Origin: a virus
Virus record (IMG/VR): IMGVR_UViG_3300042908_001045
Coordinates: 22,306 to 86,305 of that record
DNA: 64,000 nt
Reading direction: 5' to 3' (one strand)
Program-made: the position numbers and the translations under genes
Notes under the pieces: generated by a model
Seen by the model: only the letters and a program-made list of their open reading frames with translations
Told to the model about the DNA's origin: nothing
Databases searched by the model: none
Shown: piece after piece, positions 1-64,000 of the stretch
How the letters are laid out: each line of letters starts with the position of its first letter
How positions within the stretch are numbered: the first letter of the stretch is position 1

Positions 1-2
1 CT

Positions 3-182
3 AGATTGCCTTTTGAGCCTATTAGCAAGGACAAATACTTGCAGTTAGTAAAAGAGGTAAATCAAAGAAAAACTAATGACGATTTCTTAAATGCTTTACA
101 CAAGTATGATAATGGATTTGATGACCAATCAGGACCTGCTCCATGTGATTCAGATAAATGTCTTTTACCGGAGTCAAAGTGA
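3..182 (+). CDS. nrdJ: Class II (B12-dependent) ribonucleotide reductase, C-terminal 59 aa (gene begins before the window)
   Basis: Frame 3 translated by hand: RLPFEPISKDKYLQLVKEV...GPAPCDSDKCLLPESK*. RLPFEPI and the C-terminal CDSDKC redox pair match cyanobacterial monomeric NrdJ. Not in the ORF track. Confidence 0.85.
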   Translation, partial: RLPFEPISKDKYLQLVKEVNQRKTNDDFLNALHKYDNGFDDQSGPAPCDSDKCLLPESK

Positions 183-724
183 AAAATAACAGCAGACAAT
201 TAGCAGCTTTGGCGGCTCATAATGGAGACCACAAAACTGCTATTAAACATTATTCCGAAGCACTTGTTATTGAGAAAAGTGCTTCTTTATTCCGTCAAAG
301 AGCAAAGTCTTATATTGCTTTAAAGAAGTTAGATAATGCAATCAAAGATTATACTTCAGCTATTAACATTGAAGTAGATAATTCAGAATGCTATTGTGAA
401 AGAGCGGAGGCTTTTATTAAAAAAACTGATTACAAAGCTGGGTTAGCTGATTGCAACGACGCTTTGGAGGTCAATCCTAGTTCTCCAACCGCTTTGCTTC
501 TTAAAGGAATAATATTAGCTAAACTAGGTGATATCAATGCTGGCATAAACTCCATTAACAGTTGCTTAAAAATTAACAAATGGTATGCCAGAGCGTATTA
601 CGAAAGAGCAATATTAATGGAATCAATTGACAAAGAAAAAGCTAAACTTGATTACTACCAGGCAGCGCATATAGGATATCTAGATGCCCTTGAAAAGTAT
701 CGAAAATTAGCAAAAATTACGTAA
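179..724 (+). CDS. Tetratricopeptide repeat protein
   Basis: Several TPR units (AIKHYSEAL, AIKDYTSAI, AYYERA). Start probably GTG at 179 overlapping the nrdJ stop (GTGA); the track starts at 158. Confidence 0.85.
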   Translation: MKNNSRQLAALAAHNGDHKTAIKHYSEALVIEKSASLFRQRAKSYIALKKLDNAIKDYTSAINIEVDNSECYCERAEAFIKKTDYKAGLADCNDALEVNPSSPTALLLKGIILAKLGDINAGINSINSCLKINKWYARAYYERAILMESIDKEKAKLDYYQAAHIGYLDALEKYRKLAKIT

Positions 725-787
725 CTTTATTTATGTTGTCTTTTAAAATTATAATAAAATAAAATTATGATATTAAGAGACAACAAA

Positions 788-1465
788 ATGAATGTATTAA
801 TAGTAGACACAGAGACTACAGGGCTAGAAGAGTCTAGTCTTGTTATAGAGGTAGCAGCTATTTTATATAGCGTTAAGACTAAGTCTATACTTAGTCAAGT
901 CAGTTCTTTGATAAATTGGGAGAACGCTGATAATCCAGCAAAAGGGATTAACAAAATTAGCACAGAAATGCTTAGAGAAGGTGCTGCTCAAGAATTGGCT
1001 TTAGAAATGATTTATCAAATGTCTCAAAACGTACAGTATATCTTAGGGCATAATATTGAATTTGATAAAAAACAACTGCATAAAATCATTGGTACTGGAT
1101 TTGGGAAAAACAACACTTGGGTAGATACTCAAGATATTACTTATCCTAATTCTGAGTATTGCAAATCCACTGCATTGGCTAATTTAGCTTATGCTCATAG
1201 TATTCCAGTTATTGATTGTCATAGAGCGCTAGATGACTGCCGGACTCTAGTTAGATTACTCACTGTAGTACCAGAATTAGAAGCAGAAATCATTAAAGCA
1301 GCACGCCCTAAGTTTCTTTACCGTAGTTTAGAGCCAAAGCCAGGCACATTAAGCAAGCAAGCTGGATTTAGATGGAATACTTTAATTCAAAACGCTTGGG
1401 CTAAGAAAATGTCAGCAGAAGATGCTACTAAACTGCCATTTGAAACAGTTTTAATACAAGAATGA
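788..1465 (+). CDS. DEDDh 3'-5' exonuclease (DnaQ/epsilon-like)
   Basis: ExoI VDTETTG, ExoII GHNIEFD, ExoIII HRALDDC. Alternative start at 767. Confidence 0.9.
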   Translation: MNVLIVDTETTGLEESSLVIEVAAILYSVKTKSILSQVSSLINWENADNPAKGINKISTEMLREGAAQELALEMIYQMSQNVQYILGHNIEFDKKQLHKIIGTGFGKNNTWVDTQDITYPNSEYCKSTALANLAYAHSIPVIDCHRALDDCRTLVRLLTVVPELEAEIIKAARPKFLYRSLEPKPGTLSKQAGFRWNTLIQNAWAKKMSAEDATKLPFETVLIQE

Positions 1466-1489
1466 AAACAAATAATTTTCAGAAATCAC

Positions 1490-1518
1490 TTGACACGCTA
1501 TTGTCAATGGATTATACT
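1490..1518 (+). promoter_or_regulatory. Sigma70-type promoter
   Basis: TTGACA-17 nt-TATACT upstream of ORF 1544; overlaps a TTGACA-N6-TGTCAA palindrome. Confidence 0.7.
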
Positions 1519-1543
1519 GAATTTGTACTTTTAAGGTAAGAAA

Positions 1544-1765
1544 GTGTACTATTTTGCAAAAGTAGAAAGAATCAAAGGCAAATGCCATTTAACTGACTCT
1601 AACTACAGTATCAGTCAAGATGCTGCGTTAGCGGTGTTGAGTTTAGGATTAGTTGGAGCTATTCCAGATGCTGTTGTGTTTAGAGAAATACTTGATGCTG
1701 ACACCATCAAGTATCGTGTAGAGGCTCCTCAAGAAGAATGGGATAAATGGAGGGAAGATAAATGA
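1544..1765 (+). CDS. Hypothetical protein (similar to the N-terminus of 3002..3556)
   Basis: First ORF of an overlapping run after the promoter; GTG start with an upstream purine-rich RBS. Confidence 0.6.
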   Translation: MYYFAKVERIKGKCHLTDSNYSISQDAALAVLSLGLVGAIPDAVVFREILDADTIKYRVEAPQEEWDKWREDK

Positions 1766-2187
1766 ATTACGTTGTTAATTATGATGATCCATACCTTAAA
1801 AATTGGCTAAATGCTAATCCTGATGTGTGGGAACAATTCATAAAGAAACACAAAAATGGAAAGTTTTTCATAGCGCTCAAAGACAGATTTGATGCGTGTG
1901 TTTTTTATGAAACTAAAGATCATTGGGGAGAATTTATCTATGGAGTCCAACTTCATCCTCCTTTAGAGAAAGAAGAATTTGGTTTTCTAGATATTGAACA
2001 AATAGAAAATCGTTTCCACTGTCATTGCTTAATGCTTATAGGGAAAGCAGCAGATCCTGTTTCCAAAGAGCAACAAAGGCAGGAATACATCTCTTACATA
2101 GAGTTGTACGGAGTTGAAAAACTCGTACAAGTGGTTGGAGAAAGCAAAGCTAAAGAAGTCTTAGGAGATTATGCAATTTATTGCTGA
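1762..2187 (+). CDS. Hypothetical protein with shared WLNANPDVWEQFIK N-terminal module
   Basis: ATGA overlap with the upstream ORF; N-terminus nearly identical to 2171..2431. Confidence 0.7.
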   Translation: MNYVVNYDDPYLKNWLNANPDVWEQFIKKHKNGKFFIALKDRFDACVFYETKDHWGEFIYGVQLHPPLEKEEFGFLDIEQIENRFHCHCLMLIGKAADPVSKEQQRQEYISYIELYGVEKLVQVVGESKAKEVLGDYAIYC

Positions 2188-2431
2188 CGATGAAAAAATT
2201 CAGGATTGGCTAAACGCTAATCCTGACGTGTGGGAACAATTTATTAAAGAACATCCAGAATATTCTTACACGACTTTTGATAAAGCTATTTTCTTTACAG
2301 AAGAAATGCCAGAAAATAGCGATTATTCAATAGCAACGTTTGTCAAATTTGAGCCAAGAGTCAAATCATCTGATGCATGGTTCTTGTCTGATTGTTTCTT
2401 AGATTTTTGTAAAAGGAGGTGGAATGTTTAA
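2171..2431 (+). CDS. Hypothetical protein with shared WLNANPDVWEQFIK N-terminal module
   Basis: AGGAG RBS; paralogous N-terminus with 1762..2187. Confidence 0.7.
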   Translation: MQFIADDEKIQDWLNANPDVWEQFIKEHPEYSYTTFDKAIFFTEEMPENSDYSIATFVKFEPRVKSSDAWFLSDCFLDFCKRRWNV

Positions 2432-3023
2432 AGTAGATTGTTTTGGGACTGAATTAGTCGTTGATATTCTTATGGAAAAGAATCAAATGGCAATATTAAA
2501 TCTTTCTCCATTAGAAGATTATATCTGGGCAAAAATATTTTACGAATTTGGATGGAATGTGCCAGATCCATCCAATATAGCAAAGTCTTGTTTTGCTTTT
2601 TCAATGGATAAAAAAGAAAAAAGTCATGTACTCTTTTTGGAGTACAAAGAGAATTGCCTCAAACATGTTTACAATCAACTACAAAGCAAAATGAAACTCT
2701 ATCTAGAGGACAATCCAAATGAGTTTAGATGGGATTTGCCATACGTCAAAGGAACGTATGACTACCATTATTTTAGATTGCTAGAAACTCCAGTTAGCAT
2801 GTATGTTGATGTAAATTACTACAGAGGCTGGGAAACTCAAATATGGTATGAGCTGTTAACCAAAAACAGTAATAAAACAAAAGAACAATTTTTCAAAGAG
2901 GAAAAAGAAAAACTAAAACAGTTTTTTTATAAACTTGCTTCAGACAGGCTAAATATTGACTTGTCTAAATACACATATATTGACAACACAAACACTTTGG
3001 TATGGACATTATGTACGCAGTAA
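2424..3023 (+). CDS. Hypothetical protein
   Basis: 199-aa ORF with AGGAGG RBS, coupled to its neighbours. Confidence 0.7.
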   Translation: MFKVDCFGTELVVDILMEKNQMAILNLSPLEDYIWAKIFYEFGWNVPDPSNIAKSCFAFSMDKKEKSHVLFLEYKENCLKHVYNQLQSKMKLYLEDNPNEFRWDLPYVKGTYDYHYFRLLETPVSMYVDVNYYRGWETQIWYELLTKNSNKTKEQFFKEEKEKLKQFFYKLASDRLNIDLSKYTYIDNTNTLVWTLCTQ

Positions 3024-3556
3024 TTGATGAAAATAAACAGCTTAAAGAAGCTAGTCCTGGTATTACCAGAGATTTAGCTATGGTTGCTTTAGCTTTGGCA
3101 AAAGCAGGTAAACTCCCAAACGTTTCTTTTAAGAAGCAAAAAAATTTATATTTTATCGAGGCATCTGAAGCTTCGTGGGAAAAAGCAAACCGCAGGCTTA
3201 AACGATTTGATGATTTGACAATTTACTCAATTAAATACCCAGCTTACTTGCTGGGTTTTGCTTTAATTATGCAAAAATATGTTGAAATAACAGCTAATGG
3301 TGAGATAGTAAATGGCACGCTTAAATTAAATGAAATAGCTGCTAAAACACTACTAGAATTAATCAAAAACGAAGGCAACTCCAACTTACACACAGAGTAT
3401 GGAGTATTTTCTATATTTCAAACAGCTTTTATTAGACAAGACATCTTGTATACGGAAAACAATAAAATTTGTATGCATGATGCAGTACTAAGCTATTTTG
3501 TTTTAGCCAATGATAAAACATGGGACAATCTATTAGCAACAGGTGAAAATATATGA
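3002..3556 (+). CDS. Hypothetical protein
   Basis: 184-aa ORF in the same run; start could be 3011. Confidence 0.65.
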   Translation: MDIMYAVIDENKQLKEASPGITRDLAMVALALAKAGKLPNVSFKKQKNLYFIEASEASWEKANRRLKRFDDLTIYSIKYPAYLLGFALIMQKYVEITANGEIVNGTLKLNEIAAKTLLELIKNEGNSNLHTEYGVFSIFQTAFIRQDILYTENNKICMHDAVLSYFVLANDKTWDNLLATGENI

Positions 3557-3689
3557 CCGCACAAGAATACTACCAATTAGGACAAATAATCTCTAAACGT
3601 ATAATTGGTAGAAATGGCTAGAAGTTAGCAGACAAGCAAGCAGCTGTTAGAGCCTTTGGGTCCAGTATCTTGTTAGATTTAAATTTGCT

Positions 3690-3713
3690 GTTGCCTATTC
3701 AGCAATAGGCAAC
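3690..3713. terminator. Hairpin between convergent units (possible terminator)
   Basis: GTTGCCTATT-cagc-AATAGGCAAC, a perfect 10-bp stem without a strong U-tract. Confidence 0.45.
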
Positions 3714-3745
3714 GTCTACTACCCAACCGGAGATTTTATACTAGC

Positions 3746-4651
3746 CTAAGTATTAAGTCTCCATAAAAGGGACGCAAAAGACGAAATTTCAGTCACAGTC
3801 AAACTACCATTCATGTTCTGTTCAGCATATACTTGATTAGGCAATAATAAGTTATTCATTTCCAGAATTGGTTTTAGTTTAGTAGTGACCGTCTTTTCTA
3901 TTTCTTTTATCCAAGTTTGAAATGCTCTGGCTTCTTTGCCTCTGATAATTCCATAGTTTTGCACTATAGTTCCTAAAAATTTCAACTTAAACCCTGGAAA
4001 TGGATAAGCAGCTTCTTTTAGAATAGGATTTTTGCTTGCTTTCTTTGCCCAATCACACCATTTTGGTAATATTCTAGCTAAAGAATCTATGGCCATTACT
4101 GAAAAGAAATCAGCAGTTGTAGGTACTAAGAAAAAATCACTAATCATTAATAAATTTTGATTGATTGCTCCTAAACTGGGACTCATATCAATTAAAATGT
4201 AGTCAGCATTAAATTTATTAGCTGTCTTTTCTAAAAGATCAGAAATCGCACCTGGTAAATTTTTTAGTGCATGAATTGAACCACTCAGTTCTTGTGCAAT
4301 ACCTAACGTTACTTCATATTCAGCAAAACCAACATGTCCAGGTAATAAAAACAGTCCTTCTTGTCCTTCTATGGGAATACAATCTACTGCTTGAATAGCT
4401 CTTGGCTGAGATTCAAAAGCAGGAGCTAAGCCAGTTTTAATATTAGAAGAATTTTGATAAATGCTTTCTATTCTGGCTTCATCTTCTTCTGTTTCTTCTT
4501 TTAATGCCATGCCTGTAAGATTACACTGAGGATCAGCATCTACCAAAATTACTCTTTTCCCTTTTTCAGCAAGCATCCAACCTAAGTTGAATGTAGTAGT
4601 GGTTTTGCCCACACCACCTTTATGATTAAATAAGGCAATTTTTTGAACCAT
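3746..4651 (-). CDS. parA: ParA/AAA_31-family ATPase, probably C-terminally truncated
   Basis: Deviant Walker A NHKGGVGKTT, VDADPQCNLT, IDMSPSLG. The last codons lie inside a 32-bp repeat. No parB adjacent. Confidence 0.85.
   Translation of the reverse strand: MVQKIALFNHKGGVGKTTTTFNLGWMLAEKGKRVILVDADPQCNLTGMALKEETEEDEARIESIYQNSSNIKTGLAPAFESQPRAIQAVDCIPIEGQEGLFLLPGHVGFAEYEVTLGIAQELSGSIHALKNLPGAISDLLEKTANKFNADYILIDMSPSLGAINQNLLMISDFFLVPTTADFFSVMAIDSLARILPKWCDWAKKASKNPILKEAAYPFPGFKLKFLGTIVQNYGIIRGKEARAFQTWIKEIEKTVTTKLKPILEMNNLLLPNQVYAEQNMNGSLTVTEISSFASLLWRLNT
3749..3780 (+). repeat. 32-bp direct repeat, copy 1
   Basis: AGTATTAAGTCTCCATAAAAGGGACGCAAAAG; 30/32 identical to 4873..4904. Confidence 0.9.
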
Positions 4652-4872
4652 TGTTACGCACCATTTTAATTTTAATGATCAAACTTATTGATTAATCATT
4701 TGTATGAATTATACCATATTTTCCCAGAAATGTTGAATGTCGTTACGCAAGTTTGCATATTCAGTTATAGTAGTCCTATTAAGAGTGAAAATGTTAACAT
4801 CTCATGATATTTGGATATAGATTCCGCAACTTTAGTAATTTTAGATTACGTAGTTTATTAAATTGGCACTTC

Positions 4873-4904
4873 AGTATTAATTCTCCATAAAAAGGACGCA
4901 AAAG
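4873..4904 (+). repeat. 32-bp direct repeat, copy 2
   Basis: AGTATTAATTCTCCATAAAAAGGACGCAAAAG; with copy 1 it brackets parA and its upstream region. Confidence 0.9.
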
Positions 4905-5177
4905 CCAATTATCGCAAAGCTGTTAAATTAAAGCCAAATAGCCTAGTTAACCGTGCTGTTTTATTCAATTTACTCAAAAAACAAGGAAGAATTAATGAAG
5001 TAAGCGGTTTAATTTGATTAATAACATAACTAGTGGGTAAAAGCATTTAACTGTATAATTAAATGCTTTTTATCACGGAAGGTGGTAAAAAATTTCTAAA
5101 AAAAAATAACAAAACCAGATCTTTCCGCTACTGGCTCTGTTATGATAGATTTATTATTCATCATGGATCTATTATAA

Positions 5178-6389
5178 ATGAGTTTTGTTTTTCCGGGGAG
5201 AGTAATCGCATATTCTCCAGAGGTATCAAAAAAACTAGGGTCTGTCACCGCTGCCATCCTAGTAGGACAATTAGAGTTTTGGTTCAGCAAATATAAGACA
5301 TTTTGGAAGTTCTTAGAACCAAACAACTCTGAGAATTATAGAGAAGGCGACTCTTGGACAGAAGAACTAGCGTTTTCCAAAGCAGAGTTCAAGACTGCTT
5401 TTAACAAAGTAGGGATAAAGTACGCCTCCCAAAAAGAGTATGAAGATGCAGAGAATAAGTTCGTCAAGGACGGTAAAGAATATCTTTACTGTTCTTATAC
5501 GAATAAGATGACGCATATTACCTGGTATGAGCGCAACGATGCCAAGGTAGAGAAATTTTGGATAGACACATTTTTTGTGGATAGAAGCACTCTTAAAGAA
5601 CGTCCGTTTCCATCTAATGAACTACAAGATAAGAAAGGCACAAGACCGCTGACACCCGTACTTGGTATTAGACGAGATTTACCACAATCACAATCTTACT
5701 TTCCCGAAAGCAAGAAAGTTGATCTCGATTCATATACAGATATCAATGCAAAGAAAAAAAATAAATATGTCAAGAAAGATGTTGTGGACAAGACTCAGAA
5801 TAAGTCTGAGGAGAAGCCAGAAGTCCAAGAAGTAAAAAGTCTTTCTTTAGTAAAAACTCAAGAAGATAAGAATGTTGAAAGATTATCCGTTGATCAATAT
5901 AAACAAGTGCCGCCCGCGCCCGCGTCTTGTCAAGGCAAGGATGGTCTTGGATTAAGCAATGATTATTATACGCGTCCAACACATCATATAAAAAAGACAT
6001 CTATGAGCATTGCAACAGATGCTTGGATGGCTGAAAGCAAGCAAAATGTTAAAGCTTCGTTTGCTGAATGGGTGTATAATGAGCGGCGAAAAAGCAATTC
6101 TAATACTAATTTGGTTGATATTGTTGCTGAGATTAAAAACAATGCCGACGGCGCTGCTATTTGGTGGAAACAGTATCTTAAATACCAAGAAGAACAAGCC
6201 AAGCTAGAACAGCTGCAACAAGAGAAGTTAAAAGAGAAGGCATTGGCTGAAGCCAAAGAAAAGCAAGCGCAATGGGAGATAGAACAAGAAGCTGAATCTT
6301 ATGGCATGACTACTCAAGAGTACATTCTCTATAAGAACAGAAAAGCTAAAGAGGACTTAAAAGCTAAATTCAATGAGTGGGGTTCCTAA
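5178..6389 (+). CDS. Putative phage replication initiator (replisome organiser)
   Basis: N-terminal wHTH-like segment (LGSVTAAILVGQLEFW...DSWTEELAFS), low-complexity linker, located directly upstream of dnaB. Confidence 0.6.
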   Translation: MSFVFPGRVIAYSPEVSKKLGSVTAAILVGQLEFWFSKYKTFWKFLEPNNSENYREGDSWTEELAFSKAEFKTAFNKVGIKYASQKEYEDAENKFVKDGKEYLYCSYTNKMTHITWYERNDAKVEKFWIDTFFVDRSTLKERPFPSNELQDKKGTRPLTPVLGIRRDLPQSQSYFPESKKVDLDSYTDINAKKKNKYVKKDVVDKTQNKSEEKPEVQEVKSLSLVKTQEDKNVERLSVDQYKQVPPAPASCQGKDGLGLSNDYYTRPTHHIKKTSMSIATDAWMAESKQNVKASFAEWVYNERRKSNSNTNLVDIVAEIKNNADGAAIWWKQYLKYQEEQAKLEQLQQEKLKEKALAEAKEKQAQWEIEQEAESYGMTTQEYILYKNRKAKEDLKAKFNEWGS

Positions 6390-6394
6390 TTTTA

Positions 6395-6423
6395 TTGACA
6401 GTGTGTTTTTATTGTGTTAGATT
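6395..6423 (+). promoter_or_regulatory. Sigma70-type promoter
   Basis: TTGACA-17 nt-TAGATT upstream of dnaB. Confidence 0.55.
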
Positions 6424-6451
6424 GCTGGTGGTGTTTACTTAGTAGTGGTTC

Positions 6452-7756
6452 ATGGATATTACAATAATTGATTCTCCGGAGTCGGAGAGAGAGCTTCTAA
6501 GCTATGTGTTAGTGCATAGTAGTTTGGATATAGTTGAAAAATACGAGATACAGGAAGAAGATTTTTCTGTATTGGATTACAAAAAGCTATTTAAAGTATT
6601 TAAGGCTTTAAATAGTCAAGGCAAGCGCATTGACTTAATGGAAGTCACTAATTTTTTGACTACAAACTCTGTCAAGTTAGTGGCAGAGCCAAAAGCATTG
6701 ATAGCATCTATCCTGGATAGTGCATATTACAATCCAGAGTCAGCAGCATCTATTATTAAAGACAAAACGCTCAGGAGGCGAATTATGTCAGCTGCTGAAT
6801 TTGCAAAAAAGGAGTCTAACAACTTGCTTATTGAGCCACAGGACTTATTGGCATCTATGCAAGAGGAGTTACTAAAAGTCGAAAGGCAAGTTCATGGGGA
6901 CAGATATCAGCTGTTCTCTGCTAATAAGCTGGCTATGTCCGTTTTTGATTATCTTACTTCAGAACATCAGAAATTGCCTAATTTAGGCTGGTATTCACTT
7001 GATAATATACTAGAAGGCATTCGTCCATGTGTGTACCTTGTAGCTGGCGGTACAGGCATGGGGAAAACGTCTTTTATGTTAGCCATGGCAATGCAATTAA
7101 TGAAGCTGCATGGATTGCCTGCATTGTACTTTACTCCTGAGATGACACAGGAGCAGTTTGCAACAAGAGTTTTGTCAAACATCACTGGAATAAATTCTAG
7201 TGATTTGTTGCAGATTGGCAGAAATGAGCAACATCACAAGTGGGATACAATGAGTCAGGGTATTGCTCAATTGGGAGAATTGCCATTGTATGTGAACGAT
7301 AATAGTTCACCGAGCATGGCAATCATTGAGTCAGATATCAGGAAAGTGATAGCTCAGCGTGGTGAGAAGATGGCTGTATTTGTGGATTATTTACAGCAAT
7401 TGCCACCTGTATCTAAAGATGGTGATTCTGCATCTGAGCTAGGACGACGGATGCAACTACTTGATAATATTTCTAAGAAATATCAAGTACCGTTATTCGT
7501 TGGTTGTCAGATTAATCGTAGTAACGCTACTACACAAGACAAACGTCCTGATTTGTTTAGTATTCGTGGTAGTGGAGAGATCGCGGAAAAGGCAGCTGTT
7601 ATTCTAGGATTGTTTCGTTCTGCTTATTATAGTAAAGATCCAGGAGATTATAGCTTTGAAGTTTTAGTGTTAAAAAATCGATGGGGAAGGATGGGCGAGA
7701 CTGCTTATCTTCAATGCGATCTCGGTACATCTACGTTCAAGGACACAACAGTATAA
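6452..7756 (+). CDS. dnaB: Replicative DnaB-like helicase
   Basis: N-terminal ESERELL domain, Walker A AGGTGMGKT, FTPEM, VFVDYLQ, CQINR, RP..IRGSGEI, KNRWG. Confidence 0.92.
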   Translation: MDITIIDSPESERELLSYVLVHSSLDIVEKYEIQEEDFSVLDYKKLFKVFKALNSQGKRIDLMEVTNFLTTNSVKLVAEPKALIASILDSAYYNPESAASIIKDKTLRRRIMSAAEFAKKESNNLLIEPQDLLASMQEELLKVERQVHGDRYQLFSANKLAMSVFDYLTSEHQKLPNLGWYSLDNILEGIRPCVYLVAGGTGMGKTSFMLAMAMQLMKLHGLPALYFTPEMTQEQFATRVLSNITGINSSDLLQIGRNEQHHKWDTMSQGIAQLGELPLYVNDNSSPSMAIIESDIRKVIAQRGEKMAVFVDYLQQLPPVSKDGDSASELGRRMQLLDNISKKYQVPLFVGCQINRSNATTQDKRPDLFSIRGSGEIAEKAAVILGLFRSAYYSKDPGDYSFEVLVLKNRWGRMGETAYLQCDLGTSTFKDTTV

Positions 7757-8133
7757 TGCAACCTATTATGGTGGCTTTCACCCCAAGTTTTGTCAGAAAA
7801 ATTTTACTACGGGAGAAGACGATAGAGCTACGCAAGTTTTCTCCAGTTTCAAACAAGTTAATTATTTTTGAAAAAAGACCAATGATGGCTATTGTAGCCA
7901 AATGCAAAATTAAACAAATAGTTTCTGGAAATGCGGATTATTGGTGTAATTATTCCAATAAACTTTGCATGTCTACAAAAGAAATTAAAGATTACTTAGG
8001 AGAGTCTGATGGCTATGGTTGGTACTTGTCTGATATTCAAAGAACTAAACAAGTACCATTTAACATGTTGGGATTGTCTTGTATTCCAAGTAAATTTATT
8101 TACACTCCTTATGACTGGTTTTACAACTTATAA
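7756..8133 (+). CDS. ASCH/PUA-domain protein
   Basis: ILLREKTIELRK (GxKxxExR-like) motif; ATG at 7756 overlaps the dnaB stop (TAATG). Confidence 0.7.
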   Translation: MQPIMVAFTPSFVRKILLREKTIELRKFSPVSNKLIIFEKRPMMAIVAKCKIKQIVSGNADYWCNYSNKLCMSTKEIKDYLGESDGYGWYLSDIQRTKQVPFNMLGLSCIPSKFIYTPYDWFYNL

Positions 8134-8194
8134 GGAATTGCAAGTTTTTGTAACTTACTTTAGAATATTGTCAAGATATTTATTGAGTTAAGTT

Positions 8195-8446
8195 ATGACT
8201 AACATAGAATCAAGGAAAAAATCTCAAAAAAATTATTACCTAAGAATAAAGGCGGGATATAAAACTATCGCTTGTTCTCTTTGTGGAGCGCGATTAAAAG
8301 TAGATTCCCGCCATTCTCCAATATGCTGGGGCTGTTGGTATAAAACTGAAGAAGGAAGATTGTATCTGAAAGAAAAACAACAAAAAAGCAGAGCTAAGAA
8401 AAAGAAAATAATAGAAATACTGAAAAATTTAGAAAATAAATTCTAA
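8195..8446 (+). CDS. Small basic Zn-finger protein
   Basis: CSLC...CWGC motif; lysine-rich. Confidence 0.55.
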   Translation: MTNIESRKKSQKNYYLRIKAGYKTIACSLCGARLKVDSRHSPICWGCWYKTEEGRLYLKEKQQKSRAKKKKIIEILKNLENKF

Positions 8447-8451
8447 ACCAC

Positions 8452-8480
8452 TTGACAAGATAGTTCTGATAAGTTATATT
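8452..8480 (+). promoter_or_regulatory. Sigma70-type promoter
   Basis: CACTTGACA-17 nt-TATATT upstream of erf. Confidence 0.65.
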
Positions 8481-8509
8481 TGTAGTATTGAACAATACAG
8501 GACAATAGT

Positions 8510-9139
8510 ATGAAAAACGTAATTGCAGCTTTAACAAAAGCTAAACTTCAATTTAAACCACTTAAAAAGAGTGGGTTTAATAAATTCCTGAATTATGAAT
8601 ATTCGACCTTGTCGGATGTTCACGCTGCTGTTGATGTAGGTTTAGCCCAAAATGGGCTTGCTTGTGTTTTTACGTTTGAAGATGAAAAATTGACTTTGAC
8701 TCTTTGGCACGAGTCAGGAGAAAGTTTATCGTCGTCCACTACACTACTTGTCGAAAGGACCAAAGGCAGGGACGGCAAAGAACAATCCTACTGCCACGCG
8801 TGGGGCAGTGTGATTACGTACACGAGAAGATATTTGTTAGAATCTCTTCTAGGCCTTTCGGCTGAGGAAGATGATGATGCGCAAGAATCAGTACTATTAG
8901 ACAAAAAAGAAACTATTAGTGCTAGTGTCAGTAGGTTATCAGATGAGCAAGTCAACAAATTGATGGATGTTGCTCGTCAAAGCAATCTATTGGACTCTAA
9001 TGGAGACATTGGGGATAAAGTAAAAATTGCCATAACGGCAAAAACTGGACTAAAGTCTAAAATTAAATCTTTTGGGGAAATTCCCCCGGAGAAATACGAG
9101 CTAATTATAGCTTGGCTGCCAACTGTTAAGTTAGAATAG
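8510..9139 (+). CDS. erf: ERF-family single-strand annealing protein
   Basis: KSGFNKFLNYEYSTL, LWHESGE, WGSVITYTRRYLL...GLSAEEDDD (ERF signature). Confidence 0.9.
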   Translation: MKNVIAALTKAKLQFKPLKKSGFNKFLNYEYSTLSDVHAAVDVGLAQNGLACVFTFEDEKLTLTLWHESGESLSSSTTLLVERTKGRDGKEQSYCHAWGSVITYTRRYLLESLLGLSAEEDDDAQESVLLDKKETISASVSRLSDEQVNKLMDVARQSNLLDSNGDIGDKVKIAITAKTGLKSKIKSFGEIPPEKYELIIAWLPTVKLE

Positions 9140-9154
9140 AAAATTAGATACTTT

Positions 9155-9190
9155 AAAATACCCCGCATCCAGTTAGGAGCGGGGTATTTT
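9155..9190. terminator. Bidirectional rho-independent terminator
   Basis: AAAATACCCCGC...GCGGGGTATTTT between convergent erf and dnaN. Confidence 0.85.
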
Positions 9191-9199
9191 ATTGATTAG

Positions 9200-10303
9200 T
9201 TATTGTCTCAACTGAATAGGCATTAGTAATCTTAAATTATCTGGATCTCCCATTTTAGACAAGATAACCGGTGTTAGTTCTTGATTCATTTGAAGTCTCA
9301 CCTCTTCTCCATTAAGAGATTTTAATGCTTCTAAGATGTATTTTGCATTAAAACAAATTACAATTGGGCTTCCGGAGAAATCACAATTTAATGTGTCAAT
9401 AGCGCTGCCAACGCCTTGATTTTCAGTTGTTAATTCTACTTTTTGTTCATCTGGCACAAAAGTCATTTTCACAATATTATTTTTTGAGTCAGACATAATA
9501 TTAACCCGTTCCAGTGTTTCTATTAGCTGCTTTCTAGAAATACAACATTCTCTCTCAAATTGTCTTGGTATTAATTGAGAATAGTTTGGATAATTTCCCT
9601 GTAATGTTCTGAAGACAACAGTAGTGTTGTCTGATTGAATTTTGGCTATTGACTCTGAAAATGTTAACTGAAATACGCTATAAGGCTTTACAATTTTAAT
9701 TATTTCATGTAAAACCTTTGCTGGAATAGTGCATGCGTTTATAGTTTCTTTGCTTTCGTAAGAAAATACTGATAGCCTGTGTCCATCGGTTGTGGCTAAG
9801 CACATTTTTTCGTTTTTATACTGAAAATTTACTCCAGTTAATACTTGTTTAGTTTCATCACTAGAAGCAGAGAAAAGAACGGATTTTAATCCTTCTAGCA
9901 ACTTTTCAGCAGATAGCGATATTTCTTCACTTTCCTCTAAAGATGGAAAAGTTGCATACTCTGCTGAGGAAACACCATTAATTTTGAATTTACCAGTTTT
10001 GTGCTTAATGTTTAATGTTGTCTCGTCTGTGTTTACTTTAATCTCTAAATCACAGTTAGGTATTTTGTTGATGCTGTCTACTAACGCTCTAGCGGAAACA
10101 CAGATAGAGCCTTCTTCTATTATTTCTGCTGCAATTTCTGTTTTAATCCATATAGATAAATCAGACCCTGTTATAATTAAATTGTCTTCCTTAGCTTCTA
10201 CTAAGAAACAACCTAAGATAGGGTGGGTAGGACGAGCTGAAATTGCTCTAGCGACCTGATTTATTGCATTAGAAAAACTAGCTTGGTTTACGAAAAATTT
10301 CAT
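9200..10303 (-). CDS. dnaN: DNA polymerase III beta sliding clamp
   Basis: Full-length 367 aa: RPTHPIL, DETKQVLTGV, ATTDGHRL, GNYPNYSQLIP, FNAKYI, LLMPIQLR; cyanobacterial type. Confidence 0.95.
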   Translation of the reverse strand: MKFFVNQASFSNAINQVARAISARPTHPILGCFLVEAKEDNLIITGSDLSIWIKTEIAAEIIEEGSICVSARALVDSINKIPNCDLEIKVNTDETTLNIKHKTGKFKINGVSSAEYATFPSLEESEEISLSAEKLLEGLKSVLFSASSDETKQVLTGVNFQYKNEKMCLATTDGHRLSVFSYESKETINACTIPAKVLHEIIKIVKPYSVFQLTFSESIAKIQSDNTTVVFRTLQGNYPNYSQLIPRQFERECCISRKQLIETLERVNIMSDSKNNIVKMTFVPDEQKVELTTENQGVGSAIDTLNCDFSGSPIVICFNAKYILEALKSLNGEEVRLQMNQELTPVILSKMGDPDNLRLLMPIQLRQ

Positions 10304-10335
10304 GATTAACTACTCTGTATTGCCAATTTAATTAT

Positions 10336-11841
10336 ATGATAGAAATTCAATTAAATCCAAGATTTAAAACAAAAATTAAACAAAGAACAATTGACTTTTT
10401 AACACAAAACGGACGCGCTCAGTCGCTAGATAACTTTTATCAAGTTCCGTCTAATTATAGTGAGTTTTTGCAAGAGTGTTGTCGAATTAGATCTGGTAAT
10501 AAATTTATTCCTTTTGCTCCGTTTGAATATCAAAAAATTGTTAGTGATTTAATAGATAAATATCGCGGTATAATGATTTTCAAAACAAGACAATTAGGTT
10601 TAACTGAATGTATTTCTGCTAAGTTTTTACATAAAGCATTGTTAAACCCTGCCTACGCTGCGGCTGTATTGTCTTTAGGACAAAAAGAATCTTCTAATAT
10701 TGCAGTGCGTATTCAATCCATGCCTGCTAATATCAAAGACCTTAGATTTTTAACTAAATCTAAAACGGAGATCCACTTTCAGAATGCTGGTAAAATATGG
10801 TTTCGCCCTGCTACAGATAATGCTACACGGTCACTAGAATCTGTTAGTGATATTTTTTATGATGAGGCTGCATTTCCTCCTAATTTTAGTGAGATTTATG
10901 CATCGTCAACACCATCACAAGAAGCGGTAGGGGAAAATGCCAGAACTATAATGGCTACAACAATGTCTCAACTAGGAAAATTGTCGACTTTTTGGCAAAT
11001 GTTTGATTCAGCTAATCCAGTAAATGCAGAGGAATTGATAGAAAAAATTAAAGCAGGTAAAGAAGAGCCGTGCTATTGGTGGGTGGACAACAATGGCTGG
11101 GCAAAAGTAATTATTCATTGGAAGGCTCATCCAGTATATAGCAATGTTCCTGACTTTTTGCAAAAGACTAAAGAAAAACATAAATTAACAGATGATGCAC
11201 TTAATAGAGAATACAATCTTGGCATTCCTGATTCAGGTGGTGCTTTATTTAGTTCTGAGAATGTTTTTAAATGTGCTGTTGGTAGTTGGGCATTACCAAA
11301 TAAAGAAAGACATTATATGGCAGCATTAGATCCAAATTTTGGAGGTACAGACTATTGGGAGTATTTAATAATTGACATTACTGATTATCCATATCAAGTA
11401 GTAGCTGAGTACAGAGAAAACGATAGACAATCTTTGTTCTGTATAGACAAAACATTACAATTATCAGATGCTTACAATCCTGTTTTAACTGTAATAGAAC
11501 ACAACTCTGGTGGTGCTATTATTGCAGCTGAAATTGTTAAACAGCGTCCTGGTTTAGCAATTGACACAGTAGCCACTACTAACACTTCTAAAGTTGTTAA
11601 CACAGACCGATTGGCATTAGCATTAGAAAAAAGAGAGATTATATTTCCAGCTAATTGGGCAGGGTTAACAGAATTTAAAAGTTTTTCTCTTCAAACTAGA
11701 AATGCAATGTATGGACATGATGATTGTATTATGTGTTTAAGCATTGCTTTTGCTAGATTAGAAACAGCGTTAAGAAGACGCGGAGGAGCGTTAGCAGCAG
11801 ATCTGGGAACTGTGTCTAGAGCAAAATCTAGGTTTAGATAA
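10336..11841 (+). CDS. terL: Terminase large subunit
   Basis: KTRQLGLT Walker A-like motif, FYDEAAF Walker B, nuclease ALDPNFGG..D and HDDCIMCL. Confidence 0.88.
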   Translation: MIEIQLNPRFKTKIKQRTIDFLTQNGRAQSLDNFYQVPSNYSEFLQECCRIRSGNKFIPFAPFEYQKIVSDLIDKYRGIMIFKTRQLGLTECISAKFLHKALLNPAYAAAVLSLGQKESSNIAVRIQSMPANIKDLRFLTKSKTEIHFQNAGKIWFRPATDNATRSLESVSDIFYDEAAFPPNFSEIYASSTPSQEAVGENARTIMATTMSQLGKLSTFWQMFDSANPVNAEELIEKIKAGKEEPCYWWVDNNGWAKVIIHWKAHPVYSNVPDFLQKTKEKHKLTDDALNREYNLGIPDSGGALFSSENVFKCAVGSWALPNKERHYMAALDPNFGGTDYWEYLIIDITDYPYQVVAEYRENDRQSLFCIDKTLQLSDAYNPVLTVIEHNSGGAIIAAEIVKQRPGLAIDTVATTNTSKVVNTDRLALALEKREIIFPANWAGLTEFKSFSLQTRNAMYGHDDCIMCLSIAFARLETALRRRGGALAADLGTVSRAKSRFR

Positions 11842-11976
11842 ATAATTTGCCAGCTTATTGAAGCGAAGCTGGCTTAGGTAGGAGAGGCTACCATAAAAAA
11901 TAGTATCACAAGTTTATCAATTTATGCTTTAAAAAATATTAAGATTTAAAATAAAGTATAAGTTAATTTATTTTTT

Positions 11977-13266
11977 ATGCCAAATTACGGGAAAATCTTT
12001 AACAAAATATGGCAATTTTTTAGACGTTCTAGTTCCTCAGATCTAGAAGGGTATAGGCAATCTGTTATTTACCCAGCTATTCAGTTTAAAGCTAATTATG
12101 ATTTACCAGAAACTCCAATACGTCCAGTACATGGTGATTTAAATATTTCTTATGATTTATTGGAGATGTATTATTGGAGTTATGAATATCGTCATGCCAT
12201 AGACACTATAGCATCAGATTGCTTTCAAGAAGTCGAGGGACAAGTATCTAGTTGGTATGTTTCTGACACATTAATAGATGGAAGTTCTGTTGCTCCAGAA
12301 GTATTAGAAATAGCCAAAGAATTATCTACTGCTCGTTGCGGAAAAGATTTAATTTTAGGTGGTGATTTTTTAATACGAGCTGCTGTAGAAGCGTTGGCTT
12401 TTGGAGATAGTTTTGTGGAACTTGGTATTGGTAAAACTGGGTTAAGTAAAGATGATTGGGATATTACTGCTAGTCAATATTTACCAACTTTTTCTATATT
12501 TGTAGAGAAAACTGCTAATAATGAAACTCTCAAATATATACAACGAACTAAGTTAATGTCTTCTGATGATGACTTAGAGTTTAATCCAGTTAAAATACTT
12601 CATTTTAAGTACAAATCTCGCGGTCTTTATGGCAATTCTATTGGTTTTCCTTCGATAGAAACATGGCGCAAATTTAAAGATTGTTCCGTAGCTTTAGAAA
12701 CCGCAGCACGAGATGTGGGCATTACTCCTTGGCTTCATATTTTACCAGAAGACAAAACAGAACAAGACAGAATTGATTATATGCAACGTCATGAAAGCAT
12801 GGCGGCATCTGGCATTATCACAAACTTGTATTTAATGTCTGGTTCTGATGTCCGTAAAGCAGCTAGCACATCCGGAGATGCGTTAACTCCATTAGTCGAT
12901 TACTGGTTAAAATTGCGATATCAATGCATTCCACCAAGAGTGCCAGCATGGATATTCCCCGGCTTAGCTGATACAGCAAGTGGAGCCAAGGACATTCATG
13001 GACAACCAGCATTAACATACAGCAGATTAATTGGGGAAGTACGTTCATTGATTGGAGAACAAGTGCGGTGGGCAATTTGCGTTAAAATGGTTCTTAGATA
13101 TGGCTATGATTTCTACTTAAATAATCGAGCTTTTGACGTTAAGTGGCCTAAATGGGTATTAACTCCAAATTCTGAATACACTCAAGTTATGAGTGAGTTT
13201 ACTCATCAAGATTCTACTCCTCCACCACAAGATTTACAACTAGAAAAATACTATGCTAGAAACTAA
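11977..13266 (+). CDS. Portal protein
   Basis: Follows terL; ALAFGDSFVE and KILHFK...LYGNS are portal-like motifs. Confidence 0.75.
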   Translation: MPNYGKIFNKIWQFFRRSSSSDLEGYRQSVIYPAIQFKANYDLPETPIRPVHGDLNISYDLLEMYYWSYEYRHAIDTIASDCFQEVEGQVSSWYVSDTLIDGSSVAPEVLEIAKELSTARCGKDLILGGDFLIRAAVEALAFGDSFVELGIGKTGLSKDDWDITASQYLPTFSIFVEKTANNETLKYIQRTKLMSSDDDLEFNPVKILHFKYKSRGLYGNSIGFPSIETWRKFKDCSVALETAARDVGITPWLHILPEDKTEQDRIDYMQRHESMAASGIITNLYLMSGSDVRKAASTSGDALTPLVDYWLKLRYQCIPPRVPAWIFPGLADTASGAKDIHGQPALTYSRLIGEVRSLIGEQVRWAICVKMVLRYGYDFYLNNRAFDVKWPKWVLTPNSEYTQVMSEFTHQDSTPPPQDLQLEKYYARN

Positions 13267-13423
13267 GTTTGTACCTGAAAAATCAGATCTAATCCCATTA
13301 GATGAATTACTTAAAACAGCATTAATTACTGATGATGATGTTAATAACTATATTAAAGATTGGGACAAAAACAATGTTGAATATGCTGGTTTACTAAAAG
13401 CTGAAATTGTGGCTGAGGAGTAA
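13253..13423 (+). CDS. Small acidic hypothetical protein (56 aa)
   Basis: Hand-translated MLETKFVPEK...AEIVAEE*; fills the portal to minor-head gap exactly. Below the track's size cutoff. Confidence 0.65.
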   Translation: MLETKFVPEKSDLIPLDELLKTALITDDDVNNYIKDWDKNNVEYAGLLKAEIVAEE

Positions 13424-13425
13424 CA

Positions 13426-14121
13426 ATGGCAGATTTCTCCTTTGACACTAAAACTCAAAGATTCCGCTATACTTCTGGTATTTTTGCTGGTAGATTTGTA
13501 TCTAGAGCAGACATACAAGAAGTGATAGAAAATAATATTAATAGGCTAAAAGGAGATATTAAAACTACTACTCAATTGCTATTAGATAAAAAAATAACTG
13601 TAGCAACATGGGAACAAACTATGCGGGAGATTATTAAAAAAGGTAATACTCAATCTTACCTAGCAGGTAAAGGAGGTAATTATCAATTCAAAGCTAGGGA
13701 TAAAGGAGTAGTAGGCAATAGTTTAGTTGATGAATATGCTTACCTACGACGTTTTTCTCAGGAAATTAATAGCGGTAATTTATCTCCTGCTCAAATATTA
13801 GACAGGTCCAGTAAATATGGAGATTCTTTCTATAAATTCTATGAAAGAGGAAGGTCAGAAGCACATAAAGAAGCTGGATTTAAATGGGAAAAATGGGTAA
13901 TTGGAGCATACAACAACGTTTGCCCTGACTGCATTTCTTATTCAATGAATGGCTGGCAAATAATTGGATATTTTCCACCAATTGCTGTTGCCACGGCTTG
14001 TAAAATGCGCTGTAGATGTCACAAAGATTATTCTAACAGTGTTACTAAACCAATTGTAGATTTATTAAATTCAAAACAAGGATGGATTAATTATGGAAGT
14101 TATGCTACAAAAGCCAGTTAA
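13426..14121 (+). CDS. Minor head / head morphogenesis protein (SPP1 gp7 / Mu gpF-like)
   Basis: After the portal; C-terminal CPDC...CKMRCRC motif. Confidence 0.65.
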   Translation: MADFSFDTKTQRFRYTSGIFAGRFVSRADIQEVIENNINRLKGDIKTTTQLLLDKKITVATWEQTMREIIKKGNTQSYLAGKGGNYQFKARDKGVVGNSLVDEYAYLRRFSQEINSGNLSPAQILDRSSKYGDSFYKFYERGRSEAHKEAGFKWEKWVIGAYNNVCPDCISYSMNGWQIIGYFPPIAVATACKMRCRCHKDYSNSVTKPIVDLLNSKQGWINYGSYATKAS

Positions 14122-14800
14122 ACGTACTTTATACATGGGTTCTCCTACACCAGAAGATTTAGATAAAATCAAATTTTATACTAAAGAAGATTGGGAGTAT
14201 GACGAATGGTATGTTGTTCCGCTGCGTGCTTCAGACAATTTAGTTAGTAGAAGCTATAAAGTGTGGCATGATGACGTTCTACAACAAATGCCTAAAGAAT
14301 TGATTGGTAAAAATTTAATATACAACCACGAATGGAGTGAAGCCGAGGAATCAATTGGTTTTATATTAGATGCTTTTTTAGTGTCTGAACCAAGTTATGA
14401 CAACGCAATTGACAGCGGCGACAGATACACTAAAAACATGTCTATTGTAAAAAATAAAGGGTATAAATGCGTTTATTGTCTAGCTGCTATTCATGCATCA
14501 AAAGCTGAAGACATAATGAATATTAAGACAATGCGCGTTAATAAATGCTCTACTGGTGGTGTATTATCTCAAGTAGATATTATTTGTCCTAATTGCTCTG
14601 CTGAATACGGGAGAGAAGTCAGCTTCTTTGAATTAGATTCTATGGGTAAATACATCTGTCCTCACCAAATACCAGGAGGATATGAATACGACGAAGACGA
14701 CGAGATAGCTGATTATGCAATTTGGAATGGCATATTTGAGGGTGTTGAGCTATCTTTAGTCGTTTGCGGAAATTTACCCAATGCTGAAATTTTAAGATAG
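14093..14800 (+). CDS. Putative prohead protease with Zn-binding insert
   Basis: NHEW, CSTGG and ELSLV motifs resemble HK97-type proteases; CPNC...CPH insert. Confidence 0.6.
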   Translation: MEVMLQKPVKRTLYMGSPTPEDLDKIKFYTKEDWEYDEWYVVPLRASDNLVSRSYKVWHDDVLQQMPKELIGKNLIYNHEWSEAEESIGFILDAFLVSEPSYDNAIDSGDRYTKNMSIVKNKGYKCVYCLAAIHASKAEDIMNIKTMRVNKCSTGGVLSQVDIICPNCSAEYGREVSFFELDSMGKYICPHQIPGGYEYDEDDEIADYAIWNGIFEGVELSLVVCGNLPNAEILR

Positions 14801-14828
14801 AATAGTTTAGCACCTTAAACAACAAATC

Positions 14829-14862
14829 AAAGTGCTGTCTGTGGCAATTGGCAGCACTTTTT
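14829..14862. terminator. Rho-independent terminator between convergent genes
   Basis: AAAGTGCTGTC...GGCAGCACTTTTT. Confidence 0.65.
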
Positions 14863-14865
14863 ACT

Positions 14866-15210
14866 TTATGCTTCGTAACTACTATTTAGCCACTCAACAA
14901 ACTTATCCAAGAGCAAATACAGTGTTTGCTCATTGGCTTGTCTTTGCCAAAATTCTTCTCTACTCATCTTTCCTTCTACAGGAAACATGAGTTCTTTAAA
15001 TTTAAGATCCATCCAAGGCTTTATTTGTCTTGATTGACAATCGCCGTCCGGGTGGATCTCAACTACAACATTTTCTACAATGTCGTTCCACAGAACATTA
15101 TCAAATGTTTTGTCGCATGCAAACACAAACCGCTCCCACGCGTTGACTTGGATTGCGTATTCAGTTAATTCCCACGCACGAGAATTTCCTGGGTCTCTTA
15201 CATATCTCAT
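14866..15210 (-). CDS. Hypothetical protein
   Basis: 114-aa ORF with GAGGGA RBS and an upstream TTGACA on the minus strand. Confidence 0.65.
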   Translation of the reverse strand: MRYVRDPGNSRAWELTEYAIQVNAWERFVFACDKTFDNVLWNDIVENVVVEIHPDGDCQSRQIKPWMDLKFKELMFPVEGKMSREEFWQRQANEQTLYLLLDKFVEWLNSSYEA

Positions 15211-15268
15211 ATACAGTCCCTCCTATTCAATAGTTATAATAAACCACAAATATATAGTTGTCAATAAT

Positions 15269-15628
15269 TTATTTATGTAATTTTCGATAATTTCTTTGCA
15301 GTGTTTTAACAAACGCCGGAGTATTTTTGTTTTTCCAAACTGGGTCTGTTTTGCTTATAATCCAATTCTCTGAGGAATGACATACGTTTTTATGACAGTA
15401 CTTACATACTGGGAAGAAGTTAACTCCATATTTATCCCCAGATTTTCTATAACTGCTATGATGCACTTCTTCACTTTTGTTTATGCCACAACAGCAGCAT
15501 TTGCCGTTAGTTCTTCTGTGTGCAGCAGACAACTTTTTTTTAGTTACTTTTTTATATCGTTGGCTGTAATCGTAGTTCATGCCTGGTTTTGGCATATCTT
15601 GAAATAACCATTGAAGTATATTAAACAT
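15269..15628 (-). CDS. HNH endonuclease-like protein
   Basis: CCCCG...EVHH..Y...FPVCKYCH; AGGAGG RBS. Confidence 0.65.
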   Translation of the reverse strand: MFNILQWLFQDMPKPGMNYDYSQRYKKVTKKKLSAAHRRTNGKCCCCGINKSEEVHHSSYRKSGDKYGVNFFPVCKYCHKNVCHSSENWIISKTDPVWKNKNTPAFVKTLQRNYRKLHK

Positions 15629-15680
15629 AGTTGCCTCCTTTTATAGCTATTACGGATTTACCGCAATAGCTTGTAATTTA

Positions 15681-16082
15681 TTAAGATTTATGTCTCCCAA
15701 TCCACGATTGAGCAATTTTTATTTGCATTTCTACTTCCAATTCATAAGCAGCGCTACATTCATTTTTCGCTCTTTCTTCAAAAGTTTCTATGTATTTTAA
15801 CGCAGCTGCTGAATTATAAGAAAATAATTCCCAAGTAAATTTAACAGCAGATTCTTGTATTTGTTTTTTCTTTAAAATACAGTTGTAGATCTTCTCCGCT
15901 ATATCATATTTACCATTTACTATTCGTAAAGCAGCTAGGGGACAGTGGTCAAAAACTTCCCAAATAAAACTGTTATCATCAATCTCAGAGTCATTAATTA
16001 AACGACATTTTATTTCTTCTGGGGTAATCTTAACCGTAACTTCATCTAAATTATTACGAATTTTGGCAATTTGTCTTGTCAT
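15681..16082 (-). CDS. Hypothetical protein
   Basis: 133-aa ORF divergent from the helicase. Confidence 0.6.
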   Translation of the reverse strand: MTRQIAKIRNNLDEVTVKITPEEIKCRLINDSEIDDNSFIWEVFDHCPLAALRIVNGKYDIAEKIYNCILKKKQIQESAVKFTWELFSYNSAAALKYIETFEERAKNECSAAYELEVEMQIKIAQSWIGRHKS

Positions 16083-16218
16083 TTTACTTTTCGGTATTTT
16101 GTCTTTTACATTTTACTTAATATTGGTTTTGTTGTCAATAACAATCTGTAAGATATGTATTGACACTTATCCTTATTTCTGATATAAAAATAATTGATAA
16201 AACTAAGTAATTGTTACT

Positions 16219-17928
16219 ATGCTCAGACAGTATCAACAAAACGTAATTAAAGACGTGTACTCTTTGTATAAAAAAGGAATTAAATCAGTTTTGGTTTATG
16301 CTCCGACTGGTAGTGGAAAGACGTTTATCGCGTCTCAAATTATAGCTGATGCATTGAATAAGGGGCGAAAAGTTCTTTTTTTAGTTCACAGGACAAGGTT
16401 AATAGAGCAAACGATCAAAACACTGAGAGAAAAATATAGTATTTCCCAATTTGATATTGGAGTGATTTCACCAGAATACTCTCCTGCCTATCATTGTCCA
16501 ATTCAAATAGCAATGGTACAAACGATAGCCAGGAGGCAATTGCCATCAGATATTGGTTTAGTGATTGTTGATGAGGCGCATACACTTGCTTACTTTGAAG
16601 TGTATTCTAGAATAGTAAATCATTACTCTGGTGGCGTATTAGCTTGTTCTAATTGCTTTTTCCTTGGATTATCCGCTTCTCCATGGAGAACTAAAGCTAA
16701 AGAAGGATTTTGTCAGTATTTCCAAGCTATTGTGCGCGCTCCATATCCAGCCGAATTAATTAGAGAAAAACATTTAGCGTCTGCACGTCATTTTGGATGG
16801 GGTGGGTTAATAGATTACAGGAAGCTGGATTCTGCTAATGGAGATTTCACGTCAGTTAGTTTAGAGTTAGTTTGTAATAGCGAGTATAATGCTATTGTTG
16901 TTGATAAATTTAAAGATTTATGCCCTAATAGAAAAACTATAGCTTTTTGTGCTAGTGTTAAACAGGCTGAAGACTTAGCGGAAAAATTTAATCAATTGAA
17001 TATTATTTCTGAAGTAATAAAAGCAGAAACTGATAATAGTGAAAGAAATGCTATTTACAATAGATTTAAGCACGGCATTACACAAATGTTGGTTAGTGTT
17101 TCCGTTTTATGCGAAGGTTTTGATGAGCCAAGTTGTGATGCTGCGATAATTGCTAGACCAACAAAATCTAAAGCATTGTGGGTTCAGATGTGCGGTAGAG
17201 CATTACGAATTTTCCCTGGTAAAGAAAATGCTTATTTACTAGATTTTGGTGACAATACTAAAAGATTTGGATTATCAACAGAAGGCTATCAAACGCCATT
17301 GTGTCCAGTATTTAAGAAAAATCATGAAATGCCAGTTAAAGAATGCCCTAACTGTGCTGCTGTGTTACCTATTTTTGCTCAAATATGTCCTCATTGCGGT
17401 TTTGAATTTATTGGAGAAGAAGATAAAGAAATTCCTGATGTTTTACCAGAGTTTGGTGAGATTTTTTCAAAAGAACAGCAGAAACAAATTGGATATTTAA
17501 GAGGACAGCTACTTCGTGCTTACAAAGCTGGTAGGAATATTGCGAGAGTAACTTGGCTGTTTACAGAACAATATGGATTTGCGCCAGAACAACATTGGTA
17601 TAAAGATGCAATTTTTAGACGCGGTAAATCATGTCATCCGCTTGTTAGAAAAGCAGATCAAGCTAGACTTCTTAAAGTGCTAAAAAAGGCTAATCCTAAA
17701 GCGACATTGGGTTGGTTAGGAGAACAATTCCGCAGAGAATTTGGACCTGGATATTACAATTTTGAAAATGTTATTACTTGGTATGATGCACTGGGAATAC
17801 CATCTAGCAGTTGTTGGAAAGAAATTAAACAAGCCTACCAAAAGTTAATAATAGATGCATCTCCAGAGTATGCGGAAGTTCTTAATTTCTGCTTAGAAGA
17901 TGCTAAAAGTATAAAACTTGGGAAATAA
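16219..17928 (+). CDS. Superfamily 2 DEAH helicase with Zn ribbon (RadD/YejH-like)
   Basis: APTGSGKT, VDEAH, LSASP, EGFDEP, QMCGRALR, CPNC...CPHC. Upstream TTGACA-17-TATAAA at 16160..16188. Confidence 0.9.
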   Translation: MLRQYQQNVIKDVYSLYKKGIKSVLVYAPTGSGKTFIASQIIADALNKGRKVLFLVHRTRLIEQTIKTLREKYSISQFDIGVISPEYSPAYHCPIQIAMVQTIARRQLPSDIGLVIVDEAHTLAYFEVYSRIVNHYSGGVLACSNCFFLGLSASPWRTKAKEGFCQYFQAIVRAPYPAELIREKHLASARHFGWGGLIDYRKLDSANGDFTSVSLELVCNSEYNAIVVDKFKDLCPNRKTIAFCASVKQAEDLAEKFNQLNIISEVIKAETDNSERNAIYNRFKHGITQMLVSVSVLCEGFDEPSCDAAIIARPTKSKALWVQMCGRALRIFPGKENAYLLDFGDNTKRFGLSTEGYQTPLCPVFKKNHEMPVKECPNCAAVLPIFAQICPHCGFEFIGEEDKEIPDVLPEFGEIFSKEQQKQIGYLRGQLLRAYKAGRNIARVTWLFTEQYGFAPEQHWYKDAIFRRGKSCHPLVRKADQARLLKVLKKANPKATLGWLGEQFRREFGPGYYNFENVITWYDALGIPSSSCWKEIKQAYQKLIIDASPEYAEVLNFCLEDAKSIKLGK

Positions 17929-18351
17929 TTAATCAATTATGTTGTAGACAAAAAATGATTTAAACCAATCAAAAATAAGTTGTATTTTGTTCCGAAAAAA
18001 AAATAACATTAAAGCGTTTATTCTCACAAAAGTTTCTTTAATATTGACTTTTATTTTTTTAATTTGAAACATTACTATTCTAGATGGTGTTTCACTAGAA
18101 ACTAGAATTACTGTCTTAATTCGCTCAGATTTAAATGTAGGAGTGTCCATTTTCTTAGATCTTAAAAAAGATATAAATTCCGTATAATATTCGGCTAACA
18201 ATAGCCAAGTCTCATCCTGACAGCTTACAAACATGTCTAAATTATTTGTGTTGCTATTATTATCTGTGTTGCTACTATTATTTGATTCTATAAATGTTAT
18301 TGAACAGTAGCTTAGTATTTCTTCTATAGGAGTTTTAATTATTTCAGCCAT
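17929..18351 (-). CDS. Hypothetical protein
   Basis: 140-aa ORF coupled to the XRE gene. Confidence 0.5.
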   Translation of the reverse strand: MAEIIKTPIEEILSYCSITFIESNNSSNTDNNSNTNNLDMFVSCQDETWLLLAEYYTEFISFLRSKKMDTPTFKSERIKTVILVSSETPSRIVMFQIKKIKVNIKETFVRINALMLFFFRNKIQLIFDWFKSFFVYNIID

Positions 18352-18578
18352 GGGTTTTTTGGATTAACTACGCTTTCATCTAAATTTAGCAAAGTGACAG
18401 GGTTTATCTCCAGTGCGCGAGCTAACTTAATTAATAATGGAACTGTCTTAATTCCTCTTTGCTCAGCGCGAATAACTGTCATTCTACTAAGATTTGCACA
18501 AATAGCTAATCTTTGGTGACTGAATCCTTTCTCTATTCGAACTTCTCGTAAGTAACTACCTTGTTTTGATGGTTTCAT
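18339..18578 (-). CDS. XRE/Cro-family HTH regulator
   Basis: LREVRIEKGFSHQRLA...LSRMTVIRAE...LARALEINP; divergent from the capsid gene. Confidence 0.85.
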   Translation of the reverse strand: MKPSKQGSYLREVRIEKGFSHQRLAICANLSRMTVIRAEQRGIKTVPLLIKLARALEINPVTLLNLDESVVNPKNPWLK

Positions 18579-18672
18579 ATTTTGTACCGTATTAGATACA
18601 TCTATTCAGATTATTGCCATTTTAGTTGGTATTTTTATTTTAAAGTAATAAGTATAATCTAGCCAAAATTGT

Positions 18673-20433
18673 ATGCCAAGAAAAGTTATAAGAGAACTGC
18701 TATCAGAACAAGTCATAGATTCATTCAATGAGCAAAAACGCAGTAGGGTGAATTTAAAGCAACCCAAAGGCTTTGTTATTAACAGTTCTTTAAAAGTTCA
18801 AGATAGTGTTGACAGTCCAGATGAAACACAAGAAGTAGTAGAGCCTACACCTGTTGTGTCCACTGAATCTGTGGATATGACCACTGCTCCCAATGTTTCT
18901 TTGGAACAGGTAAAACAGCTAATCGAAAGTCAAGTTTCTCATTTACAGCAATCTCTAATGAAAGAGACTCAGTCAAGAATTGAATTAGAGTCTGCCTTAA
19001 ATAAAGAACGTCTTGAGAAAGCTGAGTTAGAATCTCAGTTGCAATCTGCTAAAAAAGCAGAAACAATTTTAGACGAACTTGGTAAAATAAGCAAAACTCC
19101 AATTACAATGCCAACTCCTAGCGTAAATAGAGTGCTTAGCTCTAAGTCCGACAGCCCGCAAGGCGCATTAAAAGACTGGTTTAATATTTACGAAAACTCC
19201 AATAAAGTAGTTAAAGTACGTGCTAATGGCTCTCAGTACAGATCTCAAGACAACCGGGAATTAAACCAATTTGTTAAAGAGAACAAATCTCAAGTAATTA
19301 AAGATTTAGAATCTTGGGGCAAAGCTAATGGAATGCTTCGTGGTTCGTCTTTAGTTAGTAAAGATTCTGCAACTATTGGTACCGATATTGTTGGTGGGTT
19401 TCTCCAAGTACTATCTTCAATTATGCGTACTAACAACCGCCAAGGATTTGTGTTCTGGCAATTTGCTAATACTGTAATTGATTTTGGAAAAGGATTGGGA
19501 GATACAATTAAAATCCCTAGAGCTGCTTACCAACCGGCTCCTGGCACTCCTGAGGACAGATTACTTTCAAGTGCTGGTGCATATACTCGAATTGACTCTG
19601 GCAACCAAAATTTGTCTACTGGAGTTGTAACAGCTGAACTGCAAGAATGGGGTCTAGGTCGCAATTCTCAATATCCTCCCGTGACTTTAGTTAGCTTTGT
19701 TACCGCTTATTCAATGATTGAACTGTTGTCAATCTTGAATAGAAATTTAATGCGAGATTACTACGCATGGGAAGATCTAAAAATTAGAAGTTTATGGACT
19801 GGCACAACTCGTGTTGTTTACAACGATAAAAACGCTGTTGCCACAAGTGCCACTTCTGTCACATCCGGAGACGATGGTACTTTAACACGTCGTTTTCTAG
19901 CTTCTTTATATGGATACATGAAGGAGATTCAGATTCCTCCCTTTGCTGGAAATAAATACGGTTTGGTAGTTAACAGCACAGCTTTAACTCAATTAAAGAT
20001 TAGCTACGACAGCTTGTGGCACGCAGCTACTCCCGGTGAATTACAAACTTTAACAGAATTCTTGAATCCTGTTTTAATTGCGCCTGGAGAGACGGATAAG
20101 CTAAGTGGATATTGTGGAGACTTTGAGAACTTTATGATTTTCGAAACTAATGCTTATGGCGTTGGTGCAAGTGGTTCTCCTGGCGTTCAAACAGAAGATA
20201 GTAAAGTTACTCATACTAGCTTCGCTTTTGGTTCAGACACTATTGGACGTGGTATTGGAACTGAAATGGAAGTTCGTTTTGATGACGACACTGATTTTGG
20301 ACGCGCTACTAGAGCTATCTGGCGCTCTGAAGAATCATTCGTTCAAATGGATGTTGATGGAGCTGGAGATAATAGTGCTGTTCCACAACAACTTAGAGTT
20401 ATTAAAGTTAACACGCTGAAAAATGCGATTTAA
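18673..20433 (+). CDS. Major capsid protein with N-terminal coiled-coil scaffold
   Basis: Acidic/coiled-coil first ~230 aa, then GKGLGDTIKIP and DDDTDFGR; leads the head-completion run. Confidence 0.75.
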   Translation: MPRKVIRELLSEQVIDSFNEQKRSRVNLKQPKGFVINSSLKVQDSVDSPDETQEVVEPTPVVSTESVDMTTAPNVSLEQVKQLIESQVSHLQQSLMKETQSRIELESALNKERLEKAELESQLQSAKKAETILDELGKISKTPITMPTPSVNRVLSSKSDSPQGALKDWFNIYENSNKVVKVRANGSQYRSQDNRELNQFVKENKSQVIKDLESWGKANGMLRGSSLVSKDSATIGTDIVGGFLQVLSSIMRTNNRQGFVFWQFANTVIDFGKGLGDTIKIPRAAYQPAPGTPEDRLLSSAGAYTRIDSGNQNLSTGVVTAELQEWGLGRNSQYPPVTLVSFVTAYSMIELLSILNRNLMRDYYAWEDLKIRSLWTGTTRVVYNDKNAVATSATSVTSGDDGTLTRRFLASLYGYMKEIQIPPFAGNKYGLVVNSTALTQLKISYDSLWHAATPGELQTLTEFLNPVLIAPGETDKLSGYCGDFENFMIFETNAYGVGASGSPGVQTEDSKVTHTSFAFGSDTIGRGIGTEMEVRFDDDTDFGRATRAIWRSEESFVQMDVDGAGDNSAVPQQLRVIKVNTLKNAI

Positions 20434-20447
20434 TATTGATATTTCCT

Positions 20448-20663
20448 ATGACAGAACAAGATGAAAACAAGGAAATAGTCAAAGAGGTAAAAGAGCCAAA
20501 GAAAAAAACATCTGCGGCTCCTACCCCAGCTTTGCAGCATCCTGGCTTTGACACTCAATCAAAATGTTTGTTGTGTGGACAATTTAGAACCAACTTAGTT
20601 GGTCAAATATTTTGTCCAGAGTATTTAATAGAATGCCCTAGATTTGTGGAGGATAGATTGTAA
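20448..20663 (+). CDS. Small Cys-containing protein after the capsid gene
   Basis: MTEQ... with CLLC...CP..C; TAATG coupling to the next gene. Confidence 0.55.
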   Translation: MTEQDENKEIVKEVKEPKKKTSAAPTPALQHPGFDTQSKCLLCGQFRTNLVGQIFCPEYLIECPRFVEDRL

Positions 20664-21079
20664 TGCCTAAATTGAATACAATACCAGCCAGAGTTCAGTC
20701 TGACTCTGTTGGTGGAATTGCTAAAGTCGTTTACGATGTTGCTGACTTAGGTGGTAAAATAGGAAACATTTCATTGGAATTAGCTTTACCATCAGGAGCA
20801 ATTATTCACCGTGGCTTTATTGATGTTGTTACTCCTCTTGCTAGTGGAGGCTCTGCAACTGTAACATTAAGTTTTATAGGTAGTTCCACCCAATCTCTTC
20901 TTGCCGCTCCCTCTAATTATGATGCTCTTACTTCAGTGCATGCTTTAGCTGTTAACACAACTGCTGTTAAATTATCTAGTACAAATGCAACTAAAACATC
21001 TGTGCTTAATGTTGTTATCGCAGGAGCTGATTTAACAGCAGGTAGATTTAACGTTTATTTACAGTATTTTGGAGTGTAG
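20663..21079 (+). CDS. Putative capsid decoration / beta-rich virion protein
   Basis: LPSGAII..G.IDV...LTAGRFNVYLQY beta-sandwich pattern; position after the capsid gene. Confidence 0.55.
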   Translation: MPKLNTIPARVQSDSVGGIAKVVYDVADLGGKIGNISLELALPSGAIIHRGFIDVVTPLASGGSATVTLSFIGSSTQSLLAAPSNYDALTSVHALAVNTTAVKLSSTNATKTSVLNVVIAGADLTAGRFNVYLQYFGV

Positions 21080-21081
21080 TT

Positions 21082-21795
21082 ATGCCGTGGCTTTCTAATC
21101 AAGAATGCTTGCAGTATGCTCCGGGCATTACTTTGACTGGAGAGCCATTAACTACTGCTATTGCTTTAGCACAATCACTAGCTGAGGGCGTTAATGGAGC
21201 AAATCGCCCATTGGAAATAGCTCAATATAAGAAAATATTGACAATCCCAAACACAGGTAGAGTTATTGTCCCAATTCGTCCAATGCTATCAAATCCAACT
21301 CCTATTGTTGAATTAAGAGGAAGTGATACACCTCCAAGATTTGGAGTTTACTCTATTCAGGAATGGGAGCCACTTATTTTAGACAAAGATTATAAGATTG
21401 ATTATGATAATAACGAGATTAGTTTACTAGCACTTAGCAGGGTATTACAACACGAATATTATTATCACACTGGCTTCAGAAGATATAGTCGCAATCCAAC
21501 TGTACCAAGGGTAAAGAAGCAGCTTAAAATAACTTATTCTAGCGGTATTAATTTTGCCGCTACATCAGAGTCTGTAGTTAATTTAAAGCGTAGTTTAGCC
21601 GCTATTGTTGCTTTGCGGAATTCTCCTCAATCGCAAGGAGTCAAATCAGTAGATGTATCTGATGAAAAATATGTTATAGAATACGCGTCTCAATCAGACT
21701 ATCTTGGTATTAGTGGTAACAAAACTAATGGTAGTCCAATAAATGAGTTGTTATCAATATTTCGTAAATATCGTCCAAGCGAGTATACATCATGA
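21082..21795 (+). CDS. Head-tail adaptor
   Basis: Position; LKITYSSG and GVKSVDV motifs typical of gp6/gp15-like connectors. Confidence 0.6.
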   Translation: MPWLSNQECLQYAPGITLTGEPLTTAIALAQSLAEGVNGANRPLEIAQYKKILTIPNTGRVIVPIRPMLSNPTPIVELRGSDTPPRFGVYSIQEWEPLILDKDYKIDYDNNEISLLALSRVLQHEYYYHTGFRRYSRNPTVPRVKKQLKITYSSGINFAATSESVVNLKRSLAAIVALRNSPQSQGVKSVDVSDEKYVIEYASQSDYLGISGNKTNGSPINELLSIFRKYRPSEYTS

Positions 21796-22232
21796 ATATT
21801 GAACAAATTGTTGGTGGGGCATTGCAGCATTTACCTGACAAATATTTTAGTACTGTTAACTTGGAACTAACTTTTAATATTGGCAGTGGAGCATTTACCG
21901 TAGATCCAGAAACTGGAAATTACATTCAATCTTCAGTGCCTTTGATATTGCTGGCATCTGCTACAGAATATAAAGACCCAAGAATATTGCAATCTCCTGG
22001 CAGCTACGGCACAAGCATAATTCAAGTCCAAGGTAGATTAGATAATCCAAAATTAATGCCTACTACAGTTGGAGTTCAGTCTATTGGCACAGCTAAACTC
22101 ACTAACAACGATGGTACTATTTTTACAGGTGTCTGGAAATTTACTGCTATAACTCAAAATAGAATTAATGCATATACGTCTAAGCGAGGTACGCTAATAA
22201 GAGGGACTATAACTCTACCCACAGCTGTTTAA
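21792..22232 (+). CDS. Putative head closure protein
   Basis: Follows the adaptor; VDPETGNY motif. Confidence 0.5.
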   Translation: MNIEQIVGGALQHLPDKYFSTVNLELTFNIGSGAFTVDPETGNYIQSSVPLILLASATEYKDPRILQSPGSYGTSIIQVQGRLDNPKLMPTTVGVQSIGTAKLTNNDGTIFTGVWKFTAITQNRINAYTSKRGTLIRGTITLPTAV

Positions 22233-22253
22233 AATAAATATTTCAGATATCAC

Positions 22254-22282
22254 TTGACATTACAAAAATAATAAGTTATTCT
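22254..22282 (+). promoter_or_regulatory. Sigma70-type promoter
   Basis: CACTTGACA-17 nt-TATTCT. Confidence 0.55.
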
Positions 22283-22389
22283 AGAAAAAATTCTGAGGGC
22301 AAGAAAATGAAAGATGTAGATTATCCTGAAAGACCTAGATAAAATATAGTAGTAGTAGTTTTTAGCTTCCCCTTGGAAGCTATTGTTTT

Positions 22390-22593
22390 ATGAGTAATAT
22401 TGAACACCCAAAACATTATCAGCAAGCAGATATTGAGTGCATTGACGCAATTAAAGCAGCATTGTCTTCTGAAGAGCTAAAAGGCTTTATAAAAGGGAAT
22501 ATCATAAAGTACACTTGGCGAAGTGACCATAAAAACGGATTAGAAGATCTCCAAAAAGCTCAATGGTACTTAAATTGGTATTTGAATTTATAG
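22390..22593 (+). CDS. DUF3310 family protein
   Basis: HPKHY...IECIDAI...GFIKGNIIKY.WR..HKNGLEDL.KA.WYL. Confidence 0.9.
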   Translation: MSNIEHPKHYQQADIECIDAIKAALSSEELKGFIKGNIIKYTWRSDHKNGLEDLQKAQWYLNWYLNL

Positions 22594-23523
22594 CTTAATT
22601 AGCTTATTGCCTATAACTTTGTATTGCTTCAACCAGTTATAGGCAGTAGTTTTAGAAATATGTAAATAAGTTTTACACCAAGCAAATGATTTTCCTTGAT
22701 TCAAAGCATTGATTACAGCAATTTTCAATTCTGTGCTATAGCCAGGTCTTCCTAGTGCGCCAGGGTTTTCCACAAATTGATATTTACAGTTTTTACATAA
22801 ATATTGTTGTTTTTGTTTTCTTTTCCCGTTTTTAACAATATTTTTACTCAAACAAAGAGGACAAAACAAAATGTTGTTTACAATATTTTTAAGTAATTCT
22901 ATACCTTGTTTTTCTATCTGCTTAATCTGATATACAGATAATCCATACATATTTTTTATTTCTTGTATTTTAAAATCATGTATATGTATTAACCTAATTA
23001 TTTGAGCATGTATATCAGGAATTTTTTCTAAAATAATCTCTAATTCCTGTATAGAAGAATTATCGTAATAACTAATTTCTGGTAAATCTAAACAAGTTTT
23101 TTGGTATGCTTTACTAATTTCTTCAACTTTTTCTGGAGTTATATTTAAAAGTTTTACTGCACATTCATATGACATGTTGTTCTTACGTGCATAACGTTTA
23201 ATTGTCTGATGCGTTTCTTGTATTGCCCTAGGAATTTTTATTATTTTATCTTTATCTCGCAAGTACATCAAAATAGATCCGTTAATAAACGGTAGCGCAA
23301 AACTAGACAACTTTTCTGATTTATTTGGATTATATCTTTCTATGGCTTGAATTAATCCCATACTGCCAATCTGAATTAAATCGTCTAAAGGAGTAGAACA
23401 TGTTTTTTGCATTTTGCTAGCGACAGAATACACTAATCCCATGTTTTGCTCTACTAATTTATTTCTAGTAGTTATGTTTTTGTCTTTAAAATATTTTATT
23501 AACAGCTGTTGGTTGTCATACAT
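22588..23523 (-). CDS. Group-3 (SigF/SigB-like) sigma factor with C-terminal IS1 InsA-like Zn ribbon and HTH
   Basis: RNKLVEQNMGLV, DDLIQIG.MGLI.AIERY, YLRDK..IKIPR; tail CPLC.SKNIVKNG...QQYLCKNC.YQF...ISKTTAYNWLK. Confidence 0.85.
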   Translation of the reverse strand: MYDNQQLLIKYFKDKNITTRNKLVEQNMGLVYSVASKMQKTCSTPLDDLIQIGSMGLIQAIERYNPNKSEKLSSFALPFINGSILMYLRDKDKIIKIPRAIQETHQTIKRYARKNNMSYECAVKLLNITPEKVEEISKAYQKTCLDLPEISYYDNSSIQELEIILEKIPDIHAQIIRLIHIHDFKIQEIKNMYGLSVYQIKQIEKQGIELLKNIVNNILFCPLCLSKNIVKNGKRKQKQQYLCKNCKYQFVENPGALGRPGYSTELKIAVINALNQGKSFAWCKTYLHISKTTAYNWLKQYKVIGNKLIKL

Positions 23524-23603
23524 ATCAATAACAAAAAAGTTGCACTTTTATATTAGCAATTTAAATCAATCGCCGCAGTAAAAGTGCTTATTTGTTAGTT
23601 TAA

Positions 23604-24563
23604 TTATTGTGCTTGCAAAGCAGTTTCTAAAAGTTCTACACGCACAGTTAGCTCTTGTATAGCTTTGACTAAAATTGGGATAAGTCTAGCTGGTGCAATT
23701 AGCTTTTGGTCTGTAACAATGTTTTCGTCAGTTTCTGGGTCTGTGTAATCAATATCGTAAGTTGACACAATACCCGGCACAGCGTATACACTTGATTGAA
23801 CAGACTCAACTTCTTGCGCTATAAACCCTATTTCCGTAATGTCCTTTTTGGTGCCAACGCATTTGCGCATGTTCCAAGTAAATTTTCTAGGAATAAGTGC
23901 ATTTATGTAAGCTAGTCCACTGAAATTTAATGCTTCAATGTCTTTTTTGTCACGGGCATCTGAATGCCCAGATATTGAAGTATCAGCACATATTAAATTT
24001 GTGACTTCACTGTTTCCAAGAACAAAATGGTTGTTTTGAGTAGTTATATTTACGCCATAGACTCCAGCACTTTGTCCTATCGCCACGTTATTGAATCCAG
24101 TGGTGTTAGAAGAAAGCGCACTTGTCCCTATCGCCGTGTTGGCATAACCAATGGTGTTAAAATAAAGCGCATCTCGTCCTATCGCCGTGTTGGCATAACC
24201 AGCGGTGTTAGAAAAAAGCGCACCTTGCCCTATCGCCACGGTATTTACTCCAGTGGTGTTAGAATAAAGCGCATCTCGTCCTATCGCCGTGTTGGCATAA
24301 CCAGTGGTGTTAGACTGAAGCGCATTTATCCCTAACGCTGCGTTATCTCCTGCTGAAAGCAAATAAGGAGTCCAAGTCGTTCCTAAATATATTTTTACTC
24401 TACTGTTATTTGTGTCAAACCAGAATTGTTGTTGTTGTGGATTACTTGGCGCTGTAGCTCCAGAGGACATGGTAGCAACTTGTTTTAATGCTTCATTAAC
24501 ATACTGCCTGTAATTAGCGCCAGATACGTTTTGGATGTCTAATCCTTGAGTTCCTTGTGACAT
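23604..24563 (-). CDS. Tail fibre with C-terminal S74 intramolecular chaperone
   Basis: SSGATAP..QFWFDT N-terminus; 18-aa ALxSNTTGxxNTAIG repeats (54-bp tandem, ~24075..24325); SDARDKKDI...GFIAQEV...LVKAIQEL. Confidence 0.85.
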   Translation of the reverse strand: MSQGTQGLDIQNVSGANYRQYVNEALKQVATMSSGATAPSNPQQQQFWFDTNNSRVKIYLGTTWTPYLLSAGDNAALGINALQSNTTGYANTAIGRDALYSNTTGVNTVAIGQGALFSNTAGYANTAIGRDALYFNTIGYANTAIGTSALSSNTTGFNNVAIGQSAGVYGVNITTQNNHFVLGNSEVTNLICADTSISGHSDARDKKDIEALNFSGLAYINALIPRKFTWNMRKCVGTKKDITEIGFIAQEVESVQSSVYAVPGIVSTYDIDYTDPETDENIVTDQKLIAPARLIPILVKAIQELTVRVELLETALQAQ

Positions 24564-24616
24564 AATATTTAAATCAATGTTAAACTATAGTTGTAATTAT
24601 AGTATATCTTGAAAAG

Positions 24617-24994
24617 ATGAAAATTAATTGGAACAATATTCAAATACCAGCTAATGCTAAATCTACTTTAACGTGGTCAGTAGATTATGCAAGCATTGTT
24701 CATGAAGGTACTGGGGCTAATTATCCGCCTCGTCCATGGGTAGATGAAGCTAGAAGACATTTCCAGAATGAATTTAACAATTATGCTACAAACGCTTTAA
24801 ATTCTGCTGATTATAAGCAAGCATTTTACAGTATTACTAAAGATTTTGGGCAATTGTGCCAAGATAAAATAGAAGAATCAATTTATCCTTGGCCGGGTGA
24901 GACTAAAAGGAAAAGTGGCGATATAGTTACTTCTCCTCGAAATATTGTTGATACAAAAAAGTTATACAATTCTTACTTAATTACTCACGAATGA
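24617..24994 (+). CDS. Tail completion protein (HK97 gp10-like)
   Basis: YASIVHEGT...PPRPW motif. Confidence 0.65.
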   Translation: MKINWNNIQIPANAKSTLTWSVDYASIVHEGTGANYPPRPWVDEARRHFQNEFNNYATNALNSADYKQAFYSITKDFGQLCQDKIEESIYPWPGETKRKSGDIVTSPRNIVDTKKLYNSYLITHE

Positions 24995-25368
24995 ACTTAG
25001 TAGAACTAAACACTAAATTACGCGCGTTGTTAACTCCAGAGTTAGGTACGTATAGTAATGGCGCGCTATCTATTTGGGCTTATGGATCTAGTAATCCACC
25101 TCCTTCTGTTAGTAATGGATTAGAATGCTTGATTAGGCAAGTGCCTCTTGGGTATGCAAAGTCGTCTAGTGCTGGGCAAAAATACAAAATTCAAGAATGG
25201 GAGATATATTTAAAAAACTACAAAAAAGATTTAAATTTATCTAAAGCAATAATTAAGATAGAAAAAAGTTTTTCAGTTATACAAGTAGTCCATATGCCTT
25301 ATAGTTTAGATACAATTGAACAAGCAAGAATACTTATTAAGGATCCAATAGTTTTTCAGTCTTTCTAA
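24991..25368 (+). CDS. Putative tail terminator
   Basis: Size and position immediately before the tail tube genes. Confidence 0.5.
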   Translation: MNLVELNTKLRALLTPELGTYSNGALSIWAYGSSNPPPSVSNGLECLIRQVPLGYAKSSSAGQKYKIQEWEIYLKNYKKDLNLSKAIIKIEKSFSVIQVVHMPYSLDTIEQARILIKDPIVFQSF

Positions 25369-25410
25369 TAAAATGGCAATTATAAGTTAATAAAGGATTA
25401 AAAGAAGCTC

Positions 25411-26442
25411 ATGCCATTAGCCACAGCATCTGTTGTTTTACAAAGTTATACACTTGATTTAATGCTTTTGGGACTTAATGTTTTTGGCGCTTCAAACAGA
25501 TTTGTAGCCAAAGATATTTTAACAGTCCAGAATAATGCTGCGGTTTATGACAAAAGTATTATTTTAAAAAGTAACTCAAGTACTGGAACTTATTTAAGAG
25601 CTGGAACAGGAATTAGTTTTAGTGGTGTTAATTACAGAAATCAAGTAGTAGTAGCAGAAGACATTACTGTAACTGGATCTAGTGGTTCTGTTACATCAGT
25701 AAAAGTAGAGCCATTGTTAAAACCATTGTCTAGTGGAGTAACTGGGACTGTTTTAGCTCCTGTTAGAATGATTCTTAATTCAGTTGACACAACTAATAAT
25801 ATTGACACTTGGCGATTTGTAGATTCAATGACAACAATTGAAGGGTTAAGCCCATTTACTAGAGCAGTGATAAGTATTGTTAATCCCGTGGCTGGCTCTT
25901 CTCCTATAATGATACCTCAAAATGCTAATCTTGATTTTGGTTCTTTAACTCCAATTAATCCTGATGTTGTTTTTTTAAATTCAACATCCAGCTCAGTTAT
26001 TTATTTTAATGGTAGCCCAAATACACTAAATATTTCTGCTGGTTCACAAGCAAGTTATTTAACTGGTTCTATTCCATTGTGTGGTATTCAAACAATGGAT
26101 TTAAGTAATCAAGATACTCAAATAGATATTACAACGTTTCAATCTGGACTTGGGACAGATTCTAACACAGTAAGATATTCTCGCTCGTATTCAATTTCTG
26201 GCATTTCATTGTCTGGGGATGAGGCACTTGAAAAAATAGTTAAACCAGCTGCTGGACTAAAATCTATATCTAATGGGAAAGAAGTGTATGCAATAGCTAC
26301 TTTTCCTGATGGAGAAAGAATAGAAGGAGTTGCTGTAATAAACAATTTGAATTTACCTACCAATCAAAATGAAGTTAAGAAATATTCATTTACTTTAACT
26401 TTTCTTGGTAAAAATTTTAATTGGGATTCTCCTATAATTTAA
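25411..26442 (+). CDS. Tail tube protein paralog 1 (343 aa)
   Basis: MPLATA N-terminus and core PLCGIQ.DLSNQDTQID.T.FQSG...GDEALE...FPDGE...NQNEVKKYSFTLTF shared with the next three genes. Confidence 0.7.
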   Translation: MPLATASVVLQSYTLDLMLLGLNVFGASNRFVAKDILTVQNNAAVYDKSIILKSNSSTGTYLRAGTGISFSGVNYRNQVVVAEDITVTGSSGSVTSVKVEPLLKPLSSGVTGTVLAPVRMILNSVDTTNNIDTWRFVDSMTTIEGLSPFTRAVISIVNPVAGSSPIMIPQNANLDFGSLTPINPDVVFLNSTSSSVIYFNGSPNTLNISAGSQASYLTGSIPLCGIQTMDLSNQDTQIDITTFQSGLGTDSNTVRYSRSYSISGISLSGDEALEKIVKPAAGLKSISNGKEVYAIATFPDGERIEGVAVINNLNLPTNQNEVKKYSFTLTFLGKNFNWDSPII

Positions 26443-26500
26443 TAAAGCTAAAGTTGGATATATCTGGCAAGTATAAAGTAAGAAAAGGATTAAAAGTCTT

Positions 26501-29500
26501 ATGCCATTAGCCACAGCATCTGTTATTTTACAAAATTACACACTTGATTTGATGCTTTTAGGGACTAGTGCGTCTGGAGCGTCTAATAGATTTGTGGCTA
26601 AAGATATTTTAACAGTTCAGAGCAACGCAGCTATTTACGATAAAGATATTGTATTAAGAACTAGTTCAACTAGTGGAACGTATTTAAGAGCTGGGCTTGG
26701 AATTAGTTTTGACGAATCTGGCTATAAAAATCAAGTAGTAATCGCACAAGATGTTACAATTGCCAGTAATGTAAATACTAACGTCAAAGTAGAGCCGTTA
26801 TTAAAACCATTATCTAGTGGAGTAACCGGTACTGTCTTGGCTCCCATTAGATTACAATTAACTTCAGTTGACACTACCAATAATATTGATAGCTGGTATT
26901 TTATAGATTTAATGCCAAAAATTCAAGGAAACAGTCCTTTTACTCAGGCAAAAATAAAAACTACTAATTTACCTGCTGATTCTCCTTCTGTAATGGTAAA
27001 AGAATCAAAACTTGCTTTTGGTAATACTGTTTTAACAATTGCAAATACTGATGTTATAAAAACTCCAATAAATTTATTTAATACGTTTGTTCGAGTTCAT
27101 ATAGCGTCGGTAGATTCTACTAATTTTGTTGATAGCTGGCGTTATATAGATTTTATGCCAACTATACAGGGAGAAAGTCCATTTACTCAATCAAAGTTAA
27201 GAGTTAGTAATTTAGACCGCAACACACAATCAGTAGTAGCTCCATATTCAAGTCTTGTTTTTGAAAATATTAATGTAAGTTTAACGGTATCTCCTGAAAT
27301 ATTTATTAGCTTTCTTGATACAATTAATGATGGTAATAGCTTATTTACTCAAGCTGTTATAGAGATGAGAAAACTACCTTTTGATTACAGCTCAATAACA
27401 GTACCTGATTCAACTTTTGTTTTTAATAATGTTCCATTAGCCACAGAAGTCAGTATTAGACCGCAAATTACTTGGGTTGACGAAGGCGTTGATGTTTACA
27501 TACATTCAATTAACACAAATAATAATATCGATACTTGGCGTTACATAGATTTTATCTCAAATATTGATAATGGAATTAGTCCATTTACTCAAGTAAATTT
27601 AGGAGTTAATAGATTACCATCTAACGCTCCATTTGTACAAATTCCGGATTCGGTACTTATTTTTAATGGAATTAGTACAAGTAAAAGCGTGCCTCCTGAG
27701 TTGTATGTTAGCTCTGTTGATACAAATAACAATGGAAATATTCTATATACCAAAGTTGTTGTAAAAACAAGAAAGATACCTTTTGATTTTTCATCAATAA
27801 CAATACCTGATTCAGCATTTACTTTTGGAAATGTTCAGCCAACTGCAAACGTTAATGCTGAAGCACGATTATCTTGGGTTGATGAAGGCGTTGATGTTTA
27901 TATAGATTCAATTAATACAAGCAATATTAATACTTGGCGTTATATAGACTTTGTCTCAGATATTGACAATGGAACTAGCCCATTTACCCAGGCAAGCATA
28001 AAAGTTAGTAGATTGCCATCTAACGCTCCATTTGTGCAAATTCCGGATTCAGTACTTACTTTTGATGGAATTAGCACAAGTAAAAGTGTACCTCCTGAGT
28101 TGTATGTTAGTTTTGTTGGTACAAATAATTTTATTGATACTTGGCGATTTATTGATTCAATGCCAACAATTCAAGGTAGTAGTCCATTTACACAAGTTAT
28201 TTTAAAGACAAGAAAAATACCTTTTGATACTTCTTCAATAGCTATACCTGATTCAGCTTTTACTTTTGCAGGTATTCAGCCAAGTACAGATGTGTCTAGC
28301 ATTAAAAACATTTTTTTATCTGGTGGTGATACTGCAACAGTTTATTATGCTGGTAGCCCAGATACTTCATTAATTTCTGTTGGATTGTTCAATACATTTA
28401 CAGCTTTTGTCCCTACTTCTCCTGGGTACAATGGAGTTATAATTAACCAAAATTCTGCATCAATAGTTTATTTTGATGGCGCTCCCAATCAAGTATCTGT
28501 TGCTGTTGGATCATTGTTTTCTTACGTTACCAATTTTATTGATACATGGCGTTTCATTGATTTAATGCCAACAGTTGAATCAATTAGTCCGTTTACACAA
28601 GCTAAAATAACAGTTACAGAAACGCCAGTAGAATACAATTTCGTAACAATACTTCAGTCTAGTCTTGTTTTTAATAATATTAGTGCAATTGAATCTAGCG
28701 TTGTAGTCAATAGAAACTCAGAAGCAATAATTTATTTTAATGGTAATCCACGTACCTTGCCTATTTCTATTGGATTGTCGTCTAATCCTTTTCCAGTATC
28801 AGTGCCTTCGTTAAATGACGTTAGAAATACTCTATTATCTGGTAACGATACTGCAACAATTTATTTTAATGGCATTCCAGGTACATTGCCTATTTCAGTA
28901 GGTTTATTTAACACATTTACAGCTTTTGTCCCTACTTCTCCTGGGTACAATGGAGTTATAGTTAACCAAAATTCTACATCAATAGCTTATTTTGATGGCG
29001 CTCCTGGCACGGTACCTATTTCAGTAGGTCTCTTTAATTCTTACGTTACCAACTTTATTGATACATGGCGTTTCATTGATTCAATGCCAACAGTTGAATC
29101 AATTAGTCCGTTTACGCAATCTAAAATAAAAGTTACAAAAACGCCAGTAGAATATGCCTCAGTGACTGTACCTCAATCTAGTCTTACTTTTAATGGGCTT
29201 ACTGCACTCGAAAGTAGTGCTATAGTTAACAGAAACTCAGAAGCAATAATTTATTTTAATGGCAGCCCACGGACTTTACCGATTTCTGCTGGGTTAACAT
29301 CTAGTTCTTTCCGTGTAACTGTTCCTCCATTGTCTGAAATTAAAAATACTGTTCTATCTGGCAATAATATAAAGAGAACAGTTTACTTTGATGGACTCCC
29401 AGGTACGTTGCCTATATCTACTGGATTGTTTAACACATTCACTGCTTTTGTTCCTCCAACACCTGGATATAATGGAGTTTTCATTGCTAGAAATTCCAGG

Positions 29501-30106
29501 ACTACAGTTTACTTTGATGGTGAGCCAAATACATTGCCTATTTCTACAGAATCATCTAATACTTATGTAACAGGAATTTTCCCTTTTTCTGCTGCACAAG
29601 AAATGGATTTAGATGAACAGGAAATACAGTTTTATGGAACAGATCCTGGTATTACTGAAATTTATTTTAACGGCAGTCCAAATACATTGCCTATTTCAGC
29701 TGGATCCCAGACAAACTATTTAACTGGTCCTATTCCTCTTTGTGGTATTCAGGCAATGGATTTAAGTAATCAAGATACTCAAATAGATACAACAACATTT
29801 CAATCTGGTGTTAAAACAGATGCTAGTGTTGTACGTTCTGCACGGTCTTATAATGTATCTGGGATTGCTTTAGTTGGGGATGAAGCATTGGAGAAAATAG
29901 TCAAAAAAGCAAATGGGCTAACTCCAACTTCATTTGAATTTGTAGGAGATGAAGTGTATGCTGTAGCCACATTTCCAGATGGAGAAAAGATAGAAGGCGC
30001 TGCTTTGATAACCAATCTAAGTCTACCTGGCAACCAAAACGAAGTTAAAAAGTATTCTTTTACTTTAACTTTTCTTGGTAAAAAAATGTCTCAAATTTTA
30101 CTTTAA
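26501..30106 (+). CDS. Tail tube protein paralog 2 (1201 aa) with large repetitive insertion
   Basis: Same termini as paralog 1; internal repeats with 402-bp and 519-bp periods; seven IDxW(R/Y)(F/Y)ID-type motifs. Confidence 0.7.
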   Translation: MPLATASVILQNYTLDLMLLGTSASGASNRFVAKDILTVQSNAAIYDKDIVLRTSSTSGTYLRAGLGISFDESGYKNQVVIAQDVTIASNVNTNVKVEPLLKPLSSGVTGTVLAPIRLQLTSVDTTNNIDSWYFIDLMPKIQGNSPFTQAKIKTTNLPADSPSVMVKESKLAFGNTVLTIANTDVIKTPINLFNTFVRVHIASVDSTNFVDSWRYIDFMPTIQGESPFTQSKLRVSNLDRNTQSVVAPYSSLVFENINVSLTVSPEIFISFLDTINDGNSLFTQAVIEMRKLPFDYSSITVPDSTFVFNNVPLATEVSIRPQITWVDEGVDVYIHSINTNNNIDTWRYIDFISNIDNGISPFTQVNLGVNRLPSNAPFVQIPDSVLIFNGISTSKSVPPELYVSSVDTNNNGNILYTKVVVKTRKIPFDFSSITIPDSAFTFGNVQPTANVNAEARLSWVDEGVDVYIDSINTSNINTWRYIDFVSDIDNGTSPFTQASIKVSRLPSNAPFVQIPDSVLTFDGISTSKSVPPELYVSFVGTNNFIDTWRFIDSMPTIQGSSPFTQVILKTRKIPFDTSSIAIPDSAFTFAGIQPSTDVSSIKNIFLSGGDTATVYYAGSPDTSLISVGLFNTFTAFVPTSPGYNGVIINQNSASIVYFDGAPNQVSVAVGSLFSYVTNFIDTWRFIDLMPTVESISPFTQAKITVTETPVEYNFVTILQSSLVFNNISAIESSVVVNRNSEAIIYFNGNPRTLPISIGLSSNPFPVSVPSLNDVRNTLLSGNDTATIYFNGIPGTLPISVGLFNTFTAFVPTSPGYNGVIVNQNSTSIAYFDGAPGTVPISVGLFNSYVTNFIDTWRFIDSMPTVESISPFTQSKIKVTKTPVEYASVTVPQSSLTFNGLTALESSAIVNRNSEAIIYFNGSPRTLPISAGLTSSSFRVTVPPLSEIKNTVLSGNNIKRTVYFDGLPGTLPISTGLFNTFTAFVPPTPGYNGVFIARNSRTTVYFDGEPNTLPISTESSNTYVTGIFPFSAAQEMDLDEQEIQFYGTDPGITEIYFNGSPNTLPISAGSQTNYLTGPIPLCGIQAMDLSNQDTQIDTTTFQSGVKTDASVVRSARSYNVSGIALVGDEALEKIVKKANGLTPTSFEFVGDEVYAVATFPDGEKIEGAALITNLSLPGNQNEVKKYSFTLTFLGKKMSQILL

Positions 30107-30122
30107 CAAATAAGGAGAAATT

Positions 30123-30920
30123 ATGCCTTTAGCTACCGCTCCAGTTATTTTACAAGATTATTCTTTAGAAGTAATGCTATTGCCTTTGGTTACAAGTGGG
30201 TTTGCTGCTGGAACTTCTGATAGAAACATTAGTTCGTTAAGACGTGTTCTTACTTGTACTACTCAAGTTGCACCTCCTACCAGCGGTGGTGTAGCTACAC
30301 TTGCATTGACCACTGATGAAGGTAGTAGTTCTTCTCCAACAATCATTAAGGAAGGCACTGGATTATCGTTTATAGAACCACTTGCGCAAAATGCCCCAGC
30401 TGGAACTGTTAGAACTAGAATTCAAGTAATGGCTGCTGAAGATAAAAGTATTGCGCATGGCGCTAGTGCTACTGATTTGAAAGTAATTGGACTAGACAGA
30501 ACTATTGCTGCAAATAGCACGGCTGCATTAATTGAGGGTTTACTCCCATTAAGCGGTATTCAAACACTAGATTTGAGTAATCAAGAAACTCAAGTTGATA
30601 CCACTTCTTTCCAATCTGGATCCGGAACAGAAATGGCAATGATTCGCGTGGCTCGTGCCTATTCCGTGTCTGGTATTGCATTGGCTGGAGATGAGGCGCT
30701 CGAAAGAGTAGTTAAACCAGTTGCTGGATTTCAGGGAGAATTTTTTGGTAGAGAAATTTATGCTGTAGCTACATTCCCAGACGGTGAAAGATTGGCAGGT
30801 GCTGCTAAAGTAACTGCGTTTAACTTTCCAGCCAACCAAAACGAAGTTAAAAAGTACAGTTTTACGCTAACATTTATGGGTAAATCCTTTGAATGGAATC
30901 CTCCATATTCTATTAGCTAA
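30123..30920 (+). CDS. Tail tube protein paralog 3 (likely major tail protein)
   Basis: Compact version of the shared core; strong AAGGAG RBS. Confidence 0.75.
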   Translation: MPLATAPVILQDYSLEVMLLPLVTSGFAAGTSDRNISSLRRVLTCTTQVAPPTSGGVATLALTTDEGSSSSPTIIKEGTGLSFIEPLAQNAPAGTVRTRIQVMAAEDKSIAHGASATDLKVIGLDRTIAANSTAALIEGLLPLSGIQTLDLSNQETQVDTTSFQSGSGTEMAMIRVARAYSVSGIALAGDEALERVVKPVAGFQGEFFGREIYAVATFPDGERLAGAAKVTAFNFPANQNEVKKYSFTLTFMGKSFEWNPPYSIS

Positions 30921-30922
30921 AT

Positions 30923-31648
30923 ATGTCTTTTTCCCAACCACTTTGCAACAGCTCTCTTGACGTAATGCTGCTTCCCAGCAACAGTGCGGGAAGCACTATT
31001 ACTGACGTTACGAAGGTGACAGCTTTAATTGCTCAAACTGCTAACATTGGGTCTTCTCAAATCTATTTGCAAGTCGTCGGTGGATCTTACTTTGTTCCCG
31101 CCGGCATTGCTTTGTCTTTTGCGGGAACTTCTGTTAGTGGCGTAGCGTCTAGGCGAAGACAAGTTGTAATATCTCAAGATGTTGTGTTAACAACAAGTCC
31201 ACTATTAGTTCCGGTAGAGCCTTTACAATATCCGGTACTGCAAACTGATAGCGCAGTCGTTGTACCTGGATTACTCCCAATTAATGGTATTACGACTTTA
31301 GATATTTCAGCTCAAGAAACTTCTGTTGACACAACTAATGCTTCATCTCGTAAAGGAGTGAATAGCGTTTTCATACGCAGGGCGATCAGCTGCAATGTTA
31401 GCGGCATTGCGTTGGCTGGAGACAAGGCGTTGGAGACAGTAATTAAGCCAGCTGGAATATTCTCTAATAGTTTGTATGGTAGAGATATTTATGCTGTAAT
31501 TACTTTACCTAATGGAGAGAGAATTGTTGGAGTGGCTAAAGTTGGTGGCATATCTTTCCCAGCTAATCAAAACGAAGTTATGAAATATTCGTTTAACTTA
31601 ATATTCCAAGGAGATTTACTTGAGTGGACTTCTGCTTTTAGTTTTTGA
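30923..31648 (+). CDS. Tail tube protein paralog 4
   Basis: GLLPINGITTLDISAQETSVDTT...SGIALAGDKALE...PANQNEVMKYSF. Confidence 0.7.
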   Translation: MSFSQPLCNSSLDVMLLPSNSAGSTITDVTKVTALIAQTANIGSSQIYLQVVGGSYFVPAGIALSFAGTSVSGVASRRRQVVISQDVVLTTSPLLVPVEPLQYPVLQTDSAVVVPGLLPINGITTLDISAQETSVDTTNASSRKGVNSVFIRRAISCNVSGIALAGDKALETVIKPAGIFSNSLYGRDIYAVITLPNGERIVGVAKVGGISFPANQNEVMKYSFNLIFQGDLLEWTSAFSF

Positions 31649-31705
31649 GTTATTATTTTAAAAATAACCTTAATGGTTTATTGACCACCACCACATCAAG
31701 TAACA

Positions 31706-31939
31706 ATGAAGATTTTAACAGACAGTACTCAGCTCCTTGCCGTATTAATTAATTGCACCAGAGAAGGAAAATCCTTGTATTGTGGTGCTGCTATTTTTAA
31801 AGGGGGATTATCAGGAACTATTAATGTTTCTGATAAATTTAGTTCGTATACAATTAAAGTTCCAGAATCAGTTGCTAAAACTGCTACTAAAGAATGTTAT
31901 ATTGATGAGTATGATTCTTTAGAATTTGAGATTGTGTAA
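31706..31939 (+). CDS. Small tail-region protein
   Basis: 77-aa ORF between the tube and chaperone genes. Confidence 0.6.
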   Translation: MKILTDSTQLLAVLINCTREGKSLYCGAAIFKGGLSGTINVSDKFSSYTIKVPESVAKTATKECYIDEYDSLEFEIV

Positions 31940-31940
31940 A

Positions 31941-32771
31941 ATGCTTGGATTTATCACTGGCAATCCTAAAACTAATTTTATAAAAGTAGGAGATGTGCTT
32001 TTCTTTCCCAAGAAAGACGGTATTACTGTTGGGGAAAGAAGACAACTAGCCGAAACAGAACAAAGTAGGCAGCATGCTTCTTTGAAGATTCGTCGATTAG
32101 TTGGAAAAATTGCGCAACAAAAAGGGATTTCACTAGAAGAAGCTACAAAACTTTTAACTGGTGGTATGACCGAACAAGATGGTGTTGAGGTCATTGACAA
32201 CACTGAAGTTGTATTAGAATATGCTGATGATTTAGCTGATATCAATGCTTATACATCTAGCATGGAACTTAACCTAAAATCTGTTGTAGCAACAATGCTT
32301 ATTAAAGAGCGTGTTGCACATATTATTAGTGTTGTTGTAGATGCTAATAAAGATGACAAAAAGTTGGTAATTGAGCCTTTGCCAGCAGATTTTTTACTAG
32401 AAAAAGGCACTAAAATTAGATTTGGGGAGAGTTACGAAAATTCATTCATTGTAACAGTAGAAGATAATTATAGCGAAAATGCAGAACAAATTAGAGTTTC
32501 TGCATTACCTAAAAATATTACTGCTGGAACAGTTGGATTTTTACATAGAGGAAAAATTCCTTTACTTGGTTATCCTAGTTGGAATTTAGAAAAGACCTAT
32601 TCTTTAGATGAGACTTTGGTAGATGAAATTTACGATTTTTATCTTAATGAGTCTAGCAGATGGAAAAAAATAGAAGAAACTGAAACGCAGGGGGAGGATC
32701 AACTGGAGAGTCGGAAATTCCCAGAATTGACTGGGAAGGACTCTACTGGAGAATTCAGTCTTACAGAATAG
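31941..32771 (+). CDS. Tail assembly chaperone (gpG-like)
   Basis: Position after the tube genes; G GGG GAG slippery site at 32690..32696; ATG at 31941 preferred over TTG at 31926. Confidence 0.7.
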   Translation: MLGFITGNPKTNFIKVGDVLFFPKKDGITVGERRQLAETEQSRQHASLKIRRLVGKIAQQKGISLEEATKLLTGGMTEQDGVEVIDNTEVVLEYADDLADINAYTSSMELNLKSVVATMLIKERVAHIISVVVDANKDDKKLVIEPLPADFLLEKGTKIRFGESYENSFIVTVEDNYSENAEQIRVSALPKNITAGTVGFLHRGKIPLLGYPSWNLEKTYSLDETLVDEIYDFYLNESSRWKKIEETETQGEDQLESRKFPELTGKDSTGEFSLTE

Positions 32772-33106
32772 CTGATCCCAGATTTACTAGCTGGGAATCA
32801 TATTTAGAGCAACTTGATTACGTAGTTTTTAATTGCATTAATCAAATGGAGAAGCTACGCCAACAAGAACTAAATATGCAAGCTAGAGTTCATGCTATTG
32901 GCTGGGCAGGACTATTTAATGGATTTAAAGGTAAAGACGATCCATCTATTAAATACACTGATTTACTGCCATTCCCAGACAGAAGCAAATCTGAAGGAAA
33001 TGGCGTATTAAGTCCAAAAACTAAAACTATTATTGAGGACGCTATTAAAAAACGGGAATTGCCAATACAAACATTAACTTCTTTGGCAATGCTTCTGGAA
33101 AAATAA
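32690..33106 (+). CDS. Tail assembly chaperone -1 frameshift extension (gpT-like)
   Basis: The -1 frame is open from 32684 (after TGA 32681) through IDWEGLYWRIQ... into track ORF 32846..33106. Confidence 0.7.
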   Translation, partial: GGGSTGESEIPRIDWEGLYWRIQSYRIADPRFTSWESYLEQLDYVVFNCINQMEKLRQQELNMQARVHAIGWAGLFNGFKGKDDPSIKYTDLLPFPDRSKSEGNGVLSPKTKTIIEDAIKKRELPIQTLTSLAMLLEK

Positions 33107-33125
33107 TTAAAAGGCATGTAGTAAT

Positions 33126-33515
33126 CTATATGCCTTTTATAGCGTCTTTAGCAGCTTTTAGTATTGTTTTTATAGTTTGATATGTTTGAATAAATAATGT
33201 TTTTAAGCTAGAAGTAAATATTTGTAAACACTGAAAGATTAACACAACAGTCATTATAAGTATGGTTTGTTTGTTCAAATCATCTTCTAGCGAACAAAGC
33301 TCAAATGTGGCTTTGTATGAACTATTAGTAGATTTAAACATTACTAAGTTTACATTTTTAACTTTATTTTTAATATAAGACAAAACTGCATCTTGATTTT
33401 CTTCTATCTTCTGGCATATATCATCTTCACAACTTATGAAAATGTCAGTATGCCCATTGCGCTCTAAACAAGATATAGAACAGTTATTTAAAATATCAAG
33501 AACAATTTGGCTCAT
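33126..33515 (-). CDS. Hypothetical protein
   Basis: ATGA-coupled to the gpK-like gene. Confidence 0.55.
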   Translation of the reverse strand: MSQIVLDILNNCSISCLERNGHTDIFISCEDDICQKIEENQDAVLSYIKNKVKNVNLVMFKSTNSSYKATFELCSLEDDLNKQTILIMTVVLIFQCLQIFTSSLKTLFIQTYQTIKTILKAAKDAIKGI

Positions 33516-34300
33516 TCTAATAATTGATGTCTACATCTGTATTTTGTCACTCTATCCCAGTAACTTCCACCATAGACAAATAATTCACTAACTCTATCTC
33601 CTCCTAAGTTATGCAGTCCTGTTTTTTTTGCAGTATCTATAATTATTGCTACATGATGTGGTTGTACACCACTAAGAGTCATAACAATAACGTCATTGTT
33701 TTTTAAAAGTTCATCATCCTCTAATTTTCTAAAATTTGCTTTGGAAAAATTTTCGTCCAATAAATTCCATGATGCATTAGTTGTTTCTTCAAGTGAAAAT
33801 CCTCTTGGAAAGTCTGGTAATGTTATATCTAGCATTCCTTTATAGTAGGCTCTAAGTAAACTAAAACAATCAGAACGGTTGTAAACAAACGGCCATTTTA
33901 GATAATAATCTATTTCCTTAAGAGAATAAATATTAAAATTGTCAAAGCAAGGAAATGGATTAATTATGTTGTTTGGATCAAACAAATCCCAGCAATCAAA
34001 CTCACTGTGATATAAGCAATACGCCAACTTATTAGACTTAGCATTACAAATGTCAGGAGGGCTTAAATATCCAGGCTGACTATCGTTCCAATGCGTGTGA
34101 TAAACCATTTGAATCTTTCCATGAGATTCTATTAATCCATCAATTTCATCTGGATTAATTACAAACGCCTCATTTTTGTTCTCAGCAATGTTAGAACATT
34201 TGTATGGCTTGTCATTGATTACAACACCACAAACTTCTTGTTTTGGAAACTGCTTAGAATGTTTAATAATATGTTCTTTAATATGTTGTGATAATAGCAT
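33512..34300 (-). CDS. Tail tip assembly protein, lambda gpK-like (JAB + NlpC/P60)
   Basis: PKQEVCG...YHTHW...LSPPD JAB motif; SDCFSLLRAYY and PHHVAI NlpC/P60 motifs. Confidence 0.9.
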   Translation of the reverse strand: MLLSQHIKEHIIKHSKQFPKQEVCGVVINDKPYKCSNIAENKNEAFVINPDEIDGLIESHGKIQMVYHTHWNDSQPGYLSPPDICNAKSNKLAYCLYHSEFDCWDLFDPNNIINPFPCFDNFNIYSLKEIDYYLKWPFVYNRSDCFSLLRAYYKGMLDITLPDFPRGFSLEETTNASWNLLDENFSKANFRKLEDDELLKNNDVIVMTLSGVQPHHVAIIIDTAKKTGLHNLGGDRVSELFVYGGSYWDRVTKYRCRHQLLE

Positions 34301-34668
34301 TACATTACAATACCTAAGTTACTAGGAATATTAGATCTGACTTGACTAGCAGTGATTTTATTACTTATAACATATTGGTTTTCTCCAATTAAAGATAAAA
34401 CCCATTCTCCGCAAACACATTCTTTAAGATTTTGTCCTGTAGGACTCCAAAGAAACGACTTGTCAGCATATTGTCGTAACACGTTCAAAATATCGTTTAC
34501 TTCGGATTCTGAGTAGACTGGGCTGCGAACATCCCATTCTACAATAGGAAATATTCCCTGAGTTAAAACTTGACTATAATTATCTCCTAGTCTAGTTTTA
34601 GCTGTAGGAATAAGAGTCTTTTGGCTTGTTTGCCAAGTAGGAGTAAGATAAAGAATTGGTAACGTCAT
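34300..34668 (-). CDS. Minor tail protein, lambda gpM-like (distal tail) paralog A
   Basis: TRLGDNYSQ...GI...SFLWSP pattern. Confidence 0.7.
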   Translation of the reverse strand: MTLPILYLTPTWQTSQKTLIPTAKTRLGDNYSQVLTQGIFPIVEWDVRSPVYSESEVNDILNVLRQYADKSFLWSPTGQNLKECVCGEWVLSLIGENQYVISNKITASQVRSNIPSNLGIVM

Positions 34669-37600
34669 GATGCTATAAAATAACCAATTGTGTAATTAAA
34701 AGTGGATGCAGCAGAAGATACAATATTTAGTGCTGTGTTTGGAGATAAGCGTATTTCTCTGTTTTGCGCTAAATTAGCCTCTCCTTCCATTCCTTGGGAA
34801 GACAAGAAAAATCTAGCAACATTATCAGCACCATTTCTAATTGTAACTGTTTGTGCAGCAGTTCCTTCTAATTGTACTCTAATATATGATACATAAATTC
34901 TATTACCAGTTGGGACAGGAGCGCCAACAACAGTAGTTGTGGTAGCAGTAGTGATAGTATTTGTGATGAACACCATAGTTCTATCACTAATCGACTGCTG
35001 AGTAAGTGTAATTAATATTTTCAACAATCCAATCAAACTTGTTGTGTTTGCATTGTAGTCAATGCTTGCCCAGCTATCTATAAACGATATACTATCAATA
35101 TTTATAATTGGAGCATCTGAAATAGCACCAATAGACACAATATTATTAGCTTCTGTAAGAAGTCTTTTGGTTAAAGAGATTAAACTAGCAGTACCCGTGT
35201 CAGTGGCTGCCGAACTATCTGTCGTCGTACCAATAGATGTAATTACTCCTTTTAAAAGTGCAACTAAACTGGCTGTTCCTGTAGTGGCTGCTGTATCTGT
35301 TGTTGTTCCAATAGACGCAATATTATCTGTTTCTTGTAATAGTTTTTTGATTAAAGATATTAAAGTAGCAGTACCTGTGTCTGTTGTTGCTGCCGCATCT
35401 GTTGTTGTTCCTAAAACTGCACTAACATTACCAATTTGCTGGTTAATAGCAGTAACTGTGTTATCTCCATCGGTGCTTAATAGCCTTTTAAGTAATGATA
35501 TTAAGCTGGTATTTTGAGTGTCTGTAGTAGCTGCACTATCTGATGTGGTGCCAATTGAACTAATTAGTCCTTTCAATAATGAAACAACACTAGCGTTGCC
35601 AGAAGTGACTGCTGCATCAGATGTTGCTCCAATAGAAGCAACATTGTCTGTTTCTACTAACAACCGTTTTAATAAAGCTATAACAGTAAAAGTACCTGTA
35701 TCTGTTGTTGCTACTGCATCTGTTGTTGTTCCTAATGATGCAGTAACATTGTTTATTTGTTGATTGATAGCAGTAACTGTGTTATCTCCATCGGTACTTA
35801 ACAATCTTTTAAGTAGTGATATCAAACTAGTGTTTTGAGTGTCTGTCGTAGCTGCCGTATCAGAGGTAGATCCAATAGAGGCATTTAAGCCTTTAATTAA
35901 AGACACTAAACTAGCAGAACCACTATTTGCCGCTGCATCTGAAGTTGTCCCAATAGAAGCAATGTTGTCAGTTTCTTGTAGTAATCTTTTGAATAAAGCA
36001 ATTAAGCTAAACGTCCCGCTATCCGTTGTTGCCGCTGCATCTGCTCTAGTTCCAAGTAAAGTGTATATATCACTTAATTGTTGATTAGTGCCTGCCACAC
36101 CGTCTGTTTCAAGTAGTCGTTTAATTAAAGATATTAAACTTGCATTGGCAGTGTCTGAAGTGGCCGAATTGTCAGTAATAGACCCTATTGCATTATTTAA
36201 TCCTTTAATTAAAGCTACTAAACTAGCGTCGCCTGATGCTGCTGCAACATCTGAAATGCTTCCAATTGATGCAATATTGTTAGTTTCTGATAACAACCGT
36301 TTTAGCAACGCTATGACAGTAAAAGTACCTGCATCTGTCGTTGCCGCTGCATCTGATGTTGTTCCTAGCGCTGTAGTAACGTTACTTATTTGTTGATTAA
36401 TAGCAGTAACTGTATTATCTCCATCAGTTGCTAACAATCTTTTAAGTAACGATATTAAACTTGCATTTTCAGTATCTGTAGTGGCTGCACTATCTGATGT
36501 AGTGCCAATTGAAGTATTTAATCCTTTAACTAACGACACTAAGCTAGCAGAGCCACTGTTTGCCGACGCGTCTGAAGTAGTTCCAATAGAGGTAATATTG
36601 TCAGTTTCTTGTAATAATCTTTTAATTAAAGATATTAAAGTAGCAGCACCTGTATCTGTCGTTGCTGCCGAGTCAGAATTAGTTCCAATAGATTGATTTA
36701 ATCCTTTGATTAAAGAGATTAAACTAACATTACCGGATATAGCAGCTAAATCACTGGTAGTTCCAATTGAAGATATGTTGTTAGTTTCACTTAATAATCG
36801 CTTAAACAGTGATATTAACGTAAATACTCCATCATCTGAAGTAGCTAATGAATCATTGGTAGTTCCAATTGAAGCAAGTATATTAGATAAATGCTGATTA
36901 ATACTGTTTATGTTACTGCTATCCCCATCAGTACTTAACAATCTTTTGAGTAGAGAAATTAAAGTAGCTGAGTCAGTATCTGAAGTTGCTGGTGTGTCTG
37001 ATGTTGCCCCAATAGTTAAATTAAGTCCTTTAAGTAAACTAACTACACTAGCATTACCAGATGTAGCAGCTGTATCCGACACTTCTCCAATTGATGCAAT
37101 ATTATTTGTTTCTTGTAATAATTTTTTAAGTAAAGAAATTATGCTAAATGTTCCTGTATCGTTAGTTGCGACTGCATCTGTTGTGTTTCCTAAAGTTGTG
37201 GTGACATTACCAATTTGCTGATTAATAGCAGTAACTGTATTATCTCCATCACTTGCTAATAGTCTTTTAAGCAATGATATCAAACTAGAATTTTGGTCAT
37301 CTGCTGTAGCTGCTGCATCAGAAGTAGATCCAATGGAAATGTTCAAACCTTTAATTAAAGATATTAAACTAGCATTCCCAGAGTTTGCCGACGCGTCTGA
37401 AGTTGCCCCAATCGAAGCAATATTATTAGTTTCAGTTAATAGTTTTTTAATTAAAGATATTAAACTAAATTGTCCATCATCTGCTGTAGCTGGACTATCA
37501 ATTGAAGTTCCGATAGAATTGTAAATATTAGCAAGTTGTTGATTAATGCCTTGGATATTGCCGCTATCGCCATCTGTACTTAATAGTCTTTTTAGCAAAG

Positions 37601-37985
37601 ATATTACGCTAGCATTGGCTGTGTCTGATGTAGCAGGACTATCATTTATACTGCCAACAGAAGTTTCAACTTTATTATTTAGTTCAACACACTCTAATAC
37701 AGACCTTTGCCCAAAGTCTATTAGTCTTTTTGTTAAAGCTATTAAAGTTCCATCACTAACGCTATAGTCAATTTGTGTTAAATCATCGGGAACTGTTATG
37801 TTATCGAGATCAGTAATAGTGTCCAGCAATTTGACGGTATCTATAGTTTTAGACGCAAAATCACTAATATCACCAACATCAGCTGAGGAAAATTCTGGAA
37901 TATGTGGGTTAGCTTCTGTTCCCGCTCCTGATACTTTCCTGTATTTTACAGCACCAGCTCCATCAATATATCTAGCAGAACTCAT
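34665..37985 (-). CDS. Long repetitive putative fibre protein (1106 aa)
   Basis: About 26 copies of IG(T/S)TxDxxA...SL(I/V)SL(L/I)K(R/G/K)L; ~100-aa beta-rich C-terminal domain; in the tail-tip operon. Confidence 0.65.
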   Translation of the reverse strand: MSSARYIDGAGAVKYRKVSGAGTEANPHIPEFSSADVGDISDFASKTIDTVKLLDTITDLDNITVPDDLTQIDYSVSDGTLIALTKRLIDFGQRSVLECVELNNKVETSVGSINDSPATSDTANASVISLLKRLLSTDGDSGNIQGINQQLANIYNSIGTSIDSPATADDGQFSLISLIKKLLTETNNIASIGATSDASANSGNASLISLIKGLNISIGSTSDAAATADDQNSSLISLLKRLLASDGDNTVTAINQQIGNVTTTLGNTTDAVATNDTGTFSIISLLKKLLQETNNIASIGEVSDTAATSGNASVVSLLKGLNLTIGATSDTPATSDTDSATLISLLKRLLSTDGDSSNINSINQHLSNILASIGTTNDSLATSDDGVFTLISLFKRLLSETNNISSIGTTSDLAAISGNVSLISLIKGLNQSIGTNSDSAATTDTGAATLISLIKRLLQETDNITSIGTTSDASANSGSASLVSLVKGLNTSIGTTSDSAATTDTENASLISLLKRLLATDGDNTVTAINQQISNVTTALGTTSDAAATTDAGTFTVIALLKRLLSETNNIASIGSISDVAAASGDASLVALIKGLNNAIGSITDNSATSDTANASLISLIKRLLETDGVAGTNQQLSDIYTLLGTRADAAATTDSGTFSLIALFKRLLQETDNIASIGTTSDAAANSGSASLVSLIKGLNASIGSTSDTAATTDTQNTSLISLLKRLLSTDGDNTVTAINQQINNVTASLGTTTDAVATTDTGTFTVIALLKRLLVETDNVASIGATSDAAVTSGNASVVSLLKGLISSIGTTSDSAATTDTQNTSLISLLKRLLSTDGDNTVTAINQQIGNVSAVLGTTTDAAATTDTGTATLISLIKKLLQETDNIASIGTTTDTAATTGTASLVALLKGVITSIGTTTDSSAATDTGTASLISLTKRLLTEANNIVSIGAISDAPIINIDSISFIDSWASIDYNANTTSLIGLLKILITLTQQSISDRTMVFITNTITTATTTTVVGAPVPTGNRIYVSYIRVQLEGTAAQTVTIRNGADNVARFFLSSQGMEGEANLAQNREIRLSPNTALNIVSSAASTFNYTIGYFIAS

Positions 37986-37987
37986 GA

Positions 37988-38425
37988 TTAAAACTCTAAA
38001 GCAATGAATGAATTTATTTTAGCAGTAAAATCTAATACTGAATTACTATAGAATAATTCAACTGGTAAAACTGACTCCTCCCAGTCAGAAAACAAATTAG
38101 TTAAAAAATTAGCTCGAACTCTAGTGTAGTAAGTATCTACTGGTAAATTATAGAAAACTGTTGTTAAATCAAAAACCGTTCTAGATTGTTGCCAAAAATT
38201 TTCGTCTTTTCGTTTTATTTCAGCAGTGTAGCTGGTAGCCCAAGGAGAATTAATATCTTCTTGAAGTGGTTGCTGCCAAGAAACGTAAATATTAAATAAA
38301 TCAGCATTAATAGAAGATAATTGAGTTGCTGGAATCAAAGAACTTGACATTACTATATTTCTTGGTTTTTGCCCAACAACTGGAAGTACCGTTTTAGATG
38401 GTAAATCGTCAAATTCCCATGTCAT
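37988..38425 (-). CDS. Stand-alone fibronectin type III domain protein B
   Basis: PRNI...VSWQQP...YTAEIK...YYTRVRA...SDW. Confidence 0.75.
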   Translation of the reverse strand: MTWEFDDLPSKTVLPVVGQKPRNIVMSSSLIPATQLSSINADLFNIYVSWQQPLQEDINSPWATSYTAEIKRKDENFWQQSRTVFDLTTVFYNLPVDTYYTRVRANFLTNLFSDWEESVLPVELFYSNSVLDFTAKINSFIALEF

Positions 38426-38772
38426 TATACGGACTCCGTCCAGTCAGATAAGCTGTTGTCAAAGAATATTGCTCTAACTCTTACGTAATAATTACCTGGT
38501 TGTATATTTTCGAAAGTAGTAAACAAATCTGTAGTTGTTCTAGTTTGCTCCCAAATTCCTTCTTGTCCTTTTTTGATTTCTGCTACATAGCCTATTACCC
38601 AAGGAGATACAGCATTATCTAATAATGGTTGTTGCCAAGACGCAAAAACGTTAAATAAATCAACTTCTACAATCGTAGGAATTCGTATACTAGATAAACT
38701 TATGTTTCTTGGACTAGCATTAGCGTTTGGAAGTGCTGTCTTAACTGGTAAATTATCAAATTCCCAAGTCAT
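38425..38772 (-). CDS. Stand-alone fibronectin type III domain protein A
   Basis: Paralog of 37988..38425; both start MTWEFD. Confidence 0.75.
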   Translation of the reverse strand: MTWEFDNLPVKTALPNANASPRNISLSSIRIPTIVEVDLFNVFASWQQPLLDNAVSPWVIGYVAEIKKGQEGIWEQTRTTTDLFTTFENIQPGNYYVRVRAIFFDNSLSDWTESV

Positions 38773-40709
38773 ACCATTCTCATCTCATCAATAAAAGTAT
38801 ATTTACTATCATCATACTCTGCTGCTGTAATTTCATGCATACCTTCTATTGTTTCAGTTACAGGAACTCTGTTAATTACTCTGTATTTTTTAGGTTTAAC
38901 GCTAGTTCCGGATAATATCCAGTTAGACTCAGGAAGTGGAATCATAGGAAAATTTGAAGATACTACAATCGTTGATATATCGCTTCCTGCCCCAGTAACT
39001 ACAGTTCTTTCCACCGCTGTTCCATTGCTTAAAGTAACACTGATTTTGTAAGACTCTCCTGAAATTAACGTTACTGGACTATCTAGCGTAACAGTGTTTT
39101 CTGTGGCTGCTTTGATTAATCCTCCATATCTCATCTCTACTCTTTGTGAATCTAAAATATTAATTACGTCTCCTGGTTTAATAAATGCAGCGTAAGCCCT
39201 AGCTTTAAAAATAACTGTTTCTTGTTCTAGTCTATCTCCCATTAAAATAGCTACTCCAGCTCGCCTTGCTTGTCCTCTAGAAGTACATGCAATTGCTTCT
39301 ACTTCTAGTTCTTTAATACCCCATTTCTGAATGCCGATAGGGTCTTCTACTACTTCTACTGTTTTCCTATAAAAATCATTTGGGTTAAGCCAGCTAACTA
39401 ATGCTATTGTTTTTTTACTTTTTAATCCAGTTCTAGCATAAGTAAACAAGCCTTCTTCTACATCAGCTTGCGTAAATTGATATGAAACATTTGTTGGCTT
39501 GTCAGCGACGAATGTTATCGCACCAGATTGCCAATAGCTAAATCCTCTAAAAATTGTTATTAAAGATTGCAATACTTGGTACGCTTCTGTTTTACTCTGT
39601 AAAGCTATATTGCATTGAAATCTATGTTCTGTACCACCGTATCCATCTGGTACTAATCCATTGCAATACTGGCTAATCTCATATAATCCCCACTTATCTA
39701 TTTGCCCAATATCAATATAGTCTCCAAGCCCATATCTTGTGTTTGTTAGTAAATCATAAAGAATCCATGCTGGATCAGAAACAGCAAGAGTTGAGTAAAT
39801 AAAACTTCCGTTCCAAGTTCCACTGTATGTTAATCCTCTTTGCGCTGTGACAGTAGCATTACTGGGTATTCTAATAAGCATGCCAAAAACTTTAAAAGCA
39901 GCTGTAGGAATAGATGAAAAGCCACTAGTATTAAATCCAAACGCAGCTATAGCAGTGTTGGGATAACGTAAAGTAGTTGAATTTATTTTTGTGTATCCAA
40001 TCCATTGCATTTGACGTTGATAACCTTGCTGCTGGGTTTCTTCATTGTCTACTGTAAAATTTTGCACTCTTAATGTTAAAGAAGATAATGTATTTGCAGG
40101 GACAGGAATTGCGTAGTCAAACTCAGTAGGAGACGGAAATCTACCACCTATCGTAGTAGATAAAACAGTCACAAAAGCATTGTTATCTTGTTTTAATGAA
40201 ATTGCAAAACTTAAATCTGCGCCAGTGGTATCTCCATTATCTGGATTAATTCGTTGTAGTTGAAAAGAAAACTTAAAAATTATTAAATTTAGTAAAGTTT
40301 CACCTGGTTGAATAAATATGGTTTTATTAACACCATTTGGAATTGATTGTAAAACTTGAGCTGAGACTGATTCTGGAGAAGCAACCTGATCAAATCCTGG
40401 AATTTCTGTTATAGCTGCTTGTGTTTGAGTGCCAGTTCTATATCCAAATTGAAAATCTTTAAAGTTTAAACTTCCATCATTGTTTTCTATAGGAGTTTCA
40501 TCAAGAAAAACATTTCGTAAAGGATTTGAGCCTAATCCTTCTATAGTGCCTTCACAAATAGCTCCAAGAATATAAGCAGAAGCAACACTTCTTCCAGTTG
40601 GTTTTTGAATGCTTGGTTTACCACCGCCTTTACCGCCGCCTTTACCGCCGCCTCCACCGCCGCCTCCACCTTGCCCAAATATTTTAATTTCTTTCTTTTT
40701 TTTAACCAT
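38769..40709 (-). CDS. Host specificity / central tail tip protein, lambda gpJ-like
   Basis: CEGTIEG, YRTGTQTQ, YPNTA, DPAWILYDLLTNTRYGLG, IDKWGLYEISQYC, ACTSRGQARRAG. Confidence 0.92.
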   Translation of the reverse strand: MVKKKKEIKIFGQGGGGGGGGGKGGGKGGGKPSIQKPTGRSVASAYILGAICEGTIEGLGSNPLRNVFLDETPIENNDGSLNFKDFQFGYRTGTQTQAAITEIPGFDQVASPESVSAQVLQSIPNGVNKTIFIQPGETLLNLIIFKFSFQLQRINPDNGDTTGADLSFAISLKQDNNAFVTVLSTTIGGRFPSPTEFDYAIPVPANTLSSLTLRVQNFTVDNEETQQQGYQRQMQWIGYTKINSTTLRYPNTAIAAFGFNTSGFSSIPTAAFKVFGMLIRIPSNATVTAQRGLTYSGTWNGSFIYSTLAVSDPAWILYDLLTNTRYGLGDYIDIGQIDKWGLYEISQYCNGLVPDGYGGTEHRFQCNIALQSKTEAYQVLQSLITIFRGFSYWQSGAITFVADKPTNVSYQFTQADVEEGLFTYARTGLKSKKTIALVSWLNPNDFYRKTVEVVEDPIGIQKWGIKELEVEAIACTSRGQARRAGVAILMGDRLEQETVIFKARAYAAFIKPGDVINILDSQRVEMRYGGLIKAATENTVTLDSPVTLISGESYKISVTLSNGTAVERTVVTGAGSDISTIVVSSNFPMIPLPESNWILSGTSVKPKKYRVINRVPVTETIEGMHEITAAEYDDSKYTFIDEMRMV

Positions 40710-40739
40710 TTGTTTTATTTTTTAAACAAAAAAACTAGA

Positions 40740-41318
40740 TTATGCTGGAATATAAGCACTACTTATTTTAGCCGAAATAACATAAAAACCAGAAATCATG
40801 ATACCGTAAATGATTGGTACTCTACCGCCTTCCTGTGTGTTAGACTGTATTCCACCAAAAGTTTCACTACTTTTTTCCGGCTCTTCTTTGGCTGGTTTGA
40901 ACAAAGATGCAATACCTGCAAACAGTAACACGGCTCCCATCAAAATCGTCCAACTAGAAGTAAAAAACTTAGTTCCCCAAATTAGAACTCCACCTGGCGC
41001 AACTATTGCTAGAGTAAACAGTGCTGCTGCGCCTACCCACATCCACCAGTTATCTCCACTTCCGGAAATCACGGGAATAATTCTAATACTACGCACTTTT
41101 TTTGAAATAGGACAATATAGTTTTTCTCCATGAACATCTTCATACCCAACTACTATTCTATACATCACTCCACGTTTTTCGGCTTGTTGTAAATAATTTA
41201 AAAAATTGCTAAAATTGGCTTTTAAAGCTCGCATTAATTCGGCAATAGATTGTATAGCCAGTTCAATTTTATCTGTAAAAATATCGGCTAATTCACCTTC
41301 TAGAGAGACTGTAATCAT
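40740..41318 (-). CDS. Tail assembly protein, lambda gpI-like
   Basis: IIPVISGSG, hydrophobic middle, NTQEGGRVPIIYG...VISA. Confidence 0.88.
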   Translation of the reverse strand: MITVSLEGELADIFTDKIELAIQSIAELMRALKANFSNFLNYLQQAEKRGVMYRIVVGYEDVHGEKLYCPISKKVRSIRIIPVISGSGDNWWMWVGAAALFTLAIVAPGGVLIWGTKFFTSSWTILMGAVLLFAGIASLFKPAKEEPEKSSETFGGIQSNTQEGGRVPIIYGIMISGFYVISAKISSAYIPA

Positions 41319-41649
41319 GAGTTATCCAACCATTCCTTTTATTCCCAGCTGGGATAATACAAAAACAGAACAATCAAATTTGATTGTAACTAAGTTTTTG
41401 CCTAATGCTGTTGAAGCAAGGGCATTTAAGACCAAAATTAATACCACAAATGTTACTTTCGCCGTGTCTGGAAATATTACAAATGCAACTGAAGTGGACA
41501 ATTTTCTAAGACAGCGTAATGGGAAAGCATTTAAAATAGAAGGTAGCGACGAACTATATCATTGCACAGAATGGACAGTGCAAATATTAGCAGATAATGT
41601 AAATGCGTTTTCTGCAACATTTGAACAAGTAAGGAGTTTTGCAACATGA
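41317..41649 (+). CDS. Minor tail protein, lambda gpM-like paralog B
   Basis: MSYPT...VDNFLRQRNGKAF...YHCTEW...FSATFEQV; ATGA-coupled to gpL. Real start is ATG 41317 (track extends it to 41206). Confidence 0.8.
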   Translation: MSYPTIPFIPSWDNTKTEQSNLIVTKFLPNAVEARAFKTKINTTNVTFAVSGNITNATEVDNFLRQRNGKAFKIEGSDELYHCTEWTVQILADNVNAFSATFEQVRSFAT

Positions 41650-42353
41650 TTCCAAATTTAATGACATTAAACCCTGATGCTTTTATAGAATTATATGAAG
41701 TGTATAAATACGATTTAAATGACAAAAATAAAGAAGAAGGAGACCCATCTATTAAAACAATTAGAATTTGTAATGTTGGCATCGATGAAGACAGTCCGTG
41801 GGTAAATTTCGAAGGAGATAAATATTATGCTATTGGCTGTCAAGGAGAAGGATTTGACTTAATTGGACAAGGAGCTATCCCAACTCCAAGTTTAACTGTA
41901 TCAAACGTTGGTGGTATATTGACTGCTTGGCTAAAGCAAAGTAGACAACCTGGTTACAGGCTAGAAGGAACTTTAGTTAAAAGACATGTGACCCAAAAAC
42001 GGTTTTTAGATGGACAAATTGATGCAGGCGCTGGAGTAAAAGAGTTGCCTGTACAAACTTACGTAATTGAACAATTAACAGAAGAAAACTACAATAACGC
42101 CAAGTTCAGATTAGGGTCTCCTTTTGATGTTGAGGGAATCACTTTGCCAGCTAGAGTAATGGTGCGTAAATGTACTTGGATATATCGCAGTTCTGAATGT
42201 GGATACGCAGGCAGTGCTAAATACACAATAACTAACCAGCCTACTAATGACAGTAATGCTGACATTTGTGCAAAAACTTTAGCAGCTTGTAAATTAAGAT
42301 TTCCAGGACAACCTTTACCGTACGGTGGGTTTCCTGGATTAAATACTTACTAA
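41646..42353 (+). CDS. Minor tail protein, lambda gpL-like
   Basis: IELYE, PTPSLTVSN, RFLDG, CTWIYRSSECGY...C.K.L.AC.LRF..LPYGGFPG (Fe-S cysteines). Confidence 0.92.
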   Translation: MIPNLMTLNPDAFIELYEVYKYDLNDKNKEEGDPSIKTIRICNVGIDEDSPWVNFEGDKYYAIGCQGEGFDLIGQGAIPTPSLTVSNVGGILTAWLKQSRQPGYRLEGTLVKRHVTQKRFLDGQIDAGAGVKELPVQTYVIEQLTEENYNNAKFRLGSPFDVEGITLPARVMVRKCTWIYRSSECGYAGSAKYTITNQPTNDSNADICAKTLAACKLRFPGQPLPYGGFPGLNTY

Positions 42354-42583
42354 CTCTCTAAGTTTTGCTTTTTACGAATTAAATTAGAGTAAATTTCTAT
42401 CCTATTTAAAAGTTCTAATTCTTTGGATAATCCATCTCTAATTAATCTGTTGGCAATAGAACTAACAGACTCACCAGACTGCTCAGACATAATTCTTAAT
42501 ACAGCTAAAACGTCTTTGGGTACCGAAACTGAAAATTGTTGCATATTTTTAGATAAAGTGTAATTACTGTAAGCATACAGCAT
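42350..42583 (-). CDS. Ribbon-helix-helix (CopG/Arc-like) regulator
   Basis: FSVSVPKDVLAVLRIMSEQSGESVSSIANRLIRDGL; divergent from the FtsK operon. Confidence 0.65.
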   Translation of the reverse strand: MLYAYSNYTLSKNMQQFSVSVPKDVLAVLRIMSEQSGESVSSIANRLIRDGLSKELELLNRIEIYSNLIRKKQNLES

Positions 42584-42613
42584 ATATAATCTAAATAAAA
42601 AGGAGATGCAACA

Positions 42614-42898
42614 GTGTCTATATTTGCTACCAAGAAGTTTTTACCATTGCCTGAGGTTGAGCCTGAAAGAGAAATGTGTCCTTTAGATTTTCAGGAGAAG
42701 TGGGGATTAACAATAAATGAGATGTCTTATGTATTGGGAGTTTCACCTCATACATATAAACACTGGAGAGCGAGAAAAGGGACAAAATCTCATAATGAGA
42801 TTCCTACAAGCCAGAAATTGCACTGTAAGGCATTAGATCAGCTTTGGAGTATAAGTGGTATGCCTAACGTTAGAGTGCTTGCTAAAAAGTATCTTTAA
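42614..42898 (+). CDS. HTH protein
   Basis: PLDFQEKWGLTINEMSYVLGVSPHTYKHW; AGGAG RBS. Confidence 0.65.
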   Translation: MSIFATKKFLPLPEVEPEREMCPLDFQEKWGLTINEMSYVLGVSPHTYKHWRARKGTKSHNEIPTSQKLHCKALDQLWSISGMPNVRVLAKKYL

Positions 42899-43008
42899 GA
42901 TACTTATTTTGCATCTTGTTTGTACTTGTGCTTCTTTATAGTGGTTGTTATTCTTTATCTATTCCGAGTTAATTCCGGAATCAATCTAGAAATAGGATAA
43001 CAACCATT

Positions 43009-43392
43009 ATGACAGAGGTGCTATGCACAACATTAAAGAGACGGTATAGAACAAAAAAGTACAGACCAGTTGACATATTATTAGGTGATTTATCAAGAGA
43101 AGAAGTTGCGAAACAATTGCATATGACTTCTCGTACACTTCAAGAATTGCTGAGATTAGCAGCTCAACATATAGAAGGCTTTGATAAATATCTAAATGAC
43201 GAATGTCGGCTAAATGGTCACCCTATTAAATATCAACATGAACTTGATTTAATAGCAGAAATTTACCGGCTAAGGAGCAGATATAAAGGAGTTAAGGATG
43301 GCTCTTTAATGCTTAAAGAAGACCTAATTAATTTAAACGAAAAGTACAAGCAACAAATTAAGGAACAAGAAGATGAACAAAATCAGGATTAG
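43009..43392 (+). CDS. Putative HTH DNA-binding protein
   Basis: LSREEVAKQLHMTSRTLQ. Confidence 0.6.
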   Translation: MTEVLCTTLKRRYRTKKYRPVDILLGDLSREEVAKQLHMTSRTLQELLRLAAQHIEGFDKYLNDECRLNGHPIKYQHELDLIAEIYRLRSRYKGVKDGSLMLKEDLINLNEKYKQQIKEQEDEQNQD

Positions 43393-43966
43393 AGATGTAG
43401 CAGATCGTTGTGGATGGACACCGAAAGAGTTGTTCATCAGGCTGAATAAAGAACCAGGAATTAACGTCAAAACAATTAATGACGAGTTTCCTGAGTTAGA
43501 AGAAAAATCGCAGTTATGGTTAGATATTCAAGCTGCAATTAAGCTAGATAACGATACGTTTGAAGAGCCTATTGCAGCTATGCCAGAAGGCGCGATAACA
43601 GAAGCGGAAATGGTAGAGACAACACTAGTTAAGTCTCAGACTATCCAACAAGTATTACAAGCAGCGACAGAAGACACGGGCAGGCAACATGCTCAAATAG
43701 CTGGTGCTATTGGAGGAACACGTAATGCCTTGGCGTATATTGAGTCTACCCAAGCTGCTTATCAAAAGATTATCGAGTCTCATCTAGATGCTCAATTTGC
43801 TGTGACTAGTGACCTATTAGAAAGTGCAAAAAAAGAGCATTTGAATCTTTTAGATAATTGTCAAGAAAGACTCAAAAATGTGTATGAGTTAAGGCAAAAG
43901 CTAGAGCAGAAAAGAAAAGAGATGGCTCAAATATGCAACACAATTACCAACACCAAATTGAGTTAA
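43373..43966 (+). CDS. N-terminal HTH-like plus coiled-coil protein
   Basis: IRIRDVADRCGWTPKEL; heptad-rich C-terminus. Confidence 0.6.
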   Translation: MNKIRIRDVADRCGWTPKELFIRLNKEPGINVKTINDEFPELEEKSQLWLDIQAAIKLDNDTFEEPIAAMPEGAITEAEMVETTLVKSQTIQQVLQAATEDTGRQHAQIAGAIGGTRNALAYIESTQAAYQKIIESHLDAQFAVTSDLLESAKKEHLNLLDNCQERLKNVYELRQKLEQKRKEMAQICNTITNTKLS

Positions 43967-44271
43967 GAAATATTGACTTAGTTTGTTTACAGCAGTATGT
44001 CGAGTTGGTTTATTTAGAGCAGCTGCACCTTGCGGTTGAGCTAGGACAATTGCAAATGTTTAATTACATTATTCAGAAAAGAAAGGAGTTCATTAAAGCC
44101 ATGTTAGATGCAGCGTTAAGTACTGTATTAAGCAGTGGATTTTTAGGAGCAGCTAGCTATATTGCTGTAGCTACAGCAATTGTTAATCCTGTTGCTTTGA
44201 CAGCCATTGGAGTTGCAGGAATTGCAGCTGGTGTTTACTTACAAATTAAACAAATTAAGGGAGCAAGATAA
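43933..44271 (+). CDS. Small membrane protein
   Basis: Hydrophobic C-terminal hairpin; true start may be ATG 44101. Confidence 0.55.
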   Translation: MQHNYQHQIELRNIDLVCLQQYVELVYLEQLHLAVELGQLQMFNYIIQKRKEFIKAMLDAALSTVLSSGFLGAASYIAVATAIVNPVALTAIGVAGIAAGVYLQIKQIKGAR

Positions 44272-44507
44272 TGAGTCGGTACGGTAAGATTGAACGAAAA
44301 GAAGTAGAAGAAAGCTATGAAATTGATGGCTTAAAAACAAGAACAAGGATTACATATAAAGAGCCTGAAACTAGTCAATTTGCACAAAACGTAGCTGTAC
44401 TGGCTACATCTGCTGCAATTATATCAGCATCATTAACAGCTCCAATTGTGGCTGTAAAAATTGCAGACGCAGTTATATCATCTCACAATACTCAGTGTCA
44501 AAAATGA
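44271..44507 (+). CDS. Small membrane protein
   Basis: VAVLATSAAIISASLTAPIVAV hydrophobic stretch; TAATG coupling. Confidence 0.6.
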   Translation: MSRYGKIERKEVEESYEIDGLKTRTRITYKEPETSQFAQNVAVLATSAAIISASLTAPIVAVKIADAVISSHNTQCQK

Positions 44508-44896
44508 ACTTTTTTTCAGTTTTTTTATCTGCTGCTAATGACAAAATGGAAGACTTCATATATGGGAATAAGTCTATATTTCCATATATCTATGAGGTTT
44601 CTGAAAGAGAATTAGAAGCCATGAGAAAAGATGTTTCTGAATCTCAGGCTAATGCAGCTAGAGCGATCCAATATCTCAAACTTGTTGGAGAGAAAGTAGA
44701 TGCGGTAAAAGCTGTGGCTGATGCAAACCAGCAACTAGAAATGAAGTTAATTAATACTTCAAAGTACATGGCAAACAAATTTGAAACAATGAAAATGCCA
44801 AGGAGAGAATACAGAAAATTAACGGCTAAAAAGAAACTCCATCCAAAGTATCTCATTGAAAGAAGTGCATCAGCAATTGTTAAAGAAATATTATAA
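44495..44896 (+). CDS. Coiled-coil hypothetical protein
   Basis: Operon-coupled ORF; start may be ATG 44504. Confidence 0.6.
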   Translation: MSKMNFFSVFLSAANDKMEDFIYGNKSIFPYIYEVSERELEAMRKDVSESQANAARAIQYLKLVGEKVDAVKAVADANQQLEMKLINTSKYMANKFETMKMPRREYRKLTAKKKLHPKYLIERSASAIVKEIL

Positions 44897-44905
44897 CGAG
44901 GAATT

Positions 44906-45157
44906 ATGAACGACGAAAAAAGCGATTTACAGCATCATGCTCATTGGATGTTTATTGCGAACCAAGCACTAGTAATTGTAGCTATTGGTGCTTTTACTGG
45001 ATATTTATCTAGATATTATCCACCAACAAGTCCGGTGGTAATGACATTGATTAGCTTTGCTTTAATTTGGGGTGCTTTATTTCCCGCAATTAGGAAAATG
45101 CTAATGCTAGTTGGATTGTTTTACGCATTAGGACTAGTAGTATCTCACTTAAACTAA
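44906..45157 (+). CDS. Small 3-TM membrane protein
   Basis: Three hydrophobic segments in 83 aa; GAGGA RBS. Confidence 0.65.
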   Translation: MNDEKSDLQHHAHWMFIANQALVIVAIGAFTGYLSRYYPPTSPVVMTLISFALIWGALFPAIRKMLMLVGLFYALGLVVSHLN

Positions 45158-45158
45158 T

Positions 45159-46964
45159 ATGGCATTAACACTTTTTAGGAAAAAACCACAACAACACAAG
45201 CAATTTGTGTTAAGCCCAAGCATTTTGTATCAGCTAATATTAGTTGGCTTTTTAACTGTTGCTCCAGCTGCAACTAGTTGGAGGCAACTGAAAGAAATCC
45301 GGCTTGGGTCTTCTGCAATAGCAGTTTTATATTCTATAGCTTTGTTGAGTAAAACACAAAGCCAAATTGATGAAGCTGATAGACTGACCATGGAAAAAGA
45401 GCATTATAGAACTGCTTATTATAATGCTTCTGGTAGAAAATATGAGGAATTAGAAGCGACGTTAATTCCAGTTGAACCATTGGCATTGCCAGAACAAAAA
45501 TCTCATCCACTAGAGCAAGCACTTTTCAATCTCGGTGTTGAAGCCAATGTTTTAGAGGAAGTTGACTCACCTAGCTTCACTAGAGTTAAAATAACACCTA
45601 GTAGTAAAGTGCCATTTAGTAAAGTAGCTGGATTAGGTGACACATTGCAGGTTAGCCAAGGATATGAGAATACTCCATTGATAACGCCTCAGAAAGGACA
45701 TATTGCTATTGATATTCCAAAATCAAGTCAAGAGCGTAAATTCTGCGAATATTCTGACTATTCTGGATATTTAAATAGCAATTCATTCACTGTTCCAATT
45801 GGAGTTAATATTGACAACAACTTAGTTGAAGTTGATTTATCATCTCCGGTTTCAGCACATTTGCTAGTAGCTGGAAGTACTGGAGGAGGAAAAAGCGAGT
45901 GGATGATAGCAGCCATTTGTAGCTTACTTACTAGGTTTAATTCAAGTGAAGTTCAACTATATTTAGTAGACCCTAAGTTAGTTGAATTTACCAAGTTTCA
46001 AGACTATCAACAAGTAACATTGATTGATAGAACTGAGATGGCTATTCAAACATTAAAAGTGTTGTGTAATACCATGCAAGAAAGATATGAACTATTCAGG
46101 AGAAGTCGGTATAAAGATTTGGCTGAATACAATAGATACCATTCAAAATTACCAAGAATAGTTATCTTTTTTGATGAATTTAGTGCTTTTGTTTGCGGAG
46201 AATCTAAAAACGAATTCAACGCAGCACTAGCAGAGATTGCACAGAGAGGTAGAAGTGCTGGATTACACTTAATCTTAGCTACACAACGCCCTGATGCAAA
46301 TGTAGTTACACCATTGATACGCAGCAACATTACTGCGAGAGTGGCGTTCAAGACTATTCAATCTCAGGACAGTAAAATTATTCTTGGAGCAGAGATTGGA
46401 GGTTTTGATTCTAGTAAATTACTAGGCAAAGGAGACTTGATTTTTACTAATGGAGGAAACGTTCAAAGACTGCAAGGATTGTATGTTAATGATTGCAATT
46501 TATTATTAGCAAATGTTGATACCAAAGTATTAACAAATGAGGCTTCACCATGGAGCAACGAGGGGCTTCACCCATATTCAAGAGAAGCTAGTGAGGAAGA
46601 TACAGGTGAAGCTATTAGTCCTTTAGCTGAAATGCCGTCAAATCAAGGTTTTATGCAACCAAGTTCCAAAATACTATCATTGGTGAAGCTAAAAATAGCA
46701 GAACTAAAGTCTGAGTCAGTTGATGCTACAGAGCCGTTATTTAATGAAATTTGGGGGTTAACGACAGAAGAGAAGCTAGTAGCACTCAGATATTTATTAA
46801 ACCAAAAAATAGGCAAAGAAAATGCAATTTCTATTCTATGGAATCGCAGTTCAGGAGGTAAACATCATTCCAGATATCAAGATTGTTCTAATACTTATGA
46901 AGCCATGATTACTGCTTTAAAACAACAAGGATTTTCTAATGAAAATTGTTGGGGATTTAATTAA
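45159..46964 (+). CDS. FtsK/SpoIIIE (TraB-like) DNA translocase with N-terminal TM segments
   Basis: HLLVAGSTGGGKS, LVDPKLVEF, IVIFFDEF, IAQRGRSAGLHLILATQRP, IRSNITARVAF, LLGKGDL. Confidence 0.92.
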   Translation: MALTLFRKKPQQHKQFVLSPSILYQLILVGFLTVAPAATSWRQLKEIRLGSSAIAVLYSIALLSKTQSQIDEADRLTMEKEHYRTAYYNASGRKYEELEATLIPVEPLALPEQKSHPLEQALFNLGVEANVLEEVDSPSFTRVKITPSSKVPFSKVAGLGDTLQVSQGYENTPLITPQKGHIAIDIPKSSQERKFCEYSDYSGYLNSNSFTVPIGVNIDNNLVEVDLSSPVSAHLLVAGSTGGGKSEWMIAAICSLLTRFNSSEVQLYLVDPKLVEFTKFQDYQQVTLIDRTEMAIQTLKVLCNTMQERYELFRRSRYKDLAEYNRYHSKLPRIVIFFDEFSAFVCGESKNEFNAALAEIAQRGRSAGLHLILATQRPDANVVTPLIRSNITARVAFKTIQSQDSKIILGAEIGGFDSSKLLGKGDLIFTNGGNVQRLQGLYVNDCNLLLANVDTKVLTNEASPWSNEGLHPYSREASEEDTGEAISPLAEMPSNQGFMQPSSKILSLVKLKIAELKSESVDATEPLFNEIWGLTTEEKLVALRYLLNQKIGKENAISILWNRSSGGKHHSRYQDCSNTYEAMITALKQQGFSNENCWGFN

Positions 46965-46991
46965 TCCAGTGATAAAGCTATTTCTGCCGTA

Positions 46992-47034
46992 TTTCCAAGG
47001 TAATTCGGTCTTAATTCCAGAATTATCTTGGAAA
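46992..47034. repeat. Inverted repeat at the end of the FtsK operon
   Basis: TTTCCAAGGTAATTC...GAATTATCTTGGAAA (14/15). Contains TTAATTCCAGAAT, also found as TTAATTCCGGAAT at 42969..42981. Confidence 0.7.
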
Positions 47035-47070
47035 GTCCCGTAAATATCAATTACGTATAAGGTAAAAATA

Positions 47071-47922
47071 ATGTATCAAGTGTTGAAAGTAAAACCATAT
47101 AAGCTGCCCAAAGAATACTCTAAATGGGAAGATTTTATTGATGAAATGAATTTTTTTTGTGATAAATCTAAAAAAACAAACTATGGTAAATTCTCAAATG
47201 AGATAAACCCAATAGTTAATAATTTATCTATGGAGAAAATTCAGTCTACTCCAGTTTACTGCATTAGAAAACAGCTTTTAGAGGAGATATCATTAACTGA
47301 CGTTTGTGATAAAAGCGGAGTTTTATCTGATTTAAAAGTTGCAATTCCAATGATTACTGTTTTTTTACCTAATGGCATGGTTGAGTCACCAACTAACGAA
47401 GTTCATGCTACTGTAAAATATGTAATTATTCAACATAAAGAAATAAATGATAAAACATACAAATCAGCAATTTACTGGACTGCAATGGATTCATACAGGC
47501 AATTCTCTATTGGAGCCAGGAAGATTAGACATGATGGAGGATACCTAAGAGACAATATTGTTGAAAACGTAGGAATTCAAGACAAAGAAGAGATTGAAAG
47601 GAAATTCTTTAAACTGCAAAACTTAATTTTACAATCATTAATGTTATTGCAGATTTACCCTGAGTTATCAGAAGAAATGGCATTTTGTGAGGCACACGAA
47701 AGCAAAGGATTTGCTAAAATTAATCATGAATCTTTGTATAGATTGCCACGATGGTTGGGAGTAAAGAAAATAAAACGTATTTATGAAAACTCTGGCAATC
47801 ATTCTGGAGTACCTAAATCTCCACATGTACGCAGTGGACATTGGAGATTGCAGCCCTGTGGCAAGCAAAACAAAGAACGTAAAACTATTTGGGTTCGCCC
47901 AGTGTGGATAAACTATGCTTAG
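47071..47922 (+). CDS. Phage hypothetical protein
   Basis: C-terminal SPHVRSGHWRLQPCG...IWVRPVWIN motif common in phage proteins. Confidence 0.7.
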   Translation: MYQVLKVKPYKLPKEYSKWEDFIDEMNFFCDKSKKTNYGKFSNEINPIVNNLSMEKIQSTPVYCIRKQLLEEISLTDVCDKSGVLSDLKVAIPMITVFLPNGMVESPTNEVHATVKYVIIQHKEINDKTYKSAIYWTAMDSYRQFSIGARKIRHDGGYLRDNIVENVGIQDKEEIERKFFKLQNLILQSLMLLQIYPELSEEMAFCEAHESKGFAKINHESLYRLPRWLGVKKIKRIYENSGNHSGVPKSPHVRSGHWRLQPCGKQNKERKTIWVRPVWINYA

Positions 47923-48496
47923 AAACGATAAGTGGATTATTGAAAAGTCAAAGGAAGGGATGATTGTCCCTTTTGAAAAAACGTTAGTCCGTCATGTTGA
48001 TGAAAGACAGTCTATTAGCTATGGATTATCTTCTTACGGTTATGATATTAGCCTATCAGGAGAAGAGCTTTGCTTGTTTAAGCACGTGGTAGGGTCTATT
48101 GTTAATCCTAAACAGTTTCATAATCATGTTGTAGAAAATCTTTCGCTACAGTATGACGAATATGGATCCTTTTTTGTTTTACCACCCCATTCTTATGCAC
48201 TTGGTAAGACAGTCGAAAAATTTAATATGCCTCCAAATGTAATGGGCATTTGTGTCGGAAAAAGCACTTACGCTAGAGTAGGTATTATGGTAAATATCAC
48301 TCCATTAGAGCCAGGATGGAAAGGATATTTAACCCTGGAAATTGCTAATTTAGCAGATACAGACTGTCGTGTTTATGCTAACGAAGGAATTGCTCAATTG
48401 TTGTTTCTACAAGGCGATAATTGTCTAACTACTTATTCTGATAGACAAGGCAAATATCAAGAACAACCAGACGCGATTGTATATGCTAAAGTTTAG
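47915..48496 (+). CDS. dcd: dCTP deaminase
   Basis: ISYGLSSYGYD, GKSTYARVGI.VN.TPLEPGWKGYLTLE, YANEGIAQLLF, GKYQ. Confidence 0.95.
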   Translation: MLRNDKWIIEKSKEGMIVPFEKTLVRHVDERQSISYGLSSYGYDISLSGEELCLFKHVVGSIVNPKQFHNHVVENLSLQYDEYGSFFVLPPHSYALGKTVEKFNMPPNVMGICVGKSTYARVGIMVNITPLEPGWKGYLTLEIANLADTDCRVYANEGIAQLLFLQGDNCLTTYSDRQGKYQEQPDAIVYAKV

Positions 48497-49167
48497 CTGT
48501 TAACTAACGTAGCAATTTCCTCTGAGATTGCCAACACTTTTTGCAAATTAACAGGACAGCCAATATAGCAACGGGTTTTTTCTAATAAGAGAAAGCCCGT
48601 ATATTTTTCATTAATTAAATACAAAAAATATGATTTAGTAAATCGTTTTTTCATCCAATTCTTGTATATTTTACCTTTTTGGTAATCATCATAATAAACA
48701 TATTTTTGCTTACCTTCAACCATGTAATTTATCTCTGTGCTAACAATTGAGTAAATATGTTTAGTCTCTTTAGATTGAAGTCTGTTTACTGCACAATGCT
48801 CAAACCAGGCACAAAAAGAAGTGGCGTAAATACGATCATTTTTTTTCCTAACCTGCTCTAACAAAAACAATGTAGTACGATTAAAGCCTAGTTTAGTCAA
48901 GTCTCTTAATAATTCTCTAATAGATTCTTCTTCTTGTGGTGTAAATTCAGGAGTGTTAGAAGCCTGATGAGATAGGTCTTCAAATTTATTAATTAACAAC
49001 TTGATTTGGCTTTTAAAATGCAAAAACAACCAGGCAGCCATAGCAGAAATTATTACCGGAGCAGCACTTATTATTAGCTCTGTCGTTATATCGACGACTA
49101 TCTTGTAATACGTATTGGTTGATTGCTGTTGTTGTGTTTCAGCCAAATACTTTTGCATAAAAATCAT
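48493..49167 (-). CDS. Single-TM protein with GAF-like C-terminal domain (possible holin or regulator)
   Basis: One N-terminal TM segment (IISAAPVIISAMAAWLFL); alpha/beta C-terminus ending GFLLL...ISEEIATLV; downstream of the tape measure gene. Confidence 0.4.
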   Translation of the reverse strand: MIFMQKYLAETQQQQSTNTYYKIVVDITTELIISAAPVIISAMAAWLFLHFKSQIKLLINKFEDLSHQASNTPEFTPQEEESIRELLRDLTKLGFNRTTLFLLEQVRKKNDRIYATSFCAWFEHCAVNRLQSKETKHIYSIVSTEINYMVEGKQKYVYYDDYQKGKIYKNWMKKRFTKSYFLYLINEKYTGFLLLEKTRCYIGCPVNLQKVLAISEEIATLVNS

Positions 49168-49195
49168 TAACTCTATTTAAATAATTGACATTTTA

Positions 49196-52100
49196 TTAAC
49201 GTTTTGGAATTGTTCCACCTTGTCTTTGCTGGCGTTGAATTTCATTTAACACAGCAGATTGTACGGCAGACCTTAATTGACTTGCATCTAATCCATTAGA
49301 AGATGCATTATTACCATTAGATTCAATGTTGATAGGAATATTAACAACATTGCTATTAGAAGTATTTTCAGTATTAATTGTTGGTGCTACTCCTGCATTT
49401 ACAACACCGCCACTCGAATAATTCATAGTTCTGTGAAATTGCTTTTCCTCTGGAGATACAACACCGCCACTCGAATATGTTCTTATCTTTTCTACAATTC
49501 CACCATCTGCATGAAATTGCTTTTCCTCTGGAGATACAACACCGCCACTCGAATATGTTCTTATCTTTTCTACAATTCCACCATCTGCATAATTTCTTAT
49601 TTCAGAACTGCCATTGCCTTTCATGTAATTATTTGTTCTGTTAAATTGCCGCTCTTCTATTAAAGCGTTTGAAGATACAACACCACCATCTGAATATGTT
49701 TTTATCTTTTCTATAATCCCGCCATCTGCATAATTTCCTATTTCAGAACTGCCATTGCCCTTCATGTAATTATTTGTTCTGTTGAATCGCCGCTCTTCTA
49801 GCAAAACGTTATAGTCAATTACTCTATGCAATCCAGCATCTTCAAATCTCTTATTCTGTTCTACTGTTAATACTCTCTCTCCTGGCGTTAATACTGCAAG
49901 CACTGGTTTTATGCCACCATTAGCTGATTTTTCTTTTAGAACAGCTTGGTTAATTGATTGGATAATTCCACCGCCTGCATAGTTAGGCACAACTCCAGTA
50001 CTGGTTACTTCTCCTCCGGTAAATGCTGTTGATGCTTTCTTGCCACCACCTCCAAACAATCCTCCAATTGCAGAAAACAATCCTCCAAGTAATCCACCTT
50101 CTCCTACTAATGATTGAAGCAGCATCTTAATAGCCATGTTAATGAGTCCGCTTAGTATGCTATTAGCTAAATTACCAAGGACATCATTCAGTGTTCTTAC
50201 GCCCATAATCACATCAGTAAATCCAGAAGATAAATCGTTAATTAGATTATCTGTCACGAGTTGTTTCATAGTAGACAGTATGTCTTTGTTAGCATCTCTA
50301 ATGCTTTTTACTCTTTCCTCATATTCAGCAGTATATTGACCTTCTCTTTCATTAAATTGTTCTTGAGTCATTTTTCCTGCGCTAACTTCAATCTTAGCCT
50401 CCTCAATCTTTTTGTCTCTTTCCTTAGCTGCTTGTTGTATTTCCAAATCTCGTTGCATCCGATTAGCCACAAATTCATTACCACCTCCACTTCTATACCT
50501 GCTTATTTGAGAAGACTTTATAGAATCTGTTATAGCTGTGGAGGCATCTGTAAATGCTTTAGCTCTGTCTGCCTCAAGTTTTTTTATTTGCTCTAATTTT
50601 AAATTTTCGCTTTTTTCAATCAAAGCTGTTCTTTCTTTTTCTGAAAGCAATATACTAGTTTTGATTTCTTCCTGTTTAATTGCTGTTATTTTTACAATCT
50701 CATCCATTTTCTGTGTAAATTCGTTTAAGCTATAAGCATAATCAACAGAATTTATTAAATCTCTTTTTTGATATTCTAAATCTACTTGTGTTTTATTTTC
50801 ATTTGCTTTATCAATTTCAAATTGAGATTGATTTTGCATTCTTTTTATTCTAGTAATTTCTCTATAATTCTCTATTCTTGCATTTGCATCTGTTGATGTT
50901 AATAGTCCTTTTGACTCCAACTCTTTTGTGTTTAATTCATATTGCGCTAAAGCATCTTCAATCTGAAGTTTCCTCTCTTCAAATTGCAGTTCTGGCACTG
51001 AACGAATATTTAAGAATTGCATTTGGTTAAATGGCGTAAGTCCTTTGGTAAAAGAATCTTGTGTTACAGGAAAATAAGCATTTCCTTGGAATTCGTAGTC
51101 TTTTGAATCGAGATCGAGCCCAAATTCGTGTCTATTAGCTTTCATTTGCAAGCCATTAAATCTTGGCTCTTTAAGGTTTGCTGTTGGTTTATTTAGGTCT
51201 GTGATTAACTGAAAAGCTGACAAAGCATTATTTAATTGCGTTTTTCGACTAGTATTATTTTTAGTATCGGTTTCAAATTTTGCTATATCTAAATTATATT
51301 GTTCAGTATCTTGTTTATATTTGGCATATTGTTCTTGAGATAACGTAGTTAGTAATTCTGGGGTAGAATAAATTTTGGACAGCCTTTGATGTTCTTTATG
51401 CAACCTTTCCTTTTCTTGGGTTGTACTATTTGTTATTTCCTTAATAGAATTGCCTATATGTTCTACTAGTAATTCTTGTGACGTAAAAATATTTGGATTA
51501 TTCTCTAGATTAATGTCTCGATCAGATATTTCTATAAAAGAACCTGGATTTGCTGATTCCTGTAATTCTATTTTTACCCCATACTCTCCTATCTCTTTAT
51601 TTTTTTGACTTACATCTAATTCAGCTTGTCTTAAAACATTATCCGAATCTCTTATTTTAGATCTATTCTCATACTCTCTTCTAAGCCTAGACATTGCTTT
51701 AGTTAATTTAATCCTTTCTTCAATTTCTTTCTTTTGAACGTCTATCGACTTCAAGGTAGTATTTAAAGTTGCTATATCCACTTTGAATTGAGAAGCTAAT
51801 TGTTGTTCGTCTTTGTTAAGGCGATCTAGATATTTCTCTCTTTGTTTTACATCTGTGATTTGCTCAAGCCCTTTCCTAAGTGGGTTAAACAAAGCTAACG
51901 TATCAGTTAATTTACCATCGGTTCCTTTTACAAAGGATTGCCTAAGATTATTTAATCTCTCTTGGATATCTTGTCTTGTATCATTTAACCTATTAAGAGT
52001 TTCGGTTAACTTTATGCTTTCGGGTGTTAGTGGATCAGGTAATTTATCAGGAGAATATTCGTTAAGTATGTCAGAAAAAGATCTTGTTAAACTATTAGTG

Positions 52101-55100
52101 GAATCCCTAGATTCTCTGATTGTTTTTCTAGTATTTTTAAAGAAATTATCAAGATTACGAATAACTGATGCCTCATTTTGTTTCCTTAAAGCTTCAGCAC
52201 GCTGTTTATTTGCCTCATCTTGTTGTTTAAGAATCTCTTCTCTTTGTTTTTGAGAATCTGCGACAGCACCAGTGTTTACGCCAGCAGATGAAGGGGTAGA
52301 TGAAGCAGAAGAAGTCGCATTTATACGGTTTATAGAACTAGTTATATATTTAGCTGGATTTATTTGTATTCCATTTTCTTTTATTTCTATGTGGGCGTGA
52401 GGTCCCCTGCTGTTCCCTGTATTACCTACTGTCGCTATTTGTTCTCCAGCTTTAACTTGTTGCCCAACCGTGGCAAGTGTTGAGTCTAAATGTGCAATTA
52501 ATATTTCTAATTTCTTATTGTCTACCAAATGTTCTACTTGAATATATTTCCCCCATCCACCAGGCTGATTACCAATGTTTGAAATTTTACCGTCAAAACT
52601 AGCAACAACGGGAGTACCAACTGGGGCTGCATAATCAACTCCTTGGTGCATTCTACCCCTTCTCATCCCGTATCCACTTGTAAAAGTAGAATTTCCTGCT
52701 ACTGGATGAATTATGTTAGACGCGTTTTGTGATACGTTAGATGCATTTTGTGAAAAACCAAACAAGCTAGACAAAGAAGAAAAGACATTCTGAATATTGT
52801 TAGGGTTAGATGAATTACTAGATGTTGAAGAGCTGTTAGTAGGAGTTGATGGAGTAGGTGTTGTATTGGAATAAGGGTCTATTTTTATGCCCGCAGATTT
52901 TTCTAGCAAGTCAACAGTTTGTTGCAAGCTAACATTCATATTAGAAACAGACTCGTTAGTTTTTATCATGTTTTCATTTAATTTTTCAGTGTTTTTATTA
53001 GCCTCCCCTGACTCTTTAACAGTTTGTTGAGTCTGTTCGGTTACTTTTGCTGCTGATGCTCTAACTGTGTTTATTAAAGCCTCTAGTTCTTTACTTGATT
53101 GCGTAAAGGCTTCTTTCATATCAGATTCAATATCTTCTGTGACTCCAATAATATCTTTACCAGAAGGTAATGTTTCAATAAGATCTTTTGCTTCTATTTG
53201 ACTATCTTTGATTCTATTTTTAAAATCTAAACTAGTTCTTTCAGTATCTATTTGCCCTAAAGCGGTCTGATTTAATTGCTCTATAATAGATACCAGCCCA
53301 TCTATATATCTAGTAAACTCAGTGTCTCCTAATCCAGTTAAAGCTTCATTAATTTTGGTCTTAAAATTAGCGTTTTGTATTTCTTGGTTAGCTTTTTTAA
53401 TCTCTAATCGCCCTTGATCTATCTCTCTAGTAACAGAACGAACGTAATCATCTACTTGTTTTTGCTGTTGTTCCAAAGCTTGTTTTAAATCGTATTTAGA
53501 CTTGGCAATTTCGGCTTTCCCCGCAGCTAATTCACCTGCATCATTCTGAACTTGATCACGCAATTCTTTTATTTGATCTTTAACATCAGTAGTAAGAAGC
53601 GTTTGCGGAATTAATGACAAAGTGTCTAGAGAAGCCTTTCGCATTGTTAATATTCTAGATAACCCTCTAACTTTTTGTTCTCCAGAAATAATCCCAGATT
53701 GCATTATGGCGTTGTTAATGTCGCCAGAGTTAGCCCCAGAGGAATATATGCGTTCACTTCTCATTGACGATGTCCTGCCTATTGCAGCAGAAAACTTTTC
53801 GTAAGCCGATTGAAATCTGTTTAACGCAGTAACAGTTTTTTGGTAAATACTTTCAAGTGGATTGGTCGGAAGATTTTGAGACACAATCTTCTTGGCTTCT
53901 TCAGCACCAGCTTTAAGCTCTTCTACTAATTTTCTGTATTTAGGGCGTACTGCCTCTGGTATAGAATCAATAGATGATTCAAACTGTTTTACAGTTTCCT
54001 CCATGACTGCAACTTGATCTTTAATGTCATCAAGTCCCTTCGTTTTTTCTTTAAATCTATCGGTTTTAGCTTTTATTTCTTTATCAATTTCAGCTACTTT
54101 TTTAATGTCTTCCGGTTTTTTGCTAGAAGATATTTTTGCCCTTTGCAGAGATAAAGCCATTATTTCAGCATTTATCCTGTTTGCATCCTCAATGGATTTT
54201 TTTACCGCAGGATTTGACAATAACTTACTTTTGGTTTCTTCAGTAAGTCCTATGTCTTTTGCTTTAGTCTTAAACCCTTTAAGATTCTTATCTAAATTTT
54301 CAAAATTTTCTAGTACTTGTTGTGTTCCCAAAGTAATATCATAATCTGAATCTGCTACAAGTCCTGTTAGCCCATATTGCTGTATAATAGCTTTTTGATT
54401 ATTAGTAAGTTTTTTGTTTGCTGATGGAGTTCCACCAATTGGTGTTCTCATCCAGTCGCCAGAAGCTTCAGCTTGCCTACCTTGCAAAACTTCTTTGTAT
54501 TTCATTTTTTCAAGAATACCTAAGTCTTTTTCACTTATTTCGCCTCTTAATGCTTTATTGACATTTTTAACAAAATCGTCTGTAGTATATCCTTTATTTT
54601 TAAATCCAAGAGCAAATAAAATATCTAGCTGCAATCCTTTTGATGGAATTGAGTCTGCAATAGATTTAATGCTTGTCCCTACATTACTGCTGATATTACT
54701 TGTATTTTGAAGGCTTTTATTCATTCCATCAATAGTATTTGTAATGCTATTCAAAGAACCATTAATAGCAGAAGCCATTTTATCCATGGACTGTTGAACA
54801 GGATTAGAAAAATCACTTTTAGATAATAAAAGTATGCCTATTGCTAATATAGCTTCCGCTAACAAAGTAGCTAAAGATTTAGCGGCTTTACCCACATTAG
54901 CCAACATCTGAGGTAAATTTGTTGCTGATTGAGCCACAGAAGAAAGAGCAGCTTTAAAAACCGTAAAAGCACTAGATAAAGCTGTCAAAATTGGTCCGGC
55001 TAATTGAACAGCTAAAGAACGTATTTGTCCAAGAACTAGTGTTAATGCTATAAACTCTAAAACTCCAGAAGGAATCATCTTAAACAAGTTAGTTAAAGAT

Positions 55101-58100
55101 TCTATAAGCGATTGAAAAGGATTACTAGAAACTTCTTTGCCAATAATTACTGATAAAAGTCCTTCTCCTGTAAATTGTTGTTTAATTTGATTTACCGTAG
55201 TAACAATCATAGCCATATAATTTTTAAAACTGTCAGCTATAATTTGAAATGGGTTATGCTCAGCGAACATAGATGCAACTCCCGCCATTATATGAGGTGC
55301 TGCAACTGAAAAAACAGAAGTAATTAGTGGAGCTATTCCAGCAGTCAACAAACCAACAAAACTAGTTGCCCAAGCAGCTATTGGAGTAGATTTAAGCAAA
55401 AATGTTAATCCAGTTGTCATTAAAGCCGCAGCTCCAATAAAGAAAGAACCAACAGCTTTTAGCGCTAAATCAAAAGAATTACTTATTAGTTGTGCAAATC
55501 CAGTAACTACATTGGTAATTCCAGCTAATGTGCCAGAAAACGCGTTAATTATCTTAAAGCTAATTTCAGTTGCAATATTTTCTAGTTTTACTAATGCAAC
55601 AGCAAAACTATCTCCAGTGTCGGAAGAACCTTTAAAGTCAGTTTTTAATACTTTCGCCACTTTTGGCAATACTTCTTCCGATAACAATGCGCCTTGCTTA
55701 GACAACTCAGTTACTTCTGCAACAGAAACACCTAAAGCTTTAGCAAATACTTGCATTGCAGGGGGAAATCGCTCTCCTAACTGCTGCCTTAATTCTTCCA
55801 TTGAAATTTTGCCTTTAGAGAGCATTTGAGTATATGCCATGAAGACAAGACTAGCATCCGCAGTTCCAAGCCCCATACTAGCAATAGACTGGTTAATTCC
55901 CTCAAATAATTCTTTAGCTCCTTTGCCTTCCAACTTTGTCCCTTTGGCTGCGGCAGCTATTTTACCGTAGGCATCTATTGCACTTTCTGCTGGAACTCCT
56001 ATTTGCTTTGCAGATTGAAGTGCATAATCTGTTTCCATTATAGCGCCCTGTTTACTACCAGAAGTAAATTCAAGACGTTTTTGCATTGGTTCAAGTTTTT
56101 GGAAAAGTTGTACAAACTTTTCAAATTGAGTAATTGCAACAAAAATAGCACCACCAACTGCTAAGAAAAGAGGAGCTAAACTTTGAACCATTTTTGCAAT
56201 TCCACCAATACTCCCATCTTGAGAGTCAAACGAAAACAAACCTTTAAAAGAATCAAATAACTGCTCCATTAAAGGTTTTTGTGCTGTTTCAAATTGCTGT
56301 TTGGCATCTGCAATAATTTGGCGTACATCCAGCCCTTGTGATTTGCCTGCTTTTATACTATCTGCAAATATTTTACCAACTTCTTTCATTGCTTCTTTTT
56401 CATTTACAAACCCTCCAGATTTGTATTTCTGAGCAAATGTTTGTAACTGCTTATCTATAGCGTCTCTTTGTGCTATTAGTTGTTGTCGTTGAGCAGCTGA
56501 TGTCGCAGGATTTGATATTAACTTATTAATTGTCTTCTTGTATTGTTCAGATATTTTGTGGGAAGAATATACCAAGGAAGCCATCGCGCCATTTTCAAAG
56601 CCTTTACCAAAGTCAAGTCCGATTGACTCCATAATTTTTGAAGGAGAACTAATTTTAAGCACAGATTTGACCTTGGTAATTATAGACTTAAAAATGTTTC
56701 CAACAGGCTCAAATCCTTTTTTTAAATTAGTAGCACCTGCCAAAAAACCTTCAGAGACACTTGTGCCAATTAATTTAAAATTGTTAAATACATGACTAGA
56801 TGTTATTTTAGGTATTAAGTTTTTTACTAGATTTTTGTCAGGCAAAACAAAATTTTCAGAAGAGTTATTGCTTTTCAAAAATGTATTTTTAAAGGATAAA
56901 ACTACATTTTTGACGAAATTATTTAATTCAGGAATTTTATTTTTAAGTCCTATTATTAAACCTTGTATAAATTTTTCCCCAATATCTATAGCGACTGTAG
57001 ACGGAGATTTGATGCCCAACTCTGATTGAACGCCTTTTTTAAATTTTTTACCCGCTTCCTTGCCTACTTTGTCCATGTCGGCGACACCAGACTTCATGCC
57101 TTTAACAACTTCTTTGCCAGTATTATTAAGATTTGCTGCGTCAGAAACTTTGATTTCATCAAATTTATCCGATGCTTTTACTACAGTTCTCGCTGTGGTG
57201 CCTTGTACTTTTAATGAGTCCCTAATCATATCAGGAGAGGACATATTTTCAAAATCTTTCCCCTTAAATCCTGAAGAACTATTTTTCATTTCTGCACTTA
57301 CACCAGTAAAGTAGTCGTCCTGTATCATTTTTGTTAGAAATGTATCAAACTCTTCTCTATTATATTTTCCTTCTTCTAGTTTTCTTCTTAATTCGTAAAT
57401 AGGTACTAATCCTTGATAATCTCCTTGAGTATCTAGTTTTGTGAATAAATTTGCAATGTCTTTTTTAAATGTGTTATACGAGTGTTGTGATGTTTTAGAT
57501 ATTTCTTCAAAAGACTTCTTTTTAAGCATTCCTAGATGCTGGGATTCTAGGGAAAAATGTGTTCTAGTAAAGCCACCGGGTTTAATAGCAGCTTCTTGTT
57601 CTTGTGGAGTAGCACCACTGTCTTGATATAGCCTAAAATAATCATCACCTTGCATATCCGACAAATATTGCTCAATTTGCGCTTGAGAATACCTTTTATC
57701 AGGCAACATTGTTTTAAGTTGATGAATGGACATAGAACCACCATCACTTAAATCTTCTCCAATATTGAGTTCCCTATATAAACCTAAAGCATCTTTTTTG
57801 AATTGATCGTACGTAGGTTGTATTTCAGTTTTGGAAATAGGTTTAGGAGCAGGAGCAGGCTTGGGAGCAGGAGCAGGCTTGGGAGCAGGAGTAGGCTTAG
57901 AAGAACTTTTTGCTATTGTTTTAGCATTGTTTTTATTATCTTCATTAATTTTTTGATAAGTACTTTTTAAATCGTTAGAAACATCAGCATAAGATTTTTC
58001 CGCATTATTTATCATTTTTGCTATTTTAGATATTTCTTCTACTGTTGCTCCAGTGCTTTTAGCTTTTTCTTTTAGGTTTTTAAGTGCTTCTAAATTTTCT

Positions 58101-59924
58101 TCTGACATTTTTTTGTAGTTAATAAAAACATTTTTAAAAGCAGTAAAATCCTTAGAGATAAGTAGTTTAGAACCGGTTTCTAATGCAATAGCGGATTGTT
58201 TTTGGTAATCGACAAGTAGCTTTGCAGCTTCTTTGTTAATTATCTTAGCTTCATCTGTTGCTTTAGGTACTGGCGCTACAACAGGTGGTGCAGTTACGAC
58301 AGGTGGTGCAGTTACGATAGGTGGTGCAGTTACGATAGGTGGTGCAGTTACGATAGGTGGTGCAGTTACGATAGGTGGTGCAATTTCATCAAACTTATCT
58401 GATGCCTTTACTACAGTTCTCGCTGTGGTGCCTTGTACTTTCAATGAATCCCTAATCATATCAGGGGAAGACATATTCTCAAAATCTTTCCCTTTAAATC
58501 CTGACGAGCTATTTTTCATTTCTGCACTTATACCAGTGAAGTAGTCATCTTGTATCATTTTTGTTAAAAATGTGTCAAACTCTTCCCTGCTATACTTTCC
58601 TTCTTCTAGCTTCCTTCTTAATTCGTAAATAGGTACTAGTCCTTGATGATCTCCTTGCGTATCTAGTTTTGTAAACAAGTCTGCAATGTCTTTTTTGAAC
58701 GTGTTATAAGAATGTTGCGATGTTTTAGATATCTCTTCAAAAGACTTCTTTTTAAGCATCCCTAAATGCTGGGATTCCAAGGAAAAATGTGTTCTAGTAA
58801 AGCCACCAGGCTTAATAGCAGCTTCTTGTTCTTGTGGAGTAGCACCACTGTCTTGATATAATCTAAAATAATCATCACCTTGCATATCCGACAAATATTG
58901 CTCAATTTGCGCTTGAGAATATCTTTTATCAGGCAACATTGTTTTAAGTTGATGAATGGACATAAAACCACCATCACTCAAATCTTCTCCAATATTGAGT
59001 TCCCTATATAAACCTAAAGCATCTTTTTTGAATTGATCATAAGTTGGTTCTACTTCCGCTTGCTTACTTTTCTTAGGAGTTGTGGCTGTTTTCTTTGCTT
59101 TTATTTTTGGTGTTTCTGGTATTTTCTCCTCTTTTATTTTTGGTGCTTCTAGTATTTTCTCCTCTTTTATTTTTGGTGCTTCTGGTATTTTCTCCTCTTT
59201 TATTTTTGGTGGTTGCACTGTTTTTTTAACTGTTTCCGCGCTTTCTTGTTTAATTTTTTGGTAATTTTCTTTTAATGTTTCAGATGTTTGATTATAAGAT
59301 TGTTGCATCTTGTTAATAGCATCAACTACCTGGTTTAGCTCTTCTGCCGCTGCTCCAATATTCTTAGCTTTATTCTGCAATTCATTAAGAGCATTAATGT
59401 TAATATTTAATATCTCTTTGTATTTTATAAAAACATTTTTAAACTCTGAAAAGTTTTTAGATTTAAGTAATTTTAAACCAGCTTCTTGTATTTCTTTAGA
59501 TTGTTTTTCATACTCAGCTAATAGAGCGCTAGATTCTTCAGACAAGTTAAGACTAGCAGCCGCTGCCGCAGAAATATCCTCTTTGATTTCTTCATAACTT
59601 GTTGATTGGTTTTTCTTTTTGGATTTACCTGTATTTGCAGACTGTTTTTTAGCTTTAGGTTTTTTCTCCTTTTTAAGTTTAGTTAACTCTAAATTTTGAA
59701 AATCTTTTTCATCTGTATTTAAAGGGTTATCTACGTCTGTACCTACAGGTTTATCTGTTTGCATCAAGAAAAACCATTGATAAATATAATCATCAGGAAT
59801 TCCCGCATCAAGCTGTTCAGCAGTATATTGATTTGTTTCTTGTATAGTCCCTAAATCAAGTTTATCAGCTTTTTGTAAACGAAACAAAGCAGCATCTAAT
59901 TCTTTTCTCCTAATATGTTTTAAT
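49196..59924 (-). CDS. Tape measure protein, C-terminal part (tape-measure domain, M23 peptidase)
   Basis: SKGKISMEELRQQLGE tape domain (~55650..56090); M23 HQGVD...HLD...GNTGNSRGPHAHIE (~52350..52710); LGIKSPS motifs; YAGGG...LTPGERVL C-terminus. Track start 59887 is an internal TTG. Confidence 0.9.
57153..59045 (-). repeat. ~660-bp duplicated block plus Pro-rich microrepeats in the tape measure gene
   Basis: YDQFKKDALG...KASDKFDEI occurs twice; APP(I/V)VT 18-bp units (~58281..58381); PAPK units (~57840..57900). Confidence 0.9.
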
Positions 59925-61820
59925 GAAATATTGGTAAATAATTTTCTGTACCTAGTTCTTCATCTAATTCTCTAATTACTTTAAGTACTTCATCATCACT
60001 AATCGTGTTTTCTAAAACTTTTTTGGCTTCAGAGAGAGGAGGTGTCGTAGAATTAGAGGTTGCTGTTCCTGGTATTTTTTTCTGTAATGATTGTATAAAG
60101 AATAAAGGCCCATCCGCCATTTGAGGTATCCCTGCACTAATTTGCTCTGGCGTATAAGCACTATATTCACTTAATGAATCCAAATCAATCTTATTTGCTT
60201 TTTGCAATCGATATAAAGCTTTCTCTAGTTCTTTTTTATCAATATTTAATTTGTCTTGTAAGTGGAAAATAGGTAAATAATTTTCTGTTCCTAATTGTGT
60301 ATCTAAATCTTCGATAATTTCTAATATTTCATCATCTGTTATATCAATTGCTTTAGATACATTTGAAGCAGCTGTTTTAATTTCTGAGCCTGCTACTTTG
60401 TCTTGATTAGTTTGTTGTGAAGGAGCTATTTTAATTTGAAGACGTTGAAGCAGTAGTGTTTTAGATTCACTGTATTTTCTATTTAAATTTTCAATTACTT
60501 TTGATATTAAGTTTGCTTCTTCTGGTGATTTCATGTTTTTAATTAATTTATCAACAGAAGCAAAAGTATTGTTAGCAAGTTTTTCGTAATTAACCATTAA
60601 CTTGCTAAAGCCTGTCATATCGCTAGACTCAATTAATCTTAGTGCTTCTTCTTGAAAGTCTACTAAACTTTTTTCTTGTTGAGCAAGAATAGCACTAGAA
60701 CTAGATAATGGGTTAGATTTCTTATTAGAAGTTTGTTTTTTAGCTTTAGGTTTTTTCTCTTTTTTAGGTTTAGTTAACTCTAAATTTTGAAAATCTTTTT
60801 TATCTGTATTTAAGGGGTTATCTACGTCTGTACCTACAGGTTTATCTGTTTGCATCAAGAAAAACCATTGATAAATATAATCATCAGGAATTCCTGCATC
60901 AAGCTGTTCAGCAGTATATTGATTTGTTTCTTGTATAGTCCCTAAATCAAGTTTATCAGCTTTTTGTAAACGAAACAAAGCAGCATCTAATTCTTTTCTC
61001 CTAATATGTTTTAATTTATCTCTAAGATGAAATATTGGTAAATAATTTTCTGTACCTAGTTCTTCATCTAATTCTCTAATTACTTTAAGTACTTCATCAT
61101 CACTAATCGTGTTTTCTAAAACTTTTTCAGCTTCAGAGAGAGGAGGTGTCGTAGAATTAGAGGTTGCTGTTCCTGGTATTTTTTTCTGTAATGATTGTAT
61201 AAAGAATAAAGGCCCATCCGCTATTTGAGGTATCCCTGCACTAATTTGCTCTGGCGTATAAGCACTATATTCACTTAACGAATCTAAATCAATCTTATTT
61301 GCTTTTTGCAATCGATATAAAGCTTTCTCTAGTTCTTTCCTGTTAATGTTTAATTTGTCTTGTAGGTGGAAAATAGGTAAATAATTTTCTGTTCCTAGCT
61401 GTATGTCTAAATCTTCAATAATTGCTAATATTTCATCATCTGTTATATCAATTGCTTTAGATACATTTAAAGCAACTGTTTTAATTTCTGAGCCTGCTAC
61501 TTTGTCTTGATTGACTTGCTGTGGAGGAGCTATTTTAATTTGAAGACGCTGGAGTAGTAGTGTCTTAGACTCACTATATTTTCTATTTAAATTTTCAATT
61601 ACTTTTGATATTAAGTTCGCTTCTTCTGGTGATTTTATGTTTTTAACTAACTTATCAACAGAAGCAAAAGTATTGCTAGCAAGTTTTTCGTAATTAACCA
61701 TTAACTTGCTAAAGCCTGCCATATCGCTAGACTCAATCAGTTTTAATGCATCTTCTTGAAAGCCTACTAAATTTTTCTCTTGTTGAGCGAGAATAGCACT
61801 AGAACTAGATAATGGATTAG
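59650..61820 (-). repeat. ~1.1-kb tandem duplication inside the tape measure gene
   Basis: Offset 1104 bp (e.g. 59925 vs 61029); near-identical DNA. Confidence 0.9.
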
Positions 61821-62847
61821 TTTTTTTATTAAGAGTTTGTGTTTGCGAAGGCTGAGAGATGTTTTTAGCTTTAGTCTTTGATTTTGTAAATTGGCTCTTG
61901 GCTGCTGTTATTTTAGTTTTTTGTTCAGCTGTAGCAAATGTTTTTAGGCTATCTAGTTCTTTATGTAATTGTCCAATAAAAGCATTATATTGTTCAATAG
62001 AAATAGTTTGTAACTGTATTTGGTTAAAATACTCTTGCTGCTCTTTTTTAAGAGTTTCAATTTGTTGAATTACATTATTTGGACTCTGAAAAGCTGACGC
62101 AACCGCAGAGTTTTTAGTGTTTTTTGTTTTAGAAGTTTTTGTCTTTGGAGTTGACGATTGATTAACAATTTCAGTCGAAGCAACTGTTTCTAAAGAAACC
62201 TCTTTTGCTAAAATTTCTTTAATTTTTTTACCTGCTTTTTTAATTCTGGGTAATTCGTTTTGTATCCCTATTTCTACCCCTTCAACATATTTTTTACCTG
62301 CATCAATTCCAGATGTTGCAGGTGAACGTATACCAAGCTCTGTTTCAACTGCTTTTTTTAGTTTTTTACCTGCTATCTTGCCAACATCATCAATTGTATT
62401 AATTCCAGTTTTTACGCCCTCTAAAAATTGATGTCCAGTCTCTTTACCATCCGTCTTACTACTTGTCCCAGTAGATGATTTTTGACTACTTTTAGTTGTT
62501 TTACTTTCTTTAACGATTAAATCAACTTGTATTGTATTTTTTTGTCTTTTTAACCCAGCTAATTTATAACTTAAATCTGTTAATGCTTTGTCATTTACAA
62601 ATACGGTTAAGGGAGTTTGTTTTAGATACTTGTTAAGATTGTCGATATGTTCTTTCTTTTTGTCTAAATGCTTATTTAATTTATTTAAAGCAGAGTCATC
62701 AACTTTAATAGAAATTTTTTTAAATTTTAAGTTTTGCTCAATCTCTTTAACTGACGACTGAACAGATTTTTTAGCATTAGCTAATGTTTGCTCAAACTTA
62801 TCAGAGTCTAAGGATAATTGAACTATTAATTCACCTAAATTAGCCAT
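59920..62847 (-). CDS. Tape measure protein, N-terminal part (frameshifted from the downstream part)
   Basis: MANLGELIVQLSLD is a typical TMP start at 62847; ELGIRSP motif; 1104-bp tandem duplication whose second copy lacks 13 bp. Confidence 0.85.
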   Translation of the reverse strand: MANLGELIVQLSLDSDKFEQTLANAKKSVQSSVKEIEQNLKFKKISIKVDDSALNKLNKHLDKKKEHIDNLNKYLKQTPLTVFVNDKALTDLSYKLAGLKRQKNTIQVDLIVKESKTTKSSQKSSTGTSSKTDGKETGHQFLEGVKTGINTIDDVGKIAGKKLKKAVETELGIRSPATSGIDAGKKYVEGVEIGIQNELPRIKKAGKKIKEILAKEVSLETVASTEIVNQSSTPKTKTSKTKNTKNSAVASAFQSPNNVIQQIETLKKEQQEYFNQIQLQTISIEQYNAFIGQLHKELDSLKTFATAEQKTKITAAKSQFTKSKTKAKNISQPSQTQTLNKKTNPLSSSSAILAQQEKNLVGFQEDALKLIESSDMAGFSKLMVNYEKLASNTFASVDKLVKNIKSPEEANLISKVIENLNRKYSESKTLLLQRLQIKIAPPQQVNQDKVAGSEIKTVALNVSKAIDITDDEILAIIEDLDIQLGTENYLPIFHLQDKLNINRKELEKALYRLQKANKIDLDSLSEYSAYTPEQISAGIPQIADGPLFFIQSLQKKIPGTATSNSTTPPLSEAEKVLENTISDDEVLKVIRELDEELGTENYLPIFHLRDKLKHIRRKELDAALFRLQKADKLDLGTIQETNQYTAEQLDAGIPDDYIYQWFFLMQTDKPVGTDVDNPLNTDKKDFQNLELTKPKKEKKPKAKKQTSNKKSNPLSSSSAILAQQEKSLVDFQEEALRLIESSDMTGFSKLMVNYEKLANNTFASVDKLIKNMKSPEEANLISKVIENLNRKYSESKTLLLQRLQIKIAPSQQTNQDKVAGSEIKTAASNVSKAIDITDDEILEIIEDLDTQLGTENYLPIFHLQDKLNIDKKELEKALYRLQKANKIDLDSLSEYSAYTPEQISAGIPQMADGPLFFIQSLQKKIPGTATSNSTTPPLSEAKKVLENTISDDEVLKVIRELDEELGTENYLPIFH

Positions 62848-62903
62848 AATTTCACCAATTGTATATATACAATATTGCCAAAACAAAAGCCGTTTATCAA
62901 TAA

Positions 62904-63467
62904 ATGCTATCACAAGAACTCTCCCCACATAGGGGACAGATAATAGGATTAGCGGCGTATTTGAATTTCCGGTTTGCTGCTAGAGACTTCTTATCTGAAG
63001 TATTAGCATACAAGCTAAGAATTAGAGTTGTGTTAAGAGACGGACCGGACATAGGGATAGTGAGATTCAACAAAGATGTAGAAATAATACTAACAGAATA
63101 CATGACGATAAAAGAGATGATAACAGTACCCGACTGGTTTGCAAAAATCAAGAGAAACGCTAGTAAACAGCGTTTCTGGGTGGGAGACGATTATATAGTC
63201 TCCTACTTTTGGAATCCAGAGATAGGGCAAGTAGTGGAATCAATGGACGATCGACGCAACGGACTGAATGCCGTTGATCGCTATAAATCCAAAGAGCTAG
63301 GCAGTGATGAAGCTGCTGTCCTGGCACAAATTCAATTAAGACTTGGCGAGAAAGAAGCCAAGATAGCGGCTAAAACGAGTATTCTGAATGCGTATGATGA
63401 ATACGTGCTTGACAGACAGAAGCGCTCGTTACCTGTTAAGAGCTTTGAAAAATGGGCAGCAAAATAA
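62904..63467 (+). CDS. Hypothetical protein
   Basis: 187-aa ORF divergent from the tape measure gene. Confidence 0.65.
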   Translation: MLSQELSPHRGQIIGLAAYLNFRFAARDFLSEVLAYKLRIRVVLRDGPDIGIVRFNKDVEIILTEYMTIKEMITVPDWFAKIKRNASKQRFWVGDDYIVSYFWNPEIGQVVESMDDRRNGLNAVDRYKSKELGSDEAAVLAQIQLRLGEKEAKIAAKTSILNAYDEYVLDRQKRSLPVKSFEKWAAK

Positions 63468-63523
63468 CCCACCTGACGAGTTCATTTGCAGCGTGAACGA
63501 AACTGCCGAAAGGCAGTCGTGGG
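63468..63523 (+). ncRNA. Hammerhead ribozyme (type I)
   Basis: Stem I CCCAC/GTGGG, core CTGACGA, stem II GTTCAT/GTGAAC, GAAA, stem III CTGCC-GAAA-GGCAG, GTC cleavage triplet (cut 3' of 63518). Confidence 0.9.
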
Positions 63524-63548
63524 AGCTGTTTACACCCACAGGAGGAAG

Positions 63549-63839
63549 ATGAAAGCATTAGAACGCCCACAGCAGTGGCACGCGAATAGGCTGGAATCAT
63601 TCAAAGATAAATTAATTCCATGCTATTCCGTTTCAGTCATCGTCTTAGGAGATGACGAGCTAGAAGAACAAAATAAATACTTTCCAGCCACGAGAGCTGG
63701 ATTAGCATCTGCTCAAGCTGCTAATGGAAGGCATTTATACAAGACTGAGATAGAGGCAAGGTATGTGATGCCGCATGGAATGAGTATGCAATCACCAGAG
63801 TTTGAGAACTGGTGTAGAGAGTGGAGAGTTTTGCTCTAG
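63549..63839 (+). CDS. Hypothetical protein
   Basis: AGGAGG RBS at 63540..63545 supports ATG 63549; the track extension runs through the ribozyme. Confidence 0.65.
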   Translation: MKALERPQQWHANRLESFKDKLIPCYSVSVIVLGDDELEEQNKYFPATRAGLASAQAANGRHLYKTEIEARYVMPHGMSMQSPEFENWCREWRVLL

Positions 63840-63954
63840 AGTTTTGCTGTAAAGCACTTTTTTGTTGATTTGACAAGAAGTTTAAGAGTTAAAAGTTGTA
63901 ATTTGGATTAGCTGTAAAGCACTTTTGTATCCAAAACTTTTTTCTCTAAACTAC

Positions 63955-63983
63955 TTGACGGTAAAATAAAAGTAGTTTATGAT
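63955..63983 (+). promoter_or_regulatory. Sigma70-type promoter for a gene beyond the window
   Basis: CTTGACG-17 nt-TATGAT followed by AAGGAG. Confidence 0.6.
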
Positions 63984-64000
63984 AAAGGAGTAGTTGAGAG

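Follow-up and report, generated by a model that had tools for sequence, protein, structure and literature searches.

Four tandem tail-tube paralogs, two with internal decorations, in a CrV-like cyanosiphophage, and the case for a mixed tail tube

Multi-copy and decorated tail tubes in described phages

A tail tube is conventionally taken to be a homopolymer with a single kind of subunit, and the statement in an earlier note on the DNA analysed here, that siphoviruses usually have a single tube gene, holds as a rule. It is not universal, since tandem tube paralogs have been published for actinophages. Genes 22 and 24 of Gordonia phage FortCran encode paralogous tube proteins of ~43% identity, one of them longer, with a 51-aa C-terminal extension; another gene lies between the two, and the duplication has no assigned role (PMC12859696, PMC11080557). 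Duplicated major tail genes are likewise conserved group-wide in actinophage clusters DJ, EL and others.

The decorated tube protein gp17.1* of phage SPP1 originates by frameshifting. Plain gp17.1 and decorated gp17.1* subunits occur together in a mixed tube, and lambda gpV, T5 pb6 and the JBD30 major tail protein present an Ig-like domain projecting from the tube core (PMC7666168, PMC11445458). In T5 pb6 and in Thermus phage P74-26, whose tail reaches nearly 1 um, duplicated and fused tube domains form trimeric, pseudo-hexameric rings (PMC5717097, PMC10034513). Heterohexamers have been described for the Hcp proteins of Bacteroidales type VI secretion systems (PDB 9vne, 9vnd; PMC13035841).

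True homologues of the genes described here are gp028-030 of phage CrV-01T (MH636380) and g28-30 of Cr-LKS4 (OQ625504), which lie between a terminator and a g31-33-like trio. Both triplets follow the same logic of a plain type-A, a decorated type-A and a type-B copy, with T3 of the present array 50-53% identical to g28 and g29, but they comprise three genes instead of four and carry a C-terminal Big_5 domain where the present array has an internal repeat insert. These main tail structural genes are still annotated as hypothetical in both cultured isolates and are not named in the AlphaFold proteome studies; the literature on the two phages contains no virion proteomics, cryo-EM or tail measurements for the clade.

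The array resembles FortCran in encoding several paralogous tube proteins in a siphophage, although FortCran has two and lacks a repeat array, and it shares the arrangement of the actinophage clusters, to which it is an analogue rather than a demonstrated member. In lambda, T5, JBD30 and SPP1 the decoration is C-terminal, of known Ig or FN3 type, and encoded by a single gene, with or without a frameshift, whereas that of T1 and T2 is internal, has no recognised fold, reaches 1165 aa and is separately encoded. Tube-domain duplication in long tails is common to T5 pb6, P74-26 and this phage, but here the copies are unfused, each with a single core, and tail length does not follow copy number within the clade. 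The Hcp heterohexamers belong to a secretion system and handle lumenal effectors in mixed rings without external decoration. There is thus precedent for multi-copy tube genes; what is new is how large and variable the decoration is and that it sits internally, together with the split into types A and B.

A four-gene tube array in the tail module

The window analysed is a stretch of 64,000 nt from IMG/VR record IMGVR_UViG_3300042908_001045 (record positions 22,306 to 86,305), with the array at positions 25411-31648. It belongs to a CrV-like cyanosiphophage from a lake, the presence of lambda-like tail-tip genes identifying the virion as that of a siphophage, and the phage probably infects a bloom-forming cyanobacterium of the Nostocales. 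The features of the tail region are the following (window coordinates, strand in brackets).

24617..24994 (+), tail completion/Neck1-like gene (PHROG 222, E 4e-5; 46% identity to Cr-LKS4 g26)
24991..25368 (+), tail terminator homologue, immediately 5' of the tube array
25392..25404 (+), AAAGGATTAAAAG copy 1, translation-initiation region 5' of T1, exact match, 6 nt before the start codon
25411..26442 (+), T1, type-A tube paralog, 343 aa; its decoration is one A module with B modules on both sides
26484..26496 (+), AAAGGATTAAAAG copy 2, 5' of T2, exact match, 4 nt before the start codon
26501..30106 (+), T2, giant type-A tube paralog, 1201 aa; PF06199 match at residues 1080-1194
30123..30920 (+), T3, plain type-A tube paralog, 265 aa; AAGGAG Shine-Dalgarno
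30923..31648 (+), T4, type-B tube paralog, 241 aa; orthologue of Cr-LKS4 g30 (46% identity)
31706..33106 (+), trio conserved 3' of the array: 77 aa; ~276 aa, probable start ATG 31941; 86 aa
33126..42353 (.), lambda-like tail-tip genes (K-, M-, I- and L-like, split J; PHROGs 30, 14, 31, 32 and 18)
49196..59887 (-), tape measure protein of 3563 aa (PHROG 2335, E 2e-49) that has an M23 peptidase embedded in it

The array thus occupies the location expected of a tube gene, within the tail module and straight after the tail-terminator homologue. The trio downstream is homologous to g31, g32 and g33 of Cr-LKS4, with gene order kept, and its position suggests candidate tail assembly chaperones. Family searches with the trio returned no matches, and inspection for a G/GT-like programmed frameshift from the 77-aa to the 281-aa open reading frame found neither an overlap nor a slippery site, the likely ATG at 31941 lying 1 nt past the preceding stop. 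The tape measure also matches many other tape-measure PHROGs, with residues ~2390-2576 matched by peptidase and endolysin PHROGs, and at 1.5 A per residue it would set a tube of ~0.5 um.

T1 to T4 are four open reading frames on one strand, intact as the earlier note had stated, and both BLASTP and the selection analysis below bear out that they are functional tandem paralogs. In pairwise BLASTP comparisons, T1 and T2 share 63% identity across their first ~189 aa, the alignment of T3 with T4 covers 250 aa at 41% identity (E 9e-53), and the C-terminal cores of the paralogs are 43-60% identical. No further tube-core open reading frame was found in the whole 86.3-kb genome, and a megablast search of the array against the phage collection gave no match. 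The note had described the shared parts as an N-terminal strand and a C-terminal core; the core stands, but the common N-terminal stretch is larger than a strand, covering ~110 aa that include a beta 'base' domain. All variable insertions fall between the base domain and the core, in agreement with the single insertion site originally proposed.

That the core is a tail-tube fold, on which the interpretation of the array had been made to depend, is borne out by profile matches and by structure. T1, T2 and T3 score 30.0, 25.9 and 27.6 bits on PF06199 (Phage_tail_2, TP901-1-like), all above the Pfam gathering score of 23.8 bits; T4, at 19.6 bits, falls under it, yet lies inside the family tree. 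The core, a beta-sandwich that has a long hairpin and is flanked by one helix, superposes on solved tubes, and its fold matches include terminators, distal tail proteins and tube initiators. Each open reading frame contains one full core match, in contrast to the fused double domains of T5 pb6 and P74-26, the additional small core matches in T2 reflecting B-module similarity over about 25 residues. Unlike lambda gpV, with its C-terminal Ig-like/FN3 domain, T1 and T2 have cores that reach the C-terminus and extra sequence that is internal, and profile searches of both detected no Ig families at E < 1. Recoding of the SPP1 gp17.1* type was not found either: the paralogs are separate, complete genes with their own start codons, and the decoration lies upstream of the core.

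The translation signals of the four genes differ. The upstream sequence that T1 and T2 had been noted to share is AAAGGATTAAAAG, whose two exact occurrences in the whole window are those listed above, against a chance expectation of 0.54 at <=1 mismatch. T3 has the best Shine-Dalgarno sequence among the paralogs, whereas the T4 start lies 2 nt past the T3 stop without one, pointing to translational coupling of T4 to T3. Ribosome-binding sites were also considered as a guide to stoichiometry and dropped, given that the pattern was inconsistent between lineages and their strength did not consistently mark one paralog as minor.

Internal modules and length alleles of the T2 insert

T2 consists of the N-terminal strand and base domain, a ~860-aa repeat insert and the tube core, while the corresponding junction of T1 has gained ~100 aa. 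The T2 insert falls into two zones.

27089..28300 (+), T2 repeat zone 1, three ~134-aa units, each of two A modules and a linker
28301..29620 (+), T2 repeat zone 2, ~173-aa units (B-B/A-B)

The 134-aa and 173-aa repeats reported previously were recovered at offsets of 133-134 and 173, spanning residues ~197-600 and ~600-1040 of T2, respectively, with units 60-81% identical to one another at the amino acid level. These values come from windowed searches, as whole-protein BLASTP of T2 against itself yielded the self-match alone; Tandem Repeats Finder returned nothing, because the copies are too diverged at the DNA level. Two smaller modules make up these repeats: one, A, of ~55-70 aa (IDTWRFID...SPFTQ), and one, B, of ~43 aa (IYFNG.P.TLPIS.GL), which is homologous to the segment that natively precedes the core.

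A search of 1.84 billion representative proteins matched the T2 insert only to itself and one T1 orthologue. Pfam and PHROGs searches of the inserts gave nothing at E < 1, an ESM Atlas search with the repeat modules produced no usable match, and none of the Pfam, ESM Atlas and 1.84-billion-protein searches linked the modules to a carbohydrate-binding or Ig family. Since the AF2 model of the module region has a pLDDT of 45-64, no fold is claimed for it.

The length of T2 is polymorphic. The 1201-aa form of this window contrasts with forms of 1505-1506 aa in near-identical contigs, which contain exactly one 132-aa unit and one 173-aa unit more, located after codon 379 in zone 1 (nt ~27638) and after codon 834 in zone 2 (nt ~29003). 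The breakpoints sit in DNA that is locally near-identical, and the appendage may accordingly change length through unequal recombination between repeat units. The first short-form junction is spanned by contigs that come independently from two other studies, runs X2 and X3; no bridging of the second (nt ~29003) was seen among the pieces listed.

Type-A and type-B copies in the cyanophage clade and the proposed composition of the tube

Arrays of three tube genes are present in the Cylindrospermopsis phages CrV-01T and Cr-LKS4 and in many lake IMG/VR metagenome contigs, and a four-copy array is also found in one partial contig. Altogether, multi-copy arrays of 3-4 paralogs occur at about 25 loci in several lineages, while another group of relatives has one tube copy. 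Judged from these sequences, the array is a conserved trait of a cyanophage clade and not a peculiarity of this phage. In a tree of the cores, type B forms one clade (support 100/100) and is the last gene of every array; T1 and T2 are sisters (100/99), as are the plain and decorated type-A copies within lineages (100/99, 97/94, 100/99). This topology indicates that the A/B split is older than the divergence of all multi-copy lineages. The genes of single-copy relatives match type A at 5 of the 7 class-discriminating residues. Tape-measure frames span 4027-4226 aa in single-copy and 4473-6242 aa in three-copy relatives. A link between extra tube genes and extreme tail length was rejected, because the single-copy relatives carry equally giant tape measures and extra copies are hence not needed for a very long tube.

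The decorations vary by lineage, yet four lineages carry them at one and the same internal site; in the CrV lineage a C-terminal Big_5 Ig-like domain follows the core instead (~105 aa, 47 bits). Values of dN/dS range from 0.05 to 0.43 per paralog, with 0.045-0.07 for the cores and 0.26-0.66 for the inserts, indicating that all copies are under purifying selection and functional. The base domain and inserts are the fastest-evolving parts, with decorations replaced from lineage to lineage, whereas the dN of type B is lowest or joint lowest in three lineage pairs and type B is identical at nine loci where type-A copies differ. It is consequently highly improbable, and we disfavour the reading, that a single copy matters and the rest, as recent duplicates, are dispensable and being lost. 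Duplication does recur, as seen in the upstream motif of T1 and T2 and in the identical 30-nt regions upstream of two plain copies in L023, and one-copy relatives exist; but every lineage retains all its copies intact and under constraint, the A/B split predates the multi-copy lineages, and a mutual identity of just 41-63% marks the paralogs as old.

We lean, with little more than even confidence, towards an explanation in which all four paralogs, known here from their genes alone, enter one mixed, partly decorated tube. Each protein would contribute a single tube fold, made of the N-terminal strand and the C-terminal ~130 aa and split by an outward-facing beta base domain, T4 being the ancient, slowly evolving type-B copy retained last in every multi-copy relative. 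T1 and T2 would have had their base-core junction enlarged by internal duplication, in T2 by 860-1165 aa of lineage-specific modules. Polymerising round the 3563-aa tape measure into one tube, T3 and T4 would supply the bulk, with T1 and T2 scattered among them at lower occupancy and their beta-rich repeats sticking out from the surface. Types A and B have 58 conserved positions in common, clustering in the hairpin of the core and in the C-terminal strands, which may represent compatible interfaces and are offered as support for a mixed tube. From an internal decoration, frameshifting or readthrough cannot yield plain and decorated forms of one gene, and separate genes would therefore be needed. 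The repeats could act as low-affinity adhesins for host surface polysaccharide, a role proposed by analogy with the Ig-like domains of lambda gpV, T5 pb6 and SPP1 gp17.1*, since the modules match no carbohydrate-binding or Ig family. That the proteins co-assemble, the ratio in which they do so, the outward display of the repeats and what these bind are our inference.

A more specific version of the mixed tube, which we regard as rather unlikely, is that every ring is an unfused A3B3 pseudo-trimer with types A and B in alternation, the plain and decorated paralogs serving as a common supply for its type-A places; this would be the separate-gene counterpart of the rings of T5 pb6, P74-26 and Hcp2-Hcp3. 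A minority possibility that carries some weight is a division of labour, in which one paralog, likeliest the plain type A, forms the bulk tube while the others are confined to specialised rings with a set place in the tail. Type B could then serve as one adaptor ring where the tube joins the tip or the neck, comparable to p140, the minor tube paralog of phage T5, and T2 could make one collar of six long fibres. Such an arrangement would fit a type B that is always single, undecorated, last in the array, slowest-evolving and distinct from type A in its N-terminal arm, and six inserts of 860-1165 aa per ring along the whole tube would probably be very bulky; fixed-position tube-fold paralogs are moreover normal in tails, as terminators, distal tail proteins and tube initiators illustrate. 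Single-copy relatives nevertheless dispense with type B while having a similar tape measure, which leaves no obligatory adaptor role for it in the clade. Type B also retains the full set of conserved tube-core residues, whereas terminators and Dit-like proteins have diverged, and coupling to T3 would suggest comparable, not roughly 100-fold lower, synthesis of T4.

Alternatively, the paralogs might not mix within a particle but serve in separate particles or under separate conditions; the resulting virions would differ in surface properties, which could widen adsorption or help to evade host defences sensing tail-tube proteins. The fast evolution of outward-facing parts and the swapping of decorations between lineages would suit this, and tube-sensing defences exist, DSR2 being an example (PMC10981675). 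It is improbable given the organisation of the locus, where four close-packed genes on one strand show no terminator-like sites within 25411-31648 and no convincing excess of promoter-like sites (28 versus 33 expected). Contigs from RNA libraries overlap parts of all four genes, and one of 1095 nt crosses from T2 into T3, a hint of transcription from contigs that cannot prove it and whose depths cannot rank genes. No invertible or switchable element was seen, and the copies are conserved together in all lineages.

The mixed, partly decorated tube that we favour would bear on a clade that keeps three or four tube genes under selection and whose hosts are bloom-forming freshwater cyanobacteria (Raphidiopsis/Cylindrospermopsis, and Dolichospermum-associated contigs). 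The recurrent pairs of plain and decorated copies suggest a general route to displaying adhesins along a tail where recoding cannot add the decoration, and the private modules of T2, together with its unit-wise length variation, point to a quickly adjustable virion surface. Were the alternating A3B3 arrangement true, the tail tube would be the first heteromeric one among siphophages, a half-micron 'bottle-brush' tuned through gene dosage and unequal recombination of the T2 repeats, and a naturally occurring case of tail-side adhesins whose display density and length evolve independently of the tube core.

Identity and paralogy of the tandem tube genes

The source of the window is a single contig of 86,305 bp with 35% G+C, of which the window covers positions 22306 to 86305. 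The region 25411-31648, directly 3' of a tail-terminator homologue, is occupied by four ORFs on one strand:

T1, first ORF within 25411-31648, 343 aa
T2, second ORF within 25411-31648, 1201 aa
T3, third ORF within 25411-31648, 265 aa
T4, fourth ORF within 25411-31648, 241 aa

The ORF 5' of the tail-terminator homologue matched tail-completion/Neck1 PHROGs. The phage tail tube family PF06199 was matched by the C-terminal ~110 residues of all four proteins, with 30.0, 25.9 and 27.6 bits for T1, T2 and T3 (gathering score, 23.8 bits) and 19.6 bits, just under the cut-off, for T4. PHROGs 820 and 1407 (major tail protein) were also matched. Foldseek searches with the AlphaFold2 model of T3 (pLDDT 74.9) returned solved siphophage tubes at the top (FCWL1, phage T1, phiXacJX1, monocin MttP, GTA, lambda gpV and SPP1), with E-values from 6e-6 to about 4e-2 and the best nine at or below 1e-3. 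The alignments comprised 127-146 residues spread over model positions 6 to 263, showing that one complete tube domain is formed jointly by the N-terminal strand and the C-terminal region, with residues ~20-130 as an inserted all-beta domain in the model. These matches support the proposal of the earlier note that the shared core (the C-terminal ~130 residues) is a tube fold. Its claim that the genes are paralogs is likewise borne out by pairwise comparison: T1 and T2 share 63% identity across their first ~189 residues, all pairs share 43-60% identity in the core, and T3 can be aligned with T4 over the full length (41% identity, E 9e-53). A whole-genome check identified no tube-core ORF beyond these four.

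Distribution and expansion of the array

Homologues of the tube genes occur as a tandem triplet (249, 364 and 247 aa), annotated only as hypothetical, at the syntenic position in the cultured Cylindrospermopsis phages CrV-01T and Cr-LKS4. A profile scan of IMG/VR identified 38 loci, in which copy number was determined as core-bearing ORFs per locus, plus whole-record checks. Near-identical contigs carry four tube genes, as in the window, and so does one partial contig; several other lineages carry three, and one group a single gene. In a maximum-likelihood tree of the core, the last gene of every array, T4 included, formed one clade (type B, support 100/100), with the remaining copies and the single-copy genes in the other (type A). 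The two types have 58 conserved positions in common, mostly in the core, and type B presents a divergent N-terminal arm. Single-copy genes side with type A at five of seven discriminating positions, which makes type B the derived copy. Plain and decorated type-A genes are sisters within lineages (T1 and T2, 100/99; p1 and p2 of the related locus L011, 97/94, and of L019, 100/99), indicating repeated duplication or gene conversion.

Within the window, the sequence AAAGGATTAAAAG is limited to two sites, 25392-25404 and 26484-26496, which lie 6 and 4 nt 5' of the start codons of T1 and T2, and two plain type-A copies in another locus (L023, 830-2397) have identical 30-nt upstream sequences. This indicates that duplications of tube genes took their translation-initiation regions along, and that the arrays are still expanding. 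T3 has the sole consensus Shine-Dalgarno sequence (AAGGAG) in the array, and T4 starts 2 nt past the T3 stop codon, suggesting coupling to T3. Comparison of ribosome-binding sites across lineages gave no consistent pointer to paralog ratios. The phage was detected in lake metagenomes of many studies, and two metatranscriptome libraries from one study contain contigs over parts of T1-T4. One of these spans T2 into T3, which is compatible with co-transcription but no proof of it.

Decorations and the giant paralog

Each lineage has one decorated type-A copy, and the decorations are mutually unrelated:

Window lineage: A and B modules
L011 and L013: ~150-aa insert, Ser/Thr/Ala-rich
L021 and L019: one or two 'VEVGD' domains, ~70 aa
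CrV lineage: Big_5 Ig-like domain, C-terminal

Four of five decorations occupy a common internal site between the core and the base domain, the beta domain that follows the N-terminal strand. The 134-aa and 173-aa repeats that had been read in T2 are real, with windowed self-comparison yielding offsets of 133-134 aa at residues ~197-600 and of 173 aa at ~600-1040. The units share 60-81% amino-acid identity; at the DNA level the copies have diverged too far for Tandem Repeats Finder, which detected none. Iterated profiles resolved a module A (~55-70 aa, motifs IDTWRFID...SPFTQ) and a module B (~43 aa, motif IYFNG.P.TLPIS.GL). The 134-aa unit consists of two A modules and a linker, the 173-aa unit of B-B/A-B, and T1 has a single A module with a B module on either side. 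Homology between module B and the segment native to the decoration site indicates that the inserts expanded through internal duplication. Searched against 1.84 billion representative proteins, the 851-aa insert of T2 matched only itself and one T1 orthologue (P0104, 79% identity to T1).

T2 measures 1505-1506 aa in near-identical contigs, versus 1201 aa in the window. Two whole units, one of 132 aa following residue 379 and another of 173 aa following residue 834, make up exactly what the short form is missing; elsewhere the two forms are ~99% identical. The breakpoints fall within locally near-identical DNA (the first has a perfect 19-nt match), as would be expected if the units had recombined unequally. 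The first short-form junction is spanned with zero mismatches by contigs of two other studies, and is thus no artefact of the source assembly; among the contig pieces listed, none was seen to bridge the second.

Tube-gene duplication as such is not new. No description was found of the three- and four-gene arrays of the CrV-like cyanophage clade (which lack annotation in both isolates and go unnamed in the AlphaFold proteome studies), of an ancient A/B split together with recurrent plain/decorated type-A pairs, of tube decoration placed internally instead of C-terminally, or of a 1201-1506 aa tube protein built from private repeat modules varying by whole units.

Tail context and proposed assembly

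CrV has been described as a siphovirus, and lambda-like tip genes J, I, K, L and M are present elsewhere in the window. Other genes observed there include:

22588-23523 (-), sigma-70-type factor (regions 2 and 4) with an in-frame InsA-type zinc ribbon and HTH extension; the homologous gene in Cr-LKS4 and CrV-01T spans only 678 nt, and the extension thus seems specific to this phage
23604-24563 (-), 319-aa tail fibre/spike-like protein ending in a Peptidase_S74 intramolecular chaperone domain, encoded between head and tail genes on the opposite strand
31706-33106 (+), three small genes 3' of the tube array (77, ~276 and 86 aa), also in Cr-LKS4 (g31-g33)
34665-40709 (-), lambda-J-like central fibre apparently split into several ORFs: the N-terminal part of J (646 aa), its middle part (115 aa), a 145-aa ORF and one of 1106 aa, the last nearly all ~40-aa repeats (ATSDT..SLISLLKRLL); M- and K-like genes follow
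45159-46964 (+), FtsK/SpoIIIE-like ATPase, 601 aa (PHROG 1358, E 5e-70), between tail-tip and tape-measure regions
49196-59887 (-), tape measure protein, 3563 aa, M23 peptidase embedded

Neither a known family nor a frameshift signal was detected for the three small genes, whose position would allow a role as unconventional tail assembly chaperones. No recognisable chaperone is present either in actinophages of cluster DJ, which have two tube genes (PMC12859696).

If each residue spans ~1.5 A, the tape measure would correspond to a tail of ~0.5 um. Related cyanophage contigs have tape-measure frames of 4027, 4226, 4473 and 6242 aa (G001-G004, the records of loci L031, L032, L019 and L028; L041), the longest being a stop-to-stop frame confirmed on a sequence piece for at least 4136 aa. 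A length of 6242 aa would imply a tail of close to 0.9 um, comparable to P74-26, whose tail has been called the longest known (PMC10034513). Extreme tail length was rejected as the reason for extra tube copies, since frames of single-copy relatives also exceed 4000 aa.

Between lineage pairs, every paralog showed dN/dS of 0.05-0.43, with 0.045-0.07 for cores and 0.26-0.66 for decorations. These values contradict the reading of the extra copies as decaying duplicates, which is hardly credible; as judged from sequence, all tube copies are functional. In none of the three comparisons did another paralog have a lower dN than type B, which is identical in nine loci despite differing type-A copies. 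That the paralogs serve alternative tails, or escape from defences sensing tube proteins, appears improbable. An arrangement in fixed-position rings, such as a type B junction ring or a single T2 collar, has a better though still minor chance of being correct.

We lean, with slightly more confidence than doubt, towards a single tube in which all four proteins would co-polymerise on the tape measure, T3 with T4 making up the bulk and T1 and T2 interspersed, much as in the plain/decorated tube of SPP1. Internal decoration lies beyond the reach of 3' recoding, and would hence require separate genes. In a variant of this mixed tube, rings might alternate type A and type B (A3B3), a precedent being the Hcp2-Hcp3 heterohexamers of type VI secretion systems (PMC13035841), which were present among the fold matches to the tube model. 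The repeats of T1 and T2 would face outward and may act as low-affinity adhesins, a role akin to that of the Ig-like domains of lambda gpV, T5 pb6 and JBD30.

Follow-up and report, generated by a model that had tools for sequence, protein, structure and literature searches.

Gene content of the operon

The window, a viral stretch of 64,000 nt (IMGVR_UViG_3300042908_001045:22306-86305) from a genome of 86.3 kb, contains at positions 42350-46964 a nine-gene operon with a membrane-anchored FtsK-type motor. All genes placed there by the original prediction were recovered at the same positions, and the layout that it described, namely regulators and coupled small membrane proteins together with an FtsK-type motor anchored in the membrane, was borne out. 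The tight coupling claimed for the run holds from g3 to the FtsK gene, where genes overlap or are separated by 1-9 nt, but not for g2, which lies 110 nt from g3. Since an independent DNA contig covers positions 40000-44358, the junction between tail gene L and the operon is not a mis-assembly. Contigs from RNA libraries of one study map to g3-g4, g7-FtsK, g10 and dcd, a weak hint that the operon is expressed.

The RHH/Arc-like regulator (42350..42583, minus strand) is divergent from the remaining genes, and its stop codon overlaps that of tail gene L. Its matches are Pfam RHH_5 (E 1e-4, 22.3 bits, under the 26-bit cut-off), Pfam Arc (E 0.01) and PHROG 3180, an Arc-like repressor family (E 3e-4). 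Translation likely starts at Met14 (42544), giving a protein of about 64 aa; orthologues of 66-77 aa occupy the same site in the relatives L012, L017 and L019-L022 and in the cultured phage CrV-01T (gp045). Between the divergent RHH and Xre genes, an AT-rich spacer of about 70 bp (42545..42613) is presumed to be a candidate divergent promoter and operator region. The following genes all lie on the plus strand. The g2 gene (42614..42898) starts with GTG at 42614, with AAGGAG located 8 nt upstream, and encodes an Xre/Cro-type HTH protein of 94 aa, which matches PF20432 (Xre-like-HTH) with an E value of 1.8e-5 and 25.4 bits against a cut-off of 25.8 bits. It is 48% identical to its L012 and L017 orthologues, and in CrV-01T the gene at this position, gp046, carries the annotation 'Cro/C1-type domain protein'. 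The 110-nt spacer between g2 and g3 harbours a long inverted repeat (42928..43021, plus strand) that includes the start codon of g3 and is predicted to fold into an RNA hairpin with 24-nt arms (-40.2 kcal/mol, z -8.0, none of 200 shuffled sequences being equally stable). In relatives, this spacer carries a terminator-like hairpin followed by a U run. The hairpin is a candidate terminator, attenuator or translational gate.

The g3 product (43009..43392, 127 aa) is soluble, shows a weak HTH signature and has a tail rich in charge; its Pfam matches, DUF2316 (E 0.002) and Sigma70_r4_2 (E 0.02), are sub-threshold, and orthologues with 31-39% identity occur in all three phage clades described below. 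The g4 product (43373..43966, 197 aa) combines an N-terminal IF2_N-like region, a small helical or HTH motif matched below threshold (E 0.002), with a C-terminal part that is long and helical. Its identity is 32-33% to the L012 and L017 orthologues and 21% in an alignment with its positional equivalents in the CrV clade. On a contig from a Nostocaceae genome, a homologue of g4 was also found 1.4 kb upstream of a member of the FtsK family (hhalign 97%, E 5e-11, 169 columns), so that g4 accompanies the FtsK gene outside phages as well. Three HTH-type proteins, as originally proposed, are thus plausible, with g2 marginally below the family cut-off and g3 and g4 resembling such domains at sub-threshold level only.

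The prediction of three small membrane proteins agrees with the hydrophobic segments of g5, g6 and g8, which fit two, one and three transmembrane helices, respectively. By hydropathy, g5 (43933..44271) is a Gly/Ala-rich two-helix hairpin. Its start is uncertain, Met42 at 44056 giving about 71 aa, to be compared with 76 aa in the L012 orthologue (51% identity), and CrV gp049 is equal to it in size and topology. The start of g6 (44271..44507), a single-pass protein of 78 aa, overlaps the stop of g5 by 1 nt; its positional equivalents in L012 (6928-7245) and CrV-01T (gp050) have one transmembrane helix each, and no sequence similarity to g6 was detected in either of them. The g7 gene (44495..44896) encodes a soluble protein of 133 aa, without a transmembrane segment and helix-rich by composition, which has orthologues in all three clades (28-39% identity) and no match to Pfam or PHROG families or to PDB entries. 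Finally, g8 (44906..45157), whose stop lies 1 nt upstream of the FtsK start, encodes a membrane protein of 83 aa that has about three transmembrane helices and is the most conserved of the small proteins, with 64-65% identity to L012, 39-41% to the CrV clade and 27 invariant columns.

The FtsK-type motor and its origin

The last gene (45159..46964) encodes an FtsK-like protein of 601 aa. A single N-terminal transmembrane helix (residues 16-39) leads into a long helix and a variable linker, which extend to about residue 115; then follow an alpha domain (112-187), a RecA-like beta motor domain (207-448), a disordered linker (457-501) and a C-terminal domain (500-601). It matches PF01580 (E 4e-32), FtsK_alpha PF17854 (E 3e-5) and PHROG 1358 (E 5e-70), and among PDB chains FtsK itself (2IUU, E 1e-64), followed by the best type VII chains of the EccC/YukB type (4e-42 to 7e-34) and TcpA (1e-30). 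Walker A residues G242, G244 and K245, Walker B residues D339 and E340, the TQRP motif (375-378), R388 and R394 do not vary among 12 family members, and the motor is modelled by AlphaFold2 with pLDDT values of 70-93. Judged from its sequence, the protein is a complete alpha/beta dsDNA-translocase motor with intact catalytic residues.

No Pfam match to FtsK_gamma was found in the 601-aa protein; its place is taken by a rare HTH-like domain (46656..46961, plus strand), in agreement with the short non-canonical C-terminus that had been predicted. This domain is characterized by the motif GKE.AI..LWG..SGGK.H..Y, and its AlphaFold2 model (pLDDT 78) contains five helices. VIA-align superposed it on the HTH domains of LsrR, SorC and Lrp/AsnC proteins with Z scores of only 4.2-4.9 (rmsd about 2 A over 48-50 residues), and the best match of its HMM in PDB, 1s7o (UPF0122, function unknown), had an E value of only 0.09; the assignment of this small helical module as HTH-like is therefore weak. 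With 36 matches in 1.84 billion representatives, the domain is rare. It also ends other membrane-anchored P-loop proteins, encoded on contigs with plasmid-type replication and partition genes, and is present on a GIY-YIG-like protein, a distribution suggesting that it travels with DNA-handling proteins.

In the phylogenetic tree, the phage FtsK family is monophyletic (100/100), nested with cyanobacterial FtsK proteins (99/96), and has a Nostocales plasmid FtsK as its sister (92/80). The family motor profile scores 374-383 bits against cyanobacterial FtsK and 64-68 bits against Streptomyces TraB-like proteins. Both results trace the phage motor to the cyanobacterial FtsK lineage. Like cellular FtsK/SpoIIIE (e.g., P. 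aeruginosa FtsK, PDB 2IUU/6T8B), it has alpha and beta domains with the full set of catalytic motifs and is anchored in the membrane at its N-terminus, but it possesses one transmembrane helix instead of four, an unrelated C-terminal domain in place of gamma (KOPS/XerD), and is phage-encoded within an operon of small membrane proteins. Its nearest cellular relatives (36-41% identity) are cyanobacterial nuclease-FtsK fusions of uncharacterised function, which combine PF01612 and/or PF12705 with PF17854 and PF01580 and are annotated as 'DNA translocase FtsK' in Phormidium tenue, Moorena and Tolypothrix. These differ from the phage protein in having their own N-terminal nuclease domains, nothing C-terminal beyond the motor and, among the members examined, no transmembrane helix. 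The sister protein, encoded on plasmid pBOCT1 of Brasilonema octagenarum in an operon with an M23 peptidase and a lysozyme, shares 33% identity over the motor and is likewise carried by a mobile element of filamentous cyanobacteria; however, it forms a long branch, lacks the C-terminal domain, and its neighbouring genes, including the wall hydrolases, have no counterpart in the phage operon. The 'FtsK/SpoIIIE-like proteins' of PHROG 1358/3551, found in mycobacteriophages of Omegavirus (e.g., Bobby gp183) and in Bacillus phages, belong to the same motor superfamily and also come from tailed phages that possess a terminase, their function being unknown. Bobby gp183 (442 aa, 233 bits) nevertheless falls in a separate clade, its motor begins at residue 13, leaving no room for an N-terminal membrane anchor, and its neighbourhood is different, with Ku adjoining.

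Conservation in phages and comparison with TraB/Spd

In three phage clades, tail gene L is immediately followed by all nine genes in fixed order, and the operon is thus a core part of this phage lineage. Because the FtsK proteins of the three clades are only 45-50% identical, preservation of the order exceeds chance. The lineage consists of tailed phages of filament-forming cyanobacteria, in which the operon is always present, and includes two cultured carriers: Cylindrospermopsis raciborskii virus CrV-01T (MH636380, gp045-gp053) and Cylindrospermopsis phage Cr-LKS4 (OQ625504, g47-g55). The RHH protein, g3, g7, g8 and FtsK of these two phages are detectably homologous to those described here, and the other four genes are alike in position, size and topology. 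Their FtsK is about 44% identical over an aligned 82% (38-43% over both aligned pieces by tblastn), but its linker is 70-90 aa longer and the genes downstream are not the same. The two records carry only the annotations 'cell division protein FtsK', 'Cro/C1-type domain protein' and hypothetical proteins, and the available text of PMC9303873, PMC12481020 and one bioRxiv preprint on these phages makes no mention of FtsK or the operon genes. Since the phage ParA is 85-87% identical to ParA of Anabaena and Dolichospermum, the probable host is a filamentous cyanobacterium of the Dolichospermum/Anabaena type; the infection of Cylindrospermopsis by operon-bearing relatives also makes the filamentous host originally proposed likely.

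The operon had been likened to the Streptomyces TraB/clt/Spd/TraR system of plasmid pSVH1 (PMC4447253). On paper, the resemblance extends to a membrane motor of the FtsK superfamily whose C-terminal part would recognise DNA, to small membrane proteins with translational coupling, to a repressor, to dsDNA as the implied substrate and to the lack of a relaxase or T4SS. Specific kinship was not supported: among the proteins compared, TraB-like ones lie farthest away, and the FtsK-versus-TraB phylogeny proposed as a check groups the phage motor with cyanobacterial FtsK. The regulators are of RHH/Xre and not GntR type, the host is cyanobacterial, and the carrier is a virion-forming phage. Neither a clt-like cluster of 8-bp repeats nor a skewed 8-mer, a four-helix SpdB2-like pore protein or a GntR Kor/TraR regulator was found, and the 86-kb genome yielded no polar KOPS-like word or repeated recognition site. 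The TraB/Spd reading accordingly holds as an analogy of layout only, not of ancestry. Two further elements of the original prediction stood: a T4-type terminase is encoded apart from the operon (10336-11841), and no relaxase or T4SS genes were detected, the whole 86.3-kb genome having no match to relaxase, VirB4 or tyrosine integrase and a sole VirD4-family (T4SS-DNA_transf) match of 12 bits, sub-threshold and inside a helicase gene.

Possible function of the operon

We consider it fairly probable, from gene content and domain architecture, that the operon makes a pump in the membrane that moves dsDNA, with phage DNA as its substrate. The motor hangs on its single N-terminal transmembrane helix by the long helical linker, and its gene is inherited together, in constant order and translationally coupled, with those of the membrane proteins g5, g6 and g8 and the soluble helical proteins g4 and g7. 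It presumably acts as a hexamer, like FtsK, SpoIIIE and TraB, and may form one complex with the small membrane proteins; the C-terminal domain, perhaps with the HTH-like g3 and g4, would pick the DNA or a partner, and the divergent RHH/Xre pair together with the hairpin or terminator before g3 would hold the pump off until needed.

As to what the operon could be for, several possibilities were weighed. Export of phage dsDNA across the septum into a neighbouring cell of the filament, a virion-independent spread comparable to that of Streptomyces plasmids by TraB/Spd, would fit the shared layout, with its membrane FtsK-like motor, coupled small membrane proteins and regulators and no relaxase or T4SS, and FtsK-type pumps are exporters. 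The known or inferred hosts of the operon are all filamentous Nostocales, and the sister of the motor lies beside an M23 peptidase and a lysozyme in what is plausibly an envelope-crossing operon. Spread nonetheless appears decidedly unlikely and draws no direct support from these results: specific homology to TraB or Spd proteins and clt-like repeats are missing, neither a cell-wall hydrolase nor a peptidoglycan-binding domain is encoded in the phage operon, and two cytoplasmic membranes and a septal wall would have to be crossed with no recipient-side machinery in view. Host restriction is no test of the filament hypothesis, because the whole phage lineage infects such hosts, and phages of unicellular hosts (such as Bacillus, Listeria, Staphylococcus and Mycobacterium) commonly carry FtsK-like genes with a different architecture. 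A pump directed at host chromosomes or the divisome instead of phage DNA, clearing or displacing host DNA or blocking or hijacking septation, would suit a host-derived motor, the failure to find phage-specific recognition repeats, and the PHROG class of phage FtsK-like proteins ('moron, auxiliary metabolic gene and host takeover'). We regard this as unlikely, given that a fixed core module with its own regulators, accessory proteins and private C-terminal domain points to a dedicated substrate, and that replacement of gamma takes away the reader of host KOPS.

Superinfection exclusion, with the membrane pump expelling or blocking incoming foreign DNA, is suggested by motor matches to mad8 and to the defence protein SspH, in the latter case to its FtsK-like end (PADLOC, E 3e-44), by the defence-like appearance of the nuclease-FtsK fusions and by the self-regulation of the module through its RHH/Xre pair. 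It is improbable, however, as the match is confined to the motor domain (none of the other eight proteins matches PADLOC models), Ssp partner genes are absent, the phage protein has no nuclease domain, and the module, unlike a mobile defence island, keeps one site among the structural genes in all three clades. We give little credence to an early-made pump that draws the remaining phage genome into the cell: two-step DNA entry occurs in other phages, such as T5 and phi29, and a DNA motor that is anchored in the membrane and has early-type regulators of its own could serve it, but the operon is located mid-genome and not terminally (at about 65-69 kb in this 86-kb genome and at about 40-45 kb in the 104-kb genome of CrV-01T), and FtsK-type pumps export away from the motor side. 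That the protein is no DNA pump at all, being either a type VII secretion ATPase (EssC/EccC) or a second packaging ATPase, is very hard to credit, despite the significant matches to EccC/YukB-type chains and to PHROG 2666 terminase (E 1e-12). FtsK proper matches far more strongly, the FtsK alpha domain specific to DNA translocases is present, there is one ATPase domain and not three, no WXG100-like substrate was recognised, and the T4-type terminase is encoded elsewhere in the genome.

FtsK-type pumps drive DNA away from the side on which the motor is located, as established for SpoIIIE and TraB. Tentatively, we place the purpose of the phage DNA pump in septal segregation or clearance of phage DNA, the alternative role named in the original prediction. 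During a long infection or carrier state in a dividing polyploid filament cell, the complex would shift replicating phage DNA through closing division septa, so that phage genomes would be neither trapped nor lost and would be inherited by both daughter cells. The host-like ParA and the lack of a tyrosine integrase match are compatible with episomal carriage. Such a role would not have been inherited from the nearest cellular relatives, since the nuclease-FtsK fusions have no membrane anchor, and it is less obvious for CrV-01T, which has been suggested to be obligately lytic (PMC9303873, citing Martin et al. 2019). As two cultured phages, CrV-01T and Cr-LKS4, carry the operon, it is open to experiment.

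Gene content and conservation of the operon

The source IMG/VR record of 86,305 bp, of which the window represents bases 22306-86305, was complete by CheckV, and over 12 studies have produced lake or freshwater metagenomes with near-identical DNA. Besides the operon (window 42350-46964), the window encodes a 3563-aa tape measure protein, tail-tube paralogues, a T4-type terminase, DnaB, a DnaN clamp, a helicase, a dCTP deaminase and ParA, while the remaining genome harbours ribonucleotide reductase, thymidylate synthase and other genes. The lambda-like tail genes next to the operon comprise J (window 38769-40709), on the same strand as I (window 40740-41318, minus), and, on the plus strand, M, with an ATG judged real near window 41317, and L (window 41646-42353). 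I and M lie head to head with zero spacer (window 40740-41649), and the tail-tip gene order is scrambled with respect to lambda, J/I being on one strand and M/L with the FtsK operon on the other. Mis-assembly at the I/M junction was rejected, since an independent metagenome contig crosses it; positions 40000-44358 are covered unbroken by independent DNA. The genome ends in an exact 127-bp inverted terminal repeat (genome 1-127 and 86179-86305), k-mer sized and possibly an assembly artefact. An AT-rich stretch at genome 4346-4660 contains iteron-like AAATTAG and GATTTAA motifs, five or six copies each, and is a candidate replication origin. The 1933-aa ribonucleotide reductase ORF (genome 16686-22487; L152:687-6488) matches in four stretches and has endonuclease-like and other inserts, which suggests inteins or homing elements. 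The phage ParA (window 3746-4651), taken as host marker, is about 50 aa shorter at one end than its counterparts in Anabaena sp. UHCC 0204 and Dolichospermum. Its 85-87% identity to these proteins points to a planktonic filamentous Nostocales species as the probable host, in keeping with the filamentous host assumed in the original prediction.

All the genes described by that prediction are present. The divergent first gene (minus strand) encodes an RHH/Arc-like protein, below the Pfam threshold and backed by PHROG 3180, and is followed on the plus strand by g2 to g8 and the gene for the 601-aa FtsK-like protein (window 45159-46964). The three proposed HTH-type proteins fared unequally: g2 is Xre-like, with 25.4 bits against a cut-off of 25.8, whereas g3 and g4 gave only weak matches of this type. 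The products of g5, g6 and g8 belong to no family and have two, one and three membrane helices by hydropathy, respectively; g7 is likewise without family, and the profiles of g3, g4 and g7 yielded only noise against PDB sequences. The FtsK-like protein combines PF01580 (E 4e-32) with an FtsK alpha domain and one N-terminal membrane helix (hydropathy).

From g3 to FtsK, adjacent genes overlap or are spaced by 1-9 nt. The 110-nt spacer between g2 and g3 contains an inverted repeat with 24-nt arms, predicted to fold into an RNA hairpin (42928-43021; -40.2 kcal/mol, z -8) that includes the g3 start codon, and a terminator-like hairpin with a U run occupies the same spacer in the relatives L012, L019 and CrV-01T. 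This layout suggests that the operon proper, running from g3 to FtsK, is gated behind the Xre gene, and the hairpin may serve as an attenuator or antitermination point for the pump genes. A scan for promoter-like sites found fewer than in shuffled sequences. RNA contigs with 99% identity, from two metatranscriptome libraries of one study, cover g3-g4, g7-g8-FtsK, g10 and dcd; they give a weak hint of operon expression, DNA carry-over being possible. No contig from the RNA libraries covered the tail genes, which was not counted as evidence on timing. A 283-aa protein with no family match (window 47071-47922) is encoded 3' of FtsK in this phage only, and a 224-aa membrane protein (window 48493-49167, minus) and the dCTP deaminase are common to the L012 clade and absent from CrV-01T.

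A tblastn search of the phage collection recovered two full-length relatives, CrV-01T and Cr-LKS4, both infecting the filamentous cyanobacterium Cylindrospermopsis raciborskii. On their maps, too, tail gene L is followed by a small gene on the minus strand, then by a Cro/C1-type gene, six small genes and a 'cell division protein FtsK'. A third clade, L012-L017 from IMG/VR, carries an FtsK about 50% identical; in it BLAST finds every operon gene but g6, while in the CrV clade five of the nine are found by BLAST and the other four are alike in position, size and membrane topology. The nine genes, with FtsK last, have thus been kept in place while their proteins diverged to 45-50% identity, and because gene order is retained across the clades, the operon is an old, fixed component of this phage lineage and no recent acquisition. 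Elsewhere, neither a metagenome scan nor a second scan of viral DNA, queried with the divergent clade, found a full-length family member, a scan of genome contigs gave nothing beyond motor-level matches among the 80 loci listed, and tblastn against the plasmid collection gave no match over at least 80% of the query. The gene set is already in GenBank for the two cultured phages, where it is neither annotated as an operon nor studied, and the searched papers on these phages (PMC9303873, PMC12481020 and a bioRxiv preprint) mention neither FtsK nor the operon genes. New aspects are the nine-gene architecture with its fixed order, the rare domain that stands in for gamma and recurs in proteins encoded on plasmid-like cyanobacterial contigs, and the separateness of the motor from TraB.

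The motor and its C-terminal domain

A full-length alignment of 12 family members shows invariant Walker A and B motifs, TQRP and two arginines (G242, G244, K245, D339, E340, TQRP 375-378, R388 and R394). The RecA-like beta domain of FtsK/SpoIIIE, which carries both Walker motifs and an arginine finger, is recognized by PF01580 above cut-off, and the alpha domain by PF17854 at residues 112-187 (24.6 bits against a cut-off of 22.9). The membrane anchor is a single, family-conserved hydrophobic helix at residues 16-39; cellular FtsK has four N-terminal membrane helices. No FtsK_gamma match was obtained, the winged-helix domain that reads KOPS/SRS and activates XerD, and the last 100 residues form a different, rare domain, as anticipated by the original prediction of a non-canonical C-terminus. 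In the AlphaFold2 model, an N-terminal helix and a long helix accompany a confident alpha/beta motor; residues 457-501 are a disordered linker, and the C-terminal domain is helical and separate. By homology, the protein would assemble into a hexameric ring translocating dsDNA. The family profile matched FtsK of Pseudomonas aeruginosa and Escherichia coli at E 1e-64 to 1e-60 (PDB 2IUU, E 1e-64); EccC/YukB-type chains of type VII secretion reached 4e-42 at best, and TcpA 1e-30.

Several other identities of the motor were rejected. EssC/EccC ATPases are marked by two or three tandem FtsK-like ATPase domains and by WXG100 substrates encoded nearby; a type VII secretion ATPase was dropped in view of the single ATPase domain, the presence of the alpha domain and the weaker scores of EccC/YukB-type chains than of FtsK. 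A packaging ATPase was dismissed since a terminase is encoded, the T4-type enzyme in the window being separate from the operon as originally stated. A type IV coupling protein or TcpA-type protein was discarded, with no match to PF03432 or PF03135, 12 bits for PF02534 inside the helicase, and 120 bits for TcpA. The statement that relaxase and T4SS genes are missing also stood, the genome having no relaxase or VirB4 match and a VirD4-family score of 12 bits, inside the helicase. No tyrosine integrase match was found in the genome, and an obligately lytic lifestyle has been suggested for CrV-01T (PMC9303873, with reference to Martin et al. 2019).

The C-terminal domain (residues 500-601) was modelled as five helices with pLDDT 78. 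Foldseek against the PDB returned nothing at E 0.001 or better, the ESM Atlas no usable match and Pfam nothing meaningful. VIA-align superposed 48-50 residues on the HTH domains of LsrR, SorC and Lrp/AsnC at about 2 A rmsd with Z 4.2-4.9, in the noise range for helical models; Z did not exceed 6 throughout, and the HTH domains stood amid many unrelated helical matches. The best PDB sequence match of the domain profile was 1s7o (E 0.09), which we take to be of the YlxM type, its HTH resembling sigma-70 region 4. The domain is, with low confidence, HTH-like.

It is also rare, with 36 matches among 1.84 billion representatives. Outside the family it was found in three kinds of proteins: proteins of 510-680 aa that have a P-loop (Walker A GGTGIGKT or similar) and terminate in the domain, the one sequence inspected also having an N-terminal membrane segment; small proteins, one with a GIY-YIG-like T5orf172 domain; and a STAND-like NTPase. 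The multi-repeat matches P0289 and P0296 are fn3-rich and were set aside as probably spurious. The cyanobacterial contigs encoding the 510-680-aa proteins (L197-L201, L157-L159) carry ParA or ParM-like genes, tyrosine/serine recombinases and primase-helicases, and directly 5' of four of the five loci in the 570-676-aa group (L197-L200) lies a gene for a 240-265-aa protein predicted to have several membrane helices. This arrangement is an uncharacterised mobile-element module.

Domain matches occurred in 4 of 401 genomes sampled across the phylum, in 13 of 401 from the order to which Nostoc carneum belongs and, at E 0.001 or better, in 5 of 389 from its family. One match in this family was strong, a full family FtsK on a 25.7-kb Nostocaceae contig (L202, G810:C5, 2988-6814). 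It is preceded by small membrane ORFs and a g4 homologue (97% by hhalign) and followed by cellular genes; its neighbours include two-partner secretion, CHAT and IscB-like (RRXRR-HNH) genes. Phage structural genes were absent from the 20 kb inspected, and no g8 homologue was detectable 5' of this FtsK. Because family FtsK and g4 homologue co-occur here with cellular genes downstream, the FtsK-g4 core also exists outside recognisable phage.

Ancestry of the motor

Against the profile of the phage family's motor, family members scored 515-576 bits, cyanobacterial nuclease-FtsK fusions 374-383 bits, and other bacterial FtsK-type proteins 222-278 bits, with a Brasilonema plasmid FtsK at 266 bits, mycobacteriophage Bobby gp183 at 233 bits and TcpA at 120 bits. 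Two Streptomyces TraB-like proteins, one plasmid-borne and the other from an AICE-like element where GntR, Rep and Int genes lie nearby, reached 68.5 and 64.2 bits, respectively. The maximum-likelihood tree recovers a monophyletic phage family (100/100) with the plasmid FtsK, on a long branch, as sister (92/80); the two together group with the cyanobacterial clade (99/96). A specific kinship with TraB was not borne out by this comparison: TraB-like proteins scored 64-68 bits versus 374-383 for the cyanobacterial fusions, and the tree's one TraB-like protein, from pRVR2, is the most distant branch. Both the scores and the tree argue that the pump was captured from a cyanobacterial FtsK lineage and that its likeness to TraB is convergent. 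None of the small operon proteins resembled the products of genes flanking the Brasilonema plasmid FtsK or those at the C-terminal-domain loci L157-L160.

The nuclease-FtsK fusions constitute a large cyanobacterial family (P0019-P0120/L069-L096), in which a 3'-5' exonuclease and/or a PD-(D/E)XK nuclease is fused to an FtsK alpha/beta motor. They are routinely annotated 'DNA translocase FtsK', and in 8/8 examined the protein ends at the motor end. These nearest cellular relatives of the phage pump look more defence/repair-like than division-like.

Possible roles and significance

At the level of sequence, the phages carry a complete, predicted membrane-anchored FtsK-type dsDNA motor, co-inherited with small membrane and helical proteins, separately regulated, of cyanobacterial origin and equipped with a private C-terminal domain found elsewhere on mobile-element proteins. 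The operon proteins would constitute one membrane complex moving dsDNA, most likely phage DNA, and by analogy with SpoIIIE and TraB the DNA would be moved away from the cytoplasm of the producing cell. Ranked first, though tentatively, is a role at septa, segregating or clearing phage DNA as cells of the filament divide; genome segregation had been listed by the original prediction as the alternative role. A host-directed takeover, ranked second, is unlikely. Exclusion or defence is a still weaker candidate: PADLOC matches the motor only and none of the other operon proteins, and membership of the phosphorothioate-sensing Ssp defence system, marked by a large SspH protein together with SspABCD or partner genes, was rejected, the motor alone aligning, to the last 330 of 1766 SspH model positions. 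A helper in entry is quite improbable, and a non-DNA ATPase the least credible reading of all.

Cell-to-cell spread, the role originally proposed, is ranked third and is slightly less likely than takeover. The operon has translational coupling and three small membrane proteins of 78-112 aa with 1-3 helices and no family match; the coupled operons of Streptomyces encode Spd proteins, among them SpdB2, an oligomeric four-helix pore, and the comparison with these was by description. The regulators differ, being RHH/Arc-like and Xre-like here and GntR-type TraR/Kor (kil-kor with traB) in Streptomyces; no GntR-type repressor is present among the operon regulators, and GntR genes flank the Streptomyces AICE-like comparator. 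TraB systems further possess a clt locus, where the C-terminus of TraB binds a cluster of direct 8-bp repeats (PMC4447253), and a counterpart was not seen here: no non-coding cluster of 7-10-mers was found in or near the operon, in a search that a single unrepeated site would escape. The repeat clusters present are coding repeats (tape measure and other genes) and a distant AT-rich region. The 86-kb genome contains no over-represented or strand-skewed 7-10-mer, hence no KOPS-like guide. The fuller version of this reading, a pump that pushes dsDNA through septa into neighbours so that infection spreads virion-free along the filament, as a counterpart of TraB/Spd arisen independently from cyanobacterial FtsK, is improbable.

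Phage FtsK-like genes are a known kind without explained function (PHROG 1358 and 3551), and in the literature on those common in tailed phages a function is nowhere shown, the roles found being suggestions only. The FtsK described here is no stray gene, having its own membrane partners, regulators and private C-terminal domain. The domain is, moreover, a marker for a group of membrane P-loop proteins, as yet uncharacterised, encoded on cyanobacterial contigs with plasmid-type replication and partition genes. Two cultured phage-host pairs with the operon, CrV-01T and Cr-LKS4 on Raphidiopsis/Cylindrospermopsis raciborskii, make experiments feasible. Septal DNA transfer, if true, would mean that FtsK-driven dsDNA transfer was invented a second time, independently, and if phage DNA is moved through septa, whether to daughters or to neighbours, infection models for bloom-forming filamentous cyanobacteria would change.

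Follow-up and report, generated by a model that had tools for sequence, protein, structure and literature searches.

Winged-helix repeats of the RcaD C-terminal type in a cyanophage tape measure gene: a possible decoy against a predicted host translocase-nuclease system

Introduction

Tape measure proteins (TMPs) are ejected during DNA entry. In the viral DNA analyzed here (the window: 64,000 nucleotides of IMG/VR record IMGVR_UViG_3300042908_001045, positions 22,306 to 86,305), the tape measure gene carries repeated small domains of two types, A and B, the first of which resembles part of the cyanobacterial protein RcaD. What would copies of a host-like domain do inside a TMP? A preliminary description, made from the sequence alone, had proposed that they are DNA-binding or decoy domains delivered at infection to escort DNA, alter host transcription or jam a host ATPase/defence complex. 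The last of these ideas, a putative decoy that jams the host complex, is the one that fits best.

Results

The gene was identified as a tape measure gene by Pfam matches to TMP_3 (PF20155; downstream-frame residues 1257-1441, 90.4 bits where the cutoff is 41) and Peptidase_M23 (90 bits). Its body is related by homology to the proteins annotated as TMPs in the Cylindrospermopsis phages Cr-LKS4 and CrV-01T (33-34% identity over ~1400 aa), and a J-like tail protein and a minor tail protein L are encoded nearby. The four A and four B units reported earlier are indeed present ahead of the TMP_3 core and the M23 peptidase, at 57158-61446 on the minus strand (Table 1). In the upstream frame, copies of the A-type motif (DDE[IV]L...LGTENYLPIFHL...AGIP) begin at residues 497, 610, 865 and 978; in the downstream frame, copies of the B-type motif (Y[DN][QT]FKKD) begin at residues 283, 394, 693 and 804. 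Pro/Lys/Ala linkers and helical spacers of ~120 aa lie between the units. Only four units are distinct (A1, A2, B1 and B2), the eight having arisen by tandem doubling of whole spacer-plus-pair blocks, which repeat every 1104/1091 nt in the A block and every 1230 nt in the B block.

Table 1. Features of the tape measure gene in the window.
Feature	Coordinates	Strand	Remarks
Upstream frame of tape measure gene	59920..62847	-	Starts MANLGEL; 975-aa protein in public collection; ends in TAA
Downstream frame of tape measure gene, 3563 codons	49196..59887	-	Lacks its own start; the fourth A unit runs on into it in another frame
Frame break, 13 nt missing relative to copy 1	59920..59925	-	Lost CTTAGAGATAAAT (coding strand), leaving TTTCATTAA
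Spacer S1 copy 1, helical, ahead of A pair	61456..61821	-	
A1, acidic winged helix of RcaD C-terminal type	61174..61446	-	
A2, winged helix of RcaD C-terminal type	60835..61107	-	55% identity to A1
Spacer S1 copy 2	60352..60717	-	Duplication junction ~60704-60733
A3, duplicate of A1	60070..60342	-	dS 0.21, dN/dS 0.11
A4, duplicate of A2	59759..60003	-	Interrupted by the 13-nt deletion
Spacer S2, helical	59213..59590	-	Weak TMP_3-like similarity
PKIKEEKIPEx linker	59056..59220	-	Encoded by 33-nt tandem repeats
B1, phage-type winged helix	58763..59047	-	Opens the tandem pair
B2, phage-type winged helix	58388..58714	-	Profile-level alignment to RcaD C-domain
Spacer S2 copy 2	57908..58285	-	Much diverged from copy 1; dN/dS 0.38
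B3, duplicate of B1	57533..57817	-	dS 0.25, dN/dS 0.018
B4, duplicate of B2	57158..57484	-	dS 0.72, dN/dS 0.021
TMP_3 (PF20155) core	55565..56119	-	Pfam match
Peptidase M23 domain of tape measure	52355..52654	-	Pfam match

The units had been assigned to a single TMP of ~4,550 aa, but the sequence as read holds two open frames (59920-62928 and 49196-59887), split by a 13-nt deletion within the fourth A unit that leads to a TAA codon and leaves seven units intact. Programmed frameshifting at the break was rejected, as inspection of TTTCATTAA revealed no slippery heptamer. It is as likely as not that the second A block, frameshift included, stems from an error of assembly or consensus or from a defective variant, the functional phage having fewer units in an unbroken gene. 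A start-less, split tape measure should be lethal, and the near-identical record IMGVR_UViG_3300046777_002580 has a continuous open frame of 4195 codons (about 4170 aa) with one A block, that is, two A and four B units. The contigs that span the break in three lake metagenomes all contain the 13 nt, but at 11 of 12 variant sites they agree with copy 1 and so are no test, for or against, of a deletion in copy 2. Against an artefact, the duplication junction of the A block is also found in contigs of two of these metagenome runs, and the two copies differ synonymously (dS 0.21) with a dN/dS of 0.11, which marks copy 2 as real and under selection.

To the extent of their full length, the A units align with the C-terminal domain of RcaD (Calothrix/Fremyella PCC 7601) and its cyanobacterial orthologues at 55-69% identity, with 717 protein matches and 272 cyanobacterial genome loci, which bears out the resemblance first proposed. 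The phage-host alignment has 27 invariant columns, and of the 46 positions conserved in at least 90% of 85 hosts A1 retains 39 and A2 34. Like the host domain, the A units keep the LGTENYLPIFHL and YTPEQ..AGIP motifs and an equal acidic charge. They differ from it in that the phage holds only the last ~88 residues, that the host QPP turn is gone from both phage unit types, and that the branches of the phage units are long, at 0.63 and 0.74 substitutions per site compared with a host median of 0.04. The context also differs: the host encodes a protein of ~280 aa followed by RcaG, whereas the phage units are internal to the tape measure, and comparison with the ORFs of the host locus revealed no RcaG-like gene among the phage ORFs. 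The A unit was absent from 50,697 phage records, and RcaD, A and B have no NCBIfam model. Screening proteins of 2100-6800 aa for the cargo region gave no match, but as this screen missed even the downstream frame of the window itself, it carries no weight. Short A-unit relatives (54-174 aa) were considered as stand-alone phage proteins and discarded, being mostly RcaD fragments at contig ends. The A pair was probably captured from the RcaD of an Aphanizomenonaceae-like planktonic member of the Nostocales.

The B units had been traced to genes adjoining rcaD, an origin that did not hold up: the flanks of 79 host loci gave no match besides the C-domain of RcaD itself, and the relatives of B are phage proteins. 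At the profile level, B belongs, though divergent, to the winged-helix superfamily of the RcaD C-domain (hhalign probability 96.3%, E = 1.9e-9 over 126 columns), and its profile matches the 85 host RcaD proteins at ~1e-13. The pair consists of consecutive units after a Lys/Ala/Pro linker and fits the profile of a family with only 19 representatives in 1.84 billion proteins (best E = 2e-15, covering both units); it also occurs in twelve IMG/VR loci and in PaV-LD ORF078R. Outside tape measures, tandem B pairs are fused to a module common to 'minor head protein' paralogues, for example in L087 and PaV-LD ORF078R, whose genes adjoin those for a protease and the major capsid protein, so that the B pair recurs as the variable end of proteins from virion (head) gene modules. 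It is found in Dps-fused proteins as well. In the TMP of Cr-LKS4, the equivalent slot is filled by other small repeats and one probable B-like unit (hhalign 81%); neither these repeats nor PaV-LD ORF078R gave a usable Pfam match. The B pair may, as a tentative best explanation, be an older phage version of the superfamily seen in A.

That the units are winged helices, as had been proposed, was supported by AF2 models of B1-B2 (pLDDT 85, pTM 0.71) and A1-A2 (pLDDT 70). These have a three-helix bundle with a beta wing, and the structure matches were winged-helix proteins only (among them ScpB, Pol III winged-helix subunits, cullin WHB, MarR and Z-alpha), with a generic VIA Z of at most 8.2. The net charge is -7/-8 for the A units and -6/-1 for the B units, A and B1 being acidic (pI 4.2-5.0, a range that includes the host domain) and B2 weakly so (-1, pI 5.8). 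The host RcaD C-domain is also acidic (net -5 to -10, pI about 4.4), and the N-terminal part of RcaD is basic in eight of the ten host proteins checked. An acidic host domain, equally acidic A units and a basic RcaD N-part favour protein binding over DNA binding by the units, and they weaken the DNA-escort and DNA-binding functions that had been suggested.

These observations bear on the idea that the units bind nucleic acid, either holding and protecting the leading end of the genome or binding host DNA or Z-form nucleic acid and thereby altering transcription. The fold itself is consistent with it, and the best named sequence match of the A unit is Z-alpha (ADAR1, ZBP1, poxvirus E3L/34L), with which it has the helix-3 pattern L-Y-x-L-Q-K in common. 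In ADAR1, Z-DNA is contacted by N173 and Y177 of helix 3 and by P192, P193 and W195 of the Pro-Pro-x-Trp wing. The four-copy frame scored 28.5 bits with the Pfam Z-alpha model (PF02295), but single units reached only 16.1 and 15.8 bits against a cutoff of 21. A poxvirus Z-alpha structure (PDB 1sfu) matched the A unit at E = 1e-4, yet in this alignment the contact Asn is replaced by Glu (A1) or Asp (A2), A1 retains the Tyr where A2 has Phe, and the Pro-Pro-x-Trp wing is absent from the units. RcaD has been treated as a DNA-binding factor. Binding to promoter DNA is described for it and for a homologue from Lyngbya, and its C-terminal region was guessed to be involved (PMC2799420); the phage, however, did not copy the basic N-part. 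Together with the acidity of the units, these differences make nucleic acid binding improbable.

That the units serve the structure or assembly of the tail appears to be a similarly slim prospect. They would then space or plug the lumen, dock chaperones or the unusual tail-tube paralogues, or modulate tail length, and their resemblance to a host protein would be accidental. TMP-like helical spacers do flank the units, the A copy number varies between near-identical phages (two versus four), unrelated repeats fill the slot in Cr-LKS4, and TMPs of giant size (2987 and 4416 aa) are usual for this phage group. Selection, however, keeps the positions conserved in host RcaD, beyond what the fold alone would need, and the B pair occurs in head-module and Dps-fused proteins unconnected with tails. 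The units are also constrained while the spacers evolve freely: purifying selection on the B duplicates is strong, with dN/dS values of 0.018 and 0.021 compared with 0.38 for the adjacent spacer.

In the host, rcaD heads a conserved operon with the genes for RcaG, which is an AAA+ ATPase, and for a protein in which exonuclease, PD-(D/E)XK and FtsK parts are fused. RcaG came next after rcaD in 78 of 79 loci, in agreement with the ATPase-linked locus described before, and the Exo/PDDEXK/FtsK-alpha/FtsK fusion was found in 62 of the 65 loci with sufficient flank. The fusion protein (846 aa) matched FtsK_SpoIIIE (2e-38), FtsK_alpha (2e-10), PDDEXK_1 (3e-11) and DNA_pol_A_exo1 (8e-32), and its PADLOC matches were the SspH C-terminus (4e-64) and mad8 (1e-29). 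PADLOC gave nothing meaningful for RcaD, which had no sequence match to the DndG or SspB models. RcaG matched AAA_16 (2e-10) and KAP (1e-6), and orc1/cdc6 TIGR02928 at 1.9e-4, far under the cutoff of that model.

This composition is shared with counter-invader systems that were predicted to combine Orc/Cdc6 with HerA/FtsK capture, and with DndFGH (PMC10853773): an AAA+ ATPase, a nuclease of the REase fold, FtsK-alpha and FtsK, a fused 3'-5' exonuclease and a separate multi-winged-helix protein. By domain content the rcaD operon thus fits the 'HerA/FtsK capture' anti-invader class, the defence role of which is a published prediction. In that class, the Orc/Cdc6-type AAA+ ATPase carries an inactive REase as an insert and a wHTH at its C-terminus. 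Unlike those systems, the cyanobacterial operon, present in 42 of 301 sampled Cyanobacteriota genomes, is not visibly mobile: host neighbourhood analysis showed it to be single-copy and syntenic, with glycosyltransferase genes upstream and the genes for ParA and IleRS downstream. This pattern is more suggestive of a core function than of a mobile defence island, which argues against a decoy reading. A phage ParA was considered as kin of the operon-adjacent ParA and rejected, the identity being a generic 28-30%.

Discussion

On the homology, fold, charge, selection and host operon described above, a decoy model can be built in which delivery, binding partner and anti-defence effect are what we infer. 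The N-terminal third of the cyanophage tape measure would be a variable cargo slot, filled with pairs of small acidic winged helices between helical spacers and flexible Pro/Lys linkers. RcaD would be the multi-winged-helix subunit of a three-gene system with RcaG and the 3'-5' exonuclease/PD-(D/E)XK nuclease/FtsK translocase fusion. Given what is understood of TMPs, the tape measure would bring the units into the cell just before the DNA, where they would mimic the RcaD C-domain as protein binders and occupy its usual dock, which may be RcaG, the FtsK-nuclease or RcaD itself. With phage gene expression yet to begin, DNA recognition would thereby lose its coupling to the translocase-nuclease.

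That the units are a predicted protein decoy against the RcaD system, delivered by the tape measure, is possible, though we stop short of calling it probable. The bolder version, in which RcaD, known as a 'chromatic adaptation transcription factor', and RcaG really serve DNA recognition in an anti-invader FtsK-nuclease machine widespread in filamentous cyanobacteria, and stolen copies of a subunit domain, borne by the phage syringe, disable the translocase-nuclease, is rather unlikely. Besides the synteny of the operon and the published view of RcaD as a DNA-binding factor, two points argue against a decoy. The narrow tail lumen requires that folded domains fit or unfold inside it, and neither A nor B units were found in the equally giant TMP of CrV-01T, so the units are not generally required in this phage group.

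Recruitment in place of blocking, with the RcaD-type domain docking a host or phage FtsK-type translocase to the entering tape measure and DNA end so that the motor pulls the genome into the cell or onward into neighbouring cells, is very doubtful. The phage does encode a membrane FtsK/SpoIIIE-like protein (45159-46964). In three Nostocales genomes this protein is most similar to the FtsK part of the rcaD-operon gene (39-40% identity, E 1e-65 to 1e-68; next-best match, 34%), but ~40% identity is ordinary among FtsK motors and gives no specific link, a phage motor would be missing at entry unless packaged, and contact of the RcaD C-domain with the FtsK domain is hypothetical.

Were the decoy reading true, it would add a new delivery route for anti-defence factors. 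RcaD and RcaG, annotated for 20 years as pigment regulators, would be reassigned to a translocase-nuclease system that occurs in bloom-forming Nostocales and Oscillatoriales. A limited full-text literature search found no report of a tape measure in which a domain taken from a host DNA-system protein is present in repeated copies. Enzymes embedded in tape measures and anti-restriction proteins packaged in heads are already known. Mycobacteriophage tape measures, such as that of TM4, contain host-like Rpf-like and peptidoglycan-hydrolase motifs. There, as here, a small host-related module lies inside the tape measure and is presumed to be active at entry; theirs are cell-wall enzymes acting in the envelope, whereas the present units, of which there are up to eight, are non-enzymatic winged helices that stem from a DNA-system protein of the cytoplasm. 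The virion-packaged anti-restriction proteins DarA, DarB and Hdf of P1 and IPI* of T4 likewise arrive with the DNA and act before phage gene expression. They are separate, head-packaged proteins with shown targets, whereas the units are part of the tape measure and their target is a predicted one.

The phage lineage was detected in lake metagenomes (20 runs from 16 studies), and Cr-LKS4 is a cultured relative with Cylindrospermopsis/Raphidiopsis as its host.

The cargo slot of the tape measure protein

The downstream frame of the tape measure protein (TMP) matched both the TMP_3 core and an M23 peptidase (90 bits each), and over ~1400 residues the TMP body shared 33–34% identity with the tape measures annotated in the phages Cr-LKS4 (2987 aa) and CrV-01T (4416 aa). 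All eight units reported in the preliminary description were recovered in their places, four of A type (A1, A2 and the duplicates A3 and A4) and four of B type (B1, B2 and the duplicates B3 and B4). They are separated by helical spacers of ~120 aa and by linkers of the PKIKEEKI, APPIVT and PAPK types. Two tandem duplications of whole blocks, one of spacer-A1-A2 and one of spacer-B1-B2, gave rise to the eight units, and the cargo as a whole is bracketed by a pair of ELGIxSPS-type segments. In the same slot, the Cr-LKS4 TMP (OQ625504.1, residues ~290–790) carries an unrelated ~65-aa unit in three tandem copies and one probable B-like winged helix (hhalign 81%, E = 1.2e-5), with Lys/Pro/Glu linkers between the units. 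The CrV-01T TMP has neither A nor B units.

Positions of the features discussed, in window coordinates
Feature	Position	Strand	Basis
Upstream TMP frame (real start, MANLGEL, at 62847)	59920-62928	-	long open frame
Downstream TMP frame	49196-59887	-	long open frame
Duplication junction of the A block	60704-60733		
FtsK/SpoIIIE-like gene	45159-46964	+	sequence match
Minor tail protein L gene	41646-42353	+	
J-like tail protein gene	38769-40709	-	
Inverted terminal repeat (other copy: first 127 bases of the genome)	63874-64000		

AlphaFold2 models of the units had an alpha-alpha-alpha-beta-beta arrangement (A1-A2, pLDDT 70; B1-B2, pLDDT 85, pTM 0.71), and Foldseek together with a wide VIA search of the models matched winged-helix (WH) proteins only, as had been proposed. 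The matches included ScpB, the WH modules of Pol III and TFIIIC, cullin WHB, MarR-type regulators, Rpa2 WH and Z-alpha, with no standout (Z ≤ 8.2). Z-alpha was also the sole named sequence match for A (PF02295; PDB 1sfu, E = 1e-4). A single A unit scored under the Pfam threshold for PF02295, Glu or Asp takes the place of the Asn that contacts Z-DNA, and there is no Pro-Pro-x-Trp wing; the A units were therefore not filed as Z-alpha domains.

The A units correspond to the C-terminal domain of RcaD

A search with a single A unit matched 717 proteins, nearly all of them cyanobacterial, ~280 aa long and named 'transcription factor RcaD'. Identity was 55–69% and the alignment ran from the start of the unit through the extreme C-terminus of RcaD, which bears out the assignment of the A type to the RcaD C-terminal domain. 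In a scan of one genome per species, the 272 A-type loci were cyanobacterial without exception; of 301 genomes sampled from the phylum, 42 had RcaD, with very few exceptions in single copy. Both phage A unit types grouped with Aphanizomenonaceae and Cylindrospermum in a quick tree (SH-aLRT 91, not decisive). Their stems measured 0.63 and 0.74 substitutions per site; the host median was 0.04. Among the 46 host positions conserved at ≥90%, 39 are retained in A1 and 34 in A2. The host Gln-Pro-Pro turn is missing from A1 and A2 alike, which suggests a single capture followed by duplication.

The B units belong to a phage branch of the same superfamily

The B units had been thought to derive from a gene beside rcaD. 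The host loci gave no support for this: across the 10-kb flanks of 79 of them, B2 matched only the RcaD C-domain and B1 matched nothing. When 1.84 billion representatives were searched exhaustively with HMMER, just 19 relatives of B were returned (best E = 2e-15), several covering both units. These proteins, of 270–670 aa, have a Lys/Ala/Pro-rich linker and two units at the C-terminus. Twelve proteins of this kind are encoded on IMG/VR viral contigs. In one such contig (L087), the B-pair gene directly follows the head protease and major capsid genes, and the N-terminal part of its product matches a 'minor head protein' PHROG, as in the neighbouring paralogues; in another IMG/VR B-pair protein this part is Dps-like. 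ORF078R of the Planktothrix phage PaV-LD is a further member, in the same head-module position as in L087. The B family aligned with the RcaD C-domain (hhalign 96.3%, E = 1.9e-9, 126 columns), including the post-wing TP(D/E)(K/Q) motif, and the B profile matched 85 host RcaD proteins at ~1e-13. All eight units therefore belong to one superfamily, A being its host-like and B its phage branch.

Several neighbouring phage proteins in L087 (728-13623) and in the other IMG/VR loci with a B pair (L088-L098) share an N-terminal module (CxxGxxCGxxC, 'minor head protein' PHROG) joined to varying C-terminal parts, the B-B pair being one; the module looks like a common targeting device with exchangeable cargo. 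Seven stretches of a 3923-aa protein (P0135) labelled as from the crinoid Antedon mediterranea were weakly B-like (E = 1.2e-5), which could reflect contamination, horizontal transfer or low-complexity noise.

Charge, selection and mosaicism

The RcaD C-domain was acidic in all hosts checked (net −5 to −10, pI about 4.4); the remainder of RcaD was basic in 8 of 10 hosts (pI about 9.1–9.7) and near neutral in the other 2. Of RcaD, the phage has copied the acidic domain alone, and its units carry net charges of −8 (A1), −7 (A2), −6 (B1) and −1 (B2). This acidity favours binding to protein over binding to DNA, and a role of the units in binding or escorting nucleic acid seems unlikely.

Between the duplicated B blocks, dN/dS of the units was 0.018 at dS 0.25 and 0.021 at dS 0.72; the adjoining helical spacer gave 0.38 at dS 1.19. 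Comparison with a close relative, UViG_3300046777_002580, over window positions 57100-62000 gave dS values of 0.01–0.33 from module to module, with low dN/dS throughout and a dS of 0.03 in the TMP body. The cargo region is a mosaic, with the pattern expected of recombination-shuffled modules. The differing contents of this slot in Cr-LKS4, and the lack of the units from CrV-01T, mark it as a variable cargo slot and no fixed component of the ruler. We give a purely structural role of the units in the tail just as low a chance as nucleic acid binding.

A frame break in the fourth A unit

The TMP had been described as one continuous frame, but here the upstream and downstream frames join within the fourth A unit. 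At this site copy 1 of the block reads TTTCATCTTAGAGATAAATTAAAACAT and copy 2 reads TTTCATTAAAACAT, a 13-nt deletion that generates a TAA. In UViG_3300046777_002580 (IMG/VR), whose TMP C-terminus is 99% identical to that of this phage, the TMP is a single unbroken open frame of 4195 codons with one A block only and both B blocks. Contigs crossing the break in three lake metagenomes all contained the 13 nt, but say nothing on copy 2, because at 11 of the 12 variant sites their letters were those of copy 1. The duplication junction was seen as a contig continuation in two of these three runs. Copy 2 of the A block differs from copy 1 by synonymous changes (dS 0.21, dN/dS 0.11), and the duplication is therefore real and under selection. 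The 13-nt deletion is a private lesion of recent origin, or else an error. Programmed frameshifting was rejected, as there is no slippery sequence at the break.

The host rcaD operon resembles a translocase-nuclease system

Cyanobacterial rcaD is the first gene of a conserved operon (for example, locus L037, 9416-16040). In 78 of 79 host loci the next gene, on the same strand, encodes an AAA_16/KAP-type ATPase of ~690 aa, known in the literature as RcaG. The gene after it, again on the same strand, encodes a protein of ~850 aa in which a DnaQ-like 3'-5' exonuclease, a PD-(D/E)XK nuclease, FtsK-alpha and an FtsK/SpoIIIE motor are fused; it was present in 62 of 65 loci with sufficient downstream sequence, and a ParA-like gene often follows. 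The FtsK part of the fusion matched SspH (4e-64) and mad8 (1e-29) in PADLOC. A comparative analysis has described predicted counter-invader systems in which an Orc/Cdc6-type ATPase is combined with REase-fold nucleases and a HerA/FtsK domain that has been 'captured', in some cases along with FtsK-alpha (PMC10853773). By our own assignment from domain content, the cyanobacterial operon would fit this class, with RcaD as the multi-wHTH subunit; the affinity of RcaG to Orc/Cdc6 is weak. The operon has the look of a translocase-nuclease system and not of a pigment regulon. Experiments have shown RcaD to bind the cpc2 promoter and a Lyngbya homologue to bind a promoter unrelated to it, and the ATPase RcaG is believed to assist binding (PMC2799420); such promoter binding suits a general DNA-recognition subunit equally well as a specific regulator.

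The phage FtsK-like protein, searched against three Nostocales genomes, found its best match in the FtsK portion of the protein encoded by the third rcaD-operon gene (39–40% identity, E 1e-65 to 1e-68; runner-up, 34%). Two different parts of the operon therefore have relatives in the phage, the A units and the FtsK-like gene. This second kinship speaks for recruitment of an FtsK motor by the units for DNA import, a reading that we nevertheless hold to be improbable.

A possible role at infection

Tape measures leave the tail at infection, and their N-terminal part lies closest to the DNA end (lambda, T5, SPP1). The A and B units would then enter the cell directly before the genome. There they may mimic the RcaD C-domain and take over the site at which it docks, whether this lies on RcaG, the FtsK-nuclease or RcaD itself. 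This would weaken the translocase-nuclease system ahead of phage gene expression. We put forward only tentatively that the TMP delivers mimics of the RcaD C-domain that blunt this host system. In limited full-text searches we found no description of a tape measure with winged-helix or RcaD-like units; the closest known cases are tape measures of mycobacteriophages that contain host-like cell-wall motifs, and anti-restriction proteins packaged in the head, for example P1 Dar. The chief interest of the cargo is that it is host-derived, multi-copy and strongly selected, with implications for RcaD and RcaG.

The phage and its genome

The virus record is linear (86,305 bp, 35% G+C), and the window is its right-hand 64 kb. 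The perfect 127-bp inverted terminal repeats of the record suggest that the genome replicates by a protein-primed or telomere-type mechanism, as opposed to having cos or pac ends. The large terminase is 69% identical to those of the Cylindrospermopsis phages CrV-01T (RM-2018a) and Cr-LKS4, and the studied stretch was seen in 20 metagenome runs, from lakes or fresh water, that belong to 16 studies; the virus is hence a siphovirus-type cyanophage of planktonic Nostocales. The minor tail protein L gene sits within a plus-strand block, together with the FtsK-like and dCTP deaminase genes, and this block splits the minus-strand tail genes for the TMP and the J-like protein.
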